DNA of 64,000 bases from Asterias rubens (taxonomy: Eukaryota). Position numbers and translations under genes: made by a program. The notes under the pieces were generated by a model. It was not told the DNA's origin, did no database searches, and worked only from the letters and a program-made list of their open reading frames with translations. Position 1 is the first letter of the stretch; every line of letters starts with the position of its first letter. The DNA lies in NCBI RefSeq assembly GCF_902459465.1, contig NC_047062.1, positions 8,308,001 through 8,372,000 of the forward strand, read 5' to 3'. Below are positions 1 through 64,000 of the stretch, one piece after another.

Positions 1-3000
1 CCCAGTTTTCGCGGTAGCCTTGTTTCTTCTTACATTCCCCGCATCTGTCGGTGCCGAAGTCTGCCGGTCGGCCAGTCCTTCCTGCTACGCACTCTGTGCA
101 GTTATTGATGTAAGCGCCTCCGTTGCACGAGAAGGCGCAATCCAAGGTGGCCTCGCCGTTGCAAACACCTTCGCAGTCCCGCCGGGCGTCACCGTTGCAG
201 ACGCCGGCACAGTCAAAAATACCACGGCATACCTCTGAGAAAAGGAATAACGTACATTGTAAATGAGAGGAAATGGAAGCGTTTACTATTGGTAACTACT
301 CAAAATAATTGTTTTGACATAAAAACATACTTGGTAACACTTCGTCATTGAGAGTTTGGGAACTCTTTAAAAAAGGGCATAATAGCACAAAAGAAAACAA
401 TTGCAGGACCCATACAAACCGGTTCAGTATGGCTGTGTGTGGAATATTGTCCACAATGTGGCTAACGGTCCCTTCACTGTGTTGATCTCTTTTGTTCCCA
501 GATCCATAACGTTTAAACACAATATTCATATCATTATACAATTATAAAATGCTTTTCTTAAGGTTATGTTGCATTAATGCCTTCTGGTGGAATCTAAACT
601 TCTCAATTTTGCAAAATGATAACAATACATGTATATTACACTGCAAAAAATGGGGTAATGAAGTTGACACCATGGGTGTTATGTCAAATATATATACCGA
701 AAAGAGAATCAAAAGACTGTTAACACCAAGGGGTATTAAAATAACACTTATGTGTGACTGCCGAACAATTACATTGGTGTTATTTTAAAGGAACACGCTG
801 CCTTGGATCGGACGAGTTGGTCTATAAAAAGCGTTTGTAACCGTTTGTTTCAAAATGCATTTGGTTGGAATGATGTTTTAAAAGTAGACTACAATGATCC
901 ACACAAATTTGCCCCAAAATTGCGTGTTTTTCCCTTTACTGTGCGAACTAACACGGTCGTCCAAAGGGAGTAAAAATTTGACTCCCATAAATGGCCGACC
1001 GTGTTAGTCGACGAGGTAAAAGGAAAACCGTGCAATTTCGAGACATGTTTGTGTGGACCATTGTATTCTACTTTTACAACATCTTTCTACTTATTTGCAT
1101 TTTATAACAGACGGTTACAAACGCTTTTCAAAGACCAACTCGACCGATCCAAGGCAACGCGTTCCTTTAACACCATGTGTGATGTAAGTTTTGATTCTCT
1201 TTTCTGTGTATATAAATAATAATAATAACAAATTCTTATATAGCGCATTTCACAATAAACCGTATCAATGTGCTTTACATTAGTCCCCTGGTCATTGGGC
1301 CTATAACATCCCTTTAATCTTTCTCAGCTCCTGTGGCGCTCCGAAGGCTTTGTCATTCACAATATCAACCTAAACCCTCGCAGGTACCCATATTTATACC
1401 CCTGGGGAGAGAAACAATTAGTAAAGTATCTTGCTCAAGGACACACGTGTCACGACCGGGGTTCGAACCCACACTCCGGTGACTTGGCATCAGAACTTGA
1501 ATTCGAAGCTCTTAACCACTCGGCCGTGATACTCTATTATGTGACAACATCCATGGTATCAGTTTTAATACCCCAGTTATTGCAGTGTAAAGACATAGGC
1601 CTAATTACAGGAGCTGATCTTACCTGCTTCTTCTCCGGTGAATATCTCCACGATCGTCTTACACATGTCATTCCCGCTGGCGACTCCAGTGATCCAGTAG
1701 AAGGGGTTCTCCGTCCAATCATCGGCTGAGCTTCCGGTAAAAAAGTTTATGGGTATGTCAAAAGCCTTCGTCACTATACCTATCGCTTCAGTGGCGAGTA
1801 CGCTGCATCTGTCAATATTTTGCGGAATGTCTAAGATGGACTCTTTGAAGCTTTCCAGCATATCTTCTTTTCCTTCCTGGTCGCCACTTTCCTCTATCTC
1901 AAGAAAGGTGTCGCATATCTCATCAACTCCACGCGTCCGTGTGGCGATGCTTATCAGGTTGTCAATGTCTTCAAATGGGATGTCCTCCTCGAGCATGAAC
2001 TGAATTAAGCTCTCCTTGTTCGTGCAAAACGTATAGAGGTAGTCTGAGAAGAAATCAAACATGGCGGCCGCTACGTTGAACCCAAAGTCTATCGCACTGA
2101 TGTCTCTGTTGAGAATGGCCTCTATGCCAGGGCAGACGTCGTCCTTCTCATAGCTTTCAATCCCGATGGCCTCAAGCAACGTCTCCAGCAATCGGTCGGT
2201 ATCAATGTCCCGGAACATGGGACGGTTGTCACTGTCCTCGCCCTCGAACAACGGCACGGCTACTGCGTCGCATTCTTTTCTGACCAATTCGGAATCAATC
2301 TCAGAGATAGAATCACAAAAGCCTTGAATTTCCTGAAGCTCAATATCGGTGTACTGTGAAATCAGTGGACTGACCTGCGTGCACACAAGACCAAGCCCAG
2401 CTCCCATCACGTCACTATTCCATACCGTACCCAAGGCAGAAATAATCAACTTAAACGACACTCCTGGTAAGACCATGCCCGGTGTCCAATCCAAGATGTC
2501 ATCCCACTCAGCCAAATCAAATGATGGGTCGACGATTGCATCCCAATCGACAGTCGGGCCGTCTCCTAAGTAAGCATCCACAAGGGCTACACACAGTGCA
2601 TCGACGTTTTGGAAACCAGTGTTGTTGTAGACGTCAAACGTCAATTCATTGGCGAAGGCATACTCGAAAAACTCACCACACGTGGCTTCACTGCTCAGTA
2701 CATCCTCCCACCTGTCTCTTATGTCGACTAGCATGCCCGATACATCGTCTGCTGTGATGTCGTAGAAACTAGAATTAATTGCCTGAACACCACGGCAGAA
2801 GGAGGCTGGATCATCGGAAGAGGTAAGGTAAGTCATCAACTTCAACAAGACATCTCGGCTACCTATTGGCTCTCGGTCGGTGGAATTGAAATAATCGAAG
2901 ATCGAAGTGTAATTCTCGTCGGTGGCAATCCAGCAAGGTTCGTCAATCCAGGAAAATACTCGCACCGTGAGTGCATCGAGGGCTTCATGAGCACCGGCCC

Positions 3001-5278
3001 GGAGTCCAGTCTGGTTTAGTGTTATAAGCTCGGAGAAAAAGTCACACACTCCAAAAGGATGCAAATCTACTTGCCATGTCCATGCTACAGTGTAGAGGGC
3101 GTCGTATGCTATATATTCGTTAATATAATACTCATGTTCATGCCAGTAATCGAGGAAAAAGTCGATGAATATATCCTCTTGCTCTTCCTCCCACCTCTCC
3201 CAGTCAAATACTTCAATCAAACCATACCAACCCCAGTACTGACAGACTTCCTCAAAATGACTGTAGTCCCTGCTCTCTAAAGCCGCACACATAGCTTCAA
3301 AATCACTACCCACTATGGACGAGTTGAAAGAGTCGCACATCACCTGGAAGGCTTTACTCGAATTACTCGACGAGTACATACTGCCGAATAATTTGATGAG
3401 TTTTTCTGCGGGAACTTCCGCCAAAACTGCGAATGGACCGTACAGGTGAGGCTCAAACACGGAGTACCAATGAAGCAACTGATCTTCGTCATCCCACCAA
3501 TCAGACCCGACCGAGTCGTACTCGCTCGATTCGTAAGATCCCCTTATTGTGTGTCTGTCATGCTCATCTCGGTCCTCGATCTTGTTAAGAATATCCTCTG
3601 TATCAATGTAAGTGCTACCCCCACTATTGTTGAAGGCGCTAACCACATCCAAGCACATTTCTTCAACATCGATACCAAAAAGATCACCAAATATTGGCTG
3701 TCCAATCTGTACACAAAGATCATAATCTTCCAAAGCACTCAGTAAATTAACTGTCAAGTTGTGTGCAAGACCCCGGTGATCTACCAGAACATCAGTTACA
3801 TTGAAATAGTCACCAGTACCGTTGAAATAGTCACCAGTACCGTTGAAATTGTCACCAGTAGCATTGAAACAGTCACCAGAAGCATTGGAATAGTCACCAG
3901 TACAATTGACATAGCTGTAGTTGTTATAACCGTACTGCTTAAAATCATGGCACTGCTCAATGTATGAAATTTCATAACCGGCGATAGCGCTTAAAATGTG
4001 ACCAATGATGCCACCGACACCGGTCACATTATGACGAAGAAAGTCTAGTTCTGAACCTTCACCCCACCATGACGACACCGAACCTGACCCAGAATCTGAC
4101 CCAGAATCTGACCCAGAATCTGACCCGGAATCTGACCCAGAATCTGACCCAGAATCTGACCCAGAATCTGACCCAGAATCTGACCCAGAATCTGACCCAG
4201 AATCAGATCCAAAATATGACCCCATAGAGTGAAAATCACTTCCACCAAAAATACCCTCTTTACCATAGCAACCTCTTGCCCAAATTTCCACCACGGATAG
4301 CATGATTTCTTCCGTAATGTAACGGACGATGTCTTTCACTGATTGGGAGTCACTGCGGATGTAATCAGTTACTCCCATGCAAGTACCGTTTGATTCAAAG
4401 ACGTCAAACCCAAATCCTTTGCTCAGCGGTTCGTGAAGCCAGTAAAACACACCAGAAAATGGAACATCTTCGAACTCCTCCCATTCATCATCTTCTGACT
4501 CATCGGCGTCTACCGATCTCCTTTTCCGTTTACGTTCACCACCTCCCGGAGCCCCCGTTTCTCCTCTGAAATCGTCACCCTCCTGTTGTTCCCCTTCAAC
4601 CCACTTCTCATCGCAGAACTCTTCAACACCCGTAACGGGCCGGTCATTGGACACCGCGTCTACAACTAAATCACAAGCGGCAAACACTTCTTCTGACAGA
4701 AGAAACGACACTGGTGCCAAGTTCTCGCATACGATTCCGGCCGAGAGGAGAATTGTGTCAGATTTGACCACCCTGCTGAAAACGGACACAACATCTTCGA
4801 ATGAAATGTCATCAAAAATTACACCAGGACTTGGGAATAAACGGTCATCTATGTCAAGTTCGCCCCCGCTGCTCCATGACCAACTTAGCCCCGTATCTTC
4901 AGGGTCGCTAAAATTACCAAAGTCAAACTCAACACTTTCGTCAAACCTTCCCAGGTCAAACTTACCCCCCTCTTCGAATTGCATCAAGTCGAACTCGCCA
5001 CCTTCCTCGAATTGCATCAAGTCGAACTCGCCACCTTCCTCGAATTGATTGGGGTCAATCTTAACTTCACCCTCAAGTTCGCCGATGTCAAATTGACCCA
5101 AAAACCCATCCGTTTCACCAGCAGTCTCAAAGTCAGTCCCTCCCACATCAAATACATCATCCATTCTTTCTTCACCACCGAATCCCCCAAATCGCCCAGG
5201 ATCTACCTGCCCTATGGAGGCATGCGGAAGAGCAAGCAACACTATCAGGGGAAATATTCCTCTCCCCCTTAGATCCAT
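1..5278 (-). CDS. Large acidic secreted protein (signal peptide, furin site, GSDS repeat, N-glycan cluster, Cys-paired helical modules, DCxGxCNG repeats); 3' partial
   Basis: The ORF track gives 1601..5329 (1242 aa). The likely start is Met18 at 5278 (context caacaacATGG), followed by the hydrophobic MDLRGRGIFPLIVLLALPHASIG. Strong donor GCAG|gtaaga ends the exon at 1624 (phase 1). Acceptor ttccttttctcag| opens an exon at 234 that reads in frame without stops to the window edge: EVCRGIFDCAGVCNGDARRDCEGVCNGEATLDCAFSCNGGAYINNCTECVAGRTGRPADFGTDRCGECKKKQGYRENW. Confidence 0.85.
789..1166. mobile_element. TTAA-flanked MITE, family B (Kolobok-like), intronic
   Basis: TIRs aggaacacg(c/t)tgccttggatcgg(a/t)cgagttggtc ... 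gaccaactcgaccgatccaaggcaacgcgttcct, with TTAA at 785-788 and 1167-1170. Related copies at 23557, 25981 and (partial) 19420. Confidence 0.8.
1212..1531 (-). mobile_element. tRNA-derived SINE
   Basis: On the minus strand: tRNA-like head (...ggccgagtggttaagagc...gggttcgaaccccggtcgtgacac), conserved gtgtccttgagcaagatact core and (tta)n tail. Homologous to the copy at 54521-54855. Confidence 0.75.
3795..3912 (-). repeat. Coding 21-bp tandem repeat encoding N-x-[T/S]-G-D-x-[F/S] (N-glycosylation cluster)
   Basis: ttgaaatagtcaccagtaccg-like unit about 5 times; protein NCTGDYS NASGDCF NATGDNF NGTGDYF NGTGDYF NVTD. Confidence 0.9.
4084..4210 (-). repeat. Coding 12-bp tandem repeat, (GSDS)10
   Basis: Ten ccagaatctgac-type units counted on the plus strand; they translate as GSDS on the minus strand within the large ORF. 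Confidence 0.95.
4925..5050 (-). repeat. Coding 33-bp tandem repeat (QFEEGGEFDLM-like)
   Basis: Two near-perfect copies of tcgaattgcatcaagtcgaactcgccaccttcc plus degenerate copies; protein QFEEGGEFDLM QFEEGGEFDLM QFEEGGKFDLG RFDESVEFDFG. Confidence 0.85.
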
Positions 5279-7699
5279 GTTGTTGAAGCTTGGAGTAGGT
5301 ATAATATTCCAATGAGGTTGACAAACCAACTAAAGTTGGCTGTTCTTGCACCGATCGCAAGTATGATATTACCAACTACTATCCAAGTTTTTTGGTTTTG
5401 AGGCAGAAGCTTAGCTTCGAGAGAAAAATCAATATCTCAATACCTTCCAGGCAGGCATTTATCGCCATTAATTATTTACGGCGTTTGCACCATAAAGAAC
5501 TTCCACTCATTCTTATCTGGAACATTTCACGAGACTTTACCGTCCTTGATCGATTTATTTATTGTTATAAAAAAGTTGCATTTCTTTGTGTACGCTGGTT
5601 GCCATCCAAGGATTTGTTTGAAGAAATTGGCATCAAAAAGATGTGTTAAAGACACTGTACACATTTTGGTAATTTGTCTCTCACTAACGGTGTATCCAAC
5701 ACAAGCACAACATTACAAAATATGTGAAAATTTTGACTAACTTGGTCAAACTTTTATTTTGTATATTTTTTGTCTGGACTTATTTTGTATAATATTATGC
5801 TTTCGGGGTTTTCTGATAACAGTAAATACATACAATATCATAATTATCACATGTAAGATGTTGGACATTGTTCTAGACTTAAAAAAATAAGTGATTCAGT
5901 TACTTGAAACCAGTATCACAATTTATAATTATAAATGAACACCCACCAGAGTCATGCAATCGAAAGGACAGACTGTGTTTTGAACCATTTGAACACCTTA
6001 GACGCACCAGTCCATCGGTGCCACCCACTGCCACGTGATGGTCAGTATTGCGTCACCTTGCGTTCATTGTAGGAGCTAGCAGGGGCAGTGACATAATGTT
6101 TCGATTTAACAATTAATCCTCATCTTCACAGTCTCCCCACCTCCATCTCTTGGTGCCCGATCGCGCAAACTAATAAACTGTGCCCTTCCAAGTTTCGATG
6201 ATTGTATCAGCAGCTAATTTTATATTTCGAACACATTTTTATTGTTACTTTCCCTGATTCCACTACGGGTCTATGCATAAAGAGAGTAAGGGTCTATGTA
6301 AATGCTTGATGGTGCAATACCATGGTCTCCAATTTTAGCATCAAGCAAGAAAAGGTTCACATGAATCGTAAATTTTATAAAGTGATCGTTGGACTCACTT
6401 GTTTCTTCCCATCGTAAAACATACACGCCTGTGGGTAAGGATGAAACTTCATTGTTTTAAGGAATTTTTAAGTCATCATCATCAATACTACAATTCATTT
6501 TATGTCCAATCCATACACAAAATAAACAATGTGAAATATATTTATATTATGTGATGTGAGTAGGCAGTGACCAAGTAAATAAATTTGTACAATACAACCC
6601 AAACGAACAGAGAACTTCTGAGGATTTTGGTACTTTTTGCACAAAACACAATGTCCACAGATTTACATATAATTTACACCGTTTGAAGATAATGATAGTA
6701 GAAAGCGTACCTTAATATATTAGTTGCTGAGGTGCAGTAGTTTTTGAGAAATGAGTAGAACAATGTAACGAAAATACGTTTATACATGCTAAAATAATTT
6801 TCGTCTCATGATCTCTGAGACGAAAATGATTTTCACGACATTGTTTTACTCATTTCTCAGAAAATACAGCACCTCAGCAAGTACCTTTTTTCAGGGAAGC
6901 TTTCTACCATCATTATCTTCAAACTGTGTTAGTTTAATGTAAATCTGTTTTGTTTTTTTGTCCTACAAAATTCTCAAAGCAATTGATTGAATGAAACCTA
7001 TATATTTGGTAACGATCAATGGAGACCTGTTGATTAAACGTTGTGAGAAACGGGTCCCTGTGTAGTTTGTAACGTAGTTTTTGAGAAAGAAATACTTACA
7101 CAAAACAATAAAAGACTTCAGCTGAAGGCCTTTTATTATGCATCTGAAAGCTCACAAAGTAAAGCACAAGAAAGTTTGTTTTTGTTTTGTTTTCATTTTG
7201 CAAATCATTGATTGGGCAGAAATTTCACAGGTTTGTGATTTTATGACGGTTTGGATACCACCAAGTGAAAATACTGGTCCATGACAATTACCAAAGGTGT
7301 CCTGTGCTTTAAATGCGGCATTAATTCAAATCCTTCTTTCTCAAAACACATGCACAATTAACCGATGAAGCGTTCGTCCAAATCTGTGGTCAGTTGAGTG
7401 AAAACCTATATAATTGGGTTATGTTCATTCAAAGTTTAGCCGACGTTTTTTTCCCACTCTAGTTCATTGACAGTATTTGCAGGTACGTCACGAAGGAGGC
7501 ACGTAGTACCCCACAGTCCCTCCCGCTGGTAATCCCCCCCCCCCCTGTTAGGTATCTGGGTCTTTGGAATATAACAACATTACAGAAATAAAATTTCTTG
7601 GAATTAGAAATATACTCACACGTAGCAAAATTGATTTGATTTGACCTTCACGACAGATTTTCACTCATAAAAAAAAAAAAATGACAGCAACATTTTTGG

Positions 7700-7880
7700 T
7701 GGTCTAGTTGCTATTAAACTTGAATGTCAAAGGTCGCGGATTCGAGTCCAGCCGAGTAATAGCCTATGCCTGTGATTTTTTTTCCCACAGAACTCTGGGA
7801 AAGTACTGAGTCAGAGTATAGTGCTTACACAGATCGGTGTATCATGGGTAAAACCAAAATGAGTATTCTTTATCCAAGAA
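7700..7880 (+). mobile_element. tRNA-derived SINE, second family (degenerate)
   Basis: ggtggtctagt...caaaggtcgcggattcgagtcc head followed by aagtactgagt...agtgcttacac body, similar to 17345-17500. Confidence 0.55.
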
Positions 7881-9315
7881 GTGCAAAGTAAACATCTACT
7901 ATATAAAATCAACATTTCGGTTTGAAAGATGCAAATAAATCTATGCAGATTTAATTGACCAATAGGAGAAGCTCCCATAGAAAAACTGCGCACACCCTAC
8001 AGTGTCTTCAAAAGTTTAACAGCCGAGTGTTTTGTTTATGTCGCCGTTCCTGTATATGAATATGAACTTTCTATAATCAAAGTGCGGGCTTTGAAGTTGA
8101 AACTGAATCACCGTTCTTTGCATTTTCATCTTCACATATTCCAGAAGCTATAAATCTAATATACAAATTAAATTTTACACAATGAATTTGTTAGTGCAGC
8201 ATATTATGTTTTGCATTATATTGTTGCGCTCCCCCGTTAGCATTATTGTCCTGTCATCCATGAAAACACGAATTCATCCTGAGGAAGTTTCGGGGAAAAC
8301 TATAATGTGATGTGAGGCGTGATTCTGTTCATCGAGACCTTGTGGACGACTTTGCTCAGAGAGGCATTCCTACCTCCTGGACATGGTCAGAGCAGATATA
8401 TAATGGCTCATCACTACAGGCCTTAGTTACGGCCATGTTCTTTCCAGACAAACTCAATGACTTAACGATCGTGATTTTTGTATACATCAACATCTTTATC
8501 AATGTCTTTATCCGTGAGATTAGATTGTTCTCAACAGTGGCTGTTTACATGCAACGGTACCCGCAACAGCTTTATCACTAGGAACAACTAAGCGACGGAT
8601 TAAGTGGTCGATTTGGCAACATTCGCACTATGGGTTAACTAATCCCTTTCTGGTGGAAAGGTCATCCGCCATCTTGTTTTATTCAATAATATGCTATACC
8701 GGTAACAATAGGCGTAATTAACACTGCCACTCAGTGCAGAAAATTTAATAATTCCAGCTTAGGTTTTCCATGCATCGGTTAAATTAATCAACCCAGTCAT
8801 CCAAGAATGATTTTTCTTTCAATTTCAAAATTAAATTATCTTACTCTTAGATATAAAACCTGAAAAAATCATTCGGTGAGATTAGAACAATCTGAAGTTA
8901 GCTGTTTTGTTTATTATTTCCACTCGACATTGTTAGAAGACCAGTATTCTCACTTTAGTGTATCTTTGTCGTGCATATTATAACCATAGAGCAACTTGCT
9001 CTATATAACAAATCTGTCAGTGAAACCTTTGACTCTTACTTGGTCATCAAAGTTGCAAGAGAATAATGCACAATGTCCACATGCCTGGAACAGGCTTCGG
9101 GGAGTCCTAAAAAGTCTTTTAATATTAATTTGAGTAAGAAAAAGCTTTCCATTTTACCATGAGTTTTCCCCGATCACTTAAAAAGCATGGAGGTCCACGA
9201 ATCAACCTCCACGTATGTTTCAACTGGTGGTGGACTTGGTCAAGTTTAGCTTGGAGCGTGACTGGTATCCGGCGGCGACTATGAAAATTACACAATGCTG
9301 TCACAGGTGGTAAAC

Positions 9316-9330
9316 GGCGCGTTATTCAAA
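9316..9330 (+). promoter_or_regulatory. Candidate CDE/CHR cell-cycle element upstream of sororin
   Basis: ggcgcg-tta-ttcaaa (TTCAAA is the reverse complement of the CHR TTTGAA), about 150 bp upstream of the ATG at 9480 in a CpG-enriched patch. Short motif only. Confidence 0.35.
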
Positions 9331-9479
9331 CGTCGCTGCTCTGTTTTCACAATACACACACAGCAGCAGAACATGGAACAAAAAAGATAACTGCAGAAGC
9401 AAATTTCTAGAACCGTAATTTATAAGCACTTATTCTTAAATTTTGGAGCTTATGTAAACAAAATCACACAACATTCAGG

Positions 9480-12400
9480 ATGCCACCTAAACGCCGTGGT
9501 CGAGTTAGGGGCAAGGGGAAACAGAAATCATGCAAACCTAAAGGTAAGTAACGTGGCATGGTAAATACAACCAGTTTTGCAAAATATGTCGATCGTGACT
9601 GCGCTGGTCGAGTTGTCTTTTGACGGTTCAGACAGCTCGACCGTTCGGACAACTTACTTGAACTTACTTGAATCATGGAGATTCCTCCATGCTTGAACTG
9701 AATCCAACGACGCCATCACACAACTGGGGAGGAGACGGTGGTTCTGGTTACTGGGGCAGACAGCTTAGGCTTGACGCTGCCTTATATAGTTATGTAGAGC
9801 CCCCCGACGTTCTTAGAATTTGTCCACATGTCCCTTGAAAATGTTCACACTTGAAGCTTCAATTGCCTTTCGAGGGAGAATGTAAATGTTCCAGTAGTTG
9901 ACCACTCTCCAGTCTCTGGCTAAACCAGAACTTCCTGAGGGGTCTTTTAGACCCCTACCCGACGTACGACGACAACCTCAACAGGTGTTTGTACGGAGAC
10001 CAATACAGATACAGATTAAGGTTGGATCTTGATTTGTACAGTTTTAGTTGGTGACCCCTGACCCTGTGCTGCACGGTTGACAAATCAAAGAAGTTTTCCG
10101 GATTCAAGCCTTCGAGGCCCCTGAGTATCTTTTTTAAAGGTCTCGATAAGATCTCCTCGCAGCCTCCTGCACTCCAGGGTGGTCAATTTGTTCCCTGAGT
10201 CTGTCAACATAGCTAGACATAGTGAGATAGACCTCCAAACATTCGCAATGCTCTTATCTCTTTTTTTGAACTCTTTCAATGTCCCTTTGAAGATGAGGCC
10301 TCCACGCCTGTACACAGTAATCTAGGTGTGGTCTAACCAGTTCTTTGTACAGTCTGATGGATGATGATTGATGTTTTGTCTTTGTTCGTAATGGTTCTGT
10401 CGATTAGCCCTAGGGAGGGCTCTGTATGCGCTTTTGACTGCCTTCGCACAGTGGGTACTTGCATTTAGTGACTGATGGATGATTACCCCAAGATCTCTTT
10501 CTTCACTTACTGTCTGAATTATACTGTCACCAATGGAGTAGTTGTTTCTTGATGTTTCTATGCCCGAGGTGGAGGCACTTGCATTTGTCAATAGACAACT
10601 CGAGCGGCTGACCTCCGTCAGTCATGTTTACACGAATGTTAGGATAACTACATATGGCGCCACCACTTTTTCGAGCATTTTTACAAAAAGGGATATCTCA
10701 TTGAGGTAAATTAGATGCTATATTATTTCATATCGAATGAAAAAGTGGTGGCGCCAAACTGAAACTTTTCTGAATTTTCCTGTGAAGCCTTACTAAATCC
10801 TGCGATTCTATAATTTATCGTTATAATATTTATCAATTATTGAAAGTGTGGTGTCCCAGTATCATTCATAATCATGGAGGTAGAATGATTGAATGAAGGG
10901 CCAGAATAAAGCCATACGGTGGAAGAAATATCTGTTAGCTAGTGTTATGACTATGTCCTGTGGTGAGACTTTGTGTATGACTCTTTACCAAGCTGCAGTT
11001 CTCTTCAATTAGTTCAAAATAACAGGTTAAAAAAACATTAAAACATAATTATATTATACAGCTCGACTATCTACATGTGTACTACTATAGTAGTATTATT
11101 AGGCCACATAATAATAAAAATTGCGGATGGGGGAGGGAGTGAGGTTTTTTTATATTTTATTTTTTTTTTAAGTTTTGTTGACATGCCAAATATGAAATCA
11201 AGAAGAAAGAAATCATCACAATCACTTTAACACAGAGGGTTTTTGTGTTTTTGACGTTTTCGACAAATTTAACTCCTAGATGACATTTTCTGTAAACTTT
11301 TTCAAACAACTAACCCCCTAAGCACAGTGGAGCCCAAGTAAATATTTGAAGAATTGTTCTTGCTTTGCCAACATGAATAAAAAACCTTCTTTTCAAACCT
11401 GTACATTTTGAAAAAAATATCAGCTGTATAAAGAGATATCCCGACATGGTGGGGAAAAAAAGGGGGGAAGGGGGTTTTGAACGGTCGGGCGGGGACGATC
11501 AATAATTTTTTTTTATGTGGCCTTACAAGGTTTACTTATTAACTTTACAAATTACAACAAAAACAACTCAAAAATGTATGGTAAAAAAAAATAATGAAAA
11601 TGGTAATGGTAAAAAATATATTAAAAAGCGGTGTTCACCCGGATATTAAACCCACCAACCATAACACCCCCAACCCCGGGGAATGCCCGTGCATGTGCCA
11701 AGTCAGTAAACCACACCCCCCCCCTCCCCCGAGGGCGCTATTGACCCCTCCCGCCCCGCACTGAGTCCCTGTCTATAAGCTTACCCCCGTCACGGCCATC
11801 CGTCGACTTGTCTCGACCGTTGAGTTGTCTGACGGTTGAATAAATCATCCGTCGTCGAGTTGTCCGAACGGACGAGTTGTCCGACTAGGTGTCTGCACAA
11901 AAAATACAGGCACTAGAACGAAATTTTAGAGTTAGACCCCTTGAGTAACTGGGGCGCTGTTTTTGTTTTTCTCAAAATTTTGACATTTAAATTAATATCG
12001 GTGACCGATAATGTAAAACTTTTGAAAAAAGGAATTTTAAAATATAAATGTCAAAATTTCGGAAAAAAGGAATACAGCGCCTGCCCAGTTACTGAATATT
12101 GGGTCTAGACTGTATTATATAATGTAATTATCACTACAAAATGTCTCAAAATCACTCATGCCATTAATCTATGCCATTTTGGCGTCCCTGTCAGTTTGTA
12201 TCCTGGTGTGTCATACATGTAGGTTTCCAACCAATAGGGTTTCCAGTACTCGTAGAACTTACTATGAGGTTTGTTCCGCTATCGTCTTGACTAACTCTAA
12301 TGGAATGAACCTCATAATACAACAAGTTCTAGGAGTACTCTGCATGGAGGCACAAGTGTAATATCTGTGCCCCCGCTCCAGTTGCTCCCCCCCCCCTCCC

Positions 12401-15400
12401 CTCCTTCTCCATCTACAAAAAAGACTGCAAACAGGTTCTTTTAAATTTATTTTTTAAATGCCACTGTTTTCTTTACAGAATCATCCTCAGAAGAAATGGA
12501 TCGATGCACTGCAGAAGACATAGTCATTCGCCTTGCCAAGAAATACCTACTGGTGTGTATTAATTTCTTTATATTTATGTCTTTTTTTTTCCTTTTTTTT
12601 TCAATGCCTTTTAATCACAAACATTGTTTTGAAAAAGGTTTACAAAATTTGTTCTCACCTATCCGTTCCTTTGAAATTGAGCTGTTTGAAATACTGATAC
12701 AAATTTGACAATGCCAAGAAATTTGATATATTAAATGTTTAAAGGGAAGGTACACGTTTGGTAATTACTCAAAACAAATGTTAACTTAAAAACTGACTTG
12801 GTTACAAGCATTGGAGAGATGTTGATAGTATAAAACATTGTGGGAAACGGCTCCCTCTGAAGTAATGTAGTTTTTGAGAAAGAGGTAACTTCTCACTAAA
12901 GTAATAAAGGTTTCTAGCTAGAAGTATTTTATTCCTATCTGAAAGCACACAATTTTGTCCAACAAGGGTATTTTTTGTTTTTCATCATTTTCTCGCAACT
13001 TCGATGGCCGATTAACCCGTAATTTTCACAGGCTTGTTGTTTTATGCATATGATGGGATACACCAAGTGATAAGACTGGTCTTTGACAATTACCAAACGT
13101 GTACCTTCCCTTTAAACTGCCTTGAACATCATATCATTTTATAATTGCCTTTTCAATCTGTTTTCTTCGGAAACCCCTTTGTATGTTGTTAGAGTTATAA
13201 TTTAGCAATTGCCTATTATATCCTTGTATTTAGTGCTTTGAGGCCATTTGGTACCTTGAGGCATTATAAATATCTTTTTATTATTATTTTATTATTATGT
13301 TAGAACATGTGTCTGCTATGATTGCTTTGTACTTTGAAATGAGTGATTGTGTCGTGTCCACAAGATCTTTGAACTGGTTTTTCCTTTCTGTCTTTATGGC
13401 GATACTTTTAGAGCTTTTTTTTTCTGAGGAACTTTAACAAATCTCTGCTCTGGTTCCAGCTCTGGCATGGGCTACGCTATCATTTTGTAGCCGTGTACAT
13501 TTTGCTGAGGGTTTCCAGCATGGATCGTAGCCCAAAGCCAGAGTTGGGAGCCTAAGCTGAGGTTCAGAGAAAGCCCAAAGTTCTTCATTTGTCATTTAAC
13601 TCAAGCGTTTTTTTTAAATATAAATTGGTTTTGTTTTGTATTTCAGGGGGATTTCATATCTTCTGTTTATTTTGTATTGAGATAAGTAAAGTAGGGATTT
13701 AAAATATTGCATGGTGGGATTATAATTAGGTAAGGTCTGCAGTAGCACCAAAACTATGTGTAAGCTTCTTTTGAGTAGTGGTCAGAGAAAAACTGGTAGT
13801 TGACAATTCAACATTTCATTATTCTCTGATCATCTTCAAGAGGTATGATGCTACTGCAAACCACACCAATGTTTTAGATTTACATTACAACTTATTGCTC
13901 CATAGTTGAAAATGCGCATATAAAAGTGTAGGCCTATGAAGCAGTTTTGTTTCTACTTTTATTTTAGTTATGTAACTTTTCATGTATAGTGGATGATCAA
14001 TGTGGTTGCTCCAAACTCAACTTTAGTTTTGTAACCGTTTTCCTTTTTTTAAAAAAGAAATCCAGCACAGACACTGAGCACTCCGATCAAAAAGAAAACA
14101 ACAGATTAACTCAAAGGGTAAGTTTGTGACTTAATTTTATACTTAACAAACTAATCATAACTTAAATCGTACAACATCATGTTACCGCCATGTTATTAAG
14201 GAACCAAGTCATTGTTACTCCGAGCAGCAACGAAGTGTTCAAGCCTCAGGCATGCAAGCAGCCAGCCACATCCACCCATGACCATGGAGGGAGGGAAAGC
14301 GAGGGGCCATGACAAAAACCCTCACTGCGTAGGAGAGAACCAATGCACAACTCCACTTACATATTGTTCTTGCCGAGAATCAAACCAGGGTCACAGTGGT
14401 GAGAGGCGAGCGCTTTTAGGCACTAGCCACCAATGCCACTATAAAGATCACTATCCTTTTGGAATCGTTTGTTTTTAAGGGTTGGGTAGTAGTACTCCCA
14501 AGGAAGCAAACAGAGAGTCATTCAGAGTATGGTCAGCACAACACATAATACACATTGTCCTCAACTTTGGTTGCAACAACCAAAATCAGCTATTTTGTTT
14601 TTTTTGGTTTTCGTACAGTTTTCATCAAATATGATTTCATATCAGGGGGAAATTTCAGAGCAAAAGTGGTCCTAGTGTGAACTTTACAATCAGTAAGTTT
14701 TCAGACTGAAATTCAACAAAGATGTTTGTTATCTTTACCAATCCTGTGTAATGCCTTTGAAGATTTCATATTTGTCTTGGTTTTTAAAGGTGGTTGATCC
14801 GTATGATGCTGATTTGGAGACAAGCGAGGTCGATACTGCAACCTCAGTAGACACAGCTAGTGACATGGAATGCTTGGATGCACAAGGAATCACACAAGTC
14901 CTCTCACCATCTAGACGGGTTAATGCTTCAACAACCTCTTCAAATAAAGGTTAGGGATTGTGTCTTCATTCCCCCATCGGGGTCCAATTTTATAGAGCTG
15001 TTTAAGCACAAAAGGTGGCTTTCAGAATAAGATAACCAGCCAAAACACCATTTAACATGTGGAAACTTTCTCAAAAAGTAAAGCATTTCATGGAATAATT
15101 TTTCAAGGGAAGTCTTTCACCATTACCTTCTGTAAACCCATTTGTAAAGCTGTGAACTTTAAATTTTTGTTCTTTTCAGAAACTGTCCAATGGCTTTAAT
15201 AGCAGAATTGTTTTCAAGCTATAATGTCTGCTTAAAGCAGCTCTATTTGGGCCCAGGGCCTGCCCTTAACACCAGCCTGGCAAACAGTGTCTTGTAAAAA
15301 CTACTACGGCAAGCCTGGAATTTAATCTTTGAGAGGGCGAGGCCATTTTTAGATTGAAAAGGGCATTCTCACTGGAAAATCTTCAAGTCTATGGGAAACT

Positions 15401-16667
15401 TGTGAAGGGGCACAAAGGCCATGACTAGGGGCAATGAACAATCATGCCTAACCAACTTTTGAGACACTTTTTTTGATTGGTTCTGAAACGAACAATGATT
15501 TGTGTTTGCTAGTTGCGTGTGGTTCTTTTGCATTCATAACTAGTTTTCGACTGACAATGCCAACCTCTTTGCTTTCAAACTCAGGTAAAGCTCTTAAGTC
15601 CAACACTGGAGCACTCAACCCATCCCATGAAACAACAACAGAGAGACTGTCGAAGCCTGAAATGACTACCCGTCTGCGCCGTACATCCAGAAAGTCAAGC
15701 ACCTCAACCACCCCACAATATGCAAGCAAAGGATCATCGGATGACACCCCTAAAGATGATGAGCCTTCCCTACGGAGTGATAGTGGCATGTTTGTCTCCC
15801 CATTTACAAATGTTCACCGACGCTTTTTGCCGAAGATGAATGCTTCTGATACCTCCACGCCAACTTCCATGGTCGGCGACGTTAGGTCAGACTTGAATGA
15901 CTCTTGTTTTGGGTTTGACAGCCTGGTAACGCCGGATCCTCTGGCACCCATCTCTCCCGTTGATCACGTCTTACCTCCTAATCACCAGCCTATATCGAGA
16001 TCATCTCTCGGTGATGTGTCGGTGGCTGCCGATAACTCCAAGTTGGAGTCATACACAGTCTCACCTCCAGTAAAAAGAAAAGTGTCGGCGAGCCTTGACT
16101 TGACGAGTTTGGTAACGGATCAACAGCCTGCCAAGAGACTTAGGCGAAAGAAGCAGGATCCTGCGGTAAGAGGAATTGTTCATTTCATTCTTAGGAACTT
16201 GTGTGGGTTTCTCCATTGTGTAAACTCATTTGAATGTCGTGTTGGATAGTTGAGGTGTGTTTGGTATACTGGGGTCACATGACTGGTCACACAGATACAG
16301 TTCTGAGTCAAAAAATGTTTGAGTTTTTTCAATGTGTTTTCTACGTGGATCTATAAATTCATATAAGCATTTCGTCGATAAGGTACAACCAGTGTTGTTC
16401 TCAAACTGAATTCTCAACACCCAACAAAGTTGTGATAAGGACCCACACTCTGGTGAATTAGCACCAGAACTTGAATTCAATGCTCTTAACCACTCACCCA
16501 CTCTACAATTTTATACCAATGTTTTATAACATTTTAGTGAGTATTTGATGCCTCCTGATTAGTGTTCCTCTTCTTTATAGGTTGCGATTGCAGAAAAGGA
16601 TTGGGCGATGAAGATGGCTGAACAGTTTGAAGACATTGAGATGCACGAGTTGACCATCGAGGGATGA
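9480..16667 (+). CDS. CDCA5: Sororin (cohesion establishment/maintenance factor), about 341 aa
   Basis: Exons 9480-9543, 12479-12552, 14058-14117, 14790-14949, 15585-16165 and 16581-16667 total 1026 nt, all with GT-AG and consistent phases. Motifs: KEN box (QKENN), TSTP...SCFGFDSL...ISPV (FGF motif), basic patch KRLRRKK and C-terminal DWAMKMAEQFEDIEMHELTIEG*, matching the sororin C-terminal motif (human EWAAAMNAEFEAAEQFDLLVE, from memory). The 5' exons are less certain than the last two. Confidence 0.88.
10030..10600 (-). mobile_element. CR1-clade LINE 3' RT fragment, frameshifted, in sororin intron 1
   Basis: Peptides VSEERDLGVII...STHCAKAVKSAYRAL and LTTLECRRLRGDLIETFK are typical of the CR1 ORF2 C-terminus; split over frames. 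Confidence 0.85.
10655..10756. mobile_element. Small MITE with tggcgccaccactttt TIRs
   Basis: 16-bp inverted termini; a related copy in opposite orientation lies at about 51221-51328. Confidence 0.65.
12743..13111. mobile_element. TTAA-flanked MITE, family A (Kolobok-like)
   Basis: Perfect TIR agggaaggtacacgtttggtaatt; TTAA at 12739-12742 and 13112-13115. Confidence 0.85.
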
Positions 16668-17344
16668 TAGCAGAGTGGGTTAGCATTCAGCAACAAGATC
16701 AAGCCAGGACATGATTCATGGTGATTTGTGCACAGAATTAACGTCGGCCTGCTGATGGCCACAATGGCATTGCAGCCAAGGGAATGAAAGGGTTGCGACG
16801 AGTTCTTAATCGGTCGTTAAAAACCGGCAGGGTCGTCGACCCTGCAATGTTTTAAATGTCAGTTTAAGAATGGGCCACTACTCTTTTATTCCCATACATA
16901 AATGCCTATTTGGTTAAAGACAGTGGACACTATTGGTAATTGTCAAAGACTAGCCTTCACAGTTGCTGTATCTGATCATATGCATAAAATAACAAACCTG
17001 TGAAAATTTGAGCTCAATCGGTCATCGAAGTTGCGAGATAATAATGAAAGAAAACGTCCAACGTCCTTGAGCTCTGCAAGTGAGTTGCATTGTTGTGACT
17101 GAGACAGTTTTTGGGTATGCATTTGTGCGCGTAGTAGTATGCATTTAAACGTATCCGAAAACAACTGGTTATAAATAGCTCCAGCTGGTCATTATTAACC
17201 CCACCCCCACGTGATGCGCTCTCCACCAATAGGAATAGCAAAACTGTCTGGGGTATTTATGAATAGATTTTAAACTTCCATCAAAGAAATATAACATTGT
17301 CAAACCCGCTGCTGCAATATAAGGTTCAAACTTAACTGCTTGTA

Positions 17345-17500
17345 GCTACGGGGCCATCTGGATGGTCTAGTGGTAAGACATCTGCTCCAAAATTGCAAAG
17401 GTCGTGGGTTTGAATCCCATCTGAGTAATATGCATGTTAAGGTACTGAGTACACAGTGCTTACCACACATTGGTGAATGGGTAGATGAAATTATACCCAG
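17345..17500 (+). mobile_element. tRNA-derived SINE, second family, downstream of the sororin stop
   Basis: A-box-like tggtctagtgg and B-box-like gggtttgaatccc, then a body shared with 7700-7880. Confidence 0.6.
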
Positions 17501-20341
17501 TGTGCCTTGTTGGAAATACAGGATCTTTGGAGTGCTGATATGTTTCATTCAGTCAGAGTTGAGTACCTGAGCATTGCACTGCATTTTGCTCTGTACTCAG
17601 ACAGTACTTGTAAATCTACAACCCAAGACTTATGCGTAGAATTACCGATAAATTATAAATTTGCTGTACAACCATGTGTACAAAATCTCTTTTAGAGGAG
17701 TGTTGACTCTGAAAAGAGTGTGGTCTTGATGTTTGTAACAGTACACTTTGCTCATTTCTCTTGAAGACGAGCAGAGTGTACTGTTCGAAACGTCAAGACC
17801 GCATGGACACAAATTCTCCTCAAAATTTGATTTTACACACGGTTGTACCCGCAAGTTTACTATCTATAGACGACTCTTAACTAATTGTCCACACCATGCA
17901 AAGCTTCAAACACCACTTAAACCGAGGCTTACTGTACTTGTTAGGAAAGTTTTTTCTGAACATGTTGAGAAATATTGGGTGCATTTTGGCAGTCGTAACC
18001 AATAACTTTTTCGACAGAACAGATATTTGTTACGACCGGCAAAACGCACCCCAGTTTTCTGAACTCTCCCTGATTTAATACGTTTTTGCATGTCTGATGT
18101 TTTGAAGTTTTAATGCAGTGGCTGAAGGGAAGGCACTGCACCGTGATTGTTCTTTTTTTAGTCCACAAGAAATGTGGAGGAAACAGTGACAATGCAATCT
18201 TTTTTTCAGAATTCCTGCACTTTGTGTCATTTTTGTGTGTGCCTTTTTGTACATGTATTTGATATTGATTCAAAAGGAGATTTCTCCAACATGAATTCAT
18301 GATAGAAAAAGGCAAATACTGGTCTTTTAATATCAATTATTTCCAAAGCCAGACTGGTAAGAATTTATTGCTGAATCTAAGCTTTTTGTGTGCCAACATC
18401 TTTGTACAGTTGTAAAAAAACAAAAACAAAACACTAATGTAAACATGTACATTAATTTGCAGATTTTCTTTTCATTATTTCTTTAGTTACAGGTAGAGAT
18501 AATTATGAGTAGCTTAGAGGCATGCCATTTTTTATGATTCAAAATTTTTGATTAAAATGATGAGAAAACTGGACACTTCGTACCTGCATTTTTTGGGCGG
18601 GGGGGGGGGCTGGAATTACACGGAGACCATGGCCTCCGTTGCCTTGGTGTCCCTTCAAAACTTTCCCATTGACTTTAAGATGTTCTAATGGAAGTGCCCC
18701 TTGCAAAAATGAAAGTGGCCTTGCCCTCTCAAAGATGAAATTCCTGGCCGTAAAGATATATTTTGGTTGGAAACAATGACTAGAAGGAAATTACTTTTTC
18801 TGTAAAGGCAAAAAGTGATTAAGGCTAAAAATATTTAAGAGACCAATCAGGACTATACATTGTTTGCGATCGTTTTAAAGTTTGTGTAAATACTTTTCCC
18901 AAGTATATTTTGTCTTTAAAAAAACACTTTGTCTTTAGTTTTTTTACTTTATACACTTTATTAGAACAATATTAGTGAAATCCAACACCAACCAAGAAAA
19001 ACATTTTCATTTTTTTTTCACAATTTGTTTGGATTCCATAGCTTTATTTGAGTTGTTCTTGTTTACAGGAAGTAGCCCCAATCTCATTATTGTAGTTTTG
19101 TGTATTTGAAAACTTTATTTGATGAATATTTTTCAGTTTTCACAGGGGAATATTAATCACTTGTATAAACTATTATTGTGATGTAAATTATTAAAACAAA
19201 CCACAACGAAGACAAATGTGCTGCACATGATTCAGATAATTCACTGCCTGTTTTTTAAGATAAACCACAATCATTCAAAATTCTCAGTCGCGATGGGATG
19301 TTTCTTTAGTCTGCCCCTGCACAATAGGGCCCAGTTTCATAGAGGTGACACTGTGCTTAAGCAGAGGATCAACTCAAAAGTCATCTTCTAATCAGCTGCT
19401 TCTCCTTCTGTTCATTTAAAAGAACACGTAGCCTTGGATCGGTCGAGTTGGTCTTTGAAAAGCGTTTGTGACCGTTTGTTATAAAATGCATTTGGTACAA
19501 GTAGAATATAATGATCCACACAAGTATCACTCGAAATTGCACGGTTTCCCTTTTACGTCACGAACTTACACGGTCGGCCATTTATGGGAGTCAACTTTTT
19601 GACTCGCATAAATGGCCGACCGAGGCATGTTTGTGTGGATCATTACATTATAAGCTTTGTAAGGGTTCCTGTGACAGACATGGTGCATTATAAGTTTCTT
19701 GTATTACCATCATTTATTATTATCTTCTCGGAAAGTGGCCTTAAACCCTTTTAAGATATTGTTTGGGTGAATCTGCCTGTATACACCCAAACCAAACAGT
19801 TTAATGCTATGGTGTGCGCCATATCTCAAACAGCCTAATATTTGTGTCAAAAGACAAGATGACAGAAATGGAGTTATGCAAGTAGTCCGCAGTAACTACG
19901 AGTGCCATTGAGTGATGAGACTTATTTAACGTTTAGCCAGAACAGAATGACCTTTGAACTTTGAGAACCTACGAGGGTTGGGAGAAACGTAGCCTTAAAG
20001 AGATCTGCTACGTCAATCATCCTTCATTTTTACATTCTTTTCACGTGGAGTGTGCTGCAAATCCTACATACATGTATAAAACACGCTTGCGCAGTTGACC
20101 AAAACATCACCTCGGACCAATCAAAACACAGATATGGGAAGCTTACGTCACTACACTTTTATCCAATGAAATCATTGTATCCAATTAAGTCACTGGTTCT
20201 GTGAAACAATTTAGTGTCTTTATCCTTGCAAGGGACACTGTTGCTGTTGTGCTAACAAATAAAACTAAACTCACAGGCGCACTTGTAGTTAGTCATTTGG
20301 CTTTACATAATTCGTCGATGATCACTCAACATTTCATTTAA

Positions 20342-20628
20342 AGGGAAGGTACACGTTTGGTAGTTACCCTATGAAGTAGCATAGATTTTGAGAAAGGTTT
20401 TTTTCTCACTGAAATAATAAAAGACTTTTAGCCAGAAGTCTTTTATTCTTATCTGAAAGCTCACAAATTCGTCCCTTGAGGGTGTGCTTCCTTTCATCAT
20501 TTTCTCACAACTTCGATGACCAATTGAGCCGAAATTTGCACAATCCAGGTTTGTTATTCTATGCTTATGATGAGATACACCAAGTGAAAAGACTGGCCTT
20601 TGACAATTACCAATAGTGTCCAGTGCCT
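20342..20628. mobile_element. MITE family A
   Basis: TTAA both sides; left TIR agggaaggtacacgtttgg, right TIR ccaatagtgtccagtgcct. Confidence 0.75.
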
Positions 20629-20999
20629 TTAAATTTTGGAAGTGTCCTGCTGAACACAGAGAGAGATACTTTTAATAGTGACTTGTAGTACCTCCCATTG
20701 CGTCAATGCTTGCGCGTGGAAGTGTTCCGATAAAACATTTAGGAGATTGGACTTTGCATATTCAGGCCCCTGCACAATGTATTCCGTATCGTCTATAATT
20801 TTCTTCCTTCATGCGTAAAGTAAACCTTAAACTTTGTATTAAAGCAGACTATGCATCGTGCCACGTGTCACATTATAGGGAAACCTTATAGTCATTACAT
20901 AACCCTAAGAAGCCAAGCGCATCGTCTTCAGTGTTTGTCTTTAGTCCTGATGATTGTGCATGTGTTGTATTTATTTTTTGCAGTAAACCATCAGCTAAA

Positions 21000-21285
21000 T
21001 CCATTGAACTCGATGTCAAAGTTGTCTATATATTTAATGCAAACAGCTGCAAAAGGTTCAGTTTTCAGAATGAATTTGTATTTAAAATTTCCAAACGGAG
21101 ATCCATTTCAGCTACATCCATTGAACTCGAGGTCGAAGTTCTCTTTGTATTTTTTTTAGGGGCAAACAGCTGAAAAGTAGTTCAGTTTCAGAATGGATTA
21201 TTTCCAAACGGAGATCCATTTTCGGGAATATATATTTCCCAGGCACAAACGGAGATCCATTTTCGGGAATATATATTTCCCAGGG
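21000..21285. repeat. Local tandem duplications (about 115-bp degenerate pair and about 43-bp near-perfect pair)
   Basis: tcagcta..atccattgaactcga occurs twice; caaacggagatccattttcgggaatatatatttccc occurs twice. Confidence 0.7.
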
Positions 21286-21687
21286 TTAGTGCCAGACACG
21301 AACGTGTCTGGTACGATTAACTTCAGTGGCAAGAAGACAGATGAGTCATTGAGCCCAGACGCAATTAACATATCACGTTTACCAACAAACAACTATACTT
21401 CCAACAAACTTCCAAATGTTCAGCCAAAATCGTCGAAAAACCTTTTCTTTATAATAGTGACAACATTTCACTGAGCTCGCATCTTATTCGTTGTCCATCA
21501 TGTCACATGGGCCCAACTTCATACAGCTGCTTTAAGCAAGGTAGCTTACCAAAATAAAGTTACCAGCTAAATTGCTGTGTCGCATGTACAATTTTGACTG
21601 ATATCCTGCTCATAACTGCAAACGAATTGTTACTTATTTCTAGGCTTATGCAATTCAGAGCTGTCCCATGAGCAGCACCGTAATTAA

Positions 21688-22057
21688 GGCAGTGGACACT
21701 ATTGGTAATTACTCAAAATAATTATTAGCATAAAACCTTTCTTGGTGACGAGTAATGGGGAGAGGTTGATGGTCTAAAACACTGTGAGAAACGGCTCTCT
21801 CTGAAGTAATGTAGTTTTCGAGAAAGAAGTAATTTTCCACGAGTTCGATTTCGAGACCTCAGATTTAGAATTTGAGGTCTCAAAATCAACCATCTAAACG
21901 CATACAACTTCATGTGACAAGGGTGTTTTTTTTCTTTCACTATTATCTCGCAAGTTCGATAACCGATTGAGCTCAAATTTTCACAGGTTTATTATTTTAT
22001 GCAAATGTTGAGATACACCAACTAGTCTTTGACAATTACCAATAGGGTCCACTGCCT
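21688..22057. mobile_element. MITE family A
   Basis: ggcagtggacactattggtaatt ... aattaccaatagggtccactgcct, TTAA flanks, internal hairpin tttcgagacctca..tgaggtctcaaaa. Confidence 0.85.
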
Positions 22058-22533
22058 TTAATAGAAAGGATTCAAATTGACCAGTACCAACATACTGATG
22101 GCTGAACTCCATATTACCGCGCTTTGTGAAATCGGGTTTTCTTGTATTACCTTCCCTGCCCGTCCCCGTAGACTATAATATTAATAAGGAAGAGGCTAAT
22201 AATTGCCAACCAACTTTGAATCACTGCCTATAAACTTTGGGACCGGGTTTTATGTCTGGTGTAGGACCACGTGTTCTGGGGGGGGGGGGGAGTGACCCCG
22301 GTTCAATAACGATAGGCACAATTTTGGGTATTGCGAAACAATTATCTTTAATTTCGAAGGCTAGTTGTCTACAGTTGCGCATTCTTACTAAACGTGACAC
22401 TATAAAGTGAATCATGACCTCGGTGAAAGAATGCTGTAAAATCGCTGTAATTTAGGAAGACAATACCCACGTGTCAGTGACGAAAGGTATTCATTACTGA
22501 CACGTGTGATCAAAAAATATCTATGAAAAAAAG

Positions 22534-22629
22534 TATAAATTTGGGGGGAAGTTGTTCTGCCAAACACAACAGCTTTTCACTTTGCATCACCACATCCAGA
22601 CAACACAAGTTCCTCCACAAACCTTTGAG
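22534..22629 (+). promoter_or_regulatory. TATA box and candidate non-coding first exon of the NtA-like gene
   Basis: tataaat at 22534-22540, then a short segment ending in the consensus donor gag|gtaagt at 22629/22630. The next good acceptor is ttttttgaacag| at 24444, 29 nt before the ATG. Confidence 0.5.
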
Positions 22630-23181
22630 GTAAGTAAAATATTAATATATTTTTATGCTACAGATGTTTATTGCAGTATGAGTTTGTCTACTGGGTTTGC
22701 CATTCTATCGAGCTTGTTTTTTTTAAATATGTTTTATTCAAGCAGAAACTCGTTGGCGTCATTGGGTTGGAGTAATTTAACCACCATCATCCTAATGACT
22801 TAATACGTTATACAAATAGCCACAAAGCCTGGACATCATGGTCTAACTTTAACTATTGAATGTATATGGAAATTACGACACAGTATTCAACTTGAGCATT
22901 TTGACCAGTGCAGTCCCCAGAAAGGTGCTGGAATGTAAAGTCACTCTCATTTTTTACTTACACAAAAGTTACATATATGGTCTGTACAATAATTAAATAA
23001 CAAACGGCATTTATAAAGCGCATCATAATACCGTTATGCATTTGTGGGCCCATGCCCTATAATTCGCCTCCTTTGTGTGGTACCGTGCCACTGTGTTTAA
23101 CAAGAAAGTTACGGGCCGTAGAGGGCTATAAGACCCTATTTTTATTGTAAAATTTACGGGTTTGGTTCATCCCCGTATTAA

Positions 23182-23552
23182 AGGCAGTGGACACTATTGG
23201 TAATTACTCAAACAAATTATTAGCACGAAACCTTACTTGGTAACGAGTAATGGGGAGAGGTTGATGGTATAAAACATTGTGAGAAACGGTTCCCTCTTAA
23301 GTGCCATAGTTTTTGAGAAAGAAGTCATTTTCCACGAATTTGATTTCGAGACCTCAGATTTAGAACTTGAGGTCTCGAAATCAACCATCTAAACGCACAC
23401 AACTTCGTGTGACAAGGGTGTTTTTTCTTTCATTATTATCTCGCAAGTTCGATGACCGATTGAGCTCAACAGGTTTGTTATTTTATGCATATGTTGAGGT
23501 ACACCAACTGTGAAGGCTAGTCTTTGACAATTACCAATAGTGTCCACTGCCT
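23182..23552. mobile_element. MITE family A
   Basis: TIR aggcagtggacactattggtaatt; TTAA at 23178-81 and 23553-56. Confidence 0.85.
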
Positions 23553-23556
23553 TTAA

Positions 23557-23948
23557 AGGAACACGTTGTCTTGGATCGGTCGAGTTGGTCTTCGAAAAGC
23601 GTTTGTAACCGTTTTTTATAAAAGGCATATGGTTAGAAAGATAATTTAAATGTAGAATCCAATGATCCACACAAATTTTCCTCGAAATTGCGTGGTTTTC
23701 CTTCTAATTTGCGAACGGTCGGCCATGAGTTATGGGAGTCAAAAATGGGAGTCAAAAATTTGACTCCCATAAATGGCCGACCGTGTTAGTTGACGAGGTA
23801 AAAGGAAAACCACGCAATTTCGAGTGATACTTGTGTGGGTCATTATATGCTACTTTTAAAATATCTTTCTAAACATATGTATTTTGGAACAAACGGTTAC
23901 TAACGCTTTTCAAAGACCAACTCGACCGATCCAAGGCACTGTGTTCCT
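23557..23948. mobile_element. MITE family B, sharing a TTAA with the adjacent family A copy
   Basis: aggaacacgttgtcttggatcggtcgagttggtc ... gaccaactcgaccgatccaaggcactgtgttcct; TTAA at 23553-56 and 23949-52. Confidence 0.85.
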
Positions 23949-24473
23949 TTAACGTAGACCGGATACTACTTCGGCCATAATGAAGACCCATAATGCAACA
24001 AAACAAAGGTTTCGGTTAATCTAGGCTTCTTTGGGTCATAAACAGCTGCGAACATTTTTAAAACAATGAAACTGAGGTTATACCAGAATACGTGAAGACG
24101 TTTCCGATTGGGAGCAGTTTTCCAACGTTATAGGCGCACACCCTGAGTTCGTTTTTCCTTTTGGTTTGCAATAAAATTAATAACTAAAACGGTATTTCTG
24201 TTTTCAGCTCAGTTTCAAAACATTATAAAAACATTAAAAAACTGGCGAAATTGACTTGCCACCTTATAAACTGTCTATAAAGAAGAAAAAACTTAATCGA
24301 AGATGTTAACAGAGATTTTTTTCGGGGGGGGGGGGGACACACAAAAACCTGGGCCCGATTTACTTTTCATGATGCCAATACAAAGCTTGCTAGTAGGACC
24401 ATACTTTTAAAGAATGTTATTTCTCGTTCCTCTTTTTTGAACAGGTGCCACAGTGGTTTACGATATACAAACA

Positions 24474-24935
24474 ATGATCTCCAACGCAATTGTTTCTCTG
24501 GTGTTGATCGCCACTACTTTGACAAGCACCACGTCTGGATTCTGCTTGCCTCCCCCAGGATGGCACGCCAAGAGCCTCGTGGAACGGATCGAGTTAGATG
24601 AGGTCAATCTCGCCATCGTTGCTCGCGTCGATGCCGTCTACCCCGGTCCCCATGGATCCAGAGGTCCCTACACTGCAGACCTCAGTGTGATGTGCATCTA
24701 TAAAGACACAAACGGTGCTGGTGCAGAGCTCCCTCTTCTGCTGAAGGGAGTGAAGGGTTTTGGCGGGTCCTGGGACTGTGCGAACACAAAGGTTGAAGAA
24801 GGGCGTCAATATATAATGCTCCTCCACCGTGAATGGGACGGTCTGGAGGTTGCTGAAGTTAACAACCAAGAAGGTGCAGAAGAGGCCATCCCGTCCCGTG
24901 TGCTTAAGGTGGAAGAAAAATATTCCTGTAGTTAG
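24474..24935 (+). CDS. Small secreted protein with a single NtA (N-terminal agrin)/TIMP-like OB-fold domain, 153 aa
   Basis: ATG at 24474 in a single coding exon. Signal peptide MISNAIVSLVLIATTLTSTTSG. Then FCLP...SLVER...LAIVARV...YTADLSVMCIYK...GFGGSWDC...VEEGRQYIMLL, which follows the agrin NtA pattern (C-P..ER..A.V..G.V...Y...V.V...KG...GFG....C......G...IFF) as I recall it. Four Cys. Confidence 0.7.
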   Translation: MISNAIVSLVLIATTLTSTTSGFCLPPPGWHAKSLVERIELDEVNLAIVARVDAVYPGPHGSRGPYTADLSVMCIYKDTNGAGAELPLLLKGVKGFGGSWDCANTKVEEGRQYIMLLHREWDGLEVAEVNNQEGAEEAIPSRVLKVEEKYSCS

Positions 24936-25203
24936 AGATGGGATTGTACATCCATTTAAAACAAATATCAGCAGTTTTTGTCTTTCCTCGATTCATTTCA
25001 GTTTGGATTAGTAGTACTAAAAGGCACATTTTTTACAACGATTGTAAACTCAACAGGCTAAGCATGGAGAAAACAAAGTAGTCATCATAAACAAATATCC
25101 GGTAAAAGAATAAGATCATTTTTTTACAACTCGGCCCAATTTCATGGCTGTGAAGTACACTTGACGTATGCCTCAATAAGCGTGTAGTTCACTGTTTCCT
25201 TAA

Positions 25204-25582
25204 AGACACTGGGCACTATTGGTAATTGTCAAAGACCAGTCTTCATTCTTGGTGTATCTCTACATATGTATAAAATAACAAACCTGTCAAAATTTGAGCT
25301 CAATCAGTCATCGAACTTGCGAGATTATAATGAAAGAAAAAAATACCCTTGTCACACGAAGTTGTGTGCGTATAGATGGTTGATTTCGAGACCTCAAGTT
25401 CTAAATCTGAGGTCTCGAAATCAAATTCGTGGAAAATTACTTCTTTTTTGAAAACTACGTCACTTCAGAGAGAGCCGTTTCTCACAATGTTTTATACCAT
25501 CAACCTCTCCCCATTACTCGTCACCAATAAAGGTGTTATGCTAATAATTACTTTGAGTAATTACCAATAGTGTCCACTGCCT
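25204..25582. mobile_element. MITE family A
   Basis: agacactgggcactattggtaattgtcaaagac ... ttaccaatagtgtccactgcct; TTAA flanks. Confidence 0.85.
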
Positions 25583-25980
25583 TTTAAGCGCAGTGATTAT
25601 TGTGCTTTCTGTACATGGAATCATGGAATTGGGCAAAGGGCTTAACTAAATAACCCTGTAGGTACAACACTTAGTAATTGCAGACAAATCTTGCTAAGCA
25701 GAAACCATGTCCGACATTCCATCAAAGTTACATTGTTGCGACTGGTACTCAACTCATTTTTCGCTTTAGCAAGAATCGTGCCAAGCAGTATTTTCTGCTA
25801 AACAGCTTTATAATTGGGTCCTGTTGTCTCGCTCTAACTCAATTTTAGTATCCAAAACATTTGTCTGTGCTTTAATTTCTGCATTATAAATTTTAGTTCG
25901 GACCGCCATCACCCTGAAAAGAAAGAAAGAAAAAAAAAAAAAAATGCTGTTAGATTTTATCGTATAAGCCATCCCCTTAA

Positions 25981-26369
25981 AGGAACACGTTGCCTTGGAT
26001 CGGGAGTTGGTCTTTCAAAAGCGTTTGAAACCTGTTTGTTATAAAATGCATATGGTTAGATAGATAATTGAAAGGTAGAATATAATGATCCACACAAACA
26101 TACCTCAAAATAAAATTGTATGGGTTTCTTGTACGTCTTGAACTAACACTGTCGGCCATTTTAAGGAGTCAAAATTTTGACCCCACAAAGTGGCCGACCG
26201 TGTTTGTTCGCGACGTAAACAGGAAAACCGTGCATTTTCGAGGGATGTTTGTGTGGATCAGTCTATTCTACTTTCAAATTATCTTTCTAATCATATGTAT
26301 TTAATAACAAACTGTTTCAAACGCTTTCACAAGGACCAACTCGACCGATCCAAGACAATCATGTGTTCC
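25981..26369. mobile_element. MITE family B
   Basis: ttaa|aggaacacgttgccttggatcgg ... gaccaactcgaccgatccaagac...gtgttcc|ttaa. Confidence 0.8.
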
Positions 26370-27077
26370 TTAAACAGTAAGAAAGATCCAAATGTCATGA
26401 ATGTGCCTCCACAACGTCACATTTTTCCCCTGTGGGGAGAGCATTTCAATTATCGAAAGCATGTCATTAACTAATACTGTCAATTTCGGTAGATCATGTT
26501 TAAACTTATATATTTAAAGCATTATGTTATATTCATGATTTGTTGGAACCAGCTTTGAAAAATAAATCATTAAAATGCAGCTTATGAAACGAAACAAAAC
26601 AAGACTTCGTGTATTTGTGTGTGCTCTATGGCCCTTTTTGAAACCACGGCTTCGGCTCCAGAATCAGGCTAACTTGGCCCCGCGGTTGTTTTTACAATTT
26701 CGCCTGCTTTGTGTACTGGGTGCTCAGGGTCCAGACATGAGAAAGGAACCTGAAGCCGAATCCACAGCTGAAGCCGTGAATTTAAACAAGGCCTATAGAG
26801 AATACAGATTGTATGACTGGATCTCGGCAGCTGCGAAGTAAACAATATTGACTGATGGATCTAGTACCTGAACCTCGGATGAATCAAGCGATGCGGTAAC
26901 GCCAAATACCGATTAATTACCGTGTTTAGACGTTGCCTCCAGCCGTGTCATTCATTCTCGATGTAGGCTCTGGTATTATTTATAGGGATACGCCAATATT
27001 TCAAATTAAAGTAACAATACGAAAGGAAGTGTGAATCACAAACAGACTTTTAAGAAACAACGACACTTTTTGTTTAA

Positions 27078-27429
27078 AGGCACTGGACACCATTGATAAC
27101 TCCTTAAAATAATCATTAGCATAAACACTTTTTTGGTCACAACGAGCAATGCATGTTGATAAAACATTGTGAGAAACGGCTCCCTCTGAAGAAACGATAG
27201 TTTTTAAGAAAGAGTTAGTTTCTCATTCAATAATAAAATACTTCAGCTAAAGTATTTTATTGTGCATCTGAAATCACACAAAGTAATGCAACAAGGATAT
27301 TTGTTTCTGTAAGTATTCTCTTGCAATCGATGACCGCCACAAGTTTTCACAGAATTGTTATTAATAACAATTCTGTGAAATTTATCTAATGTTGGATACT
27401 GACAATATTACCAAACTGGCCCAGTGCCT
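27078..27429. mobile_element. MITE family A (diverged)
   Basis: ttaa|aggcactggacac ... ccagtgcct|ttaa with a family A body. Confidence 0.7.
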
Positions 27430-27924
27430 TTAAATCATTCATATGTTCAAGCACTCGTGCCTTTCCTTTGCAAAGCGCTCTACAAGTATTTAGCATCGGC
27501 GTGTATGCCCCCCCCCCCCACCCCGGGCCCCCGCCCCGGCCCTTCAGAGGATTACATAAAGTGCTAACCCTGCCAGCTACTGTCTGTGTACCTCCATGAT
27601 ACCTTTAAAGGACGCTTTAATGTAACTCTTTTTTGTTATCTCTTTAATACAGTCAAGACAATGTTTTATAATACCTGTGATTGTGGATTTCCCTCTAAAT
27701 TTGAAAGAATAATAATTATACCTTCGGACCCACACAAGGATGCCAGATGTCTCCCGATCTTCATCCAAGTATATGCCTATAATATTGTATTCAATTCAAT
27801 TCACGTTTATTTCCATACTGTCAAAACTTAACACAGTAACACAGAATGCATATTCAATGTAATAACGGACATAAAGAGTTACATCTGTAAGTCATAGACA
27901 TCTGTTATAAAAAAACATTGTTAA

Positions 27925-28321
27925 AGACACTCGACGCTCTTGGTCATCGAAGTTGCGAGATAACAATGAAAGAAAAAGCACATATGTGCTTTACGATGCT
28001 TGATTTCGAAACCTCAAATTCTAATTCTGAGGTCTCGAAATCAAATTCTTGGAAAATTACTTCTTTCTCGAAAACTACGTTTTTTTCAGAGGGAGCCGTT
28101 TCTCACAACGTTTTATACTACCAACAGCTCCCCATCTCGTCACCACGTAAGGGTTCATGCTAAAGCCGTGTTCGCACTGGACTTAATTTGGGCAAACTAA
28201 CCGAGCCAATGGGTAACTTACCCATTTTAAGTCCATTGCGAACAGCCTGGGTAGTTTTCTTGACAGGTAACTTACCCACGCCGCGCATATTTTGAGTAAT
28301 TACCAATAGTGTCCACTGCCT
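27925..28321. mobile_element. MITE family A (rearranged)
   Basis: Family A body (gaggtctcgaaatcaaatt..ggaaaattactt) and right TIR ttaccaatagtgtccactgcct. Confidence 0.7.
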
Positions 28322-30843
28322 TTATACACGTCATGACGTTTCGTCGACCCAGCAGAGTCTTTCTTGAAGGCTAAATCCTTACTTGATAATTACTCGGTAA
28401 TATCATGACACATAAGCACATGGTTCACCTTGTGTTTGCATAAACTAATTATTGTGTGTCACAATAAAGGAAATGAGACACATCAGGGCCCATCCTGCCG
28501 ATTTTAGTTTTGTTATGAGGAGATGTTTGCACACCCCGAAAAACCTTGGTATCCCCATCACCCTCCCCTTCACCGATTTCCCTTCCTCGCTGTAGTGCAA
28601 CATTTCTGTCCCAATCTCCTCCGAAGATGTTATCTCATTGCACCACGGCAGTGCCATCCCACTTAGATTTTTTCCCAAATTGAAAAAGATAATTTTCTCA
28701 TCATCAATTTTATTTCAAATGCATTAATGTTGTACATGCACGCTGTTCTGACATGATGCTACTCTCTGTGACGAGCCAAATATTTCGTGAGCTCGAACTG
28801 ACGGAGTTTAGGGTCGTGACATAGATTAAGCAGTTCCAAAATACGCACACTGAAACTTCCTGTGGGTCACAAAGTATTGACCCGCTTCTCGGTCCCACAG
28901 ATCCATTCCCTTTTTATAGTCGATGTATTATGGAACCTTTTTGCAAAATGACCCAGAAATTTATCCAAAAAGACGCCGAATCGAGGGTTAATGAATTTTG
29001 ATCCAGTAACCGGCTCAGTCGACACAGTAATGAGTCAGGACTTCTGGGACCAATAGTCCGGGTCTATAATTAGTCCTAATTGGCGACCCTGATGTTGTAC
29101 TAAGTCCTTACCGTTAAAGGGTGTTACTTTGACTGTTTTGTAGGCTGACTCGGAAGGACTAGTGGCCAAGTCTACAAATTTTGATTGACGTTTGTGTGAT
29201 ACAGATATCTGTTCTCCAGTAATTCGTGTTGCGGACAGTTCGTGTTGTGATATCGGCAATCATGGGCCCATTTCACAAGAAGAGTTAGGACGAGTCTGGT
29301 AGATAAAATATATAGCAAGAGAGTTCTGTGAAGAACAAATTCTACCAGGCAAGTAGATAGTACACACATGGTGTTACTGCAAACCAAATATATATTGATA
29401 CCTCGCCATGTTATGCCTCAAAATAACAGATACTAACAACTTAAACTATGACGAGTAACTCCTACCTCGTCCTTACTCACGATAAGGCCATGACTCCTAG
29501 TGAAATCCGCTCAAGGGTCTACTACGACAACGAATTGTTTTTCCTTTTTTCGAGTGTTTTTCTGTTCACGATGGCCTGTGTCAGTGGCCAGTGTACGTCA
29601 TTGCAATAACATACAAGGACAAAAAGCATTCAATTAAATAGAGATTGTCCGAAACGGATAATCTCTTAGTAAAGAAAACACCGTTTCAATTATAATTTCA
29701 CGCAACTGGTGACTATCCTTACAATATGAAAGAATAGTTCATTCCGCTGGACTGCAACAATGATGAAAGACGTTTTTAGAGACACCTTTGTGCATTTTCC
29801 AGCTTGATCCACCCATTAAATTCACAGCCACGATTATTTTGTAACGGCTTGCCCCCTGTGGTTCATAGTAAGCTTTCGAAATCTTGGGAACAGAGCAAGA
29901 AACAGAAAGAAATGAAAACAGTGCGATGCCTCATGTTATGATCTGGGCCAAGTATGATAAACCACGATGTAACAACAATATTGTCTGCAAAATATAACAT
30001 TAAAAACATGGAGACATTGAACTTCGCACGGGATTAGATTTGTTTTGTTGAATAAAATGATGAATCAATCAGATGGGACGAAAAGGGAGGTATGAACGGA
30101 CTTTCTGTCGCTGCAATTTATATCATTATTAAAACCGGATCCATTTCTGTTTGCTTGTTGGGAAATACCTATCGAGCGTTCGCTGTCATGCATCATGAAG
30201 CTTCGTACGTTAACGTTCAGCAGTGCATCCTGTTCCAAGTAAAACGTATATCCGTCAGTTTTGTTAAAGGAAGGGTATATCATTGGTAATTACGCCACAA
30301 TTTTTTTTATATTTACCCCATTTGCAATGATGCAGTTATACATAAATGGTAAAGTTTCAGTATAACACTGATAAATAACCAAATCTGAGAGGCTTCGGGC
30401 ATGAAGCCTTTCTTTTTGGCATTTAAAAGCTCACAGTTCTGTGCGACCAAAGTTTTTTTTTTTTTTGCCACTTCAATGGCTAATTAATATTCTAAACTTT
30501 CACAGGTTTTTTATTTTGTGCATACTATGTTGGGATACACCGACTGAGAATAGTCTTTGACAATTGTCCATATGCCCTGCCCAAACGGACAGCGGCTAAA
30601 TTTCCTGTCCATTTTCGAACTAAAAAACCCGATTATGTTGAAACAGACACGGGTCAGGAAACCTTATCAAAACGGGTCTAAATCAAGCTGGTGTTGAATG
30701 ATGTAAATCAGCAGCGCAGGGATGCTCTCATTTTGTGACAATAAATTTAGGCTCAAGGTTTGAAGATGTACGTAAATGTAAATAAATATGGATTTTTTAA
30801 TAAATTGTTGTTGATGTTGCCCTATATTTTGGAATTGAAGGCC

Positions 30844-31005
30844 CCCGGGCTGCGAATTTTTTGTTTTCCCCCAAACGACATTGCAATGATTTGGTAAAAG
30901 AGCATGCCAATTTCATGATGACGTAATCTGACGGAAGGAGCCAATCACAGCGACAGGGGAAAAAATACTGCAATGTCGTTTGGGGGGAAAAAAATTGCAC
31001 CCGGG
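30844..31005. mobile_element. Small palindromic element with CCCGGG termini
   Basis: Left arm cccgggctgcgaattttttgttttcccccaaacgacattgca mirrors right arm tgcaatgtcgtttggggggaaaaaaattgcacccggg. Confidence 0.65.
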
Positions 31006-32030
31006 CTACAGTTTTTCGGTGAACTTTTTAATTTCGGGCATTATGTATACCTGGCTGTTGTTTTGCTAATGTTTGTTTTTTGTGTGTGGTTTAGTGCCGA
31101 GTAAAGAATAATAATAGTTATTTTAATTTTGTTTTTAACAGAAAGGGGTCACAGCTTTTTGTACAGTAGTGCCCGGTTCGTTTATTGAAGGTCCAAAAAT
31201 GTTTACATATACCTGTAGGTCTATACGTCCTTCAGACATATAATATACTTCAGACCTCTATTAGAATGCAATAAAACACCTGCAATTTAACCATCGGTGT
31301 TTTATTAAGAACAGTTTATATTATGTTTGATGTGTGAATATACAGTGTTTGCTGTCAGCCCCACCTTGGCATTAATGTACTCGTGATATTACACGTTGCT
31401 ATCTATAGGTGCGTTCAGTGACTTTATTAAAAGTTGATCAATAACTTCTAGACGGGGATGCAGTCTTTTCAGGTGTTTTTTTTATCTCACACCTTTAACC
31501 TGCTTTATAGATTGATCGTCATCAACCGTCACATAATGAACGTTACTTAATATACTCGCGATTGTGATTGGTTAAGTGGGATTGTAATAGACAGATTAGC
31601 TTGGATGTGGTGTGTGTACATGTACGTGTGTTTTTAGTCGGAAACGGTATTGCCGTATCTACACGCATAGCAGCATCATCATCATTATCATCTGCACGGT
31701 GAACGGTTATGCTGTTTCCCCCATCTCTGATTTTGTAGGATTGCCTTTTACATAATTTATTATACACATGCAGCATGATGAACGTGATATGCAGACATTG
31801 CACTGGGGGCGATTGGAGCATTTGTTGGGCTTACGTGATTGAAGGGACACTAGATGCGACAGCGGGGTCAGCAACAGAGAGAGAGGGAGAGAGAGCCTTG
31901 TACGACGTCCGTCGCATAATTTATCCTTAAATGCATGAGAGCGGGTCGCAGGAGCGAAATTGACGGCAGAGCATTAGATCAACTGATGGATGCTCGCTTA
32001 TAACGGTAGGTGTGATTTGCAGCGGACAGT

Positions 32031-33581
32031 ATGTCGGCTAAAGACACGTTATTCCGCCGTATACCTTCAATACGAGACCGTATGAGGAGGAGGGGAAGCT
32101 TGGGGCAGATATCTGGTGCCGTGGCCATCCATGATGCGGTTGCTAAGGGAAAGATTCACCTTGCTAAATTCATCCTAGATGCCGTGGAAGGACAGCTACT
32201 GGTCGATTCAAAAAATGCTCACGGTAAAACTCCTCTTATTTGTGCTGTGCGAATCACTGAGGAAAGTGTCCGCAATAGAGCTGTGGATATGTTGATTGGC
32301 TACAACGCGAGCGTAAATTTATTAGACAACGTTGGACGCAGCGTTCTCAGCTATTCGTGTGAGCTGCACTGCAATGCCGTGGTAAGGAAACTTGTCAAGA
32401 ATAATGTGGACCCTAACTTGGAGGACAACATCGGCAATACGCCGCTGATGTATTGTGCTATGGTGAACAACACCACTGGGATCGAGATAATAGCGCGGAG
32501 TTATCGCAGGCTCGGGCTGGAGGTTGACAAGGTGAACGCGGACGGGATGACGCCCCTCATGGAGGCATCAAAGAACGGCTACCTCGAATGTGCACGGCTT
32601 CTGATTCACGAGGGGAAAGCCTCGGTCAGCCCCCGGGATATCGTCAGGAATATGACCGCCGCGGATTGGGCGCGAGAGGCCGGCTGCACCGCCCAAGAGA
32701 TTCAGGCCCTCCTTCAAATAACACACCGACCACGCCCATGTATTGGGAAAACATCAGCTGCGAATGCATCTCAATTGAGAATGGAGGAAAACATGTGTAG
32801 AAACCACGCGGGACGTAGTCGTCAGTTTACTCCAAGTCTTAACTCAGTATCTTCCTTGTTGGAGTTATCGGACGCAAGTGGGAATCCAACATTCCCAGAG
32901 CAAGTCCAAACGCAGAAGGAAAAGAAGGGCAAACACCCTCTGAGCATGGAAGAGCTACCGAGCAAATTTAAGGAGCTGCGTTCTAGAGTTCAGCACAACA
33001 CCTCCAGTTTCCCAGAACTGGTCACAAAAGAAAAACTCATCGCTTCGAAAAATGGCCACTACTTCGCAGTTGAGAACCCGCGGCATGGTAAACCAATCGT
33101 CAGCGCACCGCAGGGAGGTGCGTTCACCAAGCGCCCTAAGCCACCCTCGCAACCCAGACGGCCGCACTCGGCGGCGGCATACGCCCTGGGCAAGCTCAAA
33201 CACCGGCCGACCAAAAGCTGTGATAGCATCCTCGTGCGGACATCGTCCTCTATGGAAGATTTATTACTACTACGTGATTTTAACTCCCCTGAGATGCATC
33301 CCTGTGCTCCGTTTAGCCCTAAGGTTAAATCGAACAGCACGAGTCACTTGTACCATAGGATCGACTCATCATCCGGTAGCCAGAATTCAGAGCAATGGGA
33401 TGTCATATGCTGTGAAGATGAGAAATTAGATGATCTTAAATTGCACACGGGAGATATTGCTCGCCGAGAACGGGCAATTTCAAACCCCATACAAGACGAA
33501 AATCTAGCTTTCCCCTCCAATCAGTTACGACTGGAGTCTAATACACACCTCCCAGCTATTTCCCCGAACCACAGATCGTGA
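32031..33581 (+). CDS. ANKRD63: Ankyrin-repeat protein, ANKRD63-like, intronless, 516 aa
   Basis: About five N-terminal ankyrin repeats (GKTPLICAV, GRSVLSYSC, GNTPLMYCA, GMTPLMEAS). Family-specific GKIHLAKFILDA and RSYRRLGL match vertebrate ANKRD63 GKVHLARFVLDA and RSFRRLGL (from memory). Low-complexity C-terminal tail. Confidence 0.8.
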   Translation: MSAKDTLFRRIPSIRDRMRRRGSLGQISGAVAIHDAVAKGKIHLAKFILDAVEGQLLVDSKNAHGKTPLICAVRITEESVRNRAVDMLIGYNASVNLLDNVGRSVLSYSCELHCNAVVRKLVKNNVDPNLEDNIGNTPLMYCAMVNNTTGIEIIARSYRRLGLEVDKVNADGMTPLMEASKNGYLECARLLIHEGKASVSPRDIVRNMTAADWAREAGCTAQEIQALLQITHRPRPCIGKTSAANASQLRMEENMCRNHAGRSRQFTPSLNSVSSLLELSDASGNPTFPEQVQTQKEKKGKHPLSMEELPSKFKELRSRVQHNTSSFPELVTKEKLIASKNGHYFAVENPRHGKPIVSAPQGGAFTKRPKPPSQPRRPHSAAAYALGKLKHRPTKSCDSILVRTSSSMEDLLLLRDFNSPEMHPCAPFSPKVKSNSTSHLYHRIDSSSGSQNSEQWDVICCEDEKLDDLKLHTGDIARRERAISNPIQDENLAFPSNQLRLESNTHLPAISPNHRS

Positions 33582-33605
33582 CTTGAGATAATACTTCAAA
33601 CTTAA

Positions 33606-33939
33606 AGGCATGGACACCTTTGGTAATTGTCAAAGACCAGTATTCTCACTTGGTGTATACAAAAACAAATCTGTGATTTTTTCTTTACTAAATTTGTCAT
33701 GGAAGTTGCAAGAGAATAATGAAAGAAAAACAACCCCGTTGCGAAGATTTGTATTGTGCTTTCAAACGCCTAAACAGGCTAAATGCCTGAAGTATTTCAT
33801 TTGAGTGAGAAGTTGCCTCTTTCTCAAAAACTACGTTACTTATGAGGGAGCCGTTTCTCACAATGTGTTATACTATACCGACAGCTCTCTATTGCTCGTG
33901 ACAATTTTGGGGGGTTATTACCAATAGTGTCCAGTGCCT
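33606..33939. mobile_element. MITE family A, 25 bp after the ANKRD63-like stop
   Basis: ttaa|aggcatggacacctttggtaatt ... ttaccaatagtgtccagtgcct|ttaa. Confidence 0.8.
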
Positions 33940-36900
33940 TTAATTATGGTCGTATGCCAACATCATCAATTACATCTACACCATTGTCGCAACACCTAAT
34001 TTGAACCGAATTACCTAATTGTAATTTATCTCTTGCGTGTGGGTAAATGCAAACAAACCGTACACACGTTTTGTGATTTGTTTTTTCCTCTGGAGTCAGT
34101 TTCGTGGAATGATAAAGTCATCACCGTAAATGTAACTTGAACTATACACACAGTGTTTTGTATGCATGTTGTAAATATAAACCTGAGCTCATAGCATGAA
34201 AAGGAAGCTTTTTATGTTTTTTAACGGATATTTTTATTCTAATAATCCTGACTGTAATCTGTACCGTACATTAATGTTGTATTCGTGAAAGTTCAATGTT
34301 CAATATTCAATATTGCTATACCCACTTTGTTTATTTTTTGTTTGTATTGTTATTTTTGCTTATTTCTCTTCTCTGTTTAATTTATTTCTTTCCTATTTAA
34401 AAATGTGGGTTCATTGGTAAATGTTGTTAATAGGCTTATGTAAACTTATAAAAGAAGAACAGCAAAAGTAATAGCAACCTATCAAGATATTCTCAAACTA
34501 TTGAGGCATAAGCATCAGAACGTTAATTGAAAACTGCTTTTTAACCCTCCAGGGGGTTGGAGTATACAAATTAATAAATCCTCTTATGACCAATTAAGCC
34601 ATTTCTACAAAGTGCAATGACCTGAGAAGTCATATTCATTGACATCCTAAGCTGGACCATTCCACTTTATCTAAAAGGGGTGGGGTTAGGTCTAAGAGAT
34701 GGGGCAGACAACTATTTGCACTCATACATGTACTGCGCACATAAATATTCCATGTCAAAAACAGAATATCTGAACAACGTGGATAACATCTACATTAAAA
34801 CGAGGTAAACAAAAACAAAAACCTTCAAACGCAAACCTTCAAACGCAATTCAGACACGCACAAACCTTGCAGCACGAGGTGAATTAACGTTCAAATGTAT
34901 GTTTGTCATTTTGTACCGAAAACAAAAGAGACCATTTAAAATGATGGTTTCCGCTACAAGCCATTAAACGTTTTTGTTCAAAGAAATTATAGTCAAAATT
35001 AACACTTTATTTATACACTGAAACCACACAATATTTATTTATGTATGGTATGGTGTGTTTTTTTGTTTAAAAAATTTCTCCCAAACCAATATGAGTAAGG
35101 CATACCTTTTTATATTGTAAACCTAAACAAAATTCAGCCTTTTGGCTGCTATGTTTGATTTTTAATAAAATAATAATAATAATAATACCTCCATTTTAAA
35201 AACTGCCATGCCAGCGACGCAAATTGTTGAATCTTCTGACCATCATTCTCTATAGTAATTATCAACACAACATTATTGAAAGAATGTAATTTTCTCTGTA
35301 GTGAAAATGCCCAAGGCTTGGTTTACAATTACGCCACAATGACGTTTCTAGTATAGAGGGGAATGTCCGTGGGAATGTCCGAAGAAATGTCATTCAATCA
35401 TCTAATGCAAAAATTTAGGCCCGAGGATAAACTCTTTTTATAGTATTAATAATATTATTATTATTTGCACCACCATATTATTTTCAATTTGAGTTAGTAA
35501 CGTAAGGTGCAAAGATAGAGTTTCTTAATGGTTGGACCCCGACCGGATATAATTTTCGGCTTTTTATTCTTCTTCTGTTTTCTCTCCACTTTTATGATTA
35601 TTACTATGTCTTATTTTTTTTTTTTTTCATTATAGATGGATTTGCAAAATTGACACTGAAACTGACATTCAATTTCCGCTCACGGTTTTTTTTTTTTATT
35701 TATTTTTTTACTATTGATGTTTTTGTTTTCTTCTTCCAAATACGTTCTCAATGAGCCATTTTGAGGTGTGTTGGACACTAGTATAACTGTGCATTGCTTG
35801 GTTTTTGGTAAGCCATGTCTGTGAGTCCTACTATATGGTGTTCGCCGCTATACCTCAAAAAGGCTAATTGAAAGACCAGTTCCCGAAAATAAGATTCTAA
35901 ATATAGCACAAACTTATTCTTGAAAATCATTTGTTTTAAACCATCCATATTGGAATCCAACATGTTATTTTGTTTTATACACTGTAGAGAATTAGATGTG
36001 CCTTAACCCACAAAACCCATTCGGAATACGCCATTCCGTTGTCCATGGTAGTCGGTATACATTCAGCACACAAAAATTATGTCGAAACTCTAAACTATAC
36101 GACAACACAAAATTCAATTTCGCTGGTAATAACGAATTACCCGGGGAAATTGTCTGTGGTCATCAATATATAACCAAAGCCCATCTGAGTAGAATTAAAG
36201 GTACTTTTGGGATACATTACAGGCTATTTTTTTAAACATATATTATTTTGAGGTACATTCGTTCATTCGGTGCCAAACCAAGTAATTGACGTTCGACTGA
36301 TGTGGAAAATTAATGCAACATGACGTTTATGTATTTGTATTTGTTTGTAACTCTTCTTTTTTTTTGGGGGGGGGGGGGGTAGGGGAATAATATCATTTTA
36401 AGAATTGTACGCATATTTTTCCTCCGTTATTTTAATAATGGACCATAAAACTAACGAACCTATATTATAGGTTCGTATAAATTTTGTCTAAACTCTAAAA
36501 TACCCCGGGTCCGATTTTACCGGATTCTTTTCATGAGCCCTTATACACAGTGACGTAATTTACATAAGATCCATGTCTTAAAGAAACAAATTGCCTTGGA
36601 TTTGGGCAATTTGGAGCTTTATATTTAATATAATGATGACTCCCTCACACACACAAATATCTCTCAAAATTGTGTGGTTTTCCTTTTACTTCGTCAATAG
36701 CAAGGTCCGCCAATTTGTAAAACCAAATTTGTTTGACTTCACAAAAAAGAAGACTTCCAAAACATTTTTCCCAACCACAACTCATTTTATAATTATAACG
36801 AACGTTTTTTTGTAGCCCTGAACCAAAAACGCACAGGACATGGCAACGTGGACATACTTGGGTTGTTTGTGTTGGTCTGTTTACTTTGCATTATGGGTTT

Positions 36901-37701
36901 CTTTTACCGTTGCACCGCAGCTACCTGAAATTTGATATTATTTGCGCATTCCGGGTATCCACGAAGAGCGCACCAAAAGTTACTATTGCCAAAGTAAAGC
37001 AAACATTAAAATGCACACAAAATACTCATTGAGTGCTGATCCTAGGAAGGAACTGTTCAATTATCCCATCAATGCATCAATAAGATCATTATATAATTTA
37101 TTCGCTCCTGACTCTCATTCACTGGTTGTTAATTCCCACGTGACCAGTCTTTGGCGAACCAGAATGCATACTTGTTTTAATGTATGTATTAATGCCTCTT
37201 CATATTGTTATCATTCATCACTGGATAATTAAAAACCATAAATTCTGGTCCAGGCTGGGTTTGAATCACAATGGGCGGAATACCATCTGTCATCATAGGC
37301 CTATATACTCATAATTAATTGCGTGAGGAACGACAACATCAGTGTAGGCTAGGTCTATTTATAGATGTATAGTTGCAGCGCACATAAAAGAAACCAGACA
37401 AAATTGACGTAATGATCTTACTGTTTGAAAATTAATGAACGGTACTTAGCCTGAACGATGCATGAAGGAGCCACCTCGGCTAGACTCTATTCAAGACGGG
37501 GATAGAATGTCAGATTGGCTGTCACTCACAGACGAGTGTAGATAGGGTTATTAATTAAAGGTTTTCTCGGTCAATTTCGGCAAATGAGCAGCCAATTTAA
37601 CCACCAGAATATTCTATCGCGCGAAATCGAATGCTTCTGAAAAGGGTCATTCGATTTCGTTTCATGGTTAGTCAAATGCAATGTTGCGTCATTCGATTTA
37701 A

Positions 37702-38082
37702 AGACAGTGGACACTATTGGTAATTGTCAAAGACCAGTCTTCTCACTTGGTGTTTCTCAACATATACATAAAATAACAAACCTGTGAAAATTTGAGCTCA
37801 ATTATTGGTCGTCGAAGTTGCGAGATAATAAAGAAAAGACAACCTTGTCACACGATTTTGTGTGATTTCAGATGCAAGTTGATTTCGAGACCTCATCTAA
37901 ATTTGAGGTCTCGAAATCAAATTCGTGGAAAATTACTTCTTTCTCGAAAACTACGTTACTTCAGAGGGAGCCGTTTCTCACAGTGTTTTATACCATCAAC
38001 CTCTCCCCATTACTCATCACCAAGAAAGGTTACTTTGATGATAATAATTAGTTTGAGTAATTACCAATAGTGTCCACTGCCT
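37702..38082. mobile_element. MITE family A
   Basis: ttaa|agacagtggacactattggtaatt ... aattaccaatagtgtccactgcct|ttaa. Confidence 0.85.
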
Positions 38083-39741
38083 TTAACAAAATAATCATTC
38101 AATTTATATTCAATTCAATTCAATTCAAGGTATTTTATTCAAATATTTGTAGCCAAAAGCTAAATTACAATTGAATTTACAAGGTAAAAAACATCAAGTT
38201 ACATACATTAAAGGGAAATAAACAAAACGTTATTAAACCAACATAAAATTTAAATAAGAATGAAGGAGATAGGCAACAATTCATCTAAGCAGCACTCAAA
38301 TTCGCAGACGCTTCTTGAGGCGTGTGTGTCACGAAAAAGAATGACGCTATACGCTAAATTGTGCATCTGACAAAGTAATGCAACAAATATGGTGTTTTTT
38401 TCTTGTTTCAACTTAATGATCAATATTGAGCCCTAATTTTTCACAGAATAAGTAAGATCACTTGTCCTAACCCGCCTCCTCATTTTTTAGCCGCTTTCAA
38501 TGATTATGCTTATGCTTAGATTAAATTATTGTTGCTATAGTTACAATGTTCCAATACCGTGTTTCGATCAAACATCGTATACAAACCATGTCATCATGAA
38601 TCTACAGTAGTCCTATACTACGCGGTCTAAAGTCCGATCGTCGCCCGGGAAAGCCATTTTTCTCGCTGCTCTCTCCTCGTCTCCTCTTTCCTCGTCTCCA
38701 GAGTCTCAGTCTCGGATAAAATGGTAACTTAATTCATACTGCAGTATATAAATAAAAGATTGTTGAAGTCAAGCGCCACTGCTGTAAACTGCATTCAGTA
38801 AGAAGTAAATTTTCCTTGTCACTTTATTCAATAAAGCAGTTAAAGATACGGCTGTGGATGTCAATAATAGCCCTAGTTATAGGCTTATTTTGCACATTGT
38901 GGCTGCTGTACCTATAGACTTAATTTAAAATTTAAAAGCCTCATTTCATTTCATTATGACCGAAATGTTTTAGAATGGCTCTGCCTGTTCATTGATCTTA
39001 ATATAGATCCATGGCCCGGCCAACGATTTCGCCAAACTTTTTCTAACTTAGGATTTATCTTAGGATCGACTTATGACGAGTTAAATTCCGTTAAATTAGG
39101 TAACTCCTAACTGGTGCATTAACATCATCAAGCTGTCGTCAAGCCGTCATCTTTGATAAAACTGCATTCAAATACGCGTGGCACATTAGACTGGTCCCCT
39201 GTCATTACCAACAAGGATAATGGCATGTGTTGGCTTTACATGTTTACACGGTACATCGCATTTAACTGCATCGCCAGAACCATCTCGAAGTTCGACGTCA
39301 GATATTCAGGCTCGCAGGCAGACCTTCTTTTTACCTTTATAGCCGAGGGCGCCCTGCTCAAATGACGTCATGATCATGCATGTATAGGATGGAATCGATA
39401 TGTAGGCCTATGTAGAATAGCAATGATATGTTACTCTGATGTGCACGATTTATCCAAGTCCATCACAAAGCGTTGAATATTGGATGGTGTCGGTTCAAGC
39501 CCTTTCTCGCTCTCATAAAAGTGTTCCCACTCTTGAGGAACAACCAAGCCTTTGTATCTGATTCCAGGGTATGTACGACAAATCTGTCGGAAAACCAACA
39601 CAAAACCTTCATGTTAAAATATAAAAACTTACTTACACTGTAGCCATTGAATTGCACCACGTCGGTCTATAAAAGACACTAAATACACAGGGGAGATGCA
39701 GATAAAACAAGTATCCCATGCGTTCCAAAGATACCACTTAA

Positions 39742-40090
39742 AGGGAGGGTACACTAGTAATTGTCCAAGACCAGTCTTCTCACTTGGTGTATCCCATCAT
39801 AAACCATAAAATAACAAGTCTGTGAAAATTTGGGCTCAATCGGTCATCGAAGTTGCGAGAAATGATGGGAAAAAACACCCTTGTTGGACGAACTTGTGTG
39901 CATTCAGATAAGAATAAAAGACTTTATTATTTTAGTGAGAAAATACCTCTTTCTTGAAAACTACGTTACTTCAGAGGGAGCCGTTTCTCACAATGTTTTA
40001 TATTATCAACAGCTCTCCAATGCTCGTTACCAAGTCAGTTTTTAAGTTAATATTTGTTTTGAGTAATTACCAAACGTGTATACCTTCCCT
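39742..40090. mobile_element. MITE family A
   Basis: ttaa|agggagggtacac ... gtgtataccttccct|ttaa. Confidence 0.8.
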
Positions 40091-40402
40091 TTAAAACAAA
40101 ACAATAATTAGTTTTCAAATGAGTTTTGAGAGATCGGGAGTAACTTTCCATATTTATTTGCCTGAGGATCGGGGGAAAAAACGAAAAAAAGCTTATACCA
40201 TGTAATATGAAACCTCAACACTGTCCTGAATATATAAAACAAATTTAACACCTTATGAGTTCCAACTAAATTTTCAGTTCATGTCGGCCATATCACTGGC
40301 AAACATCCTAAAACATTATTTGTACAAAATATTACTCTGGACCTCAACATTGAAAAGATAATACTGAAAACACATTTATTAAATAGCAGTTGAGTATAGG
40401 GC

Positions 40403-43400
40403 CTAAAAAGAGCAAATTGCAGTTACATTTGCAGCAATGACGGGTGCAAGTGTCGCCCGAGGTGAGTATTTAAGGTGCTTGTAAAAGTCTGCCGTCTCCT
40501 GATGCTGACATGCAAGCTGGATGTACCGCACTTTTAGACATCTCCTGGCGTAGTCTTCCAACAATTGGTGCATTTTTTTACCTAGTCCGCTATTCCTTCT
40601 GCTTTTCTTGATCACAACTAAATGCATTCACAAAAATGATTAGTTATAAACTGGTTAGTTATTAAAAACAAAACAAAAAAACATTTCTTTTACTTTTTAT
40701 GGTTTATGATTGGATGATGTTTGCTTTTATGTATTGTACAAAATGTTTTGTTGAATGAACGTCTTGTTTTGAACATTCTCTTACAAGACACTGGACACTA
40801 TTGGTAATTGTCAAAGACCAGTCTTCTCACTTGGTGTATCTCAACATATGCATAAAATAACAAACCTGTGAAAAATTGAGCTCGATTGGTCGTCGGAGCT
40901 GCGAGATAACTATGAAGAAAAAAACCTTGTCACACGAAGTTATGTGCTTTCGAATGATTGATTTTGAGACCTCAAATTCTAAATCTGAAGTCTCGAAATC
41001 AAAGTCGTGGAAAATAACTCGAAAACTACGTCACATTAGAGGAAGCCGTTTCTCACAATGTTTTATAATATCAACATCTCCCCATTCCTCGTTACCAAGT
41101 GAGGTTTTATGCTGATAATTATTTTGAGTAATTACCAATAGTGTCCACTGCCTTCAAAAATGTTTGTTCTTATAACGAATTCTGATATTTTGATGATGTT
41201 AGTTATACCTGATTCAACATAAACTCGGTTTTCGTCTCCGACGACCTCACACACTCTCAAGTGACCGACAACTTCCTTTGTCGTTGTAGCGCCCCCTCGC
41301 GTCTCCACCATTATTAACGAACATGGTAGACCTGTACATTGCGGAGTTTCTAGCAAATGCAACCTGTCCACATGAAAAGACAATAATATCAATTTCGGCA
41401 CGTCAGTCTCGTAATCTAGGGGATGTGCGGTCTGTATAATGAAGCCCTACCCCTAGATGTAGCCCGACCTATAGCCTCAAACTTGCTCTTAAGGTAATAT
41501 AGCCCCGTCCTGTTTTGTTGCACCGAAATTGTACCATTGCCTCCGACCTTAGTGTAGCCTCGAACGTGTACCTCTAATTACTGAAATAGCCCAAAAGTCT
41601 ACCCATCTGCAGCCGTCTAAGAAGCAAATTTGTACCGTAGCCCGACCGAGTGTAGCCTTGACCTAACTTTGAAACGGAACCTCCCGAACTTATGCAGCCT
41701 CAACCTAAATGAAGCCCCAAACTTGTAATAGCCCCAACCATGGTATCCCAAAGTTTGTACCTAAATGTAGCCGCGACCAAGTTGTAGCCATAAATTCCAC
41801 AAACATTGCACGTAGCTAAATTGTACATTAAAATGTAGCCCGACCTAAATGTAGCCCGGGCAATTAATTGACAACCTTTTAAAATGCCGCCACTGATTTT
41901 CTTAAATTGTTTTGAAGTTAAAGTGGAATTCTCTTGGGAAAAAATGCCTTATCACCTGAAATTCTTGTATTCAAAACAAACAAGAGCATGTTTAAATAGG
42001 TACTTCTCAAGACAAACCGTTTGTATGTTCAGTCTAACATTAATTTATTGCAAGTTTGAAGAACGAGCAGATCGCGTTGTTTCCATTGTATTTCAAAACC
42101 AAATACGAGGCAACAACTCGGCATAAATTTTCATTATTGTTATTATTATTATTAAAGCACATTAGCTATCGTTAAACAGTTTGTATCTATAACATTAATT
42201 ATGGGATAACTAACACGGCCAAACTGTCTCATCAAACACGCAACGTTCTGTTTGGATGATGCTGTACATGATCAATCTTGAGCGGTTAAGGGTACTAAAT
42301 TTCTGGGAATTCATATTGATGAAAATTTGACTTGGAAGAAGCATATTGGCACTATAGCAGTTAAAATATCTAGAAATATAGGTATAATGAATGGGCTTAA
42401 AAATTTCCTTCCCTGTAGCATATTACTGACCTTGTACAACTCTTGTATTTTACCTTATCTTTATTACGCAATTTTGACATGGGGAAGTCCAACTCCTAAA
42501 TGTAATAAACTTCTCACTCTTCAGAAACGTGCAGTTCGGGTTATTTCCAAAAGCGGACTATTGTGAGCACTCTGGGCCTCTCTTTTGTAATTTAAAACTG
42601 TTAAAATTCGTTGACCTTTATCATCTTAACTTAGGAAAGTTTATGTATAAATATATGAATAATCTTTTACCTGCTTGTTTCAACTCCAGTTTTACACTTA
42701 CCTCAAACATCCACTCCTATTATACCCGTAGCGCTGCTAGGAAAAATCTGTATGTTAACTATCGTATAGAACCTCGTTGTCTAAAAATGGTGTTGTCCAG
42801 CGTGGCACTTTATTTTGGAATAGTCTGGACGACTCTTTTAAATCATTGCGTACTCTCTCGACTTTTACCAAAAAACTTAAAACTTGTTTTCTTAATGAAT
42901 ACTAAGAATCTGATGTTATTTTTGTATGTAGAAATTGTAACGGCTTTATTTTCTGTCTTACACCTGTCAATTTTGTCCTGTTAGTTTTGTCCTGTATTTT
43001 GAATGTCTGTCTGTTTTTTTGGTTTGTCTGTTCATAGGCTGGGGAACAAAAGCTGTGCTTCTCCCCGGACCTAGATGTTGCCTTTTGTTTATTGTTTCAT
43101 CTTTTAATATATTTTATATTTACTTTTATTTTGTCCATATTACTCTGTATTATACACTATTTGCAACATTGAATAAACGTTTATATCTATCTATCTATCT
43201 ATCTATGTACATCATCTACCAATGTAAACAAAAGACCTGGAGTCCATCCGTCCACTGAGAAAAGACCTTTAGTCCGTCACGTCAGACTAAAAGATTTAAC
43301 ATGGAGACCATGTACGATGAATGTAGATTTCTACCTCCATGAACCAACCAAGTGGCACCTCTCCATTGTATTGTGTTGTACTAACTTGTTTTGTGTTAAA

Positions 43401-44303
43401 ACTTTGAAGGTCCCAGTATTTCTATATGCAATTCACAAAGTAAAGCCGACGGCTTGGTTGACAAACTGGTGAAGACTGGTTGTATATTTTGAGAACAAAA
43501 CCACGATGATACTATAAGTGTTATGTAATTTGACAAGTGCGATTTAGGTTCACTAAAAGACCAACTTCAATGTTACTCTGAATGGGAACACAAATACAGA
43601 AAAGATGAATACTTAGCGGAGAGGTTTTTGAAACATTACAGGGGAAATAGAGCTCACTTATCAAAGTTTTTAACTTGTGCTTTGTTGGTAAAGGGATTGT
43701 CGAATGGAATGGCAAATCCTGTGTGGAATTTAATGTGTTTTCTTTTTAATCGCTCAGCGCCCATCCGGAGCATGTTTCATGGATGGGCGCTATGTAAATG
43801 GGCATTGTTGTTGTTGTTTATTAATTAGAAACAATTTGTGCATGTATATACAGTATCAAGCCAATTTAGGGGGTTGGATGATAAATTAAAATCATACATG
43901 CGACAACTTGACTGACACAGAAGGTCACTTCGTTTCCTGTGGTTGGCTGATATTAGACTCTTATCTACCTTTACAACAGAAACATAATAATAGTATCAAT
44001 ATACATAACCTTGAGGGATCACTAAGTTGAGATATGGCGGACACAATGCTACAACACCCATGTTTGGGTAAGTGTGCGCTTCCTCCATGGTGTGCGTATC
44101 CAAACCAAACAGTATACACTTCTATCACGTCCGCTATACCTCAAACAGGCTTATAGTACCTCGTATCATAAGCTACACATCATGATGTGTCATTTGATGT
44201 CTTACCTCTCCGCTAAACAATTCGGCCATTCCTCTTTCAAAAGGCTTATGGTGTCTTCCACCAAGTCTGGGTTGGCATGTACAGGTTCCAGAGAGAATGC
44301 CAT
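40403..44303 (-). CDS. NAA80: N-alpha-acetyltransferase 80-like (actin N-terminal acetyltransferase, GNAT)
   Basis: Exons 44303-44206, 41363-41209 and 40617-40403 (phases 2 and 1, GT-AG; in-frame TGA upstream of the ATG). They give MAFSLEPVHANPDLVEDTISLLKEEWPNCLAERLHLLE...LPCSLIMV...VVGHLRV...VYVESVVIKKSRRNSGLGKKM...LEDYAR...DFYKHLKY, colinear with human NAA80 LEPVHRRPEL..W..SRLHSL..VVGHARL..VETVVV..RGRGFG..FYTHLGY (from memory). The C-terminus is uncertain (see findings). Confidence 0.85.
40786..41153. mobile_element. MITE family A in NAA80 intron 2
   Basis: agacactggacactattggtaattgtcaaagac ... ttaccaatagtgtccactgcct. Confidence 0.8.
41440..41860. repeat. Degenerate array of gtagccc(gacc) motifs ending in cccggg
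   Basis: More than 10 dispersed gtagcc/atagcc-cgacc motifs in about 420 bp, within NAA80 intron 1. Confidence 0.55.
42240..43205 (+). mobile_element. L2/Crack-type LINE 3' fragment with (ATCT)n tail, antisense in NAA80 intron 1
   Basis: KFLGIHIDENLTWKKHI..ISRNIGIM..LLTLYNS.ILPYL.Y...WG and HSGPLF..LKLLKF.DL..LNLGKFMYK are RT C-terminal motifs, frameshifted. aataaa followed by (tatc)n at 43170-43205. Confidence 0.8.
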
Positions 44304-45744
44304 CGTCTCTCAGTTTCAGTTTCAACTACGGCAAGCAGTTGTGTAGTTTTGGAGCGATGTCTGTTCATGCTCTGTCATTGACTATGTTTCTGTTGCGGAA
44401 ATCTACGGAAGCCGGGTAGTGCCAGGAGATAAGAAGTGAAATACTTTTCATGAGTGCGATAATAATTATTTGTTGTACCATTTATCTAGCGGTCGCCACA
44501 TAATTATCTGGCGGGTGTAAAGGGGAAAAGTTAAATCTCAATACGTTCAAAGCTATAGGTTAAGTATTATACAACTATTCCCTATTAGACATGTATTGGA
44601 AACATTAAAAGCACGTAGGCCTATGATACGAGGCGTTAATATATCAAGTTCTTAGTTAGGGAGGGGGGCAAGGCGATACAGGTGTTGGTTGGGGTGGGGT
44701 TTGGAACTGAGGGAAGGTGCGAGGAAGAGATTTTCGGAAGGCGGAAATAACTCTGGAGCGGGAAATTCGAAACCAAATCCGGTGACAGGGGGGCTGGAGG
44801 GGTTTGAAAAGCCGAAAACATAATTTATCGGTGGTCTCTGGTCCTAAACCATTCCCCGACTGTTTGGTGTGGTTTTGTGGTTTTCCCAAATCAAGGCAAT
44901 GGTTAAAAACAGACCTTTGTAAAGAACGTGTAGTCCAGACCGCTAGATAATTAAGTGGCAGCCGCCAGCAGATTAATGGTACAAAAACAATATTATCGCA
45001 CTTATAAACAAGTCGGTTACTGGTTGGCAGATAATTACCCACGTTCGTCCTGGAGAAAAAAAAACCGCCACACACCGGAATCGAACCAGGGAAGCTAAAC
45101 GAACGCACCCGGGTATAGTCTTGGTTCCAAGACCATTGGTGTTGCGCGGTCACACACAACCAATGGTCCGATCATATCTATGCACGGCAAAAACTGTACA
45201 CGCTTTGTGTTTCAATAGGCTATGCTTCATACTTTAGTTAGTAAACAATGATTTTAGGTGCACAAGATTATAGACACGAGTCACTGATTTAAGCTAACAT
45301 CCGGGAACGTTTAATGCAACACACGAAAGGTCAAAGGTCAATAAACAACTTTATGCATATTGCAACATCCTCCTCTTTTTGAGGAAGGAGCATTTTTGAA
45401 AGCCACAACAATTTAACTCCAACTTGAACACTGGGAAAAACAAGTTATTTTAGACATGCATTAAATCATGTTTTCTCCAAAGAAGAAAAAAAAAACAGAT
45501 GGAAAAAAAAAAAAAATAGAGAAACAATTTGTTTTCTCTAGTCAAACAAAATGAGGGATTTCTCCTAACTTTTTTTTATTTTTTTTTTTGATAAACCAAA
45601 ATACCCTCTTAACTGTGGAAGGCATACATCTGCTTAAAACGCCTTTTTTGGTTTGAACAAAAAAAATTTTTTTTTTAGATATATAAACTCAAGCAACTGT
45701 TGTCAATTTGTGAACAGCATCTTGTTTTGATTTGAACTCAGTTC

Positions 45745-47589
45745 TCAGTATTTAACAAAGTCCTTTAGTCTGCTAGGTTCTTTGATCATTCTACCAGATC
45801 TGGTCTTTGGCAAGTCTTTCAGTTCAATTGTCTCTTGTTGAGGGTTTGGGTCAATTGTTTGATGCATTCCTGGGGGGTGTTCCATTTGAGGGATGCGAGT
45901 GGGTTGTTTCCGTGTGGGTTGTTTCGGTGTTCCAGATCCATCAGATACTTGTGGGTCTGGGTGACTCTGTGGTGGTAGGATGGTTTGCTTTGTAATGCAT
46001 TGGTCAGTGGGGGTCGGGGCATGCAAGTGTCTCATGTTTGTGTGACCATGCATTACTGGTGGTTCTTCACGCGTTTTCTTCAGGTCAACACGATTGCGTC
46101 TCAAGGTCTGTCCTTGTTGGGTTTCGATTTCGTAGGATCTCTCGTCCAGTCTCTTGCTTACAACAGCCCGTGGCCACTGTTTTTCTCCAGAGCGGAATGG
46201 TTTCAGTCGTACAACATCTCCTTCTGCCAGCGATGGCAAGTCTTTTGCATGTTTGTTGTAGTTGTCCGACTGTTTTCTCTGTAGATGTTTCATTTTGGCT
46301 CGCTCACTTTCCATGATGTCTCTTCCTCTTGGTACTAACAGGCTGTTAGATGTGGGTAGAAGGGTTCTGGTTCTTCGGCTATGCAGTCTTTGTGCGGGAC
46401 TGCTGCTGATTCCTTGAGTTGGAGTATTTCTCAGTTCAAGAAGTGCCATGTATGGGTCAGAGTTGGCTTTCTTGCACTTCTTCAGTAGTCTTTTTGCAGC
46501 CTTCACTGCAGACTCCACTTTACCATTAGATTGGCTATGTTTGGGGGAGATAGTGAAATGTTCAAAATCCCAAACTTTGGAAAATTTCTTGAACTCATCG
46601 GACGTGAACTGACCACCATTGTCGCTGATTACCGAGTTTGGTATGCCATATCTTGCAAAGTGAGATTTCAACTTTTTTATGACAGTTTTTGAGGTCAGGT
46701 TGTGGAGTCTGTCTATTTCCCAGAAGTTGGACAAATAGTCAACAGTGATTAGGTAGTCCTTACCATCATACTCTAGAAGATCGGCTCCAATTTTCTCCCA
46801 GGGGCGGTTTGGTAGATCATGAGGCATGAGTGTTTCCTTCTGGTTTTTTGTCTCATATGATCTGCACGCATCACACTTTGATACAAACTGCTTTATCTCA
46901 GCAGACATGCCTGGCCAGAATAGACATTCACGAGCTCTCCTGAGGGAACTTTCAACACCAAGATGAGAGTTGTGAACTGTCTTGATCATTTCTTTCCTGA
47001 GTGAGCTTGGTATTACGATGCGCTCCCCTCGGAACACAAGACCATCCGAAAGGGAGAGTTCGTCACGAACGTTGAAGTAAGGTAGTGTTTGGGATGGAAG
47101 GAAGTCTTTCTCATCGGGCCACCCTTGTTGGATCACCACTTTCAGTAGTTGCAGTGATTCATCTTTGTCCGTTTCTTCTTTTATTTGTCGTAGTCTGTCT
47201 GGTCCCATGCTAAGGCTATCAACCAGGTTGACCTGAGCAAAGTCATCTGATCCATCAGTGTACGGTAGGTAGGATCTGGACAGCATATCTGCAAGATGCA
47301 TTTCCGTGCCTTTCTTCCAGAGAATTTCTATGTCGTAGTTCAACATTCTCATCAGCATGCCTTGGAGACGTCTTGGGGCACGATGAAGTGGTTTCTTGAC
47401 AATTGTCTCGAGCGGTTTATGGTCACTTTCAACTAGAATTTTTTGACCAAAGGTGTACTGGTGGAATCGTTCAAGTGCGAACACGATTGCAAGAGCCTCT
47501 TTCTCAATTTGGGCATATCTCTGTTCAGTTGGGGTCAATGCCCTACTTGCATAAGCAATTGGTTTTCCTTCTTGTAGGATAGCCGCACC
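45745..47589 (-). CDS. Retrotransposon RNase H (C-terminal part) plus integrase
   Basis: GAAILQEGKPIAYASRALTPTEQRYAQIEKEALAI (RNase H) begins at 47589, in frame with ORF 45745..47538. H2C2 (HNSHLG...CDAC) and D-D-E core (GADL, ISDNG, GKVESAV). Confidence 0.9.
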   Translation of the reverse strand, partial: GAAILQEGKPIAYASRALTPTEQRYAQIEKEALAIVFALERFHQYTFGQKILVESDHKPLETIVKKPLHRAPRRLQGMLMRMLNYDIEILWKKGTEMHLADMLSRSYLPYTDGSDDFAQVNLVDSLSMGPDRLRQIKEETDKDESLQLLKVVIQQGWPDEKDFLPSQTLPYFNVRDELSLSDGLVFRGERIVIPSSLRKEMIKTVHNSHLGVESSLRRARECLFWPGMSAEIKQFVSKCDACRSYETKNQKETLMPHDLPNRPWEKIGADLLEYDGKDYLITVDYLSNFWEIDRLHNLTSKTVIKKLKSHFARYGIPNSVISDNGGQFTSDEFKKFSKVWDFEHFTISPKHSQSNGKVESAVKAAKRLLKKCKKANSDPYMALLELRNTPTQGISSSPAQRLHSRRTRTLLPTSNSLLVPRGRDIMESERAKMKHLQRKQSDNYNKHAKDLPSLAEGDVVRLKPFRSGEKQWPRAVVSKRLDERSYEIETQQGQTLRRNRVDLKKTREEPPVMHGHTNMRHLHAPTPTDQCITKQTILPPQSHPDPQVSDGSGTPKQPTRKQPTRIPQMEHPPGMHQTIDPNPQQETIELKDLPKTRSGRMIKEPSRLKDFVKY

Positions 47590-48121
47590 TGAAACATGGT
47601 GGCAGCGGTGAAGTATTCATCATAGAACTCTAAGTTACGTTTTTCTATAATGAAAAACTGAAGAGAACCCGTCCAGGAGAAAAGCAAAAAAGGACAACCG
47701 ATCAGTCCGTGAGCCCATCTATCTACATGCGTCCGTGAACCACCGTTCTGCACTACACTACACTCGTCTGTGGATGTGTACGTCGCCCGTAAGTTGTAGT
47801 TTAAACTCTTAAACCGTGTTGATGTTTAGCAATGTTGATAGTCACCGAAACAAACAAAAGTGACGGGAAAGTGATTGTACTTAAAATAGTAGGAAAACGT
47901 ACAAGAAATATGCAATCTGAATCTCACTGAACTGATGATAAATGCATACCTACTCAGTACTTTCACTCATCATGCTAAAAATAACACACTCTCGACTCGT
48001 GAGAGGACTCACTTCATGAACATTGTGAACTACATCTGTACCGCTCACTGACACCTACGCACCTGACTAGTGCTCGTATCTACGTTGCTGTTTTGGCATA
48101 AAAAAAATATATATATAAAAA

Positions 48122-50154
48122 ATGGCTTGTGCTAAACCCCTCACCCATGTGTCTCCCCCACCTCAACTAAAGCTCAAAGAAAATGCAATCGAAGAGTGGA
48201 AAATGTTTAAACAGATGTACTCCAACTACTGCATTATAACTGAACTGAGCAAACATGACAAGGCATATCAAAAGGCAGTATTCCTTCACTCTATGGGCCC
48301 TGCTGGGGTAAAGATCTTTAATAGCCTGACCTTCTCTGAAGATGATGATAAAGATGATATCACCCTTATCACGCAGAAACTTGATCATTACATCATTGGT
48401 GAAGTAAATGAAACATATGAGCGATATATGTTCAATAAGAGAGACCAAGAAGCATCAGAATCTATAGAGGCTTATCTATCAGCTCTCCGTGAACTTGCCA
48501 AAACATGCAACTTTTGTGATTGTTTACAAGACAGCCTACTTCGTGACCGAATTGTTCTCGGGATCCGTGACTCACACACACGTAAACTGCTGCTACAGAA
48601 ACGCAAACTCACTCTAAAGATGGCTCTTGATATCTGCAGGTCAGCTGAAGCAACCACATTTCAGCTGAAATCCTTTGGTGAAACCGAAACTGAGGCTGTC
48701 CACAAAGTTAGTGACTGGAAAACTAAGGATACAACAGCTAAACACACAGGGAAACTCCCCACCATCACATGCAAATTCTGTGCTCGCAAACATCTGAGAA
48801 AAAAAGAACTCTGTCCTGCATGGGGAAAAACCTGTAGCTTATGCAAACGAGACAACCACTTCAAGCAATGCTGCAAGTTCAACAAAGAGACACGCAAAGT
48901 TCACGCACTAGATGACGCCCATGTGTATGGCTCTAATGAATCATTAGACTCTAGTGGCACTGAATCCATCAACTGTGTAGAGATTGCTGTCAATGCTGTA
49001 GAAAACACCAAAGGTGCTCTCTTTGCTGAAATGATGCTTGATGGCAAATCAATGAAGTTTCAAATAGACTCAGGAGCTACCGTCAATGTTTTGCCAAGGA
49101 AATATGTGACTGAATCCACAATTCAACCACACAACCTCACACTTAAGATGTACAACCAGTCCACGCTAAAAGCTGTTGGCAAGACAAAAGTCATCTTGCG
49201 CAACCCCCAAAATAAGAAGAAATACAGGGTTGAATTTGTGGTGATTGAACCAAACTCCTTCACTCCCCTCCTTAGCCGCAATGCTGCTGAACGCATGTCA
49301 CTGATCACGGTCAACTATGACAACTTCAGACTACTGCACTCAGTAAACGTCACATCCACTGAAGGCATTCTTGCAGAATATGATGATGTATTCAAAGGCA
49401 AACTTCCAGGCTCTCTACCAGGATTAGTCCACCTCCACATTGCAGAAGACGCAAGACCAGTGCAATGCTCACCTAAGAAAGTACCAGTGTCACTAAAACA
49501 CAAAGTCAAGACAGGACTAGCACAACTGGTTAAAGATGACATTCTTGCACCAGTTGATGAACCTACTGAATGGTGTAGTCGCATGGCAGTGACAGCAAAG
49601 AAAACCTCAAATGATCTACGATACTGTATCGATCCCCGTCCACTGAACAAAGTACTACAAAGAGAGTTGTACGAATTGCCCGTTATGGAAGACATCTTAC
49701 CAGAACTTTCCAGAGCTAAAATTTTCTCTAAACTGGACCTCCGATCTGGATATCTACATTGTGTGCTTGATGACCAAAGTAGTCTGCTCACTACCATGAT
49801 GACACCGTTTGGCAGATACAGATGGAAAAGACTCCCATTTGGTCTGAAAGTCAGCTCTGAAATATTTCAGAAACGCCTCCACCAAGCGATTGCTGACCTT
49901 GACGGCATTGAATGCGTTGCCGATGACATCATTGTTTTTGGTGTTGGCGATACAACCGATGAGGCAGAACAGAGCCACAATGCAAGGCTAAAACAACTCC
50001 TCCAGAGATGCAGAGAAAAAGGCATCAAACTCAATGGAGAAAAATCTGAGATCAAATCTCAAAGCATCACCTTCCTAGGACACGTTGTCACCAGTGAAGG
50101 TCTAAAAATTGATGCAAAAAAGGTTGAAGCCATCACCAAAATGAGTAATCCCAC
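48122..50154 (+). CDS. Retrotransposon gag-protease-RT (inverted segment, truncated after KMSNPT)
   Basis: CCHC-type knuckles (CKFCARKH...C, CSLCKRDNH...C), protease FQIDSGAT, RT motifs CIDPRPLN, FSKLDLRSGY, WKRLPFG, ADDII. The ORF runs into the reverse-complemented PBS and LTR and stops at 50176. Confidence 0.92.
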
Positions 50155-50644
50155 CGCTGCCACCATGTTTCAATAGGCTATGCTTCATACTTTAGTTAGT
50201 AAACAATGATTTTAGGTGCACAAGATTATAGACACGAGTCACTGATTTAAGCTAACATCCGGGAACGTTTAATGCAACACACGAAAGGTCAAAGGTCAAT
50301 AAACAACTTTATGCATATTGCAACACTTTGTATGACCGAACGCTAACGGGCGCTCAGTTTCCCTCAGTGTGTGACCGCGCAACACCAATGGTCTTGGAAC
50401 CAAGACTAAACCGGGTACCACTGTAAGCACATACCGCGACAACAAGGTGTCAACATCACCGGAGTTAAATTGTCCGCCTCCTGGTATTTTCATTTTTAGA
50501 AGACGAGTAACAATTTTAAAATTATAGGTGCTTTTTCAACAGCTGCGTTACTTTTTTTGCTGTCTTTATAATTATCTGCACATAGTTTATTCGCACGCAC
50601 GTGGTTTTGGCAGTAGCCATCTAGGTCCATATATACACGGGACG

Positions 50645-53600
50645 ATGGAGTCCAATTTAAGTTCAGAATCCGTTATTACGTGGCTACATTTTGTCACAGC
50701 CGGGACGGCGGTCATCATTGGGTAAGTATGACGATGACTAATTATAAAATTATTATTTTGCTCGGACAGGTTTCTGCGCGAATATTTGATTTCAAATCAA
50801 AGTTCAATGTTGGTGCAATAATTGAATAAAACTCATAGTACGTAAGTATAGTATAGCATAGCAGCTAGCATTCAGTCATTTCAAGAATACATGACAATAC
50901 AAAAATACATCCAGATGATGGGCTAGGACTTTTAGGAGAAACAAAAGCAAAATAATTACTGTGGTCCATAGATCTTCCTCCCCACAACTGGTTGTAAAAC
51001 AAGTAAAAACGAGTAATAAAATATGTATGTTTTTTGTAGGCCTATTAATAAATAAAAAAAGTATAAAACAATGTACAATACAAAAAGATAGGAAATTTAA
51101 GTTAATTTAATATATATTATAACAATCAATAAATCAATTAACAATCATGATAAAATTTCAGAAAACTCGTTGTGTGATGGCAGCTGGATTTTTAGCAAAG
51201 CAGGGGGAAAAGTTTCCGTATGGCACCACCACTTTTTCATTCGATATGAAATTATTGTATCTAATTTAACTTCATTGAGATATCCCTTTTGGCTTTTTGT
51301 AAGAATGAGTGAAAAAGTGGTGGCACCATTTGGAAAGTTGATAATGAATGCTACTATGGTTACACACCTATATTCCGACACCCCTATGTTCCGACACCCC
51401 AATGTTCAGACAACTCCGCCCATATTCCGACATCCCTATGTTCCGACACCACTGTATTCCGACACCCCTGTATTCCGAAACCCCTATATTCCGACACCCC
51501 TATGTTCGGACAACTGAACCTATATTCCGACACCCCTATGTTCGGACAAGTTATTTTCGCACAAGTTATTTTCGCACAAGTTATTTTCGCTCAATATTAC
51601 TCTGTTGAACAATAACAAAAACACAACTTGTATTACAGGTTTCCCGGTGAATTTCGGCCGGGAATAGGCCTAAGTTTGGACATTCGTAAGTTGAATTTGT
51701 ACTATTTTTTTTTTTAAAGGCAGTGGATACTAATGGTAATTACTCAAAATAATTATTAGCATAAAACCTTACTTGGTGACGAGTAATGGGGAGAGATTGA
51801 TGGTATAAAACTATGTGAGAAACGGCTCTCTCTGAAAGGCCATAGTTTTTGAGAAAGAAGTAATTTTCCACGAATTTGATTTTGAGACCTCATATTTAGA
51901 ATTTGAGGTCTCGAAATCAACCATCTAAATGCACACAACTTCGTGTGACAAGGGTGTTTGTTCTTTCATTATTATCTCGCAACTTCGACGACCGATTGAG
52001 CTCAAATTTTCACAGGTTTGTTATTTTATGCACATGTTGAGATATACCAAATGAGAAGACTGGTCTTTGACAATTACCAATATTGTCCACTGTCTTTAAG
52101 TGAAGGAATCAAATAATAGATAATCGAATCACACTTGAATTTGTTGCTTGTTTAGGCAACAAAACACACAAAATGTTGTTGTTTTTTGTACACTGAGTAC
52201 CATTTTTTTCTCTAACTATTGCAGGTACTTGGTGTGGACTTACACTTTCTTCATTAGAAATGGAATTCCTGGACCACTGTCCATGCCATTAGTCACAACC
52301 ATCAAAAGATCACGAGAGGTAGGACAGTGGCTTCAATATTTTCTAAGATACCGTCGCAGCAACAATTGGCTTGTCTTAAAATGCTCATGAGCGGTCTCCA
52401 AACGGCTGCTAGATTTGACCAACTTCTGTTATTCACACCAAACTAGTATACAAATATTGACTGCTTCAAGTGCTATGGTTAAAACTATGACTCCCTCAGT
52501 GATCCCCGGAGTGTTCTATTTTCCCAAGGCGAAACTATGACTCCCGTGGTGATCCCCGGAGCGTTCTATATCAGTGGCGAAGCCGAGGGTAAATAGAACG
52601 CTCCAGGGATCACCAAGGGAGTAATAGTTTTAACCATTGCACGAGTAAAAGCAGTCAATACTTGTTTTACAACACCCCAAACATTTCTAAATACTGTACT
52701 ATTTTTTACATACCTGAATGATACAATCCACGGACGACGCGAATACAGATTGCGAAAACTTTTACTGTGCTCTGCATGTAGTGTCGTGTAGTCCGAAATG
52801 GTTACAGACTATTAATTTATCATCCTCGTACACGCACAGACGTTTGGGTACTGCACGCCGTGTGATAGTCTTCAGCAAACCGATGCACTATCACACAGCA
52901 AACCGATGCACTATCACACGGCCGTCGTCTAGTAAAGTTAAGACTTATCATGTGACGCGCTCTAAACCAATGAAAAGGCAGAATATTGGTAAGGGGTGTT
53001 ATAATCATAATTATTCCCCTTTAATATCCCGTATTGAAAAATAGTGTCATAATTTAATTGAACCCCAATCCATTGCACCCACATTAACTTAAATGTTGGT
53101 TTTATACTAGATCATGAACCAGGCCTGATAGTTCACGGAGGCAACGAATGATCCAGTCTTCCTCATCATAGGGTGCTCTTTATCAAGGAGAAAATGCATT
53201 GGGGCCTTGTCCTTTCAAAAACAAAGCATATATAGGCCTGATGAGCGTCAACATTGACTAGCACCATAAAGTACAAATACTTTGGTAGGTGCTCAGCTTT
53301 ATGCTTTGAATAATGTTGGTTTCATGCGTGTACCAGCTACCTTAAAATGGTATATGCGTGCACTTGTCAAGAAACACAAAAACTATTTCACAAAGAAAAC
53401 AGTTGATTTGAAGCCTCGGAGCACAATAAGCACATTGTCCCTACCAATATCCTTGTTGATATTATTATATAATAATATCCTTGTTTAGTATAGGGGCCAT
53501 TTATCCGCTAGTGGATGAGCCGATCTTTATATCACATGTTAATACACCCCCCACGTGACCAGTCTTCGACCAATCAGAGTGGTATAATTTCTCTGAGGTA

Positions 53601-56600
53601 TTCTTTTCATGTTCTTGTAACACATCTTAGATGAAACATAGTAATCCATGTTTTTGTTTTTTTCTTCTTTTAGGCAAGCTACCGCTGCGATGAAAAGTGG
53701 ATACGGAAGTATGGTAAAGTTGTGGGGTAAGGTGGCATTTGGTCTTGGCCAGCCTTGTGTCTTGGTCTTGGTCTTGGTAATGGGGAACCTTGGCCCAAAT
53801 GACTCTGTTTATTGTTCGCAAAGAAGTTCGCTGAAAAATCAAAGCTTTTAAGCTAAAAGTCAAGCATGTACTTCACAGGTTGTCTGGGACTTTTCCCGGC
53901 ACAGGTGCATGTACTTCTTTTATGCTAAGCATTCTTTCTTTGCTTAGCTAGTCTTGTAATTCAGCGTTAACCCTGGAAGGTGAAGAAAGGTGACCGTTTG
54001 TCATAAGAAGAATCATGAATGAGGCCAAGATGTGATGATGACCACTTCTTTAGAAGCAATTTTTATTTGTTAACAAGTCGAGTGTTTTCTTTTAAATAAT
54101 TTCAACATTTTGTTAACATTTTTTTTTAGGTACCAAATTAAAGAGATATTATCTTAACGCTGTCTCAGACTCTGGCTTCAGTTATGACTGCGGCTGTTGC
54201 TAAGGGTGTTGCTAAGGTCGGACCCTATTGGTAGTTACTCAAAATAATCATTAGCATAAAATCTTGCTTAGTAAAGAGTAATGGGGAGAGATTGATAGTT
54301 AGTATAAAACATTGTGAGAAACGGCTCCCTCTGAAGTAATGTAGTTTAAAGAAACAAGTAATTTTCTACGAATTTGATTTTGAGGCCTCAGAATTAGATT
54401 TTGAGGCCTGGAAATCAAGCACCTGAAAGCACAGAACTTCAGGTGACAAGGGTGTTCTTTCTTTCATTATTATCTCACAACTTCGACGACCAATGGAGGT
54501 TTGCTATTTTATGTATAATGTGGTTAAGAGCATCAAATTCAAGTTCTGGTGCAGTCACCGGAGTGTTAGTCCGAATCCCGGTCATGACACTTGTGTCCTT
54601 GAGCAAGATACTTCACTATAATTGCTTCTCTTCATCCAGCGGTTTTAATGGGTACCTGCGAGGGTAGAGGTTGATATTTTGTATGAAAAAGCCACAAGTG
54701 CCTTACAGGCAGCTCAGGGCTGTATACTCCTAAGGGAGCGGAGAAACTTTAAAGGGATGTTATTGGCCCTATGACCAGGGCACTAATGTAAAGCGCATTG
54801 ATTTGGTTATTGTGAAATGCGCTATAATATAAGAACTTGTTATTATTATTATTATTATAATGTTGAGATACAGTTACCAATATTGTCCAGTGTCTTTAAT
54901 ACTTGAGTGCATAATGATGTGGTTATGTAGCCCTACCCATAATATTCTGCAAATTTGAACAAGGCCTAACTGTCAATTGTTTTCCTGTTTACTCTGTTTA
55001 AAGGTTTATTGTTTCCCTGATTACTCTGTTTGAAGGTTTATCAGTGCGTTTGGACCTACCCTCCTCATATCAGATCTGAAGATCCTAAGACAGATACTTG
55101 GCCCGGATTTCAAGAACTTCCACAATCGGCCGGTAAGTTTATCAAAATGTTCAATGTCTAGTCAGTTATTTGCTCTGCAGGGTGTCTAAAAAAAAAAGTT
55201 TGCTGGGATCTCTCTCACATCGCTCAAGAAGCCACTCACTATCTGTCTTCTTGCAAGATCAGCAGGCAGACGTTCATGACGAATGTGGATGTGGAATGGA
55301 TGGAAATAAAGGTACAGACAAGTGATGGGGTTAAAAGTTCCGTCTTGCACTTGTCTCTCGTGGGTGGTCAATCAGTTGCTCTTGTACGGCAGCAATGTTT
55401 TCCTGAGATCTCGCTGTCCTTGGCCTTCCTAAACTTCTTTTGTTGCAGTTGAGGCTGGTTCCGTGTGCTTCATACTTTCTCACATTGGCCCAGATTGTTT
55501 TCTTTACTAGTGGTTCTCAGTCTGGGAATGCTTCTCCAAAGGCCTCCCGTGTAGCCTGCAAACTTCGTTGAACCATTGTGACAACCTGAGGTTTACACAC
55601 TGTCTGAAGGCAAGAATGACTAGGACTATCTTGGTGAAATCGAACCCAGGTCATATATTTTGTCATTGATGATGAAATCCATCCATTGTTTTTGCACACA
55701 GATTGGAGGTATCTCTCAGAGTAAACGACTACACAGTATGCTGATCACACTGAGAGACGAAAAATGGAAGAACATGCGAAGTGTTATCTCACCTGCCTTC
55801 ACATCCTCCAAAATCAGAAAGGTGAATCTCAAGCTACATACAGGCCTCCAAGGAAAGCAAAATAACATACACTGGTGCATAGCTTGAATAGTTTACATGC
55901 ACCTCCAAACAGTTACATGTACTCTTTCAGTGAAACACCTCTTTAATAAGGACAGTACCGTGTTTGAAGTGTGTACACACAAACATAAAAATGTCTCACA
56001 GATAGTGCGTGCCCTTTGGCAGTCAACCCAATGTTTTTCCTCCGTTTAATGTGCTGTTTTTACATAATATCAGTGTTTTATACTCTCTATGTTTCTTCGA
56101 TTTTTAGCAGCAATCTGTGTATATAAATATGTGTACCTTTTCAACGTCTTTTGAACCACACCAAGACTATTTTATCACATTTGAACAAGAGGCACCAGAC
56201 TTTCTAGTGTACTAAACAATCCTGTCTGGTACCTTGCCCACAGTTTTTTTGTTAGAACCTGAGTGATGATAGTAGTGTGCATGTACACCATTGTAATAGA
56301 ACCAGGAGAATGCTGAGTGCGTGTGATTTCGTGAGACCATTTTTTTGGTCATTCATTTGACGCCATGAACAATGACCAATGAAGGCATGTAGAAATGGTC
56401 TATGTGCGATGCCATTTTACCAAACACAATACAATAATACAATACAATCAAACTTTATTGTCCCTGTAAGGGAAATTCCTTTGGCCTTATTGCTCACATA
56501 CAAATACAGTCACCAGTAAAAAGGTACACGCGTGTCATGCAATGATCATTTTGGCATACAACTGTATCGCATGGTATCGATACGCTGCGTCCACAGAGAG

Positions 56601-59600
56601 GGCGGCCGAGCTCGGCGTTCTCTGGGATATATTTATATGATGTACATTGATAACTCCAGAGAATCCCTTCTGACACATGGGAACCAAATGGGTTTGAAAA
56701 AAAAAAAAAATTATTCAAGTTGCCAGACACACAAGGCCTGAAGGACCAGTTCAAGGTGTGGGCTACAATTATTTTTTTTTCCCAGAGGCCGTTGCCGCCT
56801 ACTCCTAGGGCTGAAACAGGGTTACCCCTTTTACAGTCCGTACGGATGTAGGCTTGGGTGTCATCAATCCGAAGCCTGGCCGGTAGAGCAGAAAGCACTA
56901 CTCCCCAATTTGTTACATAGCAAGTGTCACGACCGGGATTCGAACCCACACTTTGTTGATCAAACACCAGAGCTTTATCCGGTGCTCTTAACCGCTCAGT
57001 TGCGACACGCCAGGTTGCATAACAAACACCAGAGCTTGAATCCGGTGCTCTTAACCGCTCAGCCGCGACACGCCACTTGCATAAAACAAAGTTAAACTTG
57101 ATGAAGTAGTATGGGCAATCATCAAAGAGACACATAATTGAAAAGGAATTTTGATTGGGTATGATGGCTGGATGTTTGTTCTTAATGGCCCCTAATTTTT
57201 TTTCTCTTCTACAGATGGGTGCGATACTAAATGAGTGTGCAGAGGAACTCCTATTAAAGATGGTGAAGCAGAACGTTAAGGAAAATCAGCCTGTGGAAAT
57301 CAGACAGTAAGGTCAAAGGCAATGTCTATCTTTGATTGTTTTGAACAGTTTGATTGTCTTAATACTTAATTCATAAATACCTCAGACAGTTTCGCTACTC
57401 CTATTGGTGGAGAGCGCATCACGTGGGTGTGTATAAACCTTTGTTTATAACAAGTAAAAAGTGTTGTAACATGGGCGTGACACGCGAGCTTGCACCTGTT
57501 CTTATAAGACAGTTTCTTCATTCCTATTGGTCGAGAGCAACGGCTGGGACAGTTGTGCCAAATCACGCGATACGCGCGACGCCCACAGGATTCCCTTATA
57601 AGGAATTGTTTACCTGAGGGCAGCGGAGGGCCTTACCATTTCATAGCTGGAGGGGTGTTCAGTTGAAAGAAATCATTGAACAATTATAATTTTTGCATTT
57701 ATGTAACTTTTTGACCAAAAGTGATGATGTTTTTTGACCGAAAAGGTATTTATGATTGGAATCAAAGCGTGTTGAATCGGTTTTCAACTAGTGGTTTCTT
57801 GATAATTTACCTCGACTTCGTCTCGATAAAATTATCAAGAACCAGGCCTCGTTGGGATTAAACCACGAGTTGAAAACCTCTTCACCGCACATTGATCCCT
57901 TATTAATGTAGATGTATACAAAAACACTACTATATGTAAAATTTCATTTTGTTAAGTTGCGTTTTTGAGATATCTTCAACAATCTGGAGCGAGTGTTTGC
58001 ATGCATGAAGAATAATCCCATGCAATAATAGGAAAAAAACAGTCTAAAAAAAAAAGTTTCTGAAATTCCAATTTTGGGGCATAAAAGTTTATGTTTTTAC
58101 GTGACCACATTACTTCGAAGTGAAGTGTTGCCCAAAATGCTATATACCATCAGAAGCTGCTGTAGGCTTCGAACCAATAGTTTTTATTGCCAATTATTTT
58201 AAGAGTGATAACCAAACGTATACCTTCAATAAAATAAACCATGAAATTCAACCAGCAAATAAAGTTGTAGTTTGCTAAGTAAAATTAAGTGGGGGTAGCT
58301 GTGTCAGTCAAGGTTCTACATAGACCTTATCGCAAATACCAATGCGCAAGCGCAGACTGTTGACTGAGATGCATTGTGGGATAGATATGGATCAAATTTG
58401 GATACCAGCAAGACCACAATGCACCTTATTCCAAGCTTTACGCGCGCGCCCCGGTATTTGCGAAAAGGTCTATAGGGGAGAACATATTGTAGCAACTTAC
58501 TGACTAACTAATAATTTAAAAAAAATGGAAAATGCATTAGAAATTTCTTTCTGGGGATCCAGGAATTTTACTAGGGAGATGTTGATAAAGCGTAACTGGG
58601 AGTGTTGGCATGATTATTTTGATTACGTGTCATATTTGTGGCATGTCACGGCCAAGCGGTCAAGAGCATCAAACTCAAACTCTGGTGTTCCTGTTCTACA
58701 GAGTGTGGGTTCAGAGTGTGGGTTTGACTGCCAGTCGTGACACCTGTGTCGTTAAGCAAGACACTTAACCATGGTGCTTGGTCCCTCAGATGGGAGGTAC
58801 AGCCGTTGATCCAGTGTGTTGTGTAACATATGAAAAAGGACCCAGTGCACTTATTGTAAAGAGGAGGGGTTTACTTGGTGTTCCTGGTTTGATTGGCAGC
58901 ATATTGCGCCACAGCACCTTGTAAACCACTACATGCTATGTAAAAGGAACAGGTCTCATAGTTCAAACGCAGTCTCACTTACCTTGCCGGAGAATACGGT
59001 ATGTTAAACAGCGGCTACAGGTTAATTTCAATATTTTAACTATTACCCTTTTTTGGCCAAACAGACATCGTAGATACCAATTTATTACCATATTTCGCTT
59101 AAAATTTGCATTTGGTAATAAATAATTCAAGTCAAAAATGCACCTCTCTGTGCGGCTTTTTCAGCCGAGAGTCTAAAACAGCTTATCTATTATAATGACC
59201 CAGTGGCGATTTTCCCCTGATTGGGTTTGAACACAGTTCTCCAGCTTTGGCAAACTGATGGCGCTATTTTCCACATCAAATAGTCGCCAGTGACATCATG
59301 ATTCCTTTGTCGTGCGGGTTTGTTTGACCTCGCGTTTTTCAGACTTTTGGCTTGGAGTGTTTCGGGAAAAAAACATTTTTACCATGTTTTAACGTGAGGT
59401 ATGAGACTCGTTATATTTTTTTTCTGTTTCCCGTGGACTGCATCTATTACAAAAATGTAACAACAATATATTTCTGAGCGTTCTGTAGCCGATGTTTAAA
59501 GTGCCTTAAGCATTGACTGTGTGACAGATATGCACGCTATATAAGAAGCCACAATTATATTAGTATATTATTGTACTTCATAGTCTGTATGTGTCTTTCA

Positions 59601-62600
59601 TTGTTAGGTTATTTGGTACGTACACCATTGGATGCATTGCCTCGGCTGGTTTTGGACTACAGCTGAATGCACAACCTGATGAAGGAGTAACTATCGATGA
59701 GTTCATAAAAAACGCCACAGAATTCTTCTCTAGAATGAAGTCCAAAAAGTGGCTGCTCTTCGAAACATTTGGAAGTAAGTATTTATTTTGGTGATGCCAT
59801 CTTTGTCGTTTATTGTTTATTCTATTTTATAATTTAATGTAGGCTTTTGCTTTTAAAATATATTTTTAAATATATTTTCACAGTCGTTCATGGTGGTCTG
59901 TTTCTGTTCCCTATTTTATTTTATTTATTCTTCAATGTATGCTTTTAACTTTTTTTCCTAAGATGATTCTATTTTAATTGTTAACTTTGTACATATCAGA
60001 TTATTTCTAATTGTTTTTTATCCTTTCCTGTAATTGGCGGCTCGTCCGCTGTTGGTTTGGTCAATAAATATAAGATATATAATATATATATCTTATATTT
60101 TTGCCTTTAAAAACTAGCTTACCTAACTATGCATAACAAATGAAATCATAATACAATCTCTTGTGTGTAATTTTGGCTTGTTGGTTATTTGTTTATTTGT
60201 GGTTTATTTTGGTTTTGTTTTAACGAAAACCCCAATACGCATTCTAGAAGGCAACTCATGGTTAGAGCTATAACGGAACAAAGACGAAGAAATTAAATAA
60301 AATATAAAGCTGAACTAAGTAAATTCCAATTCCATATTCGGATGCTTGGATGACAAGAGAATTGATTTATCTAAATTGTGATCTTTCACCCTCTTGTTCT
60401 TGGCTGATTTTTGTCTTTCAGCTTTCATACCGAGGTTTGTCAAGCTTTATTTTGATCTCAATTTGGTGCCCCAAGCCAGCGAAAACTTCTTGTATCAGAT
60501 GTCAGAAGCACTCCTGAAAAAACGAGAGGAAGGGAAAGTGCAGGTAGGGCTAATTTTGGAAGTAAACCGTGTCTGGTTTTAAAAATGCGCAAGCAACTTG
60601 TGTTGTTGTTTTGTAGGTGTTCGGGCACTCTGCCATTAAAATTACAAGCTTATGTTTCAGGTAACTTTCTTACTATTTTTTTGTAATTGTTTAACTTAAT
60701 TTCATCTTTTGTAAAAATAATAATTTCAAAAGTTGAATGTTTGAAAAAATCTTAGCTCATGAACGACATGCTGGATTTTTACAATCGGTACATCTTTAAA
60801 CAAAGTCTTGTGAACCAGAAAGGATAAGGGTACGAAATAGGTTCCTATAGACCCCTTGCAATACGCGCAACGTACTCACATGTGCCTATCCTGAGTGTCA
60901 TTTTGGGCGTTAAAATCGAATACAAACGTGCAGGAGAGTTGACACCCAAAATTACACGCATTGTTCAGAGGGGCATTCTGCATTGTGTAAGAAGTCAATA
61001 GCTCCCCCTTGCATATTGCAAAACGATACAGGTACTGAGGTAACGCGCACATATTTACGCACAGAGAATAGCATTGTCCAATGATCTGCCTCCTTTTGAG
61101 AGTGTGACGTTATATGCAAAGGGTCTATGGCACATGGTTCAGTTAGAATGAAGGTAAAAGTCAAATTGAGGCTAAGATTTGAAATAAGTATTGAGTCAGT
61201 ATCAAACTTATGATCAGGTTAAGGTTTTTAGGCACACTTTAAGTCCAAATAAGAGCATAGCATAGGTCTGGCTTACTGTAAAGCTTTGGTGCGTTTAATT
61301 TACGTCAAACAAGGAACAGCTTTGTATTTGTTCACACCTAATGTCTTGTTATTGTTTTTTTGTGTATTCATCATCGTTTTGATTTACATATTGATCATTG
61401 ATTTCCACTGCAAGATTTTACAAAATAGTGAGTTGCTTTTGACCAAAGATTTGAGGTTAGATTGGATCCTTTGCTTTGCATTCGAGTGATTCATTGTAAA
61501 GTTCAAACTGTATGCTTTAAATTGTGCACTGGTTCCAGGGACATATTGTGGACTTTATGCAGTTGCTGATAAATGCCCATGAACTTGAAGATGATGATGT
61601 CTCTACAGGTGAAAGGTCATTGTCTCCCGGGCCTGGATCTAAAAAGACCAAGCTTGCCATGGATGATGTGGTTTCTCAGGTACATTATTTAATATGCACT
61701 ACATGGAACCTTTATATCCCATTTGGGGTGTGAATGGTCCTTAATCGGGAACAAGGTACTTGAGTACTGGGCCCAATTTCATGCCTCTGTTTACCCCCGA
61801 ATTCTGCACTGACGATCACCATTTTCTGCTTACTGTGCAAGCACTGAATTTCTGCACGAGTTGTGTTAGCTAAGAATGCCTAGTAACGTGGAGTACGCAC
61901 ATGCACAAGCAAAAATTCCCTGCTTATACTCTTGAAATACGCTTGATGAAAGCATGGAATTCCCTGCTTCCATAAGCGCCGATTCTCTGCTGATTCTTTG
62001 GTAAGCAAAGCGGCCATAAAATTGAGCTCTGAAATATTCAGTGGTAGTAACACTCGCTAAGGTAGCTACCCCTGAACTTGGCCAATTGGAATTTGGAGCC
62101 TTTATGTCCCTTTATATTCCCATGAGTGTGGGAATGGTCCTCAATGAGAAGGTCTGGAGTGATGAAACCTGCATTGTAGCAATCAAACCCATGGTGGTCA
62201 CTACCTAAACTTTGCTAAATGGAATAGTATCACTCTAGCTGGAACTGTCCCATTGATGGTTTGAAAGGTCATGCTTTGGGAGTTACTTGAACGATGAACC
62301 TCCTGGGGAGGGGGCTAGGGTGGAGGGGGTCACTACCACTTGACTTTAGGCCGATACACCTTTTGCATAATGACGCCACACTCTCAAAAAGAGCCTTCAC
62401 TGAGGCCAAAAAGTGCCCTCACGTAGCCAAATGAGGCAAATCATTTTACGATAGCTCTTCTTTGATCAGCATCCCTGTAGGGTTATGCAAGGGGTCCATT
62501 GGAATAAATAATTATCCCAAATGTAACCATTATGAGAAGGGGTTTGCACTGGTGTTTTTTCTGCCATTTTTGACTGCACCTAGTAAGATGCTACAAAACG

Positions 62601-63936
62601 GTTCACACAATTTGTAGCTCGGCATACATCTGTAATCATTTTAAACTGCCACTGGTTCTTCTCAGCTTTGATCCAACAAAATAATCGCAAAGCTCTACAG
62701 TGTAGCCTCAATGGATGGGCTCTGTACCCGTTCTTATTCCCCTGTCATCTCCTCTTCTGTGTACAATCTAAAGTGTGTGATGTTCCTGTTGGCTGGATAC
62801 GAGACTACATTGGCATGCCTAGTCTTCACCACCTACCTGCTAGCCATTCATCCTGACATCCAAGACAAGGTGTGTGCAGAAATACAAGAGGTCCTTCACG
62901 AAGCGAAGGCTACACGTGTGACCCTTGACCTAGCCAACAAGATGCCTTATTTGGGCATGGTCATAAATGAGTCATTGCGGTTGTATCCACCAGTTACCAG
63001 GTACATGTAAACCATGTTAATAAATAAGCAAGTGCTTACCCAGTGAGTTTCCATTGTGGCTTATTACTTGGTAATAAATAAGCAAATGCTTTTTTGGTAA
63101 GAAACACATTTTGGTCTAGAGGAGGGGACCAGTCGCGACCAATGCACATGAAATTTCTCTTTGACTTGCGGTGAATCTGAAAAGTACCAGTGGTGTAATA
63201 ACTCAACCTTTAGATCATAATTCCAAGGTGATCGTCTGGAGAAAGCTGTGGCTAAAGATTCTGTTATCTGTGAATCCAGCCCATGTTAATTTCCCAATGG
63301 GGGACGGAACCTCCGGGGGACAGAGTTCCCTGTGACACCGGATATCTGTGGACAGAGTCAAGCTTTTTCTGGAAGACCATCAAAGCATACTGATCAATAC
63401 ATTGAGTCATGAAAACACTTGTCCTTTTCAATTCCACCACGGGTCGATTTCACAAAGAGTTAGGACTAGTATTAACTTAGGACTAGTCCTAGGAGATATA
63501 CAAAACGTGTGGCTAGTCCTAAGTTGGGACGAGTAACTGGCTCTAACTCGAGATAAGACTAGTCTTAACTCTTTGTGAAATTCACCCCCACATCCCATAA
63601 TAGATATTGACTGGTCCAAACTTTGGGTAATTATTTCTTGTGACTGATGACTCAAACTATCATATCATTTGTATCTACTTTTGTTTGCATTGTTGAATCT
63701 TTTTATTGTTAGGCACATTGAGGAATCTGTGACTCAATTATCATAACTCCCTTTCAAATTTGAATTCAACTCGGCAAGTTACTACTTTGTCTTGTTAGGT
63801 TGGTCAGAATATGTAACAGAGACACTAATGTACAAGGTCTACACATTAAGCAAGGCACAAGAATCATTGCACCATTGTGGGCCATCCAACGGGATCCCGA
63901 CCTCTGGCCTGACCCTTTGACCTTTAACCCTGATAG
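50645..63936 (+). CDS. Cytochrome P450, clan 3 (CYP3A/CYP5-related), 3' partial
   Basis: Exons 50645-50721, 52225-52318, 53674-53726, 55036-55132, 55702-55821, 57215-57306, 59608-59774, 60422-60543, 61539-61679, 62774-63000 and 63799-63936, all GT-AG and phase-consistent. Motifs: TM anchor, GIPGP, KYGKVVG, WKNMR, AGYETT, ESLR, FNPDR. The heme-binding FxxGxRxC exon lies beyond the window. Confidence 0.93.
51370..51593. repeat. 16-bp tandem array (cctat(a/g)ttccgacac-like, about 11 units) followed by 15-bp acaagttattttcgc x3
   Basis: Directly visible; no unique spacers; lies in CYP intron 1. Confidence 0.85.
51718..52095. mobile_element. MITE family A in CYP intron 1
   Basis: ttaa|aggcagtggatactaatggtaatt ... 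ttaccaatattgtccactgtct|ttaa. Confidence 0.85.
52452..52662. mobile_element. Palindromic MITE-like element
   Basis: tattgactgctt..tgc.atggttaaaactat.actccct..gtgatcc..ggag.gttctattt is mirrored by aaatagaacgctccagggatcaccaagggagtaatagttttaaccattgca..aagcagtcaata. Confidence 0.65.
54225..54895. mobile_element. MITE family A interrupted by a SINE
   Basis: Family A body on both sides of 54521-54855; right TIR ttaccaatattgtccagtgtct|ttaa. Confidence 0.75.
54521..54855 (+). mobile_element. 5'-truncated tRNA-derived SINE with TSD
   Basis: tggttaagagc head remnant, gtgtccttgagcaagatact core, (tta)n tail; tataatg duplicated at 54514-54520 and 54856-54862. Confidence 0.8.
56750..57075 (-). mobile_element. 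tRNA-derived SINE with duplicated head
   Basis: aaacaccagagc...ggtgctcttaaccgctcag..gcgacacgcca occurs twice (about 56962 and 57023), adjacent to gtgtcacgaccgggattcgaaccc. Confidence 0.7.
58320..58473. mobile_element. Small MITE with tagacc...ggtcta termini
   Basis: catagaccttatcgcaaatacc ... ggtatttgcgaaaaggtctatag. A similar-ended element lies at about 60847-61128 (tagaccccttgca ... tgcaaagggtcta). Confidence 0.6.
58639..58960 (+). mobile_element. tRNA-derived SINE
   Basis: ggccaagcggtcaagagc head and gtgtcgttaagcaagacacttaacc core. Confidence 0.6.
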
Positions 63937-64000
63937 GTAAGCTATGATGTCTCGTGGACATTTTACAATCTTGGGTTTGAGTATAACTTAAAGTGCGGTG

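What the first reader, a model, noticed from the sequence alone, without database searches (positions are those of the whole stretch)
1624..5278. Uncharacterised giant-exon acidic secreted protein with proteoglycan or biomineral-matrix hallmarks
Seen: a 3655-nt single coding exon with a signal peptide, a strongly D/E-rich composition and a G/F/D/E-rich repetitive N-terminal segment ending in RKRKRR|S. The rest has recurring amphipathic segments bracketed by Cys pairs (e.g. LCVQIGQPIFGDLFGIDVEEMCLDVVSAF, VCTQVSPLI...GFCDSISE). Established: R-x-[K/R]-R is the furin consensus. Inference: a proprotein releasing an acidic propeptide and a mature polyanionic glycoprotein. The Cys-bracketed helices resemble saposin-like half-domains. 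It is a candidate skeletal-matrix, adhesive or egg-coat component, and I do not recognise a named family.
Basis: partly seen in the sequence, partly recalled or inferred. Interest (0 to 1): 0.7.

Follow-up and report, generated by a model that had tools for sequence, protein, structure and literature searches.

The report
Acidic first exon of REJ receptor
The 3.65-kb acidic "secreted protein" exon is real and transcribed, but it is only the first exon of a 25-exon starfish gene for a single-pass membrane protein of the polycystin-1/REJ family, and it encodes three copies of an undescribed helical eight-cysteine domain so far found only in echinoderm-type genes.

Summary
On the minus strand, ATG at 5278, signal-peptide-like start, 20% D+E, RKRKRR at residues 249-254, Cys-bracketed helices, and an exon end at 1624. 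A transcript contig splices 1624 to 234 (GT..AG), so the exon is not a whole gene.

Guided by the Acanthaster planci homologue, I built a 25-exon, 2816-aa model (C1:8313278-8281336). In order it has: signal peptide, acidic leader, three copies of a ~290-aa domain (D1-D3, all in exon 1), Cys-rich repeats, a TIG-like domain, REJ domain, GPS motif (HL|T), one transmembrane helix and a 166-aa tail.

The D domain has eight invariant Cys across 29 copies. It has no Pfam or PDB sequence match. It folds confidently as all-alpha (pLDDT 85.8) with no solved structural relative; the only fold matches are two unnamed or uninformatively named AlphaFold DB entries that I take, from accession ranges only, to be echinoderm.

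The polybasic site sits in a predicted disordered D1 loop and is conserved in Patiria and Holothuria. A furin-type cut is therefore plausible, but it would trim a membrane receptor ectodomain, not release a free matrix protein. Saposin, biomineral, adhesive and egg-coat readings are unsupported.

Verdict: a new variant of a known kind (single-TM REJ proteins, like sea urchin SpREJ8/9). Function is unknown.

The parts
5279..5365 (-). 5' UTR, minimum extent
   Evidence: Transcript contig of run X1 reaches 5365. There is no ATG between there and 5278.
5207..5278 (-). Start codon and signal-peptide-like residues 1-24 (MDLRGRGIFPLIVLLALPHASIG)
   Evidence: Sequence. Patiria and Holothuria homologues have the same layout. 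SignalP not run.
4838..5206 (-). Acidic G/F/D/E-rich low-complexity leader (residues 25-147), including three 11-aa QFEEGGEFDLM repeats
   Evidence: TRF finds a 33-nt period at 4974-5047. One repeat unit is absent in the X1 contig (joint 4973/5007). The character of this region is conserved in Patiria but the sequence is not.
3632..4837 (-). Domain D1 (residues 148-549), first copy of the 8-Cys all-alpha domain, interrupted by three long loops. Conserved Cys at 184, 202, 222, 300, 337, 443, 522, 542.
   Evidence: Profile matches, alignment A2. In the AF2 model the helices have pLDDT about 80-94 and the loops are below 50.
4517..4534 (-). Polybasic RKRKRR (residues 249-254), a candidate proprotein-convertase site in the D1 loop between Cys3 and Cys4
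   Evidence: RRKRR in Patiria and RKKR in Holothuria align at the same place. Residues 237-274 have pLDDT below 50. Cleavage itself is not shown.
4080..4222 (-). (SDSG)n run, residues about 357-399, in the D1 loop after Cys5. Candidate O-glycan, glycosaminoglycan or phosphorylation region.
   Evidence: TRF 12-nt period x 11.9. The aligned regions in Patiria and Holothuria are Ser-rich. pLDDT is below 50. Any modification is inferred.
3799..3914 (-). GDYFNGT heptad repeats carrying N-x-S/T sequons, residues about 455-493
   Evidence: TRF 21-nt period x 5.5. Sequon list.
2564..3436 (-). Domain D2 (residues 615-905). Conserved Cys at 648, 664, 679, 745, 782, 828, 867, 896.
   Evidence: 206-bit match to the A1 profile, jackhmmer 161 bits, eight invariant Cys columns.
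1625..2506 (-). Domain D3 (residues 925-1218). Conserved Cys at 966, 988, 1003, 1049, 1085, 1122, 1158, 1206.
   Evidence: AF2 model has pLDDT 85.8, pTM 0.76 and is all-alpha. It has no solved structural relative.
1622..1624 (-). End of exon 1 (1624) and GT of the splice donor (1623-1622). If the intron were retained, the ORF would end 7 codons later, at 1601.
   Evidence: Sequence CAG|GTAAGA. Spliced contig in run X1.
235..1623 (-). Intron 1 (1389 nt), full of repeats
   Evidence: Joint 234/1624 with CT..AC ends. There is very high repeat-derived read depth at 601-1600 in all four runs.
1..234 (-). Most of exon 2, which runs on 56 nt beyond the window start. It begins the Cys-rich CxGxCNG/CGxC repeats.
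   Evidence: Spliced contig. 66% identity to A. planci residues 764-867. Gene model.

Best explanation
The stretch is the first coding exon of a roughly 32-kb, 25-exon gene on the minus strand (C1:8313278-8281336). The gene encodes a type-I membrane glycoprotein of about 2816 aa in the polycystin-1/REJ family, of the single-transmembrane kind.

Exon 1 supplies the outermost part of the ectodomain:
- a signal peptide;
- a disordered acidic leader;
- three tandem copies (D1-D3) of an undescribed domain of about 290 aa, all-alpha, strongly acidic, with eight invariant cysteines (presumably four disulfides).
D1 carries three long disordered loops: one with a conserved polybasic site, one Ser/Gly/Asp-rich, and one with repeated N-glycosylation sequons.

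The remaining exons add Cys-rich repeats, a TIG-like domain, the REJ domain, a second conserved polybasic site, a GPS motif with HL|T, one transmembrane helix and a conserved tail of about 166 aa.

Shown here: the gene structure, the splicing of exon 1 to exon 2, the domain repeat and its invariant Cys, the REJ and GPS matches, conservation in starfish and sea cucumbers, and purifying selection.

Inferred mechanism: the protein goes through the secretory pathway and is glycosylated. It is cut by a furin-type convertase in the D1 loop and again after the REJ domain, and self-cleaves at the GPS as other family members do. It sits on the cell surface as non-covalently or disulfide-held fragments. 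The fast-evolving polyanionic D array would be the distal ligand-, cation- or matrix-contacting module, and the REJ-GPS stalk a sheddable or force-sensitive tether. Tissue and ligand are unknown.
For: Homologues and gene structure
- phmmer against 1.84 billion representatives: A. planci XP_022081345.1 (P0001, 2383 aa), E 3.6e-110, covering residues about 503-1220. That protein has a REJ domain (216 bits) and GPS.
- P0001 matches 25 colinear minus-strand exons from the window down to C1:8281342.
- Splice junctions were chosen by homology. The first one equals the junction seen in RNA.
- The model is 2816 aa with one hydrophobic segment at about 2626-2650.
- Pfam REJ hits exons 13 and 14 (63.1 and 39.9 bits), and GPS hits exon 24 (31.3 bits against a cut-off of 22.5).
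- Full-length homologues: A. planci and Patiria miniata at 52% identity, Holothuria leucospilota at 44%.

The D domain
- jackhmmer finds three copies in exon 1 (120, 161 and 342 bits) and 1-6 copies in each homologue.
- Eight Cys columns are invariant across 29 copies.
- In this genome the domain occurs only here and in one paralogue on C11.
- AF2 model: pLDDT 85.8, all helices.
- No Pfam hit shared by any two of the 29 copies. No PDB profile hit. No PDB fold match: Foldseek best E 0.18, VIA best Z 4.6.
- The only AFDB cluster matches are two entries listed without organism, one at TM 0.67.

Processing sites and conservation
- Polybasic sites are conserved in position, and the D1 site lies in a loop with pLDDT below 50.
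- Acidity is conserved across all arrays: D+E 15-21%, K+R 4-8%.
- pN/pS is about 0.19.
Against: - Only exon 1, the exon 1-2 junction and 234 nt of exon 2 were seen in RNA. The other 23 junctions rest on homology and splice consensus.
- Expression was seen in one run of unknown tissue (X1, labelled RNA only as a guess, though its contig is spliced). Three 2026 RNA runs show zero depth on the exon.
- No cleavage, glycosylation, disulfide pairing or surface location was tested.
- Signal peptide and transmembrane helix rest on simple inspection and a Kyte-Doolittle scan, not on dedicated predictors.
- PLAT and channel domains, typical of polycystin-1 proper, are absent. Any mechanism borrowed from 11-TM members may not transfer.
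- A retained-intron or early-polyadenylated isoform ending at 1601 would give a free secreted D array and cannot be excluded.
Confidence: 0.85

Rival explanations
1. One reading: a stand-alone secreted acidic proprotein. The ORF is read through to the stop at 1601, for example by intron-1 retention or early polyadenylation. That gives a 1225-aa soluble polyanionic glycoprotein or proteoglycan acting as skeletal-matrix, adhesive or egg-coat material.
For: - The ORF stays open only 7 codons beyond the donor and then stops, so a retained intron would yield a clean secreted product.
- It has a signal-peptide-like start, 19 N-x-S/T sequons and an acidic SG repeat that fits the usual glycosaminoglycan attachment context.
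- After GPS or convertase cleavage, the D array could in any case be shed from the membrane form.
Against: - The only transcript contig covering the exon end is spliced to exon 2 and continues about 2.2 kb beyond the window.
- Gene order and structure (giant exon, intron, Cys-rich exon 2) are conserved in two independent foreign genomic contigs and in annotated full-length homologues of three species.
- No unique read depth was seen between 1601 and 1623.
- The sea-star footprint protein paper does not mention REJ, GPS or polycystin.
Confidence: 0.07
2. A sperm-surface egg-jelly receptor in the strict sense. Like sea urchin SpREJ1, it would sit over the acrosome, bind the sulfated egg-jelly proteoglycan (ARIS in starfish) and trigger the acrosome reaction, with the fast-evolving D array as the species-recognition surface.
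For: - It carries REJ and GPS and has a single TM, as SpREJ1 does (PMC1934368).
- Exon 1 is 30% identical to A. planci against 62% for the rest of the protein. Faster change in the distal part is what gamete-recognition modules show.
- Expression looks restricted: zero depth in three RNA runs.
Against: - A polyanionic module is an odd binder for a polyanionic sulfated ligand.
- SpREJ1 has EGF and C-type lectin domains, which are absent here.
- The closest described architectures (SpREJ8/9: one TM, no known domain upstream of REJ, Ser-rich N-terminal region) are expressed mainly in embryos, not specifically in testis (PMC1934368; PMC13672419).
- pN/pS of about 0.19 shows no sign of positive selection at the coarse level tested.
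- The tissue of run X1 is unknown.
Confidence: 0.08

Closest known systems
Sea urchin SpREJ8 and SpREJ9 (Gunaratne et al. 2007, PMC1934368)
   Same: [quoted passage not shown] SpREJ9 has extremely Ser-rich stretches near the N-terminus, as D1 here has its (SDSG)n loop.
   Different: Orthology was not tested, because I could not obtain their sequences with the tools. Those proteins were reported with partial REJ domains, whereas the A. planci, Patiria and Holothuria homologues match the REJ model end to end. No repeated 8-Cys domain was described for them.
Sea urchin SpREJ1 (sperm receptor for egg jelly 1)
   Same: REJ domain, one TM near the C-terminus, heavily glycosylated ectodomain.
   Different: SpREJ1 has EGF and two C-type lectin domains at its N-terminus and is testis-specific. 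Here the N-terminus is the acidic D array, and the tissue is unknown.
Polycystin-1 (PKD1) and PKDREJ
   Same: A REJ domain followed by a GPS motif with HL|T just before the first TM. A large modular ectodomain.
   Different: Those proteins have 11 TM segments, a PLAT domain and a channel-like C-terminal part, with LRR, WSC, lectin and PKD repeats in front. None of these is found here or in the homologues.
Uncharacterized automatic gene models: A. planci LOC110974195, Patiria miniata LOC119721034, Holothuria leucospilota 'Polycystic kidney disease 1-related protein'
   Same: Putative orthologues, inferred from colinear full-length similarity; no tree was built. 44-52% identity over most of the length, with the same three-D-domain array (three in Patiria and Holothuria), Cys-rich repeats, REJ, GPS, TM and tail.
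   Different: The A. planci model starts inside D1 and lacks the signal peptide and leader, probably a truncated model. None of the three carries any annotation for the N-terminal 1200 residues.
Saposin-like (SapB) domains
   Same: Short amphipathic helices tied by disulfides.
   Different: A saposin domain is about 80 aa with six Cys. This domain is about 290 aa with eight Cys and roughly 14 helices. There is no Pfam SapB hit and no saposin among the fold matches.

Membership tests
PKD1/REJ family (proteins with a REJ domain, PF02010) | REJ domain present | tested here: met
   PF02010 hits this gene's exons at C1:8293930-8294169 (63.1 bits) and C1:8293371-8293610 (39.9 bits), both over the 25-bit cut-off. 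Homologues score 216-256 bits over model positions 1-451.
PKD1/REJ family | GPS motif with HL|T/S just upstream of the first TM | tested here: met
   Exon 24 translation scores 31.3 bits on PF01825 against a cut-off of 22.5. The sequence ...TCTTDHLTEFTLM lies about 20 residues before the hydrophobic segment and is conserved in six homologues. Autoproteolysis itself is not testable here.
PKD1/REJ family, polycystin-1 type (11 TM) | PLAT/LH2 domain after TM1 and a multi-pass, channel-like C-terminal part | tested here: not met
   The hydropathy scan finds one hydrophobic segment in the C-terminal half. There is no PLAT or PKD_channel hit in P0001:1850-2383 even at E up to 10.
Single-TM REJ proteins (SpREJ1/8/9 type) | Signal sequence, REJ, GPS and exactly one TM near the C-terminus | tested here: met
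   Signal peptide and TM were judged by inspection and a Kyte-Doolittle window only.
Orthologue of SpREJ8 or SpREJ9 | Reciprocal best sequence match, and presence of the D-domain array in the urchin proteins | not tested
   The urchin sequences could not be fetched. The only hint is an AFDB cluster entry (A0A7M7P0B2, listed without name or organism) matching the D3 model at TM 0.67.
Saposin-like domains | A bundle of about 80 aa with four or five helices and six Cys; Pfam SapB_1/SapB_2 match | tested here: not met
   No Pfam hit for the whole exon or for 29 domain copies. No saposin among the listed top rows of Foldseek PDB or VIA-align.
Proprotein-convertase (furin-type) substrate | An R-x-K/R-R motif that is exposed and conserved | tested here: met
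   RKRKRR at 249-254. RRKRR in Patiria and RKKR in Holothuria are at the aligned position. The loop has pLDDT below 50. A second site, RRRRR at about 2317, is conserved in all seven sequences aligned, including a crinoid.
Proprotein-convertase (furin-type) substrate | Actual cleavage in vivo | not testable with these tools
   Needs protein chemistry.
Proteoglycan core protein (serglycin-like SG repeat) | Ser-Gly repeats flanked by acidic residues that carry glycosaminoglycan chains | tested here: inconclusive
   The motif is present: (SDSG) about 10 times at residues 357-399. The aligned loop in the homologues is Ser-rich but not an SG repeat. Glycosaminoglycan attachment cannot be tested here.

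The most novel reading that the evidence does not exclude
The ~290-aa, eight-cysteine, all-alpha acidic domain is a new protein fold that arose in echinoderms and was multiplied inside giant single exons: 3 copies here, 12 or more in the C11 paralogue, 6 in sea-cucumber and foreign-contig relatives. It would serve as the specific ligand-recognition head of a class of single-pass REJ receptors, for example as a cation- or polycation-sensing module, or as the unidentified starfish sperm partner of egg-jelly components.
Probability: 0.12. Interest if true: 0.8.

Novelty: new variant of a known kind. Interest (0 to 1): 0.45.

Why it matters
The PKD1/REJ family includes the main human polycystic kidney disease gene and the classical sea urchin sperm receptors, yet most echinoderm members have no known function. 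[quoted passage not shown]

This work gives that unknown front part a defined anatomy in a starfish gene of the same single-TM architecture:
- a repeated, disulfide-stapled, polyanionic helical domain with a confident model and no solved relative;
- two conserved convertase-type sites and a GPS site.

That turns an "uncharacterised acidic protein" into testable questions. What does the D array bind? Is it shed? Does the fold exist outside echinoderms?

There is also a caution for database users. Several "proteins" in metagenome-derived collections are just giant first exons of such eukaryotic genes.

Tried and rejected
- Pfam and PDB sequence searches with the whole 1225-aa ORF: no family, and only chance hits at E of 0.1 or worse.
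- Word-indexed search of 5.8 billion proteins with residues 400-1225: nothing. The exhaustive phmmer run was needed to find relatives. Most of its 40 hits (P0005 onward, apart from P0007 and P0009) match only the SDSG low-complexity run and were discarded.
- Own-genome search with the ORF: only low-complexity hits besides itself. The paralogue appeared only with the domain profile.
- Self-BLAST for internal repeats printed nothing. The repeats are too diverged (15-20% identity) and needed profile iteration.
- ESM Atlas by features (best 0.77, unnamed bacterial clusters) and by shape (TM 0.34 or less): no lead.
- Saposin-like reading: rejected (see membership test).
- Sea-star footprint (adhesive) protein reading: the catalogue paper has no REJ, GPS or polycystin term. 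Its supplements were not searched.
- Literature searches for REJ proteins in starfish and for A. rubens plus polycystic kidney disease: nothing relevant.
The link to SpREJ8/9 therefore stays untested.
- ARAGORN on intron 1, for the tRNA-like stretch near 1440-1530: no tRNA.
- The tissue of run X1 could not be learned, because run names are coded.

Full report
**1. The observation**

The window has one outstanding ORF, on the minus strand from 5329 to 1601 (1242 codons; the next longest is 684). The first ATG is at 5278, in a good initiation context.

That gives an exon of 3655 nt, or 1218 codons plus one base.

The features of the translation are as follows.
- Composition: 11.2% Asp, 9.1% Glu, 9.6% each Gly and Ser, 7.1% Phe, and only 5.1% Lys+Arg.
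- Start: MDLRGRGIFPLIVLLALPHASIG|Q.
- Three QFEEGGEFDLM repeats near the N-terminus.
- RKRKRR at residues 249-254.
- An (SDSG)n run at 357-399.
- GDYFNGT repeats that carry N-glycosylation sequons.
- 19 N-x-S/T sequons in all, and 27 Cys in the read-through ORF, 26 of them within exon 1.

**2. It is transcribed and spliced**

In run X1 (same species label as the window, 2014), one 4686-nt contig covers 3830..1624. It then jumps to 234..1, skipping 1389 nt whose ends CT..AC read GT..AG on the minus strand, and runs on about 2.2 kb past the window start. A second contig covers 4193-5365, which places the 5' UTR end at 5365 or beyond.

Three 2026 RNA runs show zero depth on the exon, so expression is not ubiquitous.

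The 35 listed differences between the X1 contig and the reference split into 20 synonymous and 15 non-synonymous changes. Against 453 and 1755 sites, this gives pN/pS of about 0.19, the signature of a constrained coding sequence.

**3. What the exon belongs to**

Pfam, PDB sequences and a word-indexed protein search gave nothing. An exhaustive phmmer run found Acanthaster planci XP_022081345.1 (P0001, 2383 aa) at E 3.6e-110. Its residues 21-766 align to residues about 503-1220 here. The rest of P0001 carries a REJ domain (216 bits) and a GPS motif.

Searching the window's own genome with P0001 gave a colinear series of minus-strand exons from the window down to C1:8281342. I chose splice sites by homology plus GT/AG and frame. 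The first junction found this way is exactly the one seen in RNA.

The model has 25 exons and 2816 aa:

| Residues | Feature |
|---|---|
| 1-1218 | Exon 1 part |
| about 1220-1445 | Cys-rich CxGxCNG/CGxCGG repeats |
| about 1445-1540 | TIG-like domain (weak Pfam TIG hit in the Patiria homologue) |
| about 1850-2290 | REJ domain |
| about 2317 | RRRRR |
| about 2570-2606 | GPS motif ending ...DHL\|TEF |
| about 2626-2650 | Single hydrophobic segment |
| last 166 aa | Gln/Pro/Met-rich tail with a conserved C-terminus |

REJ and GPS were confirmed directly on this genome's exons: 63.1 and 39.9 bits for REJ, 31.3 bits for GPS, all over the curated cut-offs. No PLAT or channel domain is present.

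Full-length homologues exist in several echinoderms.
- Patiria miniata: 2767 aa, 52% identity.
- Holothuria leucospilota: 2836 aa, 44% identity.
- A second, longer type is found in sea cucumbers (4079 and 4040 aa).
- A crinoid relative shares only the part from the Cys-rich repeats onward.

I did not verify that independently, but the best matches being starfish proteins fits it.

**4. Anatomy of exon 1**

Iterated profile search on the homologue set shows that exon 1 holds three copies of one domain of about 290 aa.
- D1 spans residues 148-549, with inserts.
- D2 spans 615-905.
- D3 spans 925-1218.

Patiria and Holothuria also have three copies. The long sea-cucumber protein and P0002 have six, P0003 has three, P0007 three to four, and P0004 one.

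In an alignment of 29 copies, mean column identity is 18%, but eight Cys columns are invariant. D1 has the same eight Cys plus two extra in an insert.

In the starfish genome the domain occurs only in this gene and in one paralogue on C11. There a single 4184-codon open frame holds at least 12 copies, upstream of its own REJ exons.

The 'proteins' P0002 and P0007 come from genomic contigs of unknown organisms. In these, the giant ORF is followed by an intron and an exon 53-63% identical to exon 2 here. In the contig encoding P0007, a GTAAGT donor sits at the homologous place. They are therefore first exons of the same kind of gene, and wherever the downstream sequence could be inspected the domain is linked to this gene architecture.

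**5. Fold**

AlphaFold2 on D3 with the 29-copy alignment gives pLDDT 85.8 and pTM 0.76, with about 14 helices and almost no strand.

The fold searches gave the following.
- Foldseek against the PDB: nothing (best E 0.18, TM below 0.2).
- An exhaustive structural alignment against 48,161 representative chains: best Z of 4.6, over 80-90 residues, which is noise for helical proteins.
- A profile of the domain against PDB sequences, and Pfam on each of the 29 copies: nothing consistent.
- ESM Atlas: no lead.
- AlphaFold DB clusters: only two significant entries, A0A7M7P0B2 (TM 0.67 over residues 9-290) and A0A2G8JU25.

From memory of accession ranges, I take those two entries to be sea urchin and sea cucumber proteins. 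The tool lists no organism for them.

I conclude that this is an undescribed domain family whose fold has no solved relative. A weak fold search does not prove the fold is new.

**6. The polybasic site and the loops**

Aligning the N-termini of the starfish, Patiria and Holothuria proteins places RKRKRR, RRKRR and RKKR at the same point, just after the third Cys of D1. The AF2 model of D1 has confident helices (pLDDT about 80-94) and three loops below pLDDT 50:

| Loop residues | Content |
|---|---|
| 237-274 | Polybasic site |
| 342-418 | SDSG run |
| 454-493 | NGT repeats |

Conservation over the starfish-sea cucumber split, together with exposure, makes a proprotein-convertase cut plausible. 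However, the piece upstream of it contains three helices and three conserved Cys of D1. It may therefore stay attached by disulfides or by packing rather than leave as a propeptide.

A second polybasic run between the REJ domain and the GPS region is conserved in all seven sequences aligned, including the crinoid.

**7. Rates and composition**

Exon 1 is 30% identical to A. planci. Exons 2-25 average 62%. The acidic character is kept in every D array examined: D+E 15-21% and K+R 4-8%. The constraint therefore seems to act on the fold, the cysteines and the charge rather than on the surface sequence.

**8. How it most likely works**

Shown here: a transcribed gene for a signal-peptide-bearing, single-TM protein containing REJ and GPS, whose distal ectodomain is a triple 8-Cys helical acidic domain.

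Established for the family (PMC1934368): REJ proteins are large glycosylated membrane proteins. The GPS is cleaved in SpREJ3 and human PKD1, with the halves staying associated. SpREJ1, 8 and 9 have one TM. SpREJ8/9 have no known domain upstream of REJ, and SpREJ9 has Ser-rich N-terminal stretches. SpREJ8/9 are expressed mainly in embryos (also PMC13672419).

Inferred: the starfish protein is a surface receptor or adhesion-type molecule processed at two convertase sites and at the GPS. The polyanionic D array would be its contact module, binding cations, basic ligands or matrix, and the REJ-GPS stalk a tether that can release the N-terminal fragment.

I put 0.85 on the architectural statement and much less on any specific ligand or tissue.

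**9. Rivals**

- A free secreted isoform through intron retention is possible in principle, since the stop lies 7 codons after the donor. No read supports it.
- A true sperm egg-jelly receptor is possible from family membership. It lacks the lectin domains of SpREJ1-3, and nothing is known about testis expression.
- Biomineral, adhesive or egg-coat roles have no support beyond acidity.

**10. Novelty**

The gene family is known, and automatic annotations of the homologues exist as 'uncharacterized' or 'PKD1-related'. Three things appear undescribed, as far as Pfam, the PDB and the searchable literature show:
- the D domain as a defined, repeated, 8-Cys all-alpha unit;
- its confinement to giant single exons in the two paralogues of this genome and in two foreign genomic contigs;
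- the conserved processing sites.

I class this as a new variant of a known kind, of moderate interest.

Noticed in passing
G000:C11:16499781-16529239 (+): A paralogue on another chromosome has a single open frame of 4184 codons holding at least 12 copies of the same 8-Cys domain. It is followed by exons matching the Cys-rich repeats and the REJ domain, and probably corresponds to the 4040-4079-aa sea cucumber proteins P0046 and P0060.
   Followed up: partly
window 4973-5007: The X1 transcript contig lacks one 33-nt unit of the QFEEGGEFDLM repeat. This is an in-frame copy-number difference between individuals or alleles. The same contigs differ from the reference at about 2.4% of positions.
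   Followed up: partly
window 601-1600 (intron 1): Repeat elements here have very high read depth in all four runs, with many 'opposite strands' joints around 806-1145. This suggests an inverted-repeat (MITE-like) element at about 790-1170. There is also a tRNA-like stretch near 1440-1530 that ARAGORN does not call as a tRNA, perhaps a SINE remnant.
   Followed up: partly
L008:1266-7340 and L009:643-4284: Database 'proteins' P0002 (2024 aa, Logan SRR32120561) and P0007 (1213 aa, ENA ERZ27293330) are ORF calls on giant first exons of homologous eukaryotic genes. Exon 2 lies downstream in both contigs, and in L009 a GTAAGT donor sits at the homologous position. The source organisms are unknown.
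   Followed up: yes
window 1-234 and C1:8305688-8308234 (exons 2-4): The Cys-rich CxGxCNG/CGxCGG repeats after exon 1 have no Pfam match. They do resemble repeats in very large bacterial surface proteins carrying Big_9, Cadherin-like and T9SS sorting domains (for example P0044, E 9e-117 over about 21% of the query).
   Followed up: no
G000, several contigs (C7, C3, C20, C15, C16, C40, C11, C1): The Pfam REJ model hits about ten separate loci in this genome, including a tandem pair on C7 at 21.59-21.60 Mb. The REJ family is therefore expanded in the starfish, as it is in sea urchins.
   Followed up: no
C1:8281336-8281916 (last exon): The cytoplasmic tail ends in a motif conserved from starfish to Holothuria (…SGSKASLTGHF/H). 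It also contains PPHY in this species (PPSY in Patiria), a possible WW-domain binding motif.
   Followed up: no

What the first reader, a model, noticed from the sequence alone, without database searches (positions are those of the whole stretch)
45208..50325. Young Gypsy element with an inverted PBS-gag-pro-RT half, yet perfect LTRs and TSD
Seen: the LTRs are identical and flanked by CTTTG, so this is one insertion. LTRs, PPT and RNaseH-integrase are on the minus strand, but 47590-50151 (7 nt of LTR end, PBS, leader, gag, protease, RT) is on the plus strand. The 21-mer TGAAACATGGTGGCAGCGGTG is present as an inverted repeat at both breakpoints (47590-47610 and 50152-50172). The pol region between KMSNPT and GAAILQ is absent (roughly 80 codons by analogy to related elements). 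Both ORF halves are otherwise intact. Inference: a rearranged cDNA that kept correct ends and was integrated normally, dead on arrival. If transcribed from its 5' LTR it would make antisense gag/RT RNA, a potential self-silencing (piRNA/siRNA) source.
Basis: partly seen in the sequence, partly recalled or inferred. Interest (0 to 1): 0.85.

Follow-up and report, generated by a model that had tools for sequence, protein, structure and literature searches.

The report
Starfish retrotransposon with reverse-transcription inversion scar
A young Ty3/gypsy retrotransposon copy in the starfish Asterias rubens has its front half flipped and 246 bases missing, and the breakpoints suggest the error arose while the element was being copied from RNA into DNA, before it inserted normally; it is a dead one-off copy, informative about mechanism but not a new kind of element.

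Summary
The LTRs are identical over 160 nt, the TSD is a perfect 5-bp CTTTG, and 47590-50151 (U5 stub, PBS, leader, gag-pro-RT) lies on the opposite strand to the LTRs, PPT and RNaseH-IN. A unique 21-nt inverted repeat sits at both breakpoints. The window is Asterias rubens LR699092.1. Four intact copies at 98-99.6% identity, two from the same genome, are colinear. They show that exactly 246 nt (82 codons, including the RNase H DAS aspartate) are missing.

New evidence comes from junction 1. The sequence beside the 5' LTR (50148-50165) is a perfect 18-nt complement of the tRNA-Leu(AAG/TAG) 3' end. The family's own PBS matches only 14 nt in every normal copy. The extra four bases are native pol bases. 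The pol site AATCCAACC is the only site in the element within one mismatch of tRNA-Leu nt 58-66.

The best reading is that plus-strand strong-stop DNA, ending in its tRNA-copied tail, misprimed on sense RNA in pol and copied back to the RNA 5' end. The growing minus strand then switched onto that strand's 3' end, and the product integrated normally.

The assembly could not be checked against reads, and the antisense-silencing idea is untested. This is a known kind of defect: inversions and tRNA-marked aberrant strand transfers occur in HIV proviruses.

The parts
45109..45157 (.). Left arm of a 49-nt host-site palindrome; the element sits in its loop. This is context, not part of the element.
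   Evidence: Inverted repeat I1, 96% complementary to 50367-50415. It is unique in the window, and the empty site folds as a long hairpin.
45203..45207 (.). Target-site duplication CTTTG, left copy
   Evidence: Read directly. Family copies L005 and L006 also have 5-bp TSDs.
45208..45367 (-). 3' LTR in element sense, 160 nt, TG...CA
   Evidence: 100% identical to 50166-50325. Aligns to the LTRs of intact copies on the minus strand.
45368..45380 (-). Polypurine tract AAAAAGAGGAGGA, directly upstream of the 3' LTR
   Evidence: identical in intact copy L005.
45745..47589 (-). N-terminally truncated RNase H plus integrase reading frame (614 codons plus stop), starting at GAAILQ
   Evidence: ORF list. 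Pfam RT_RNaseH from profile position 19 and Integrase_H2C2, plus a sub-threshold rve hit. Colinear with L003 3148-5128 at 98.7%.
47589..47590 (.). Junction 2: the antisense U5 stub is joined to pol at GGTGCGG, with no microhomology
   Evidence: Intact copies read AAAACAGGTCTC|GGTGCGGCTATCC, while the window reads ...CCATGTTTCA|GGTGCGGCTATCC in element sense.
47590..47596 (+). Last 7 nt of the LTR (U5 stub, TGAAACA), in inverted orientation
47597..47614 (+). Genomic-type PBS: 14 nt complementary to the tRNA-Leu 3' end, followed by AAGT, which does not follow the tRNA
   Evidence: Identical in normal copies L002, L003, L005, L006 and L007. tRNA sequence from PMC10591036.
47615..48121 (+). Leader (5' UTR), inverted relative to the LTRs
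   Evidence: Colinear with L003 from 333 onward at 99.65%.
48122..50151 (+). gag (CCHC knuckles), protease and RT coding sequence of native origin. The ORF then runs on through PBS-derived bases to a stop at 50174-50176.
   Evidence: 684-aa ORF. Complete RVT_1 and a weak, sub-threshold gag-asp_proteas hit. 99.5-99.65% identical to intact copies up to 50151-50155.
50147..50155 (.). Junction 1 zone. AATCC is shared by pol and tRNA-Leu nt 58-62. The C at 50152 is of tRNA/PBS type where pol has A. ACC is again shared.
   Evidence: All intact copies read AATCCAACC. 50152 is a private difference of the window copy, and complete divergence starts at 50156.
50148..50165 (-). Perfect 18-nt PBS (TGGTGGCAGCGGTGGGAT) complementary to the tRNA-Leu(AAG/TAG) 3' end, abutting the 5' LTR
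   Evidence: The 18-mer ATCCCACCGCTGCCACCA is the 3' tRF of tRNA-Leu AAG/TAG. The same 18-mer is in snail small RNAs. Sequence read.
50166..50325 (-). 5' LTR in element sense
50326..50330 (.). Target-site duplication CTTTG, right copy
50367..50415 (.). Right arm of the host-site palindrome (context)

Best explanation
This is one normally integrated copy of a recently active Ty3/gypsy family of Asterias rubens. Its cDNA was mis-assembled inside the particle during reverse transcription. Steps 3, 4 and 5 are inferred; the rest is shown by sequence.

1. tRNA-Leu primed minus-strand synthesis. After the first jump, the minus strand copied U3, PPT, IN and RNase H.
2. The PPT primed plus-strand strong-stop DNA (+sssDNA), made of LTR plus an 18-nt copy of the tRNA 3' end. 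In this family the last 4 nt of that copy (GGAT) do not match the element's own PBS flank (AAGT), so the 3' end is frayed on its proper acceptor.
3. Instead of transferring to the minus-strand PBS, the +sssDNA 3' end annealed to still-uncopied sense RNA at the pol site ATCCAACC. Four terminal base pairs are perfect and 7 of 8 pair overall. It was then extended as a second antisense strand through RT, protease, gag, leader and PBS, and 7 nt into U5, where the template ended or was left. The likely reason is that this was the RNase H-trimmed 5' end of the RNA.
4. The real minus strand had its tip 246 nt downstream, at the GAAILQ codons. It switched end-to-end, without homology, onto the 3' end of that strand. 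Each strand then completed itself on the other.
5. The product had two full LTRs and correct termini. Integrase inserted it with the family's usual 5-bp duplication.

The result is 5'LTR-PBS18-[antisense RT...gag, leader, PBS14, U5 stub]-RNaseH(truncated)-IN-PPT-3'LTR. It is non-autonomous from birth.
For: - One integration event: identical LTRs and a perfect 5-bp TSD. Family copies L005 and L006 also make 5-bp TSDs.
- Colinear parents exist: L003, L005, L006 and L007 are 97.9-99.65% identical. Both window halves align to them end to end, leaving exactly 246 nt absent.
- Youth: the window copy has only 4 private substitutions outside the junction.
- Junction 1: the 18 nt next to the 5' LTR equal the complement of the tRNA-Leu AAG/TAG 3' 18-mer, which is conserved as far as a mollusc. 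All five normal copies have a 14-nt PBS followed by AAGT.
- Site selection: the acceptor site is the only position in the 5.1-kb element within one mismatch of AATCCCACC. Among 8-mer sites with a perfect ATCC, it is the only one upstream of the minus-strand tip. A random break would land there roughly 1 time in 5000.
- Mismatch position: the window carries the primer-type C where every intact copy has A.
- Inverted PBS: the PBS inside the inverted segment is the genomic type (AAGT), as expected if it was copied from RNA.
- Known principles: plus-strand synthesis stops at m1A58, after 18 nt of tRNA, and tRNA-marked aberrant second-strand transfers occur in HIV proviruses (PMC12657518). tRNA-copied PBS bases can be inherited (PMC7472051). 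Inversions make up about 6% of defective HIV proviruses (PMC6235535).
Against: - No raw reads or independent assembly confirm the two junctions or the orientation. The junction-spanning ORF is on record only in GCA_902459465.3.
- The four bases ATCC at junction 1 are identical in pol and tRNA. It cannot be shown that they were physically templated by the tRNA; the argument rests on site selection.
- The A. rubens tRNA-Leu gene itself was not seen. Its 3' end is inferred from mammal and snail data and from the family PBS.
- Junction 2 has no microhomology. The 7-nt U5 stub has only a plausible explanation, not a demonstrated one.
- Flipping the segment between the 21-nt repeats gives a colinear deletion-plus-filler element with the same junction sequences. 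The inverted order therefore depends on the assembly being right.
Confidence: 0.68

Rival explanations
1. Reverse transcription produced a colinear element with the 246-nt pol deletion replaced by a 21-nt filler. In this case the minus strand briefly copied the tRNA-primer/minus-DNA junction and then re-annealed at ATCC. The 2.56-kb segment between the resulting 21-nt inverted repeats was flipped later, either by recombination in the genome or by mis-orientation in the assembly.
For: Flipping 47590-50172 leaves both junction sequences unchanged and gives a colinear order (reasoned). The junction 1 microhomology argument applies equally.
Against: This needs three events instead of two. It also needs an unusual intermediate, with the minus strand starting to copy 7 nt inside another minus strand's 5' end. 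In the assembled order the partner with the tRNA-copied 3' end is simply the normal +sssDNA. A 21-bp repeat is short for recombination in an element with no LTR divergence. Any read longer than 21 nt fixes the orientation, and from my own knowledge, not checked here, the assembly is long-read based.
Confidence: 0.1
2. A normal colinear copy inserted here and was rearranged afterwards in the chromosome. Candidate routes are staggered double-strand breaks with fill-in, or replication-fork template switching (MMBIR/FoSTeS). Either would give an inversion with a 21-nt inverted duplication at one breakpoint and a 246-nt loss at the other.
For: Inverted duplications at inversion breakpoints are a known outcome of staggered breaks (established knowledge, not tested here). 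LTR identity and the TSD would be preserved.
Against: It gives no reason for one breakpoint to straddle the U5/PBS boundary. It also gives no reason for the other to fall on the single site in the element that extends the tRNA match from 14 to 18-19 nt. By chance that is about 1 in 256 to 1 in 5000, depending on how it is counted. The time window is short, with 0 LTR differences and 4 private substitutions.
Confidence: 0.08
3. Assembly artefact: a chimeric consensus of reads from several near-identical family copies, or a chimeric long read, created an inversion that does not exist.
For: The family has several copies at 98-99.6% identity in the same genome. No independent assembly holds the junction ORF.
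Against: Both junction sequences are new. They are absent from all colinear copies examined, so collapsing normal copies cannot create them. Library chimeras give palindromic fold-backs at random positions. They do not give a non-palindromic inversion with a 246-nt loss whose breakpoints sit at the PBS and at a tRNA-complementary site. The flanks, TSD and LTRs are perfectly consistent.
Confidence: 0.06
4. Two separate copies in opposite orientation, either nested or adjacent, were reduced by deletions to the present structure. Alternatively, the structure is an autointegration product.
For: Opposite-strand halves could in principle come from two insertions.
Against: There is a single TSD pair and one pair of identical LTRs. 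The inverted half keeps only 7 nt of LTR, and that stub is continuous with the PBS. No second TSD and no LTR tip is joined to internal DNA, which autointegration would require. The two halves are exactly complementary apart from 246 nt.
Confidence: 0.03

Closest known systems
Inversion-class defective HIV-1 proviruses (FLIPS and IPSA surveys)
   Same: An integrated provirus with normal ends but an internal segment in reverse orientation, often with an accompanying deletion, attributed to errors of reverse transcription. These make up about 6% of defective proviruses in one survey and 1-3% in another.
   Different: Here the element is an endogenous Ty3/gypsy retrotransposon in an echinoderm germline. 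The junctions can be read against near-identical intact copies. One junction carries the signature of the tRNA-copied end of +sssDNA. The papers I read do not give a mechanism for HIV inversions.
Aberrant second-strand (plus-strand) transfer with tRNA(Lys3) sequence at the deletion junction in HIV-1 (PMC12657518)
   Same: The 5' LTR-PBS is followed by tRNA-templated bases and then an ectopic internal sequence. This is interpreted as +sssDNA failing to transfer to its proper PBS acceptor. Non-complementarity of the 3' end is named as the cause of deficient transfer.
   Different: In HIV the tRNA is read beyond m1A58 (7-54 extra nt) and the strand lands on minus-strand DNA, giving a colinear deletion. 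Here copying stopped at the normal 18 nt. The mismatch arises because the family PBS is only 14 nt. The strand landed on a sense-polarity template, giving an inversion.
Complex LTR retrotransposons made by template switching (Sabot and Schulman 2007, PMC1950507; rice 'abnormal' elements, bioRxiv 10.1101/452573)
   Same: Structurally abnormal LTR elements that still carry a single TSD, and so were made before integration.
   Different: Judging from Sabot and Schulman's abstract and the rice preprint, those cases involve shared or extra LTRs (the abstract describes elements sharing an LTR). The rice preprint has no mention of inversions.
Ty1 plus-strand strong-stop transfer with a short PBS (Lauermann and Boeke 1997; own knowledge, paper not held)
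   Same: The PBS is shorter than the tRNA stretch that RT can copy, so +sssDNA molecules extended into the tRNA have a non-complementary 3' tail and transfer poorly.
   Different: That is experimental work on normal transfer in yeast. No inversion product with this signature is known to me from it.
Maize Mu killer, an inverted partial duplicate of a transposon that silences its family (own knowledge)
   Same: A rearranged copy whose transcript contains antisense sequence of the active element.
   Different: Silencing is demonstrated for Mu killer. Here nothing beyond the layout is known, and the element is an LTR retrotransposon in an animal.

Membership tests
Ty3/gypsy (Metaviridae-like) LTR retrotransposon | Direct LTRs with TG...CA termini, flanked by a short target-site duplication | tested here: met
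   160-nt identical LTRs running TGTTGC...AAACA, with a 5-bp TSD CTTTG. Copies L005 and L006 also have 5-bp TSDs.
Ty3/gypsy (Metaviridae-like) LTR retrotransposon | tRNA-complementary PBS next to the 5' LTR and a polypurine tract next to the 3' LTR | tested here: met
   PBS complementary to the tRNA-Leu AAG/TAG 3' end: 14 nt in normal copies, 18 nt here. PPT AAAAAGAGGAGGA.
Ty3/gypsy (Metaviridae-like) LTR retrotransposon | pol domain order protease-RT-RNase H-integrase on one strand | tested here: not met
   This order is met in the family: intact polyproteins P0122, P0241 and P0250 carry RVT_1, RT_RNaseH_2, RT_RNaseH, Integrase_H2C2 and rve in order. It is not met in this copy, where PR-RT is on + and RH-IN is on -. 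The copy is therefore a rearranged derivative of a member, not a functional member.
cDNA rearranged during reverse transcription (inversion-class defective provirus) | Complete LTR termini and a single TSD enclosing the whole rearranged unit | tested here: met
cDNA rearranged during reverse transcription (inversion-class defective provirus) | Colinear, near-identical source copies exist, and the rearranged copy differs only at the junctions | tested here: met
   Four copies at 97.9-99.65% identity, with 246 nt absent and 4 private substitutions elsewhere.
cDNA rearranged during reverse transcription (inversion-class defective provirus) | Breakpoints at replication landmarks, showing use of a replication intermediate | tested here: met
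   Junction 1 lies at the unique site complementary to the tRNA-templated 3' end of +sssDNA. The other end of the inverted block is the PBS plus a 7-nt U5 stub.
cDNA rearranged during reverse transcription (inversion-class defective provirus) | The structure is physically present in the organism's DNA (read or PCR support) | not testable with these tools
   Only the one assembly holds the junction ORF. No read data are accessible.
Autointegration (intramolecular integration) product | LTR tips joined to an internal target, with a TSD-sized duplication at the internal site | tested here: not met
   Internal junctions involve a 7-nt LTR stub continuous with the PBS and a PBS-pol join. There is no LTR tip and no 5-bp internal duplication.
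Antisense or hairpin silencing locus (Mu killer-like, or a piRNA source) | Transcription of the antisense segment, and small RNAs derived from it | not testable with these tools
   Only the layout is known. The NCBI model XP_033634841.1 spans junction 2 on the minus strand, but its support was not seen.

The most novel reading that the evidence does not exclude
The copy is not just debris. Transcription from its intact 5' LTR gives an RNA with 2.56 kb of antisense leader-gag-protease-RT fused to sense RNaseH-IN. That RNA pairs with mRNAs of the still-active family (intact copies at 98-99.6% identity in the same genome) and seeds siRNA/piRNA silencing, making this a naturally arisen 'killer' allele of an animal LTR retrotransposon. 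A second, milder novel reading is that +sssDNA mispriming on sense RNA is a general route to the inversion class of defective proviruses, and is favoured whenever the PBS is shorter than the 18 nt copied from the tRNA.
Probability: 0.1. Interest if true: 0.65.

Novelty: new member of a known kind. Interest (0 to 1): 0.4.

Why it matters
Defective proviruses and retrotransposons with internal inversions are counted routinely, for example in HIV reservoir surveys, but how they arise is rarely readable from sequence. This copy is young enough, and has close enough intact relatives, for both junctions to be read base by base. They suggest a concrete, testable route. The tRNA-copied 3' tail of plus-strand strong-stop DNA does not match this family's short PBS, and it primes on sense RNA at the best complementary site. 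If that holds generally, it predicts where inversions should start: at sites complementary to tRNA nt 59-66. It also predicts which elements should be prone to them: those with a PBS shorter than 18 nt. For the starfish genome itself this is one dead insertion in an intergenic palindrome, next to P450 and acetyltransferase genes. It has no demonstrated effect.

Tried and rejected
1. My first idea was that 'NPT' of KMSNPT was tRNA-derived rather than pol. The colinear relatives rejected it: KMSNPT is native. The idea was refined to a microhomology and site-selection argument.
2. The first protein search found nothing above 63% identity. Intact family proteins (about 1300-1380 aa) fall outside the length window of a 684-aa query. 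The family was reached through a metagenome contig and then its 811-aa ORF.
3. Viral-contig scans with the RT peptide and with the 21-mer found nothing.
4. I looked for a tRNA-Leu gene to confirm the 3' end with a tool. ARAGORN found none in the window or in loci L004-L006. A viral contig with the 22-mer holds only a 5'-truncated tRNA-like stretch that ARAGORN does not call. The identification therefore rests on the literature.
5. I found no microhomology at junction 2 in either polarity. The GGTG shared by the PBS and the RNase H site gives the wrong product if used.
6. Autointegration and nested-copy models were rejected on junction anatomy.
7. Segment-wise similarity hints at different closest relatives for the two halves: the gag-RT half is closest to L003 and the RH-IN half is closest to L005. 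That would suggest two parental RNAs, but there are too few copies and a variable 3' UTR, so I drew no conclusion.
8. An Rfam scan of 44000-51500 gave only a sub-threshold mir-2024 hit in the flanking palindrome.
9. The Lauermann and Boeke 1997 paper is not held. The rice 'abnormal LTR' preprint does not mention inversions.


Full report
**1. Observation**

- The LTRs at 45208-45367 and 50166-50325 are 160/160 identical, begin TG and end CA, and are flanked by CTTTG at 45203-45207 and 50326-50330.
- The 21-mer TGAAACATGGTGGCAGCGGTG occurs only at 47590-47610 (+) and 50152-50172 (-), even with three mismatches allowed. Shuffles of the window give none.
- A 684-aa ORF at 48122-50176 (+) carries a weak, sub-threshold gag-asp_proteas (aspartyl protease) hit and a complete RVT_1 domain.
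- The open frame 47589-45748 (-) has 614 codons. It carries an N-terminally truncated RT_RNaseH (from profile position 19 of 105), Integrase_H2C2 and a sub-threshold rve hit.
- The polypurine tract AAAAAGAGGAGGA abuts the LTR at 45367 on the minus strand.

So the LTRs, PPT and RH-IN are minus-sense, and the U5 stub, PBS, leader and gag-pro-RT are plus-sense.

**2. What and where it is**

The 684-aa ORF is on record as P0244. It sits only on LR699092.1 of the Asterias rubens assembly GCA_902459465.3, at about 8.35 Mb, between an acetyltransferase-domain gene and a P450 gene. The RH-IN half is NCBI model XP_033634841.1.

A metagenome contig (L001, 86-89% nt identity) led to the family's intact polyproteins and to their DNA:

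| Copy | Source | Identity to window |
|---|---|---|
| L003 | ENA ERZ1764460 | 98.7-99.65% |
| L007 | ENA ERZ23498486 | 99.2-99.6% |
| L005 | A. rubens LR699097.1 | 99.0-99.5% |
| L006 | A. rubens LR699104.1 | 97.9-98.9% |
| L002 | more distant relative | 82-85% |

All are colinear: LTR-PBS-leader-gag-PR-RT-RH-IN-PPT-LTR. L005 and L006 have 5-bp TSDs, ACTTT and CTACC. The family is therefore a recently active Ty3/gypsy-type element, and the layout in the window is an exception.

**3. Junction anatomy against the intact copies**

- The plus-strand block aligns to L003 333-2901 and the minus-strand block to L003 3148-5128.
- Exactly 246 nt (82 codons) are absent. They encode NPVEVQRLQGS...TIQCDASKTGL, that is the RT thumb/connection and the RNase H DAS aspartate.
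- At junction 2, intact copies read AAAACAGGTCTC|GGTGCGGCTATCC. The window, in element sense, reads ...CACCGCTGCCACCATGTTTCA|GGTGCGGCTATCC. There is no shared base at the join.
- At junction 1, all intact copies read AAA ATG AGT AAT CCA ACC AAC CCC. The window reads AAA ATG AGT AAT CCC ACC GCT GCC ACC A, followed by the LTR.
- Apart from that zone, the window copy has two private substitutions in the 2562 nt of the plus-strand block (47590-50151) and two in the RH-IN half.

**4. The tRNA signature**

The 18-mer ATCCCACCGCTGCCACCA is the 3' end (with CCA) of tRNA-Leu AAG/TAG (PMC10591036). The identical 18-mer is found among snail small RNAs (PMC7328434).
- Window 50148-50165 is this 18-mer exactly, and 50147 also matches A58. 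So the PBS abutting the 5' LTR is a perfect 18-nt complement.
- Every normal copy, and the PBS inside the inverted block (47597-47614), matches only 14 nt and then reads AAGT instead of GGAT.
- The extra four bases (ATCC) are native pol bases.
- The point is that the pol acceptor site AATCCAACC matches tRNA nt 58-66 (AAUCCCACC) at 8 of 9 positions. It is the only place in the 5.1-kb element within one mismatch of that 9-mer.
- Of the three sense-strand 8-mers with a perfect ATCC (2894, 3462, 4753), only this one lies upstream of position 3148.
- At the single mismatch, the window has the tRNA/PBS-type C where pol has A.
- The element's own PBS flank (ACTT in this orientation) shares nothing with the pol bases at the join.

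A random breakpoint would coincide with such a site a few times in ten thousand. Plus-strand synthesis is known to stop at m1A58, after copying 18 nt of primer (PMC12657518).

**5. Mechanism**

*Shown by sequence:* a single integration; colinear parents; a 246-nt loss; one end of the inverted block joined to an LTR-PBS18 unit, with pairing possible only for a tRNA-templated tail; the other end consisting of a genomic-type PBS plus 7 nt of U5.

*Inferred:*
1. +sssDNA (LTR plus 18 nt of tRNA copy) could not be extended on its proper acceptor, because its last 4 nt mismatch the family's PBS flank.
2. It annealed to uncopied sense RNA at ATCCAACC and was extended to the RNA 5' end, which RNase H had probably trimmed to a 7-nt U5 stub.
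3. The bona fide minus strand had reached the GAAILQ codons. There it stalled or ran off a broken template and switched, without homology, onto the 3' end of that strand. Mutual extension then produced a duplex with two LTRs.
4. Integrase inserted it normally.

This needs two aberrant events and only normal replication intermediates. It also explains why the 21-nt inverted repeat has the limits it has: 7 nt from the stub, and 14 nt over which the tRNA and the genomic PBS agree. All five normal copies keep AAGT. That suggests the tRNA-copied tail is normally not inherited in this family, which fits a tail that is a liability in normal transfer (principle from PMC7472051; Ty1 work from my own knowledge).

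**6. Rivals**

- *(a) Colinear deletion-plus-filler product, flipped later.* This would be followed by flipping between the 21-nt repeats, in vivo or in the assembly. It gives the same junction sequences. It needs three events and an odd intermediate.
- *(b) Post-integration rearrangement.* This could be staggered breaks or fork switching. It keeps the LTRs and TSD, but it leaves the PBS/U5 location and the tRNA complementarity as coincidences.
- *(c) Assembly chimera.* The junction sequences are absent from all normal copies, so collapse cannot make them, and the breakpoints are biologically specific. No reads were available to settle this, and no second assembly holds the junction ORF.
- *(d) Nested copies or autointegration.* These are excluded by the single TSD, the 7-nt stub continuous with the PBS, and the absence of LTR-tip junctions.

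**7. Comparison with what is known**

- Inversions are a recognised class of defective HIV-1 proviruses: 6% in one survey (PMC6235535) and 1-3% in another (PMC9278108).
- tRNA(Lys3)-marked aberrant second-strand transfers give colinear deletions in HIV (PMC12657518).
- Pre-integration template switching gives complex plant LTR elements (PMC1950507).

The present case belongs to this class. It differs in host (echinoderm germline) and element type (Ty3/gypsy). It also differs in that the tRNA copy has the normal 18-nt length, and that the strand landed on a sense template, giving an inversion. I did not find this route described, but my literature search was limited.

**8. Consequences**

The copy is non-autonomous from birth.
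- RNase H lacks its first catalytic motif.
- The RT thumb is gone.
- gag-pro-RT is antisense to the LTR promoter.
- The leader, and so any packaging signal, is inverted.

An LTR-driven transcript would necessarily contain 2.56 kb antisense to the family's gag-pro-RT. Whether it is made, and whether it feeds small-RNA silencing, is untested. The NCBI gene model on the minus strand splices from an ATG in the antisense leader (47970) to an acceptor, TTTCAG|G, created exactly by junction 2. I reconstructed this. I could not see whether RNA evidence supports that model.

**9. Verdict**

This is a new example of a known kind of defect and is of moderate interest. It is useful mainly as an unusually legible record of an aberrant plus-strand transfer.

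Noticed in passing
window 45109-45157 and 50367-50415: The element is inserted in the loop of a 49-nt, 96% complementary palindrome that is unique in the window. The reconstructed empty site folds into one long hairpin (-121.5 kcal/mol over 277 nt). Rfam gives only a sub-threshold mir-2024 hit at 45115-45181 (24.8 bits against a gathering score of 69).
   Followed up: partly
window 47589-47970, minus strand: NCBI model XP_033634841.1 (P0245, 617 aa, starting MSES-AAILQEG) starts at an ATG in the antisense leader (47970). It uses a 372-nt intron whose acceptor, TTTCAG|G, is formed exactly by junction 2. If RNA evidence supports this, it would show minus-strand transcription across the junction.
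   Followed up: partly
window 45070-45097, minus strand: A motif resembling a tRNA T-arm (GGTTCGATTCCGGTGTGTGG) lies just left of the palindrome. It may be a tRNA-derived SINE remnant. ARAGORN calls no tRNA anywhere in the window.
   Followed up: no
window 12735-13125, 16906-17054, 20546-20641, 21683-22070, 23178-23565, 25192-25589, 27076-28328, 33611-33946, 37690-38089, 39745-40106, 40774-41161, 51700-52108, 54211-54902: A dense set of short interspersed repeats (about 150-400 nt, 75-95% identity) in both orientations, sharing cores such as TTGGTAATTACTCAAAA and GTGAGAAACGGCTCCCTCTGAAG. They look like SINE or MITE families.
   Followed up: no
window 3769-4241 and 51346-51564: Tandem arrays: 21-nt and 12-nt periods at 3769-4241 (GACCCAGAATCT units, possibly coding repeats) and a 16-20-nt period at 51346-51564.
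   Followed up: no
L005 7416-7539: The intact A. rubens copy on LR699097.1 has a 3' LTR of only about 124 nt, an internal deletion relative to the 160-nt LTR. Its 1348-aa polyprotein ORF and 5-bp TSD are intact.
   Followed up: no
L003, L007, L001 (ENA/GenBank metagenome contigs): Near-identical copies of this starfish retrotransposon (98.7-99.6% for L003 and L007) turn up in assemblies labelled as metagenomes (ERZ1764460, ERZ23498486, JACSEG01). Presumably they are host or environmental starfish DNA in those samples.
   Followed up: no
window 45208-45367 / 50166-50325, position -11 from the LTR 3' end in element sense: Both window LTRs read AGCCTATTGAAACA where L003, L005, L006 and L007 read AGCATATTGAAACA. 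This is a shared private LTR substitution, as expected if both U5 copies come from one RNA 5' end.
   Followed up: partly

Follow-up and report, generated by a model that had tools for sequence, protein, structure and literature searches.

The question raised by this locus is how an LTR retrotransposon came to carry one block of its interior in reverse, with one of the two breaks lying exactly where its primer-binding site (PBS) ends. The element lies in a 64,000-nt stretch of the Asterias rubens genome (NC_047062.1; hereafter the window, whose numbering is used for all coordinates given without a contig handle), spans positions 45208-50325 on the minus strand, and is a Ty3/gypsy LTR retrotransposon. 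It is bounded by a direct pair of LTRs with TG...CA ends, each of 160 bp and on the minus strand (5′ LTR, 50166-50325; 3′ LTR, 45208-45367), which are identical at 160/160 positions. A PBS follows the 5′ LTR, and the 3′ LTR is preceded by a polypurine tract (45368-45382, minus strand), identified from its sequence and found equally before the 3′ LTRs of sister copies. The retrotransposon hit an arm of a host inverted-repeat element (arm at 45109-45157, partner arm at 50367-50415) that has 44 related places among the matches listed. Because CTTTG is single in four uninterrupted arms of this host repeat, the two copies that flank the insertion (45203-45207 and 50326-50330) are a true 5-bp target-site duplication (TSD); most other arms have a variant at that place.

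The coding sequence between the LTRs is divided between the two strands. In the orientation of the LTRs lies a frame encoding RNase H, with its N-terminal part lost, and integrase (45745-47589, minus strand; Pfam RT_RNaseH, E 1e-20; Integrase_H2C2, E 1.1e-14; rve, E 4.3e-7). On the plus strand, starting at the join between 47589 and 47590 (junction 2), follow a duplicate of the last 7 nt of U5 (47590-47596, identified by comparison with sisters), a native 14-nt PBS joined to the leader (47597-47610), the inverted 5′ leader (47611-48121; 94-100% identity to the leader regions of sisters) and an inverted gag-protease-RT frame (48122-50151), which is open as far as junction 1 and ends within the C-terminal part of RT (RVT_1, E 1.3e-20). 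The colinear sisters have the Ty3 order PR-RT-RH-INT, and Ty3-G Gag-Pol (7q5b) is within the top three PDB matches (E 3.7e-20). Its short LTRs and two Cys/His motifs in gag suggest that the element may belong to the Mag clade of Ty3/gypsy. Elsewhere the window contains an open frame of 1,242 aa that lacks Pfam matches and includes tandem repeats of 12 bp and 21 bp (1601-5329, minus strand), a 521-aa open frame with ankyrin repeats (32016-33581, plus strand), a 16-bp tandem repeat array (51362-51564) and, at 42200-43210, a TCTA-repeat end with a 168-aa frame that lacks a Pfam match, presumably resembling a decayed LINE 3′ end.

Five sister copies in the genome, all of them colinear, reveal what has changed. 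The inversion, which is present in the assembly, comprises the block 47590-50151 (leader, gag, protease and RT), so that, compared with the sisters, the gag-protease-RT frame is opposite in strand to the LTRs and the RNase H-integrase frame. Between RT and RNase H, 250 nt are missing relative to the sisters (245 nt relative to one of them). A segment of 21 bp, made up of the last 7 nt of U5 and the 14-nt PBS, is present twice, and the pair forms a perfect 21-bp inverted repeat. The nearest sister differs from the window copy by 8/2541 and 8/1842 substitutions in the two parts; with so few differences and with sisters that are colinear, the window copy is young and its rearrangement private, and the same counts, taken with the identical LTRs, leave little time for a rearrangement after insertion. 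The window element is a single broken copy with no sign of function or spread. Among the sister copies, one (L032/L033, G000:C13) is split by approximately 3.1 kb in the leader and approximately 140 bp in RNase H.

A sequence-only reading of the window had proposed that the breakpoint next to the 5′ LTR carries the footprint of the tRNA-Leu primer, and much of its description of the junction proved accurate. The PBS motif is present twice, against 0.11 expected by chance, at 47597-47610 on the plus strand, where AAG follows, and at 50152-50165 on the minus strand, where GGATT follows. Host tRNA-Leu (AAG/TAG) genes end GGTTCGAATCCCACCGCTGCCA, as the reading had stated, and the match to the mature tRNA is 19 nt long next to the LTR (junction 1; 50147-50165, minus strand, of which 50148-50165 are the 18-nt match) and 14 nt long at the leader copy. 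The PBS of intact copies was likewise rightly taken to be short: it is 14 nt in 5/5 sisters, which rules out a native PBS of 18-19 nt for this family, although PBSs of that length do occur in other families (L071, L097/L099 and nine copies like L121). The RT side of the junction was misjudged. Native RT was expected to read AATCCCAC, giving perfect complementarity to 8 nt of the tRNA-copied end, but 5/5 sisters read AATCCAACC, and loose ends in public contigs continue in the same way. Perfect 8-nt pairing with native RT is thereby ruled out by a single base, and the pairing is 7/8 for an 18-nt tRNA end and 8/9 for a 19-nt end.

Positions 50147-50151 are native RT sequence, and together with the native PBS at 50152-50165 they spell the whole of junction 1, so that no base of it is uniquely tRNA-derived. 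The match to the tRNA reaches 19 nt where the native PBS provides 14, yet the five additional bases equal native RT, and the tRNA footprint at junction 1 is therefore one of position. The left break coincides with the point where the native PBS ends, and the 5 nt beyond it carry the tRNA sequence on.

How probable such a site is by chance was gauged on the sister copy L028 and on three further sisters, which gave similar results (four of the five sisters in all). The 5-nt match to the tRNA continuation is found at 6/5,284 sense positions of L028 (approximately 1 in 900), and the observed site is the only one among these positions with an 8/9 match. When positions on both strands were ranked by 3′-anchored stacking energy, calculated without gaps and with DNA parameters as an approximation for an RNA/DNA hybrid, the observed site came seventh of 10,570 for the 18-nt end, to which it is complementary at 7/8 nt, and second of 10,568 for the 19-nt end. 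The 18-nt end mispairs once, 5 nt in from its primer terminus, and six other sites score equally well or better; a 14-nt end has no 3′ pairing at the observed site. For the 18-nt end, the highest-ranking sites do not include the normal landing site itself, since the native PBS departs from the tRNA beyond 14 nt. These figures describe one event and a site pattern picked after the fact; it is nevertheless unlikely that a process blind to the tRNA would join a break at the PBS end to such a site. The proposal of mis-priming by the tRNA-copied end thus keeps the support of the site rank, and of LTR ends with 18 nt of tRNA at other loci (see below), and loses the perfect pairing and the 19-nt overhang.

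Junction 2 contributes less. Exact homology is lacking at the join itself; 3-5 nt away from it is a 6-nt word of a kind also present in 40/4,968 control windows. We did not count this word as evidence, since it depends on a U5 base private to the window copy (present in both of its LTRs and in 0/14 other LTR ends), and since its 5-nt version is common (398/4,968 control windows). Junction 2 may be read in other ways, and the proposed RNase H trimming 7 nt inside U5, though plausible, is unsupported.

Evidence for the length of the copied tRNA end came from the rest of the genome. The 18-nt tRNA-Leu end is found at 58 genome sites, against none for the controls, and the exact match stops at 18 nt in 43 of them, at 19 nt in 11 and further on in four; nine of the 43 belong to a single family whose native PBS is 18 nt long. 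As 43/58 sites fit a stop at tRNA position 58, with chance extension in others, the 19th matching base at the window junction is likely to be a chance match derived from RT. Of the two lengths contained in the sequence-only reading, 18 nt is thus supported and 19 nt is not, and a 19-nt overhang can be dispensed with.

All 50 sites at which CA precedes the PBS core were read for the length of the tRNA match, which was 13 nt at 18 sites, 14 at 13, 15 at four, 17 at one, 18 at 11, 19 at two and 20 at one. A colinear gag-pol lies downstream of 26/35 short-match sites versus 1/15 long-match sites (Fisher p 1.8e-5, where copies of the same family are not independent). Single members with an LTR and 18 nt of tRNA occur in families whose other copies have a short PBS, namely L067 (ten relatives at 13-14 nt), L070 (three relatives at 14 nt) and L085 (two at 14 nt). 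At L067 (G000:C5:15353186-15361186, 839-1020), a whole LTR with 18 nt of tRNA lies within a host repeat, without a TSD, with 3 nt lost and with a GGAT join; the empty form of the repeat reads CTTGGAT in 17/19 copies, so L067 was joined via the same four bases as the window element. Read-through tRNA copies of 40-47 nt follow an LTR-like end at L068, L074 and L120. L068 and L120 have T>A opposite position 58, and in L068 and L074 the copy breaks off at 47 nt, immediately short of G37. The stops and changes are seen as positions, which would correspond to m1A58 and m1G37.

Other tRNA-Leu ends are of more varied form. Approximately 40 isolated 18-nt 3′ ends with CCA (L114-L145, L057-L108), many of which have no preceding CA, lack a retroelement frame within 7 kb downstream; they may be strong-stop ends that were captured, or copies of other RNAs primed by the tRNA. 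L085 and L090 consist of an LTR end, 18 nt of tRNA, an A and inverted U5 sequence, and look as though plus strong-stop DNA had been sealed in a hairpin to the start of the minus strand. Three tRNA-end copies lie within 340 bp at L100 (2870-3228), with a different sequence after each; L117, L119 and L135 hold clustered or tandem copies (repeat unit at L117, 372 bp). The tRNA-Leu 3′ motif also recurs in long arrays, spaced at multiples of approximately 149 bp (G000:C18:3471836-3479123 and C55:36-7662), which are probably tandem tRNA genes. L096, a short element of LTR, PBS, approximately 500 bp and LTR, is related to L080 and is likely to be a non-autonomous derivative.

A second inversion was not found among the 100 listed of 119 13-mer sites for this tRNA-Leu end. 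The only other opposite-strand pair within 10 kb among the sites listed, L078/L079 (G000:C11:6551454-6551707), was rejected as such, since its members come from different gypsy families that lie back to back; one of the LTRs there is cut to 56 nt, and the pair is likely to be a nested insertion. A retroelement frame on the reverse strand was present (tblastn) at 0/55 other loci with a match of at least 17 nt, a count made without the three sites of L100, for which the separate reading of tRNA-end sites gave no matches.

Public sequencing runs were consulted at the level of contigs and for junction 1. In four of 24 runs, representing at most three samples, none of the contigs listed spans the junction; only colinear copies are seen among them, and the window insertion is not, an absence that weighs little because contigs drop rare variants and the runs may not come from the assembled individual. 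In run X2, the depth of the junction bin (1008.9) is fully explained by the three contigs listed, and this sample is therefore without a junction contig.

We consider it likely that the rearrangement was driven, during reverse transcription, by a tRNA-copied overhang acting as either primer or template, an intermediate that the genome-wide counts support well. Since the PBS pairs 14 nt and the tRNA is copied for 18, the strong-stop DNA of the plus strand would bear a 4-nt overhang, GGAT, unable to pair at the normal landing site. As to its role, we lean towards priming. The GGAT-ended strand would pair with RT sense RNA over 7/8 nt and be extended antisense through gag, the leader and the PBS to 7 nt inside U5. 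It would then join a minus strand that had reached RNase H, with the loss of the approximately 250 nt between the two points, and, as both LTR ends are normal, integrase would have inserted the product with its 5-bp TSD. Alternatively, in a role that the sequence-only reading had not considered, the same overhang could have been the template: a stalled minus strand would jump to the 3′ end of a second minus-strand DNA, make a sense copy from U5 to RT and then switch at ATCC onto the tRNA-copied strong-stop end. Identical sequence results, and sequence cannot separate this route from priming on sense RNA. It needs only the 4-5 perfectly paired nucleotides, and a GGAT join of this kind exists at L067, but it leaves unused the 3 matching nt past the mismatch and requires two DNA-to-DNA jumps together with a second completed minus strand, and we regard it as rather unlikely.

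Explanations in which the tRNA plays no part have to account for the position of junction 1. Inverted duplications are a known outcome at staggered breaks, and breaks of this type at U5-PBS, followed by host repair with a resected RT-RNase H break, would invert the block after integration and leave the 21-bp inverted duplication, with the tRNA match a coincidence. The element alone can indeed spell every junction base. Such an event would nevertheless require two independent features, a break that falls precisely where the PBS ends and the 5-nt match expected about once in 900 positions (6/5,284); the LTRs are identical, no uninverted allele was seen at the site in the four runs (a weak test), and we judge it improbable. 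An assembly or library artefact would fit the result that 0/4 runs (at most three samples) show a contig over junction 1 and the fully accounted depth of X2, but the window contains no N, the TSD is clean, the private U5 base is common to both LTRs and absent from the 14 other LTR ends, and an artefact would not favour a join that matches a tRNA; its probability appears very low. Lower still is that of autointegration followed by reinsertion. Inversion circles are described as a by-product in LTR retrotransposon particles (PMC7197481), but in autointegration the LTR termini become linked to a site within the element. The window copy has host DNA, with a TSD, at both outer termini, its inner joins are at the PBS and inside U5, and 245-250 nt are lost; these junction positions largely refute the idea.

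If the overhang was indeed the agent, the window element is a natural record of what becomes of the first plus-strand strong-stop DNA where more tRNA is copied than the PBS can cover, a step so far studied mostly in yeast Ty elements and HIV. It suggests that microhomology can save this supposed dead end and let it integrate, and the inversion route would join the known deletion route. The signature, an inverted U5-PBS pair with a continuation of the tRNA, can be screened for. More speculatively, and with more doubt than confidence, the 18-nt tRNA end that metazoan gypsy elements with a short PBS would routinely make and be unable to pair might mis-prime generally, as the LTR equivalent of L1 twin priming. 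Were this so, its products would be inversions anchored at the PBS, one-ended LTR insertions and captures tagged with tRNA sequence, and the stops at positions 58 and 37 would form a genomic record of germline tRNA modification.

In L1 twin priming, microhomology allows a second primer to pair within the RNA, which leaves a 5′ inversion and an internal deletion. The window element has such an inversion and internal deletion and would share the internal microhomology priming; the second primer in L1 is the target DNA end, whereas in this LTR element, inserted by integrase, strong-stop DNA of the element itself would take that part. We found no report of a PBS-anchored inversion in the literature, where older subscription papers and supplements may hold cases; proviral inversions are listed in the accessible text of PMC9278108 without a mechanism. 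Template switching and cDNA capture are covered by PMC11372161 and PMC3187697. In Ty1 cDNA capture at double-strand breaks, intermediates with bases found only in cDNA enter the genome (PMC11372161), an outcome that L067, L070 and L085 resemble; because the window element keeps both LTRs intact and has a TSD, it does not qualify as a capture of this type.

The closest likenesses are to Ty1/Ty3 and HIV-1. In Ty1 and Ty3, as here, the PBS is too short to pair with all the tRNA copied into strong-stop DNA, which amounts to 12 nt of tRNA-iMet in yeast and 18 nt of tRNA-Leu in the window element; a Ty3 review describes the first strong-stop DNA, with its 12 nt of tRNA, as a dead end whose tRNA sequence is not inherited (PMC5371799), whereas in the window element that product was apparently rescued and integrated. 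For HIV-1, PMC12657518 documents tRNA inserts at plus-transfer junctions, with 44 proviral sequences that carry tRNA-Lys3 inserts at deletion junctions, and gives m1A58 as the normal stop of tRNA copying; the word 'inversion' is absent from its main text. This aberrant (deferred) second-strand transfer shares with our element intact LTRs, a defective provirus and, if the overhang was at work here, tRNA-copied DNA past the PBS at the junction. In HIV-1 the overhang comes from read-through, and the end lands on downstream minus-strand DNA, giving a colinear deletion with a visible tRNA insert of 7-54 nt; in the window element the overhang would come from a short PBS, and the end would meet sense-strand sequence, giving an inversion with a duplicated U5-PBS. 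The block being inverted, the colinear deletion of the HIV-1 type is not matched, and the rearrangement, seen once, is probably an inverted form of this HIV-1 transfer error.
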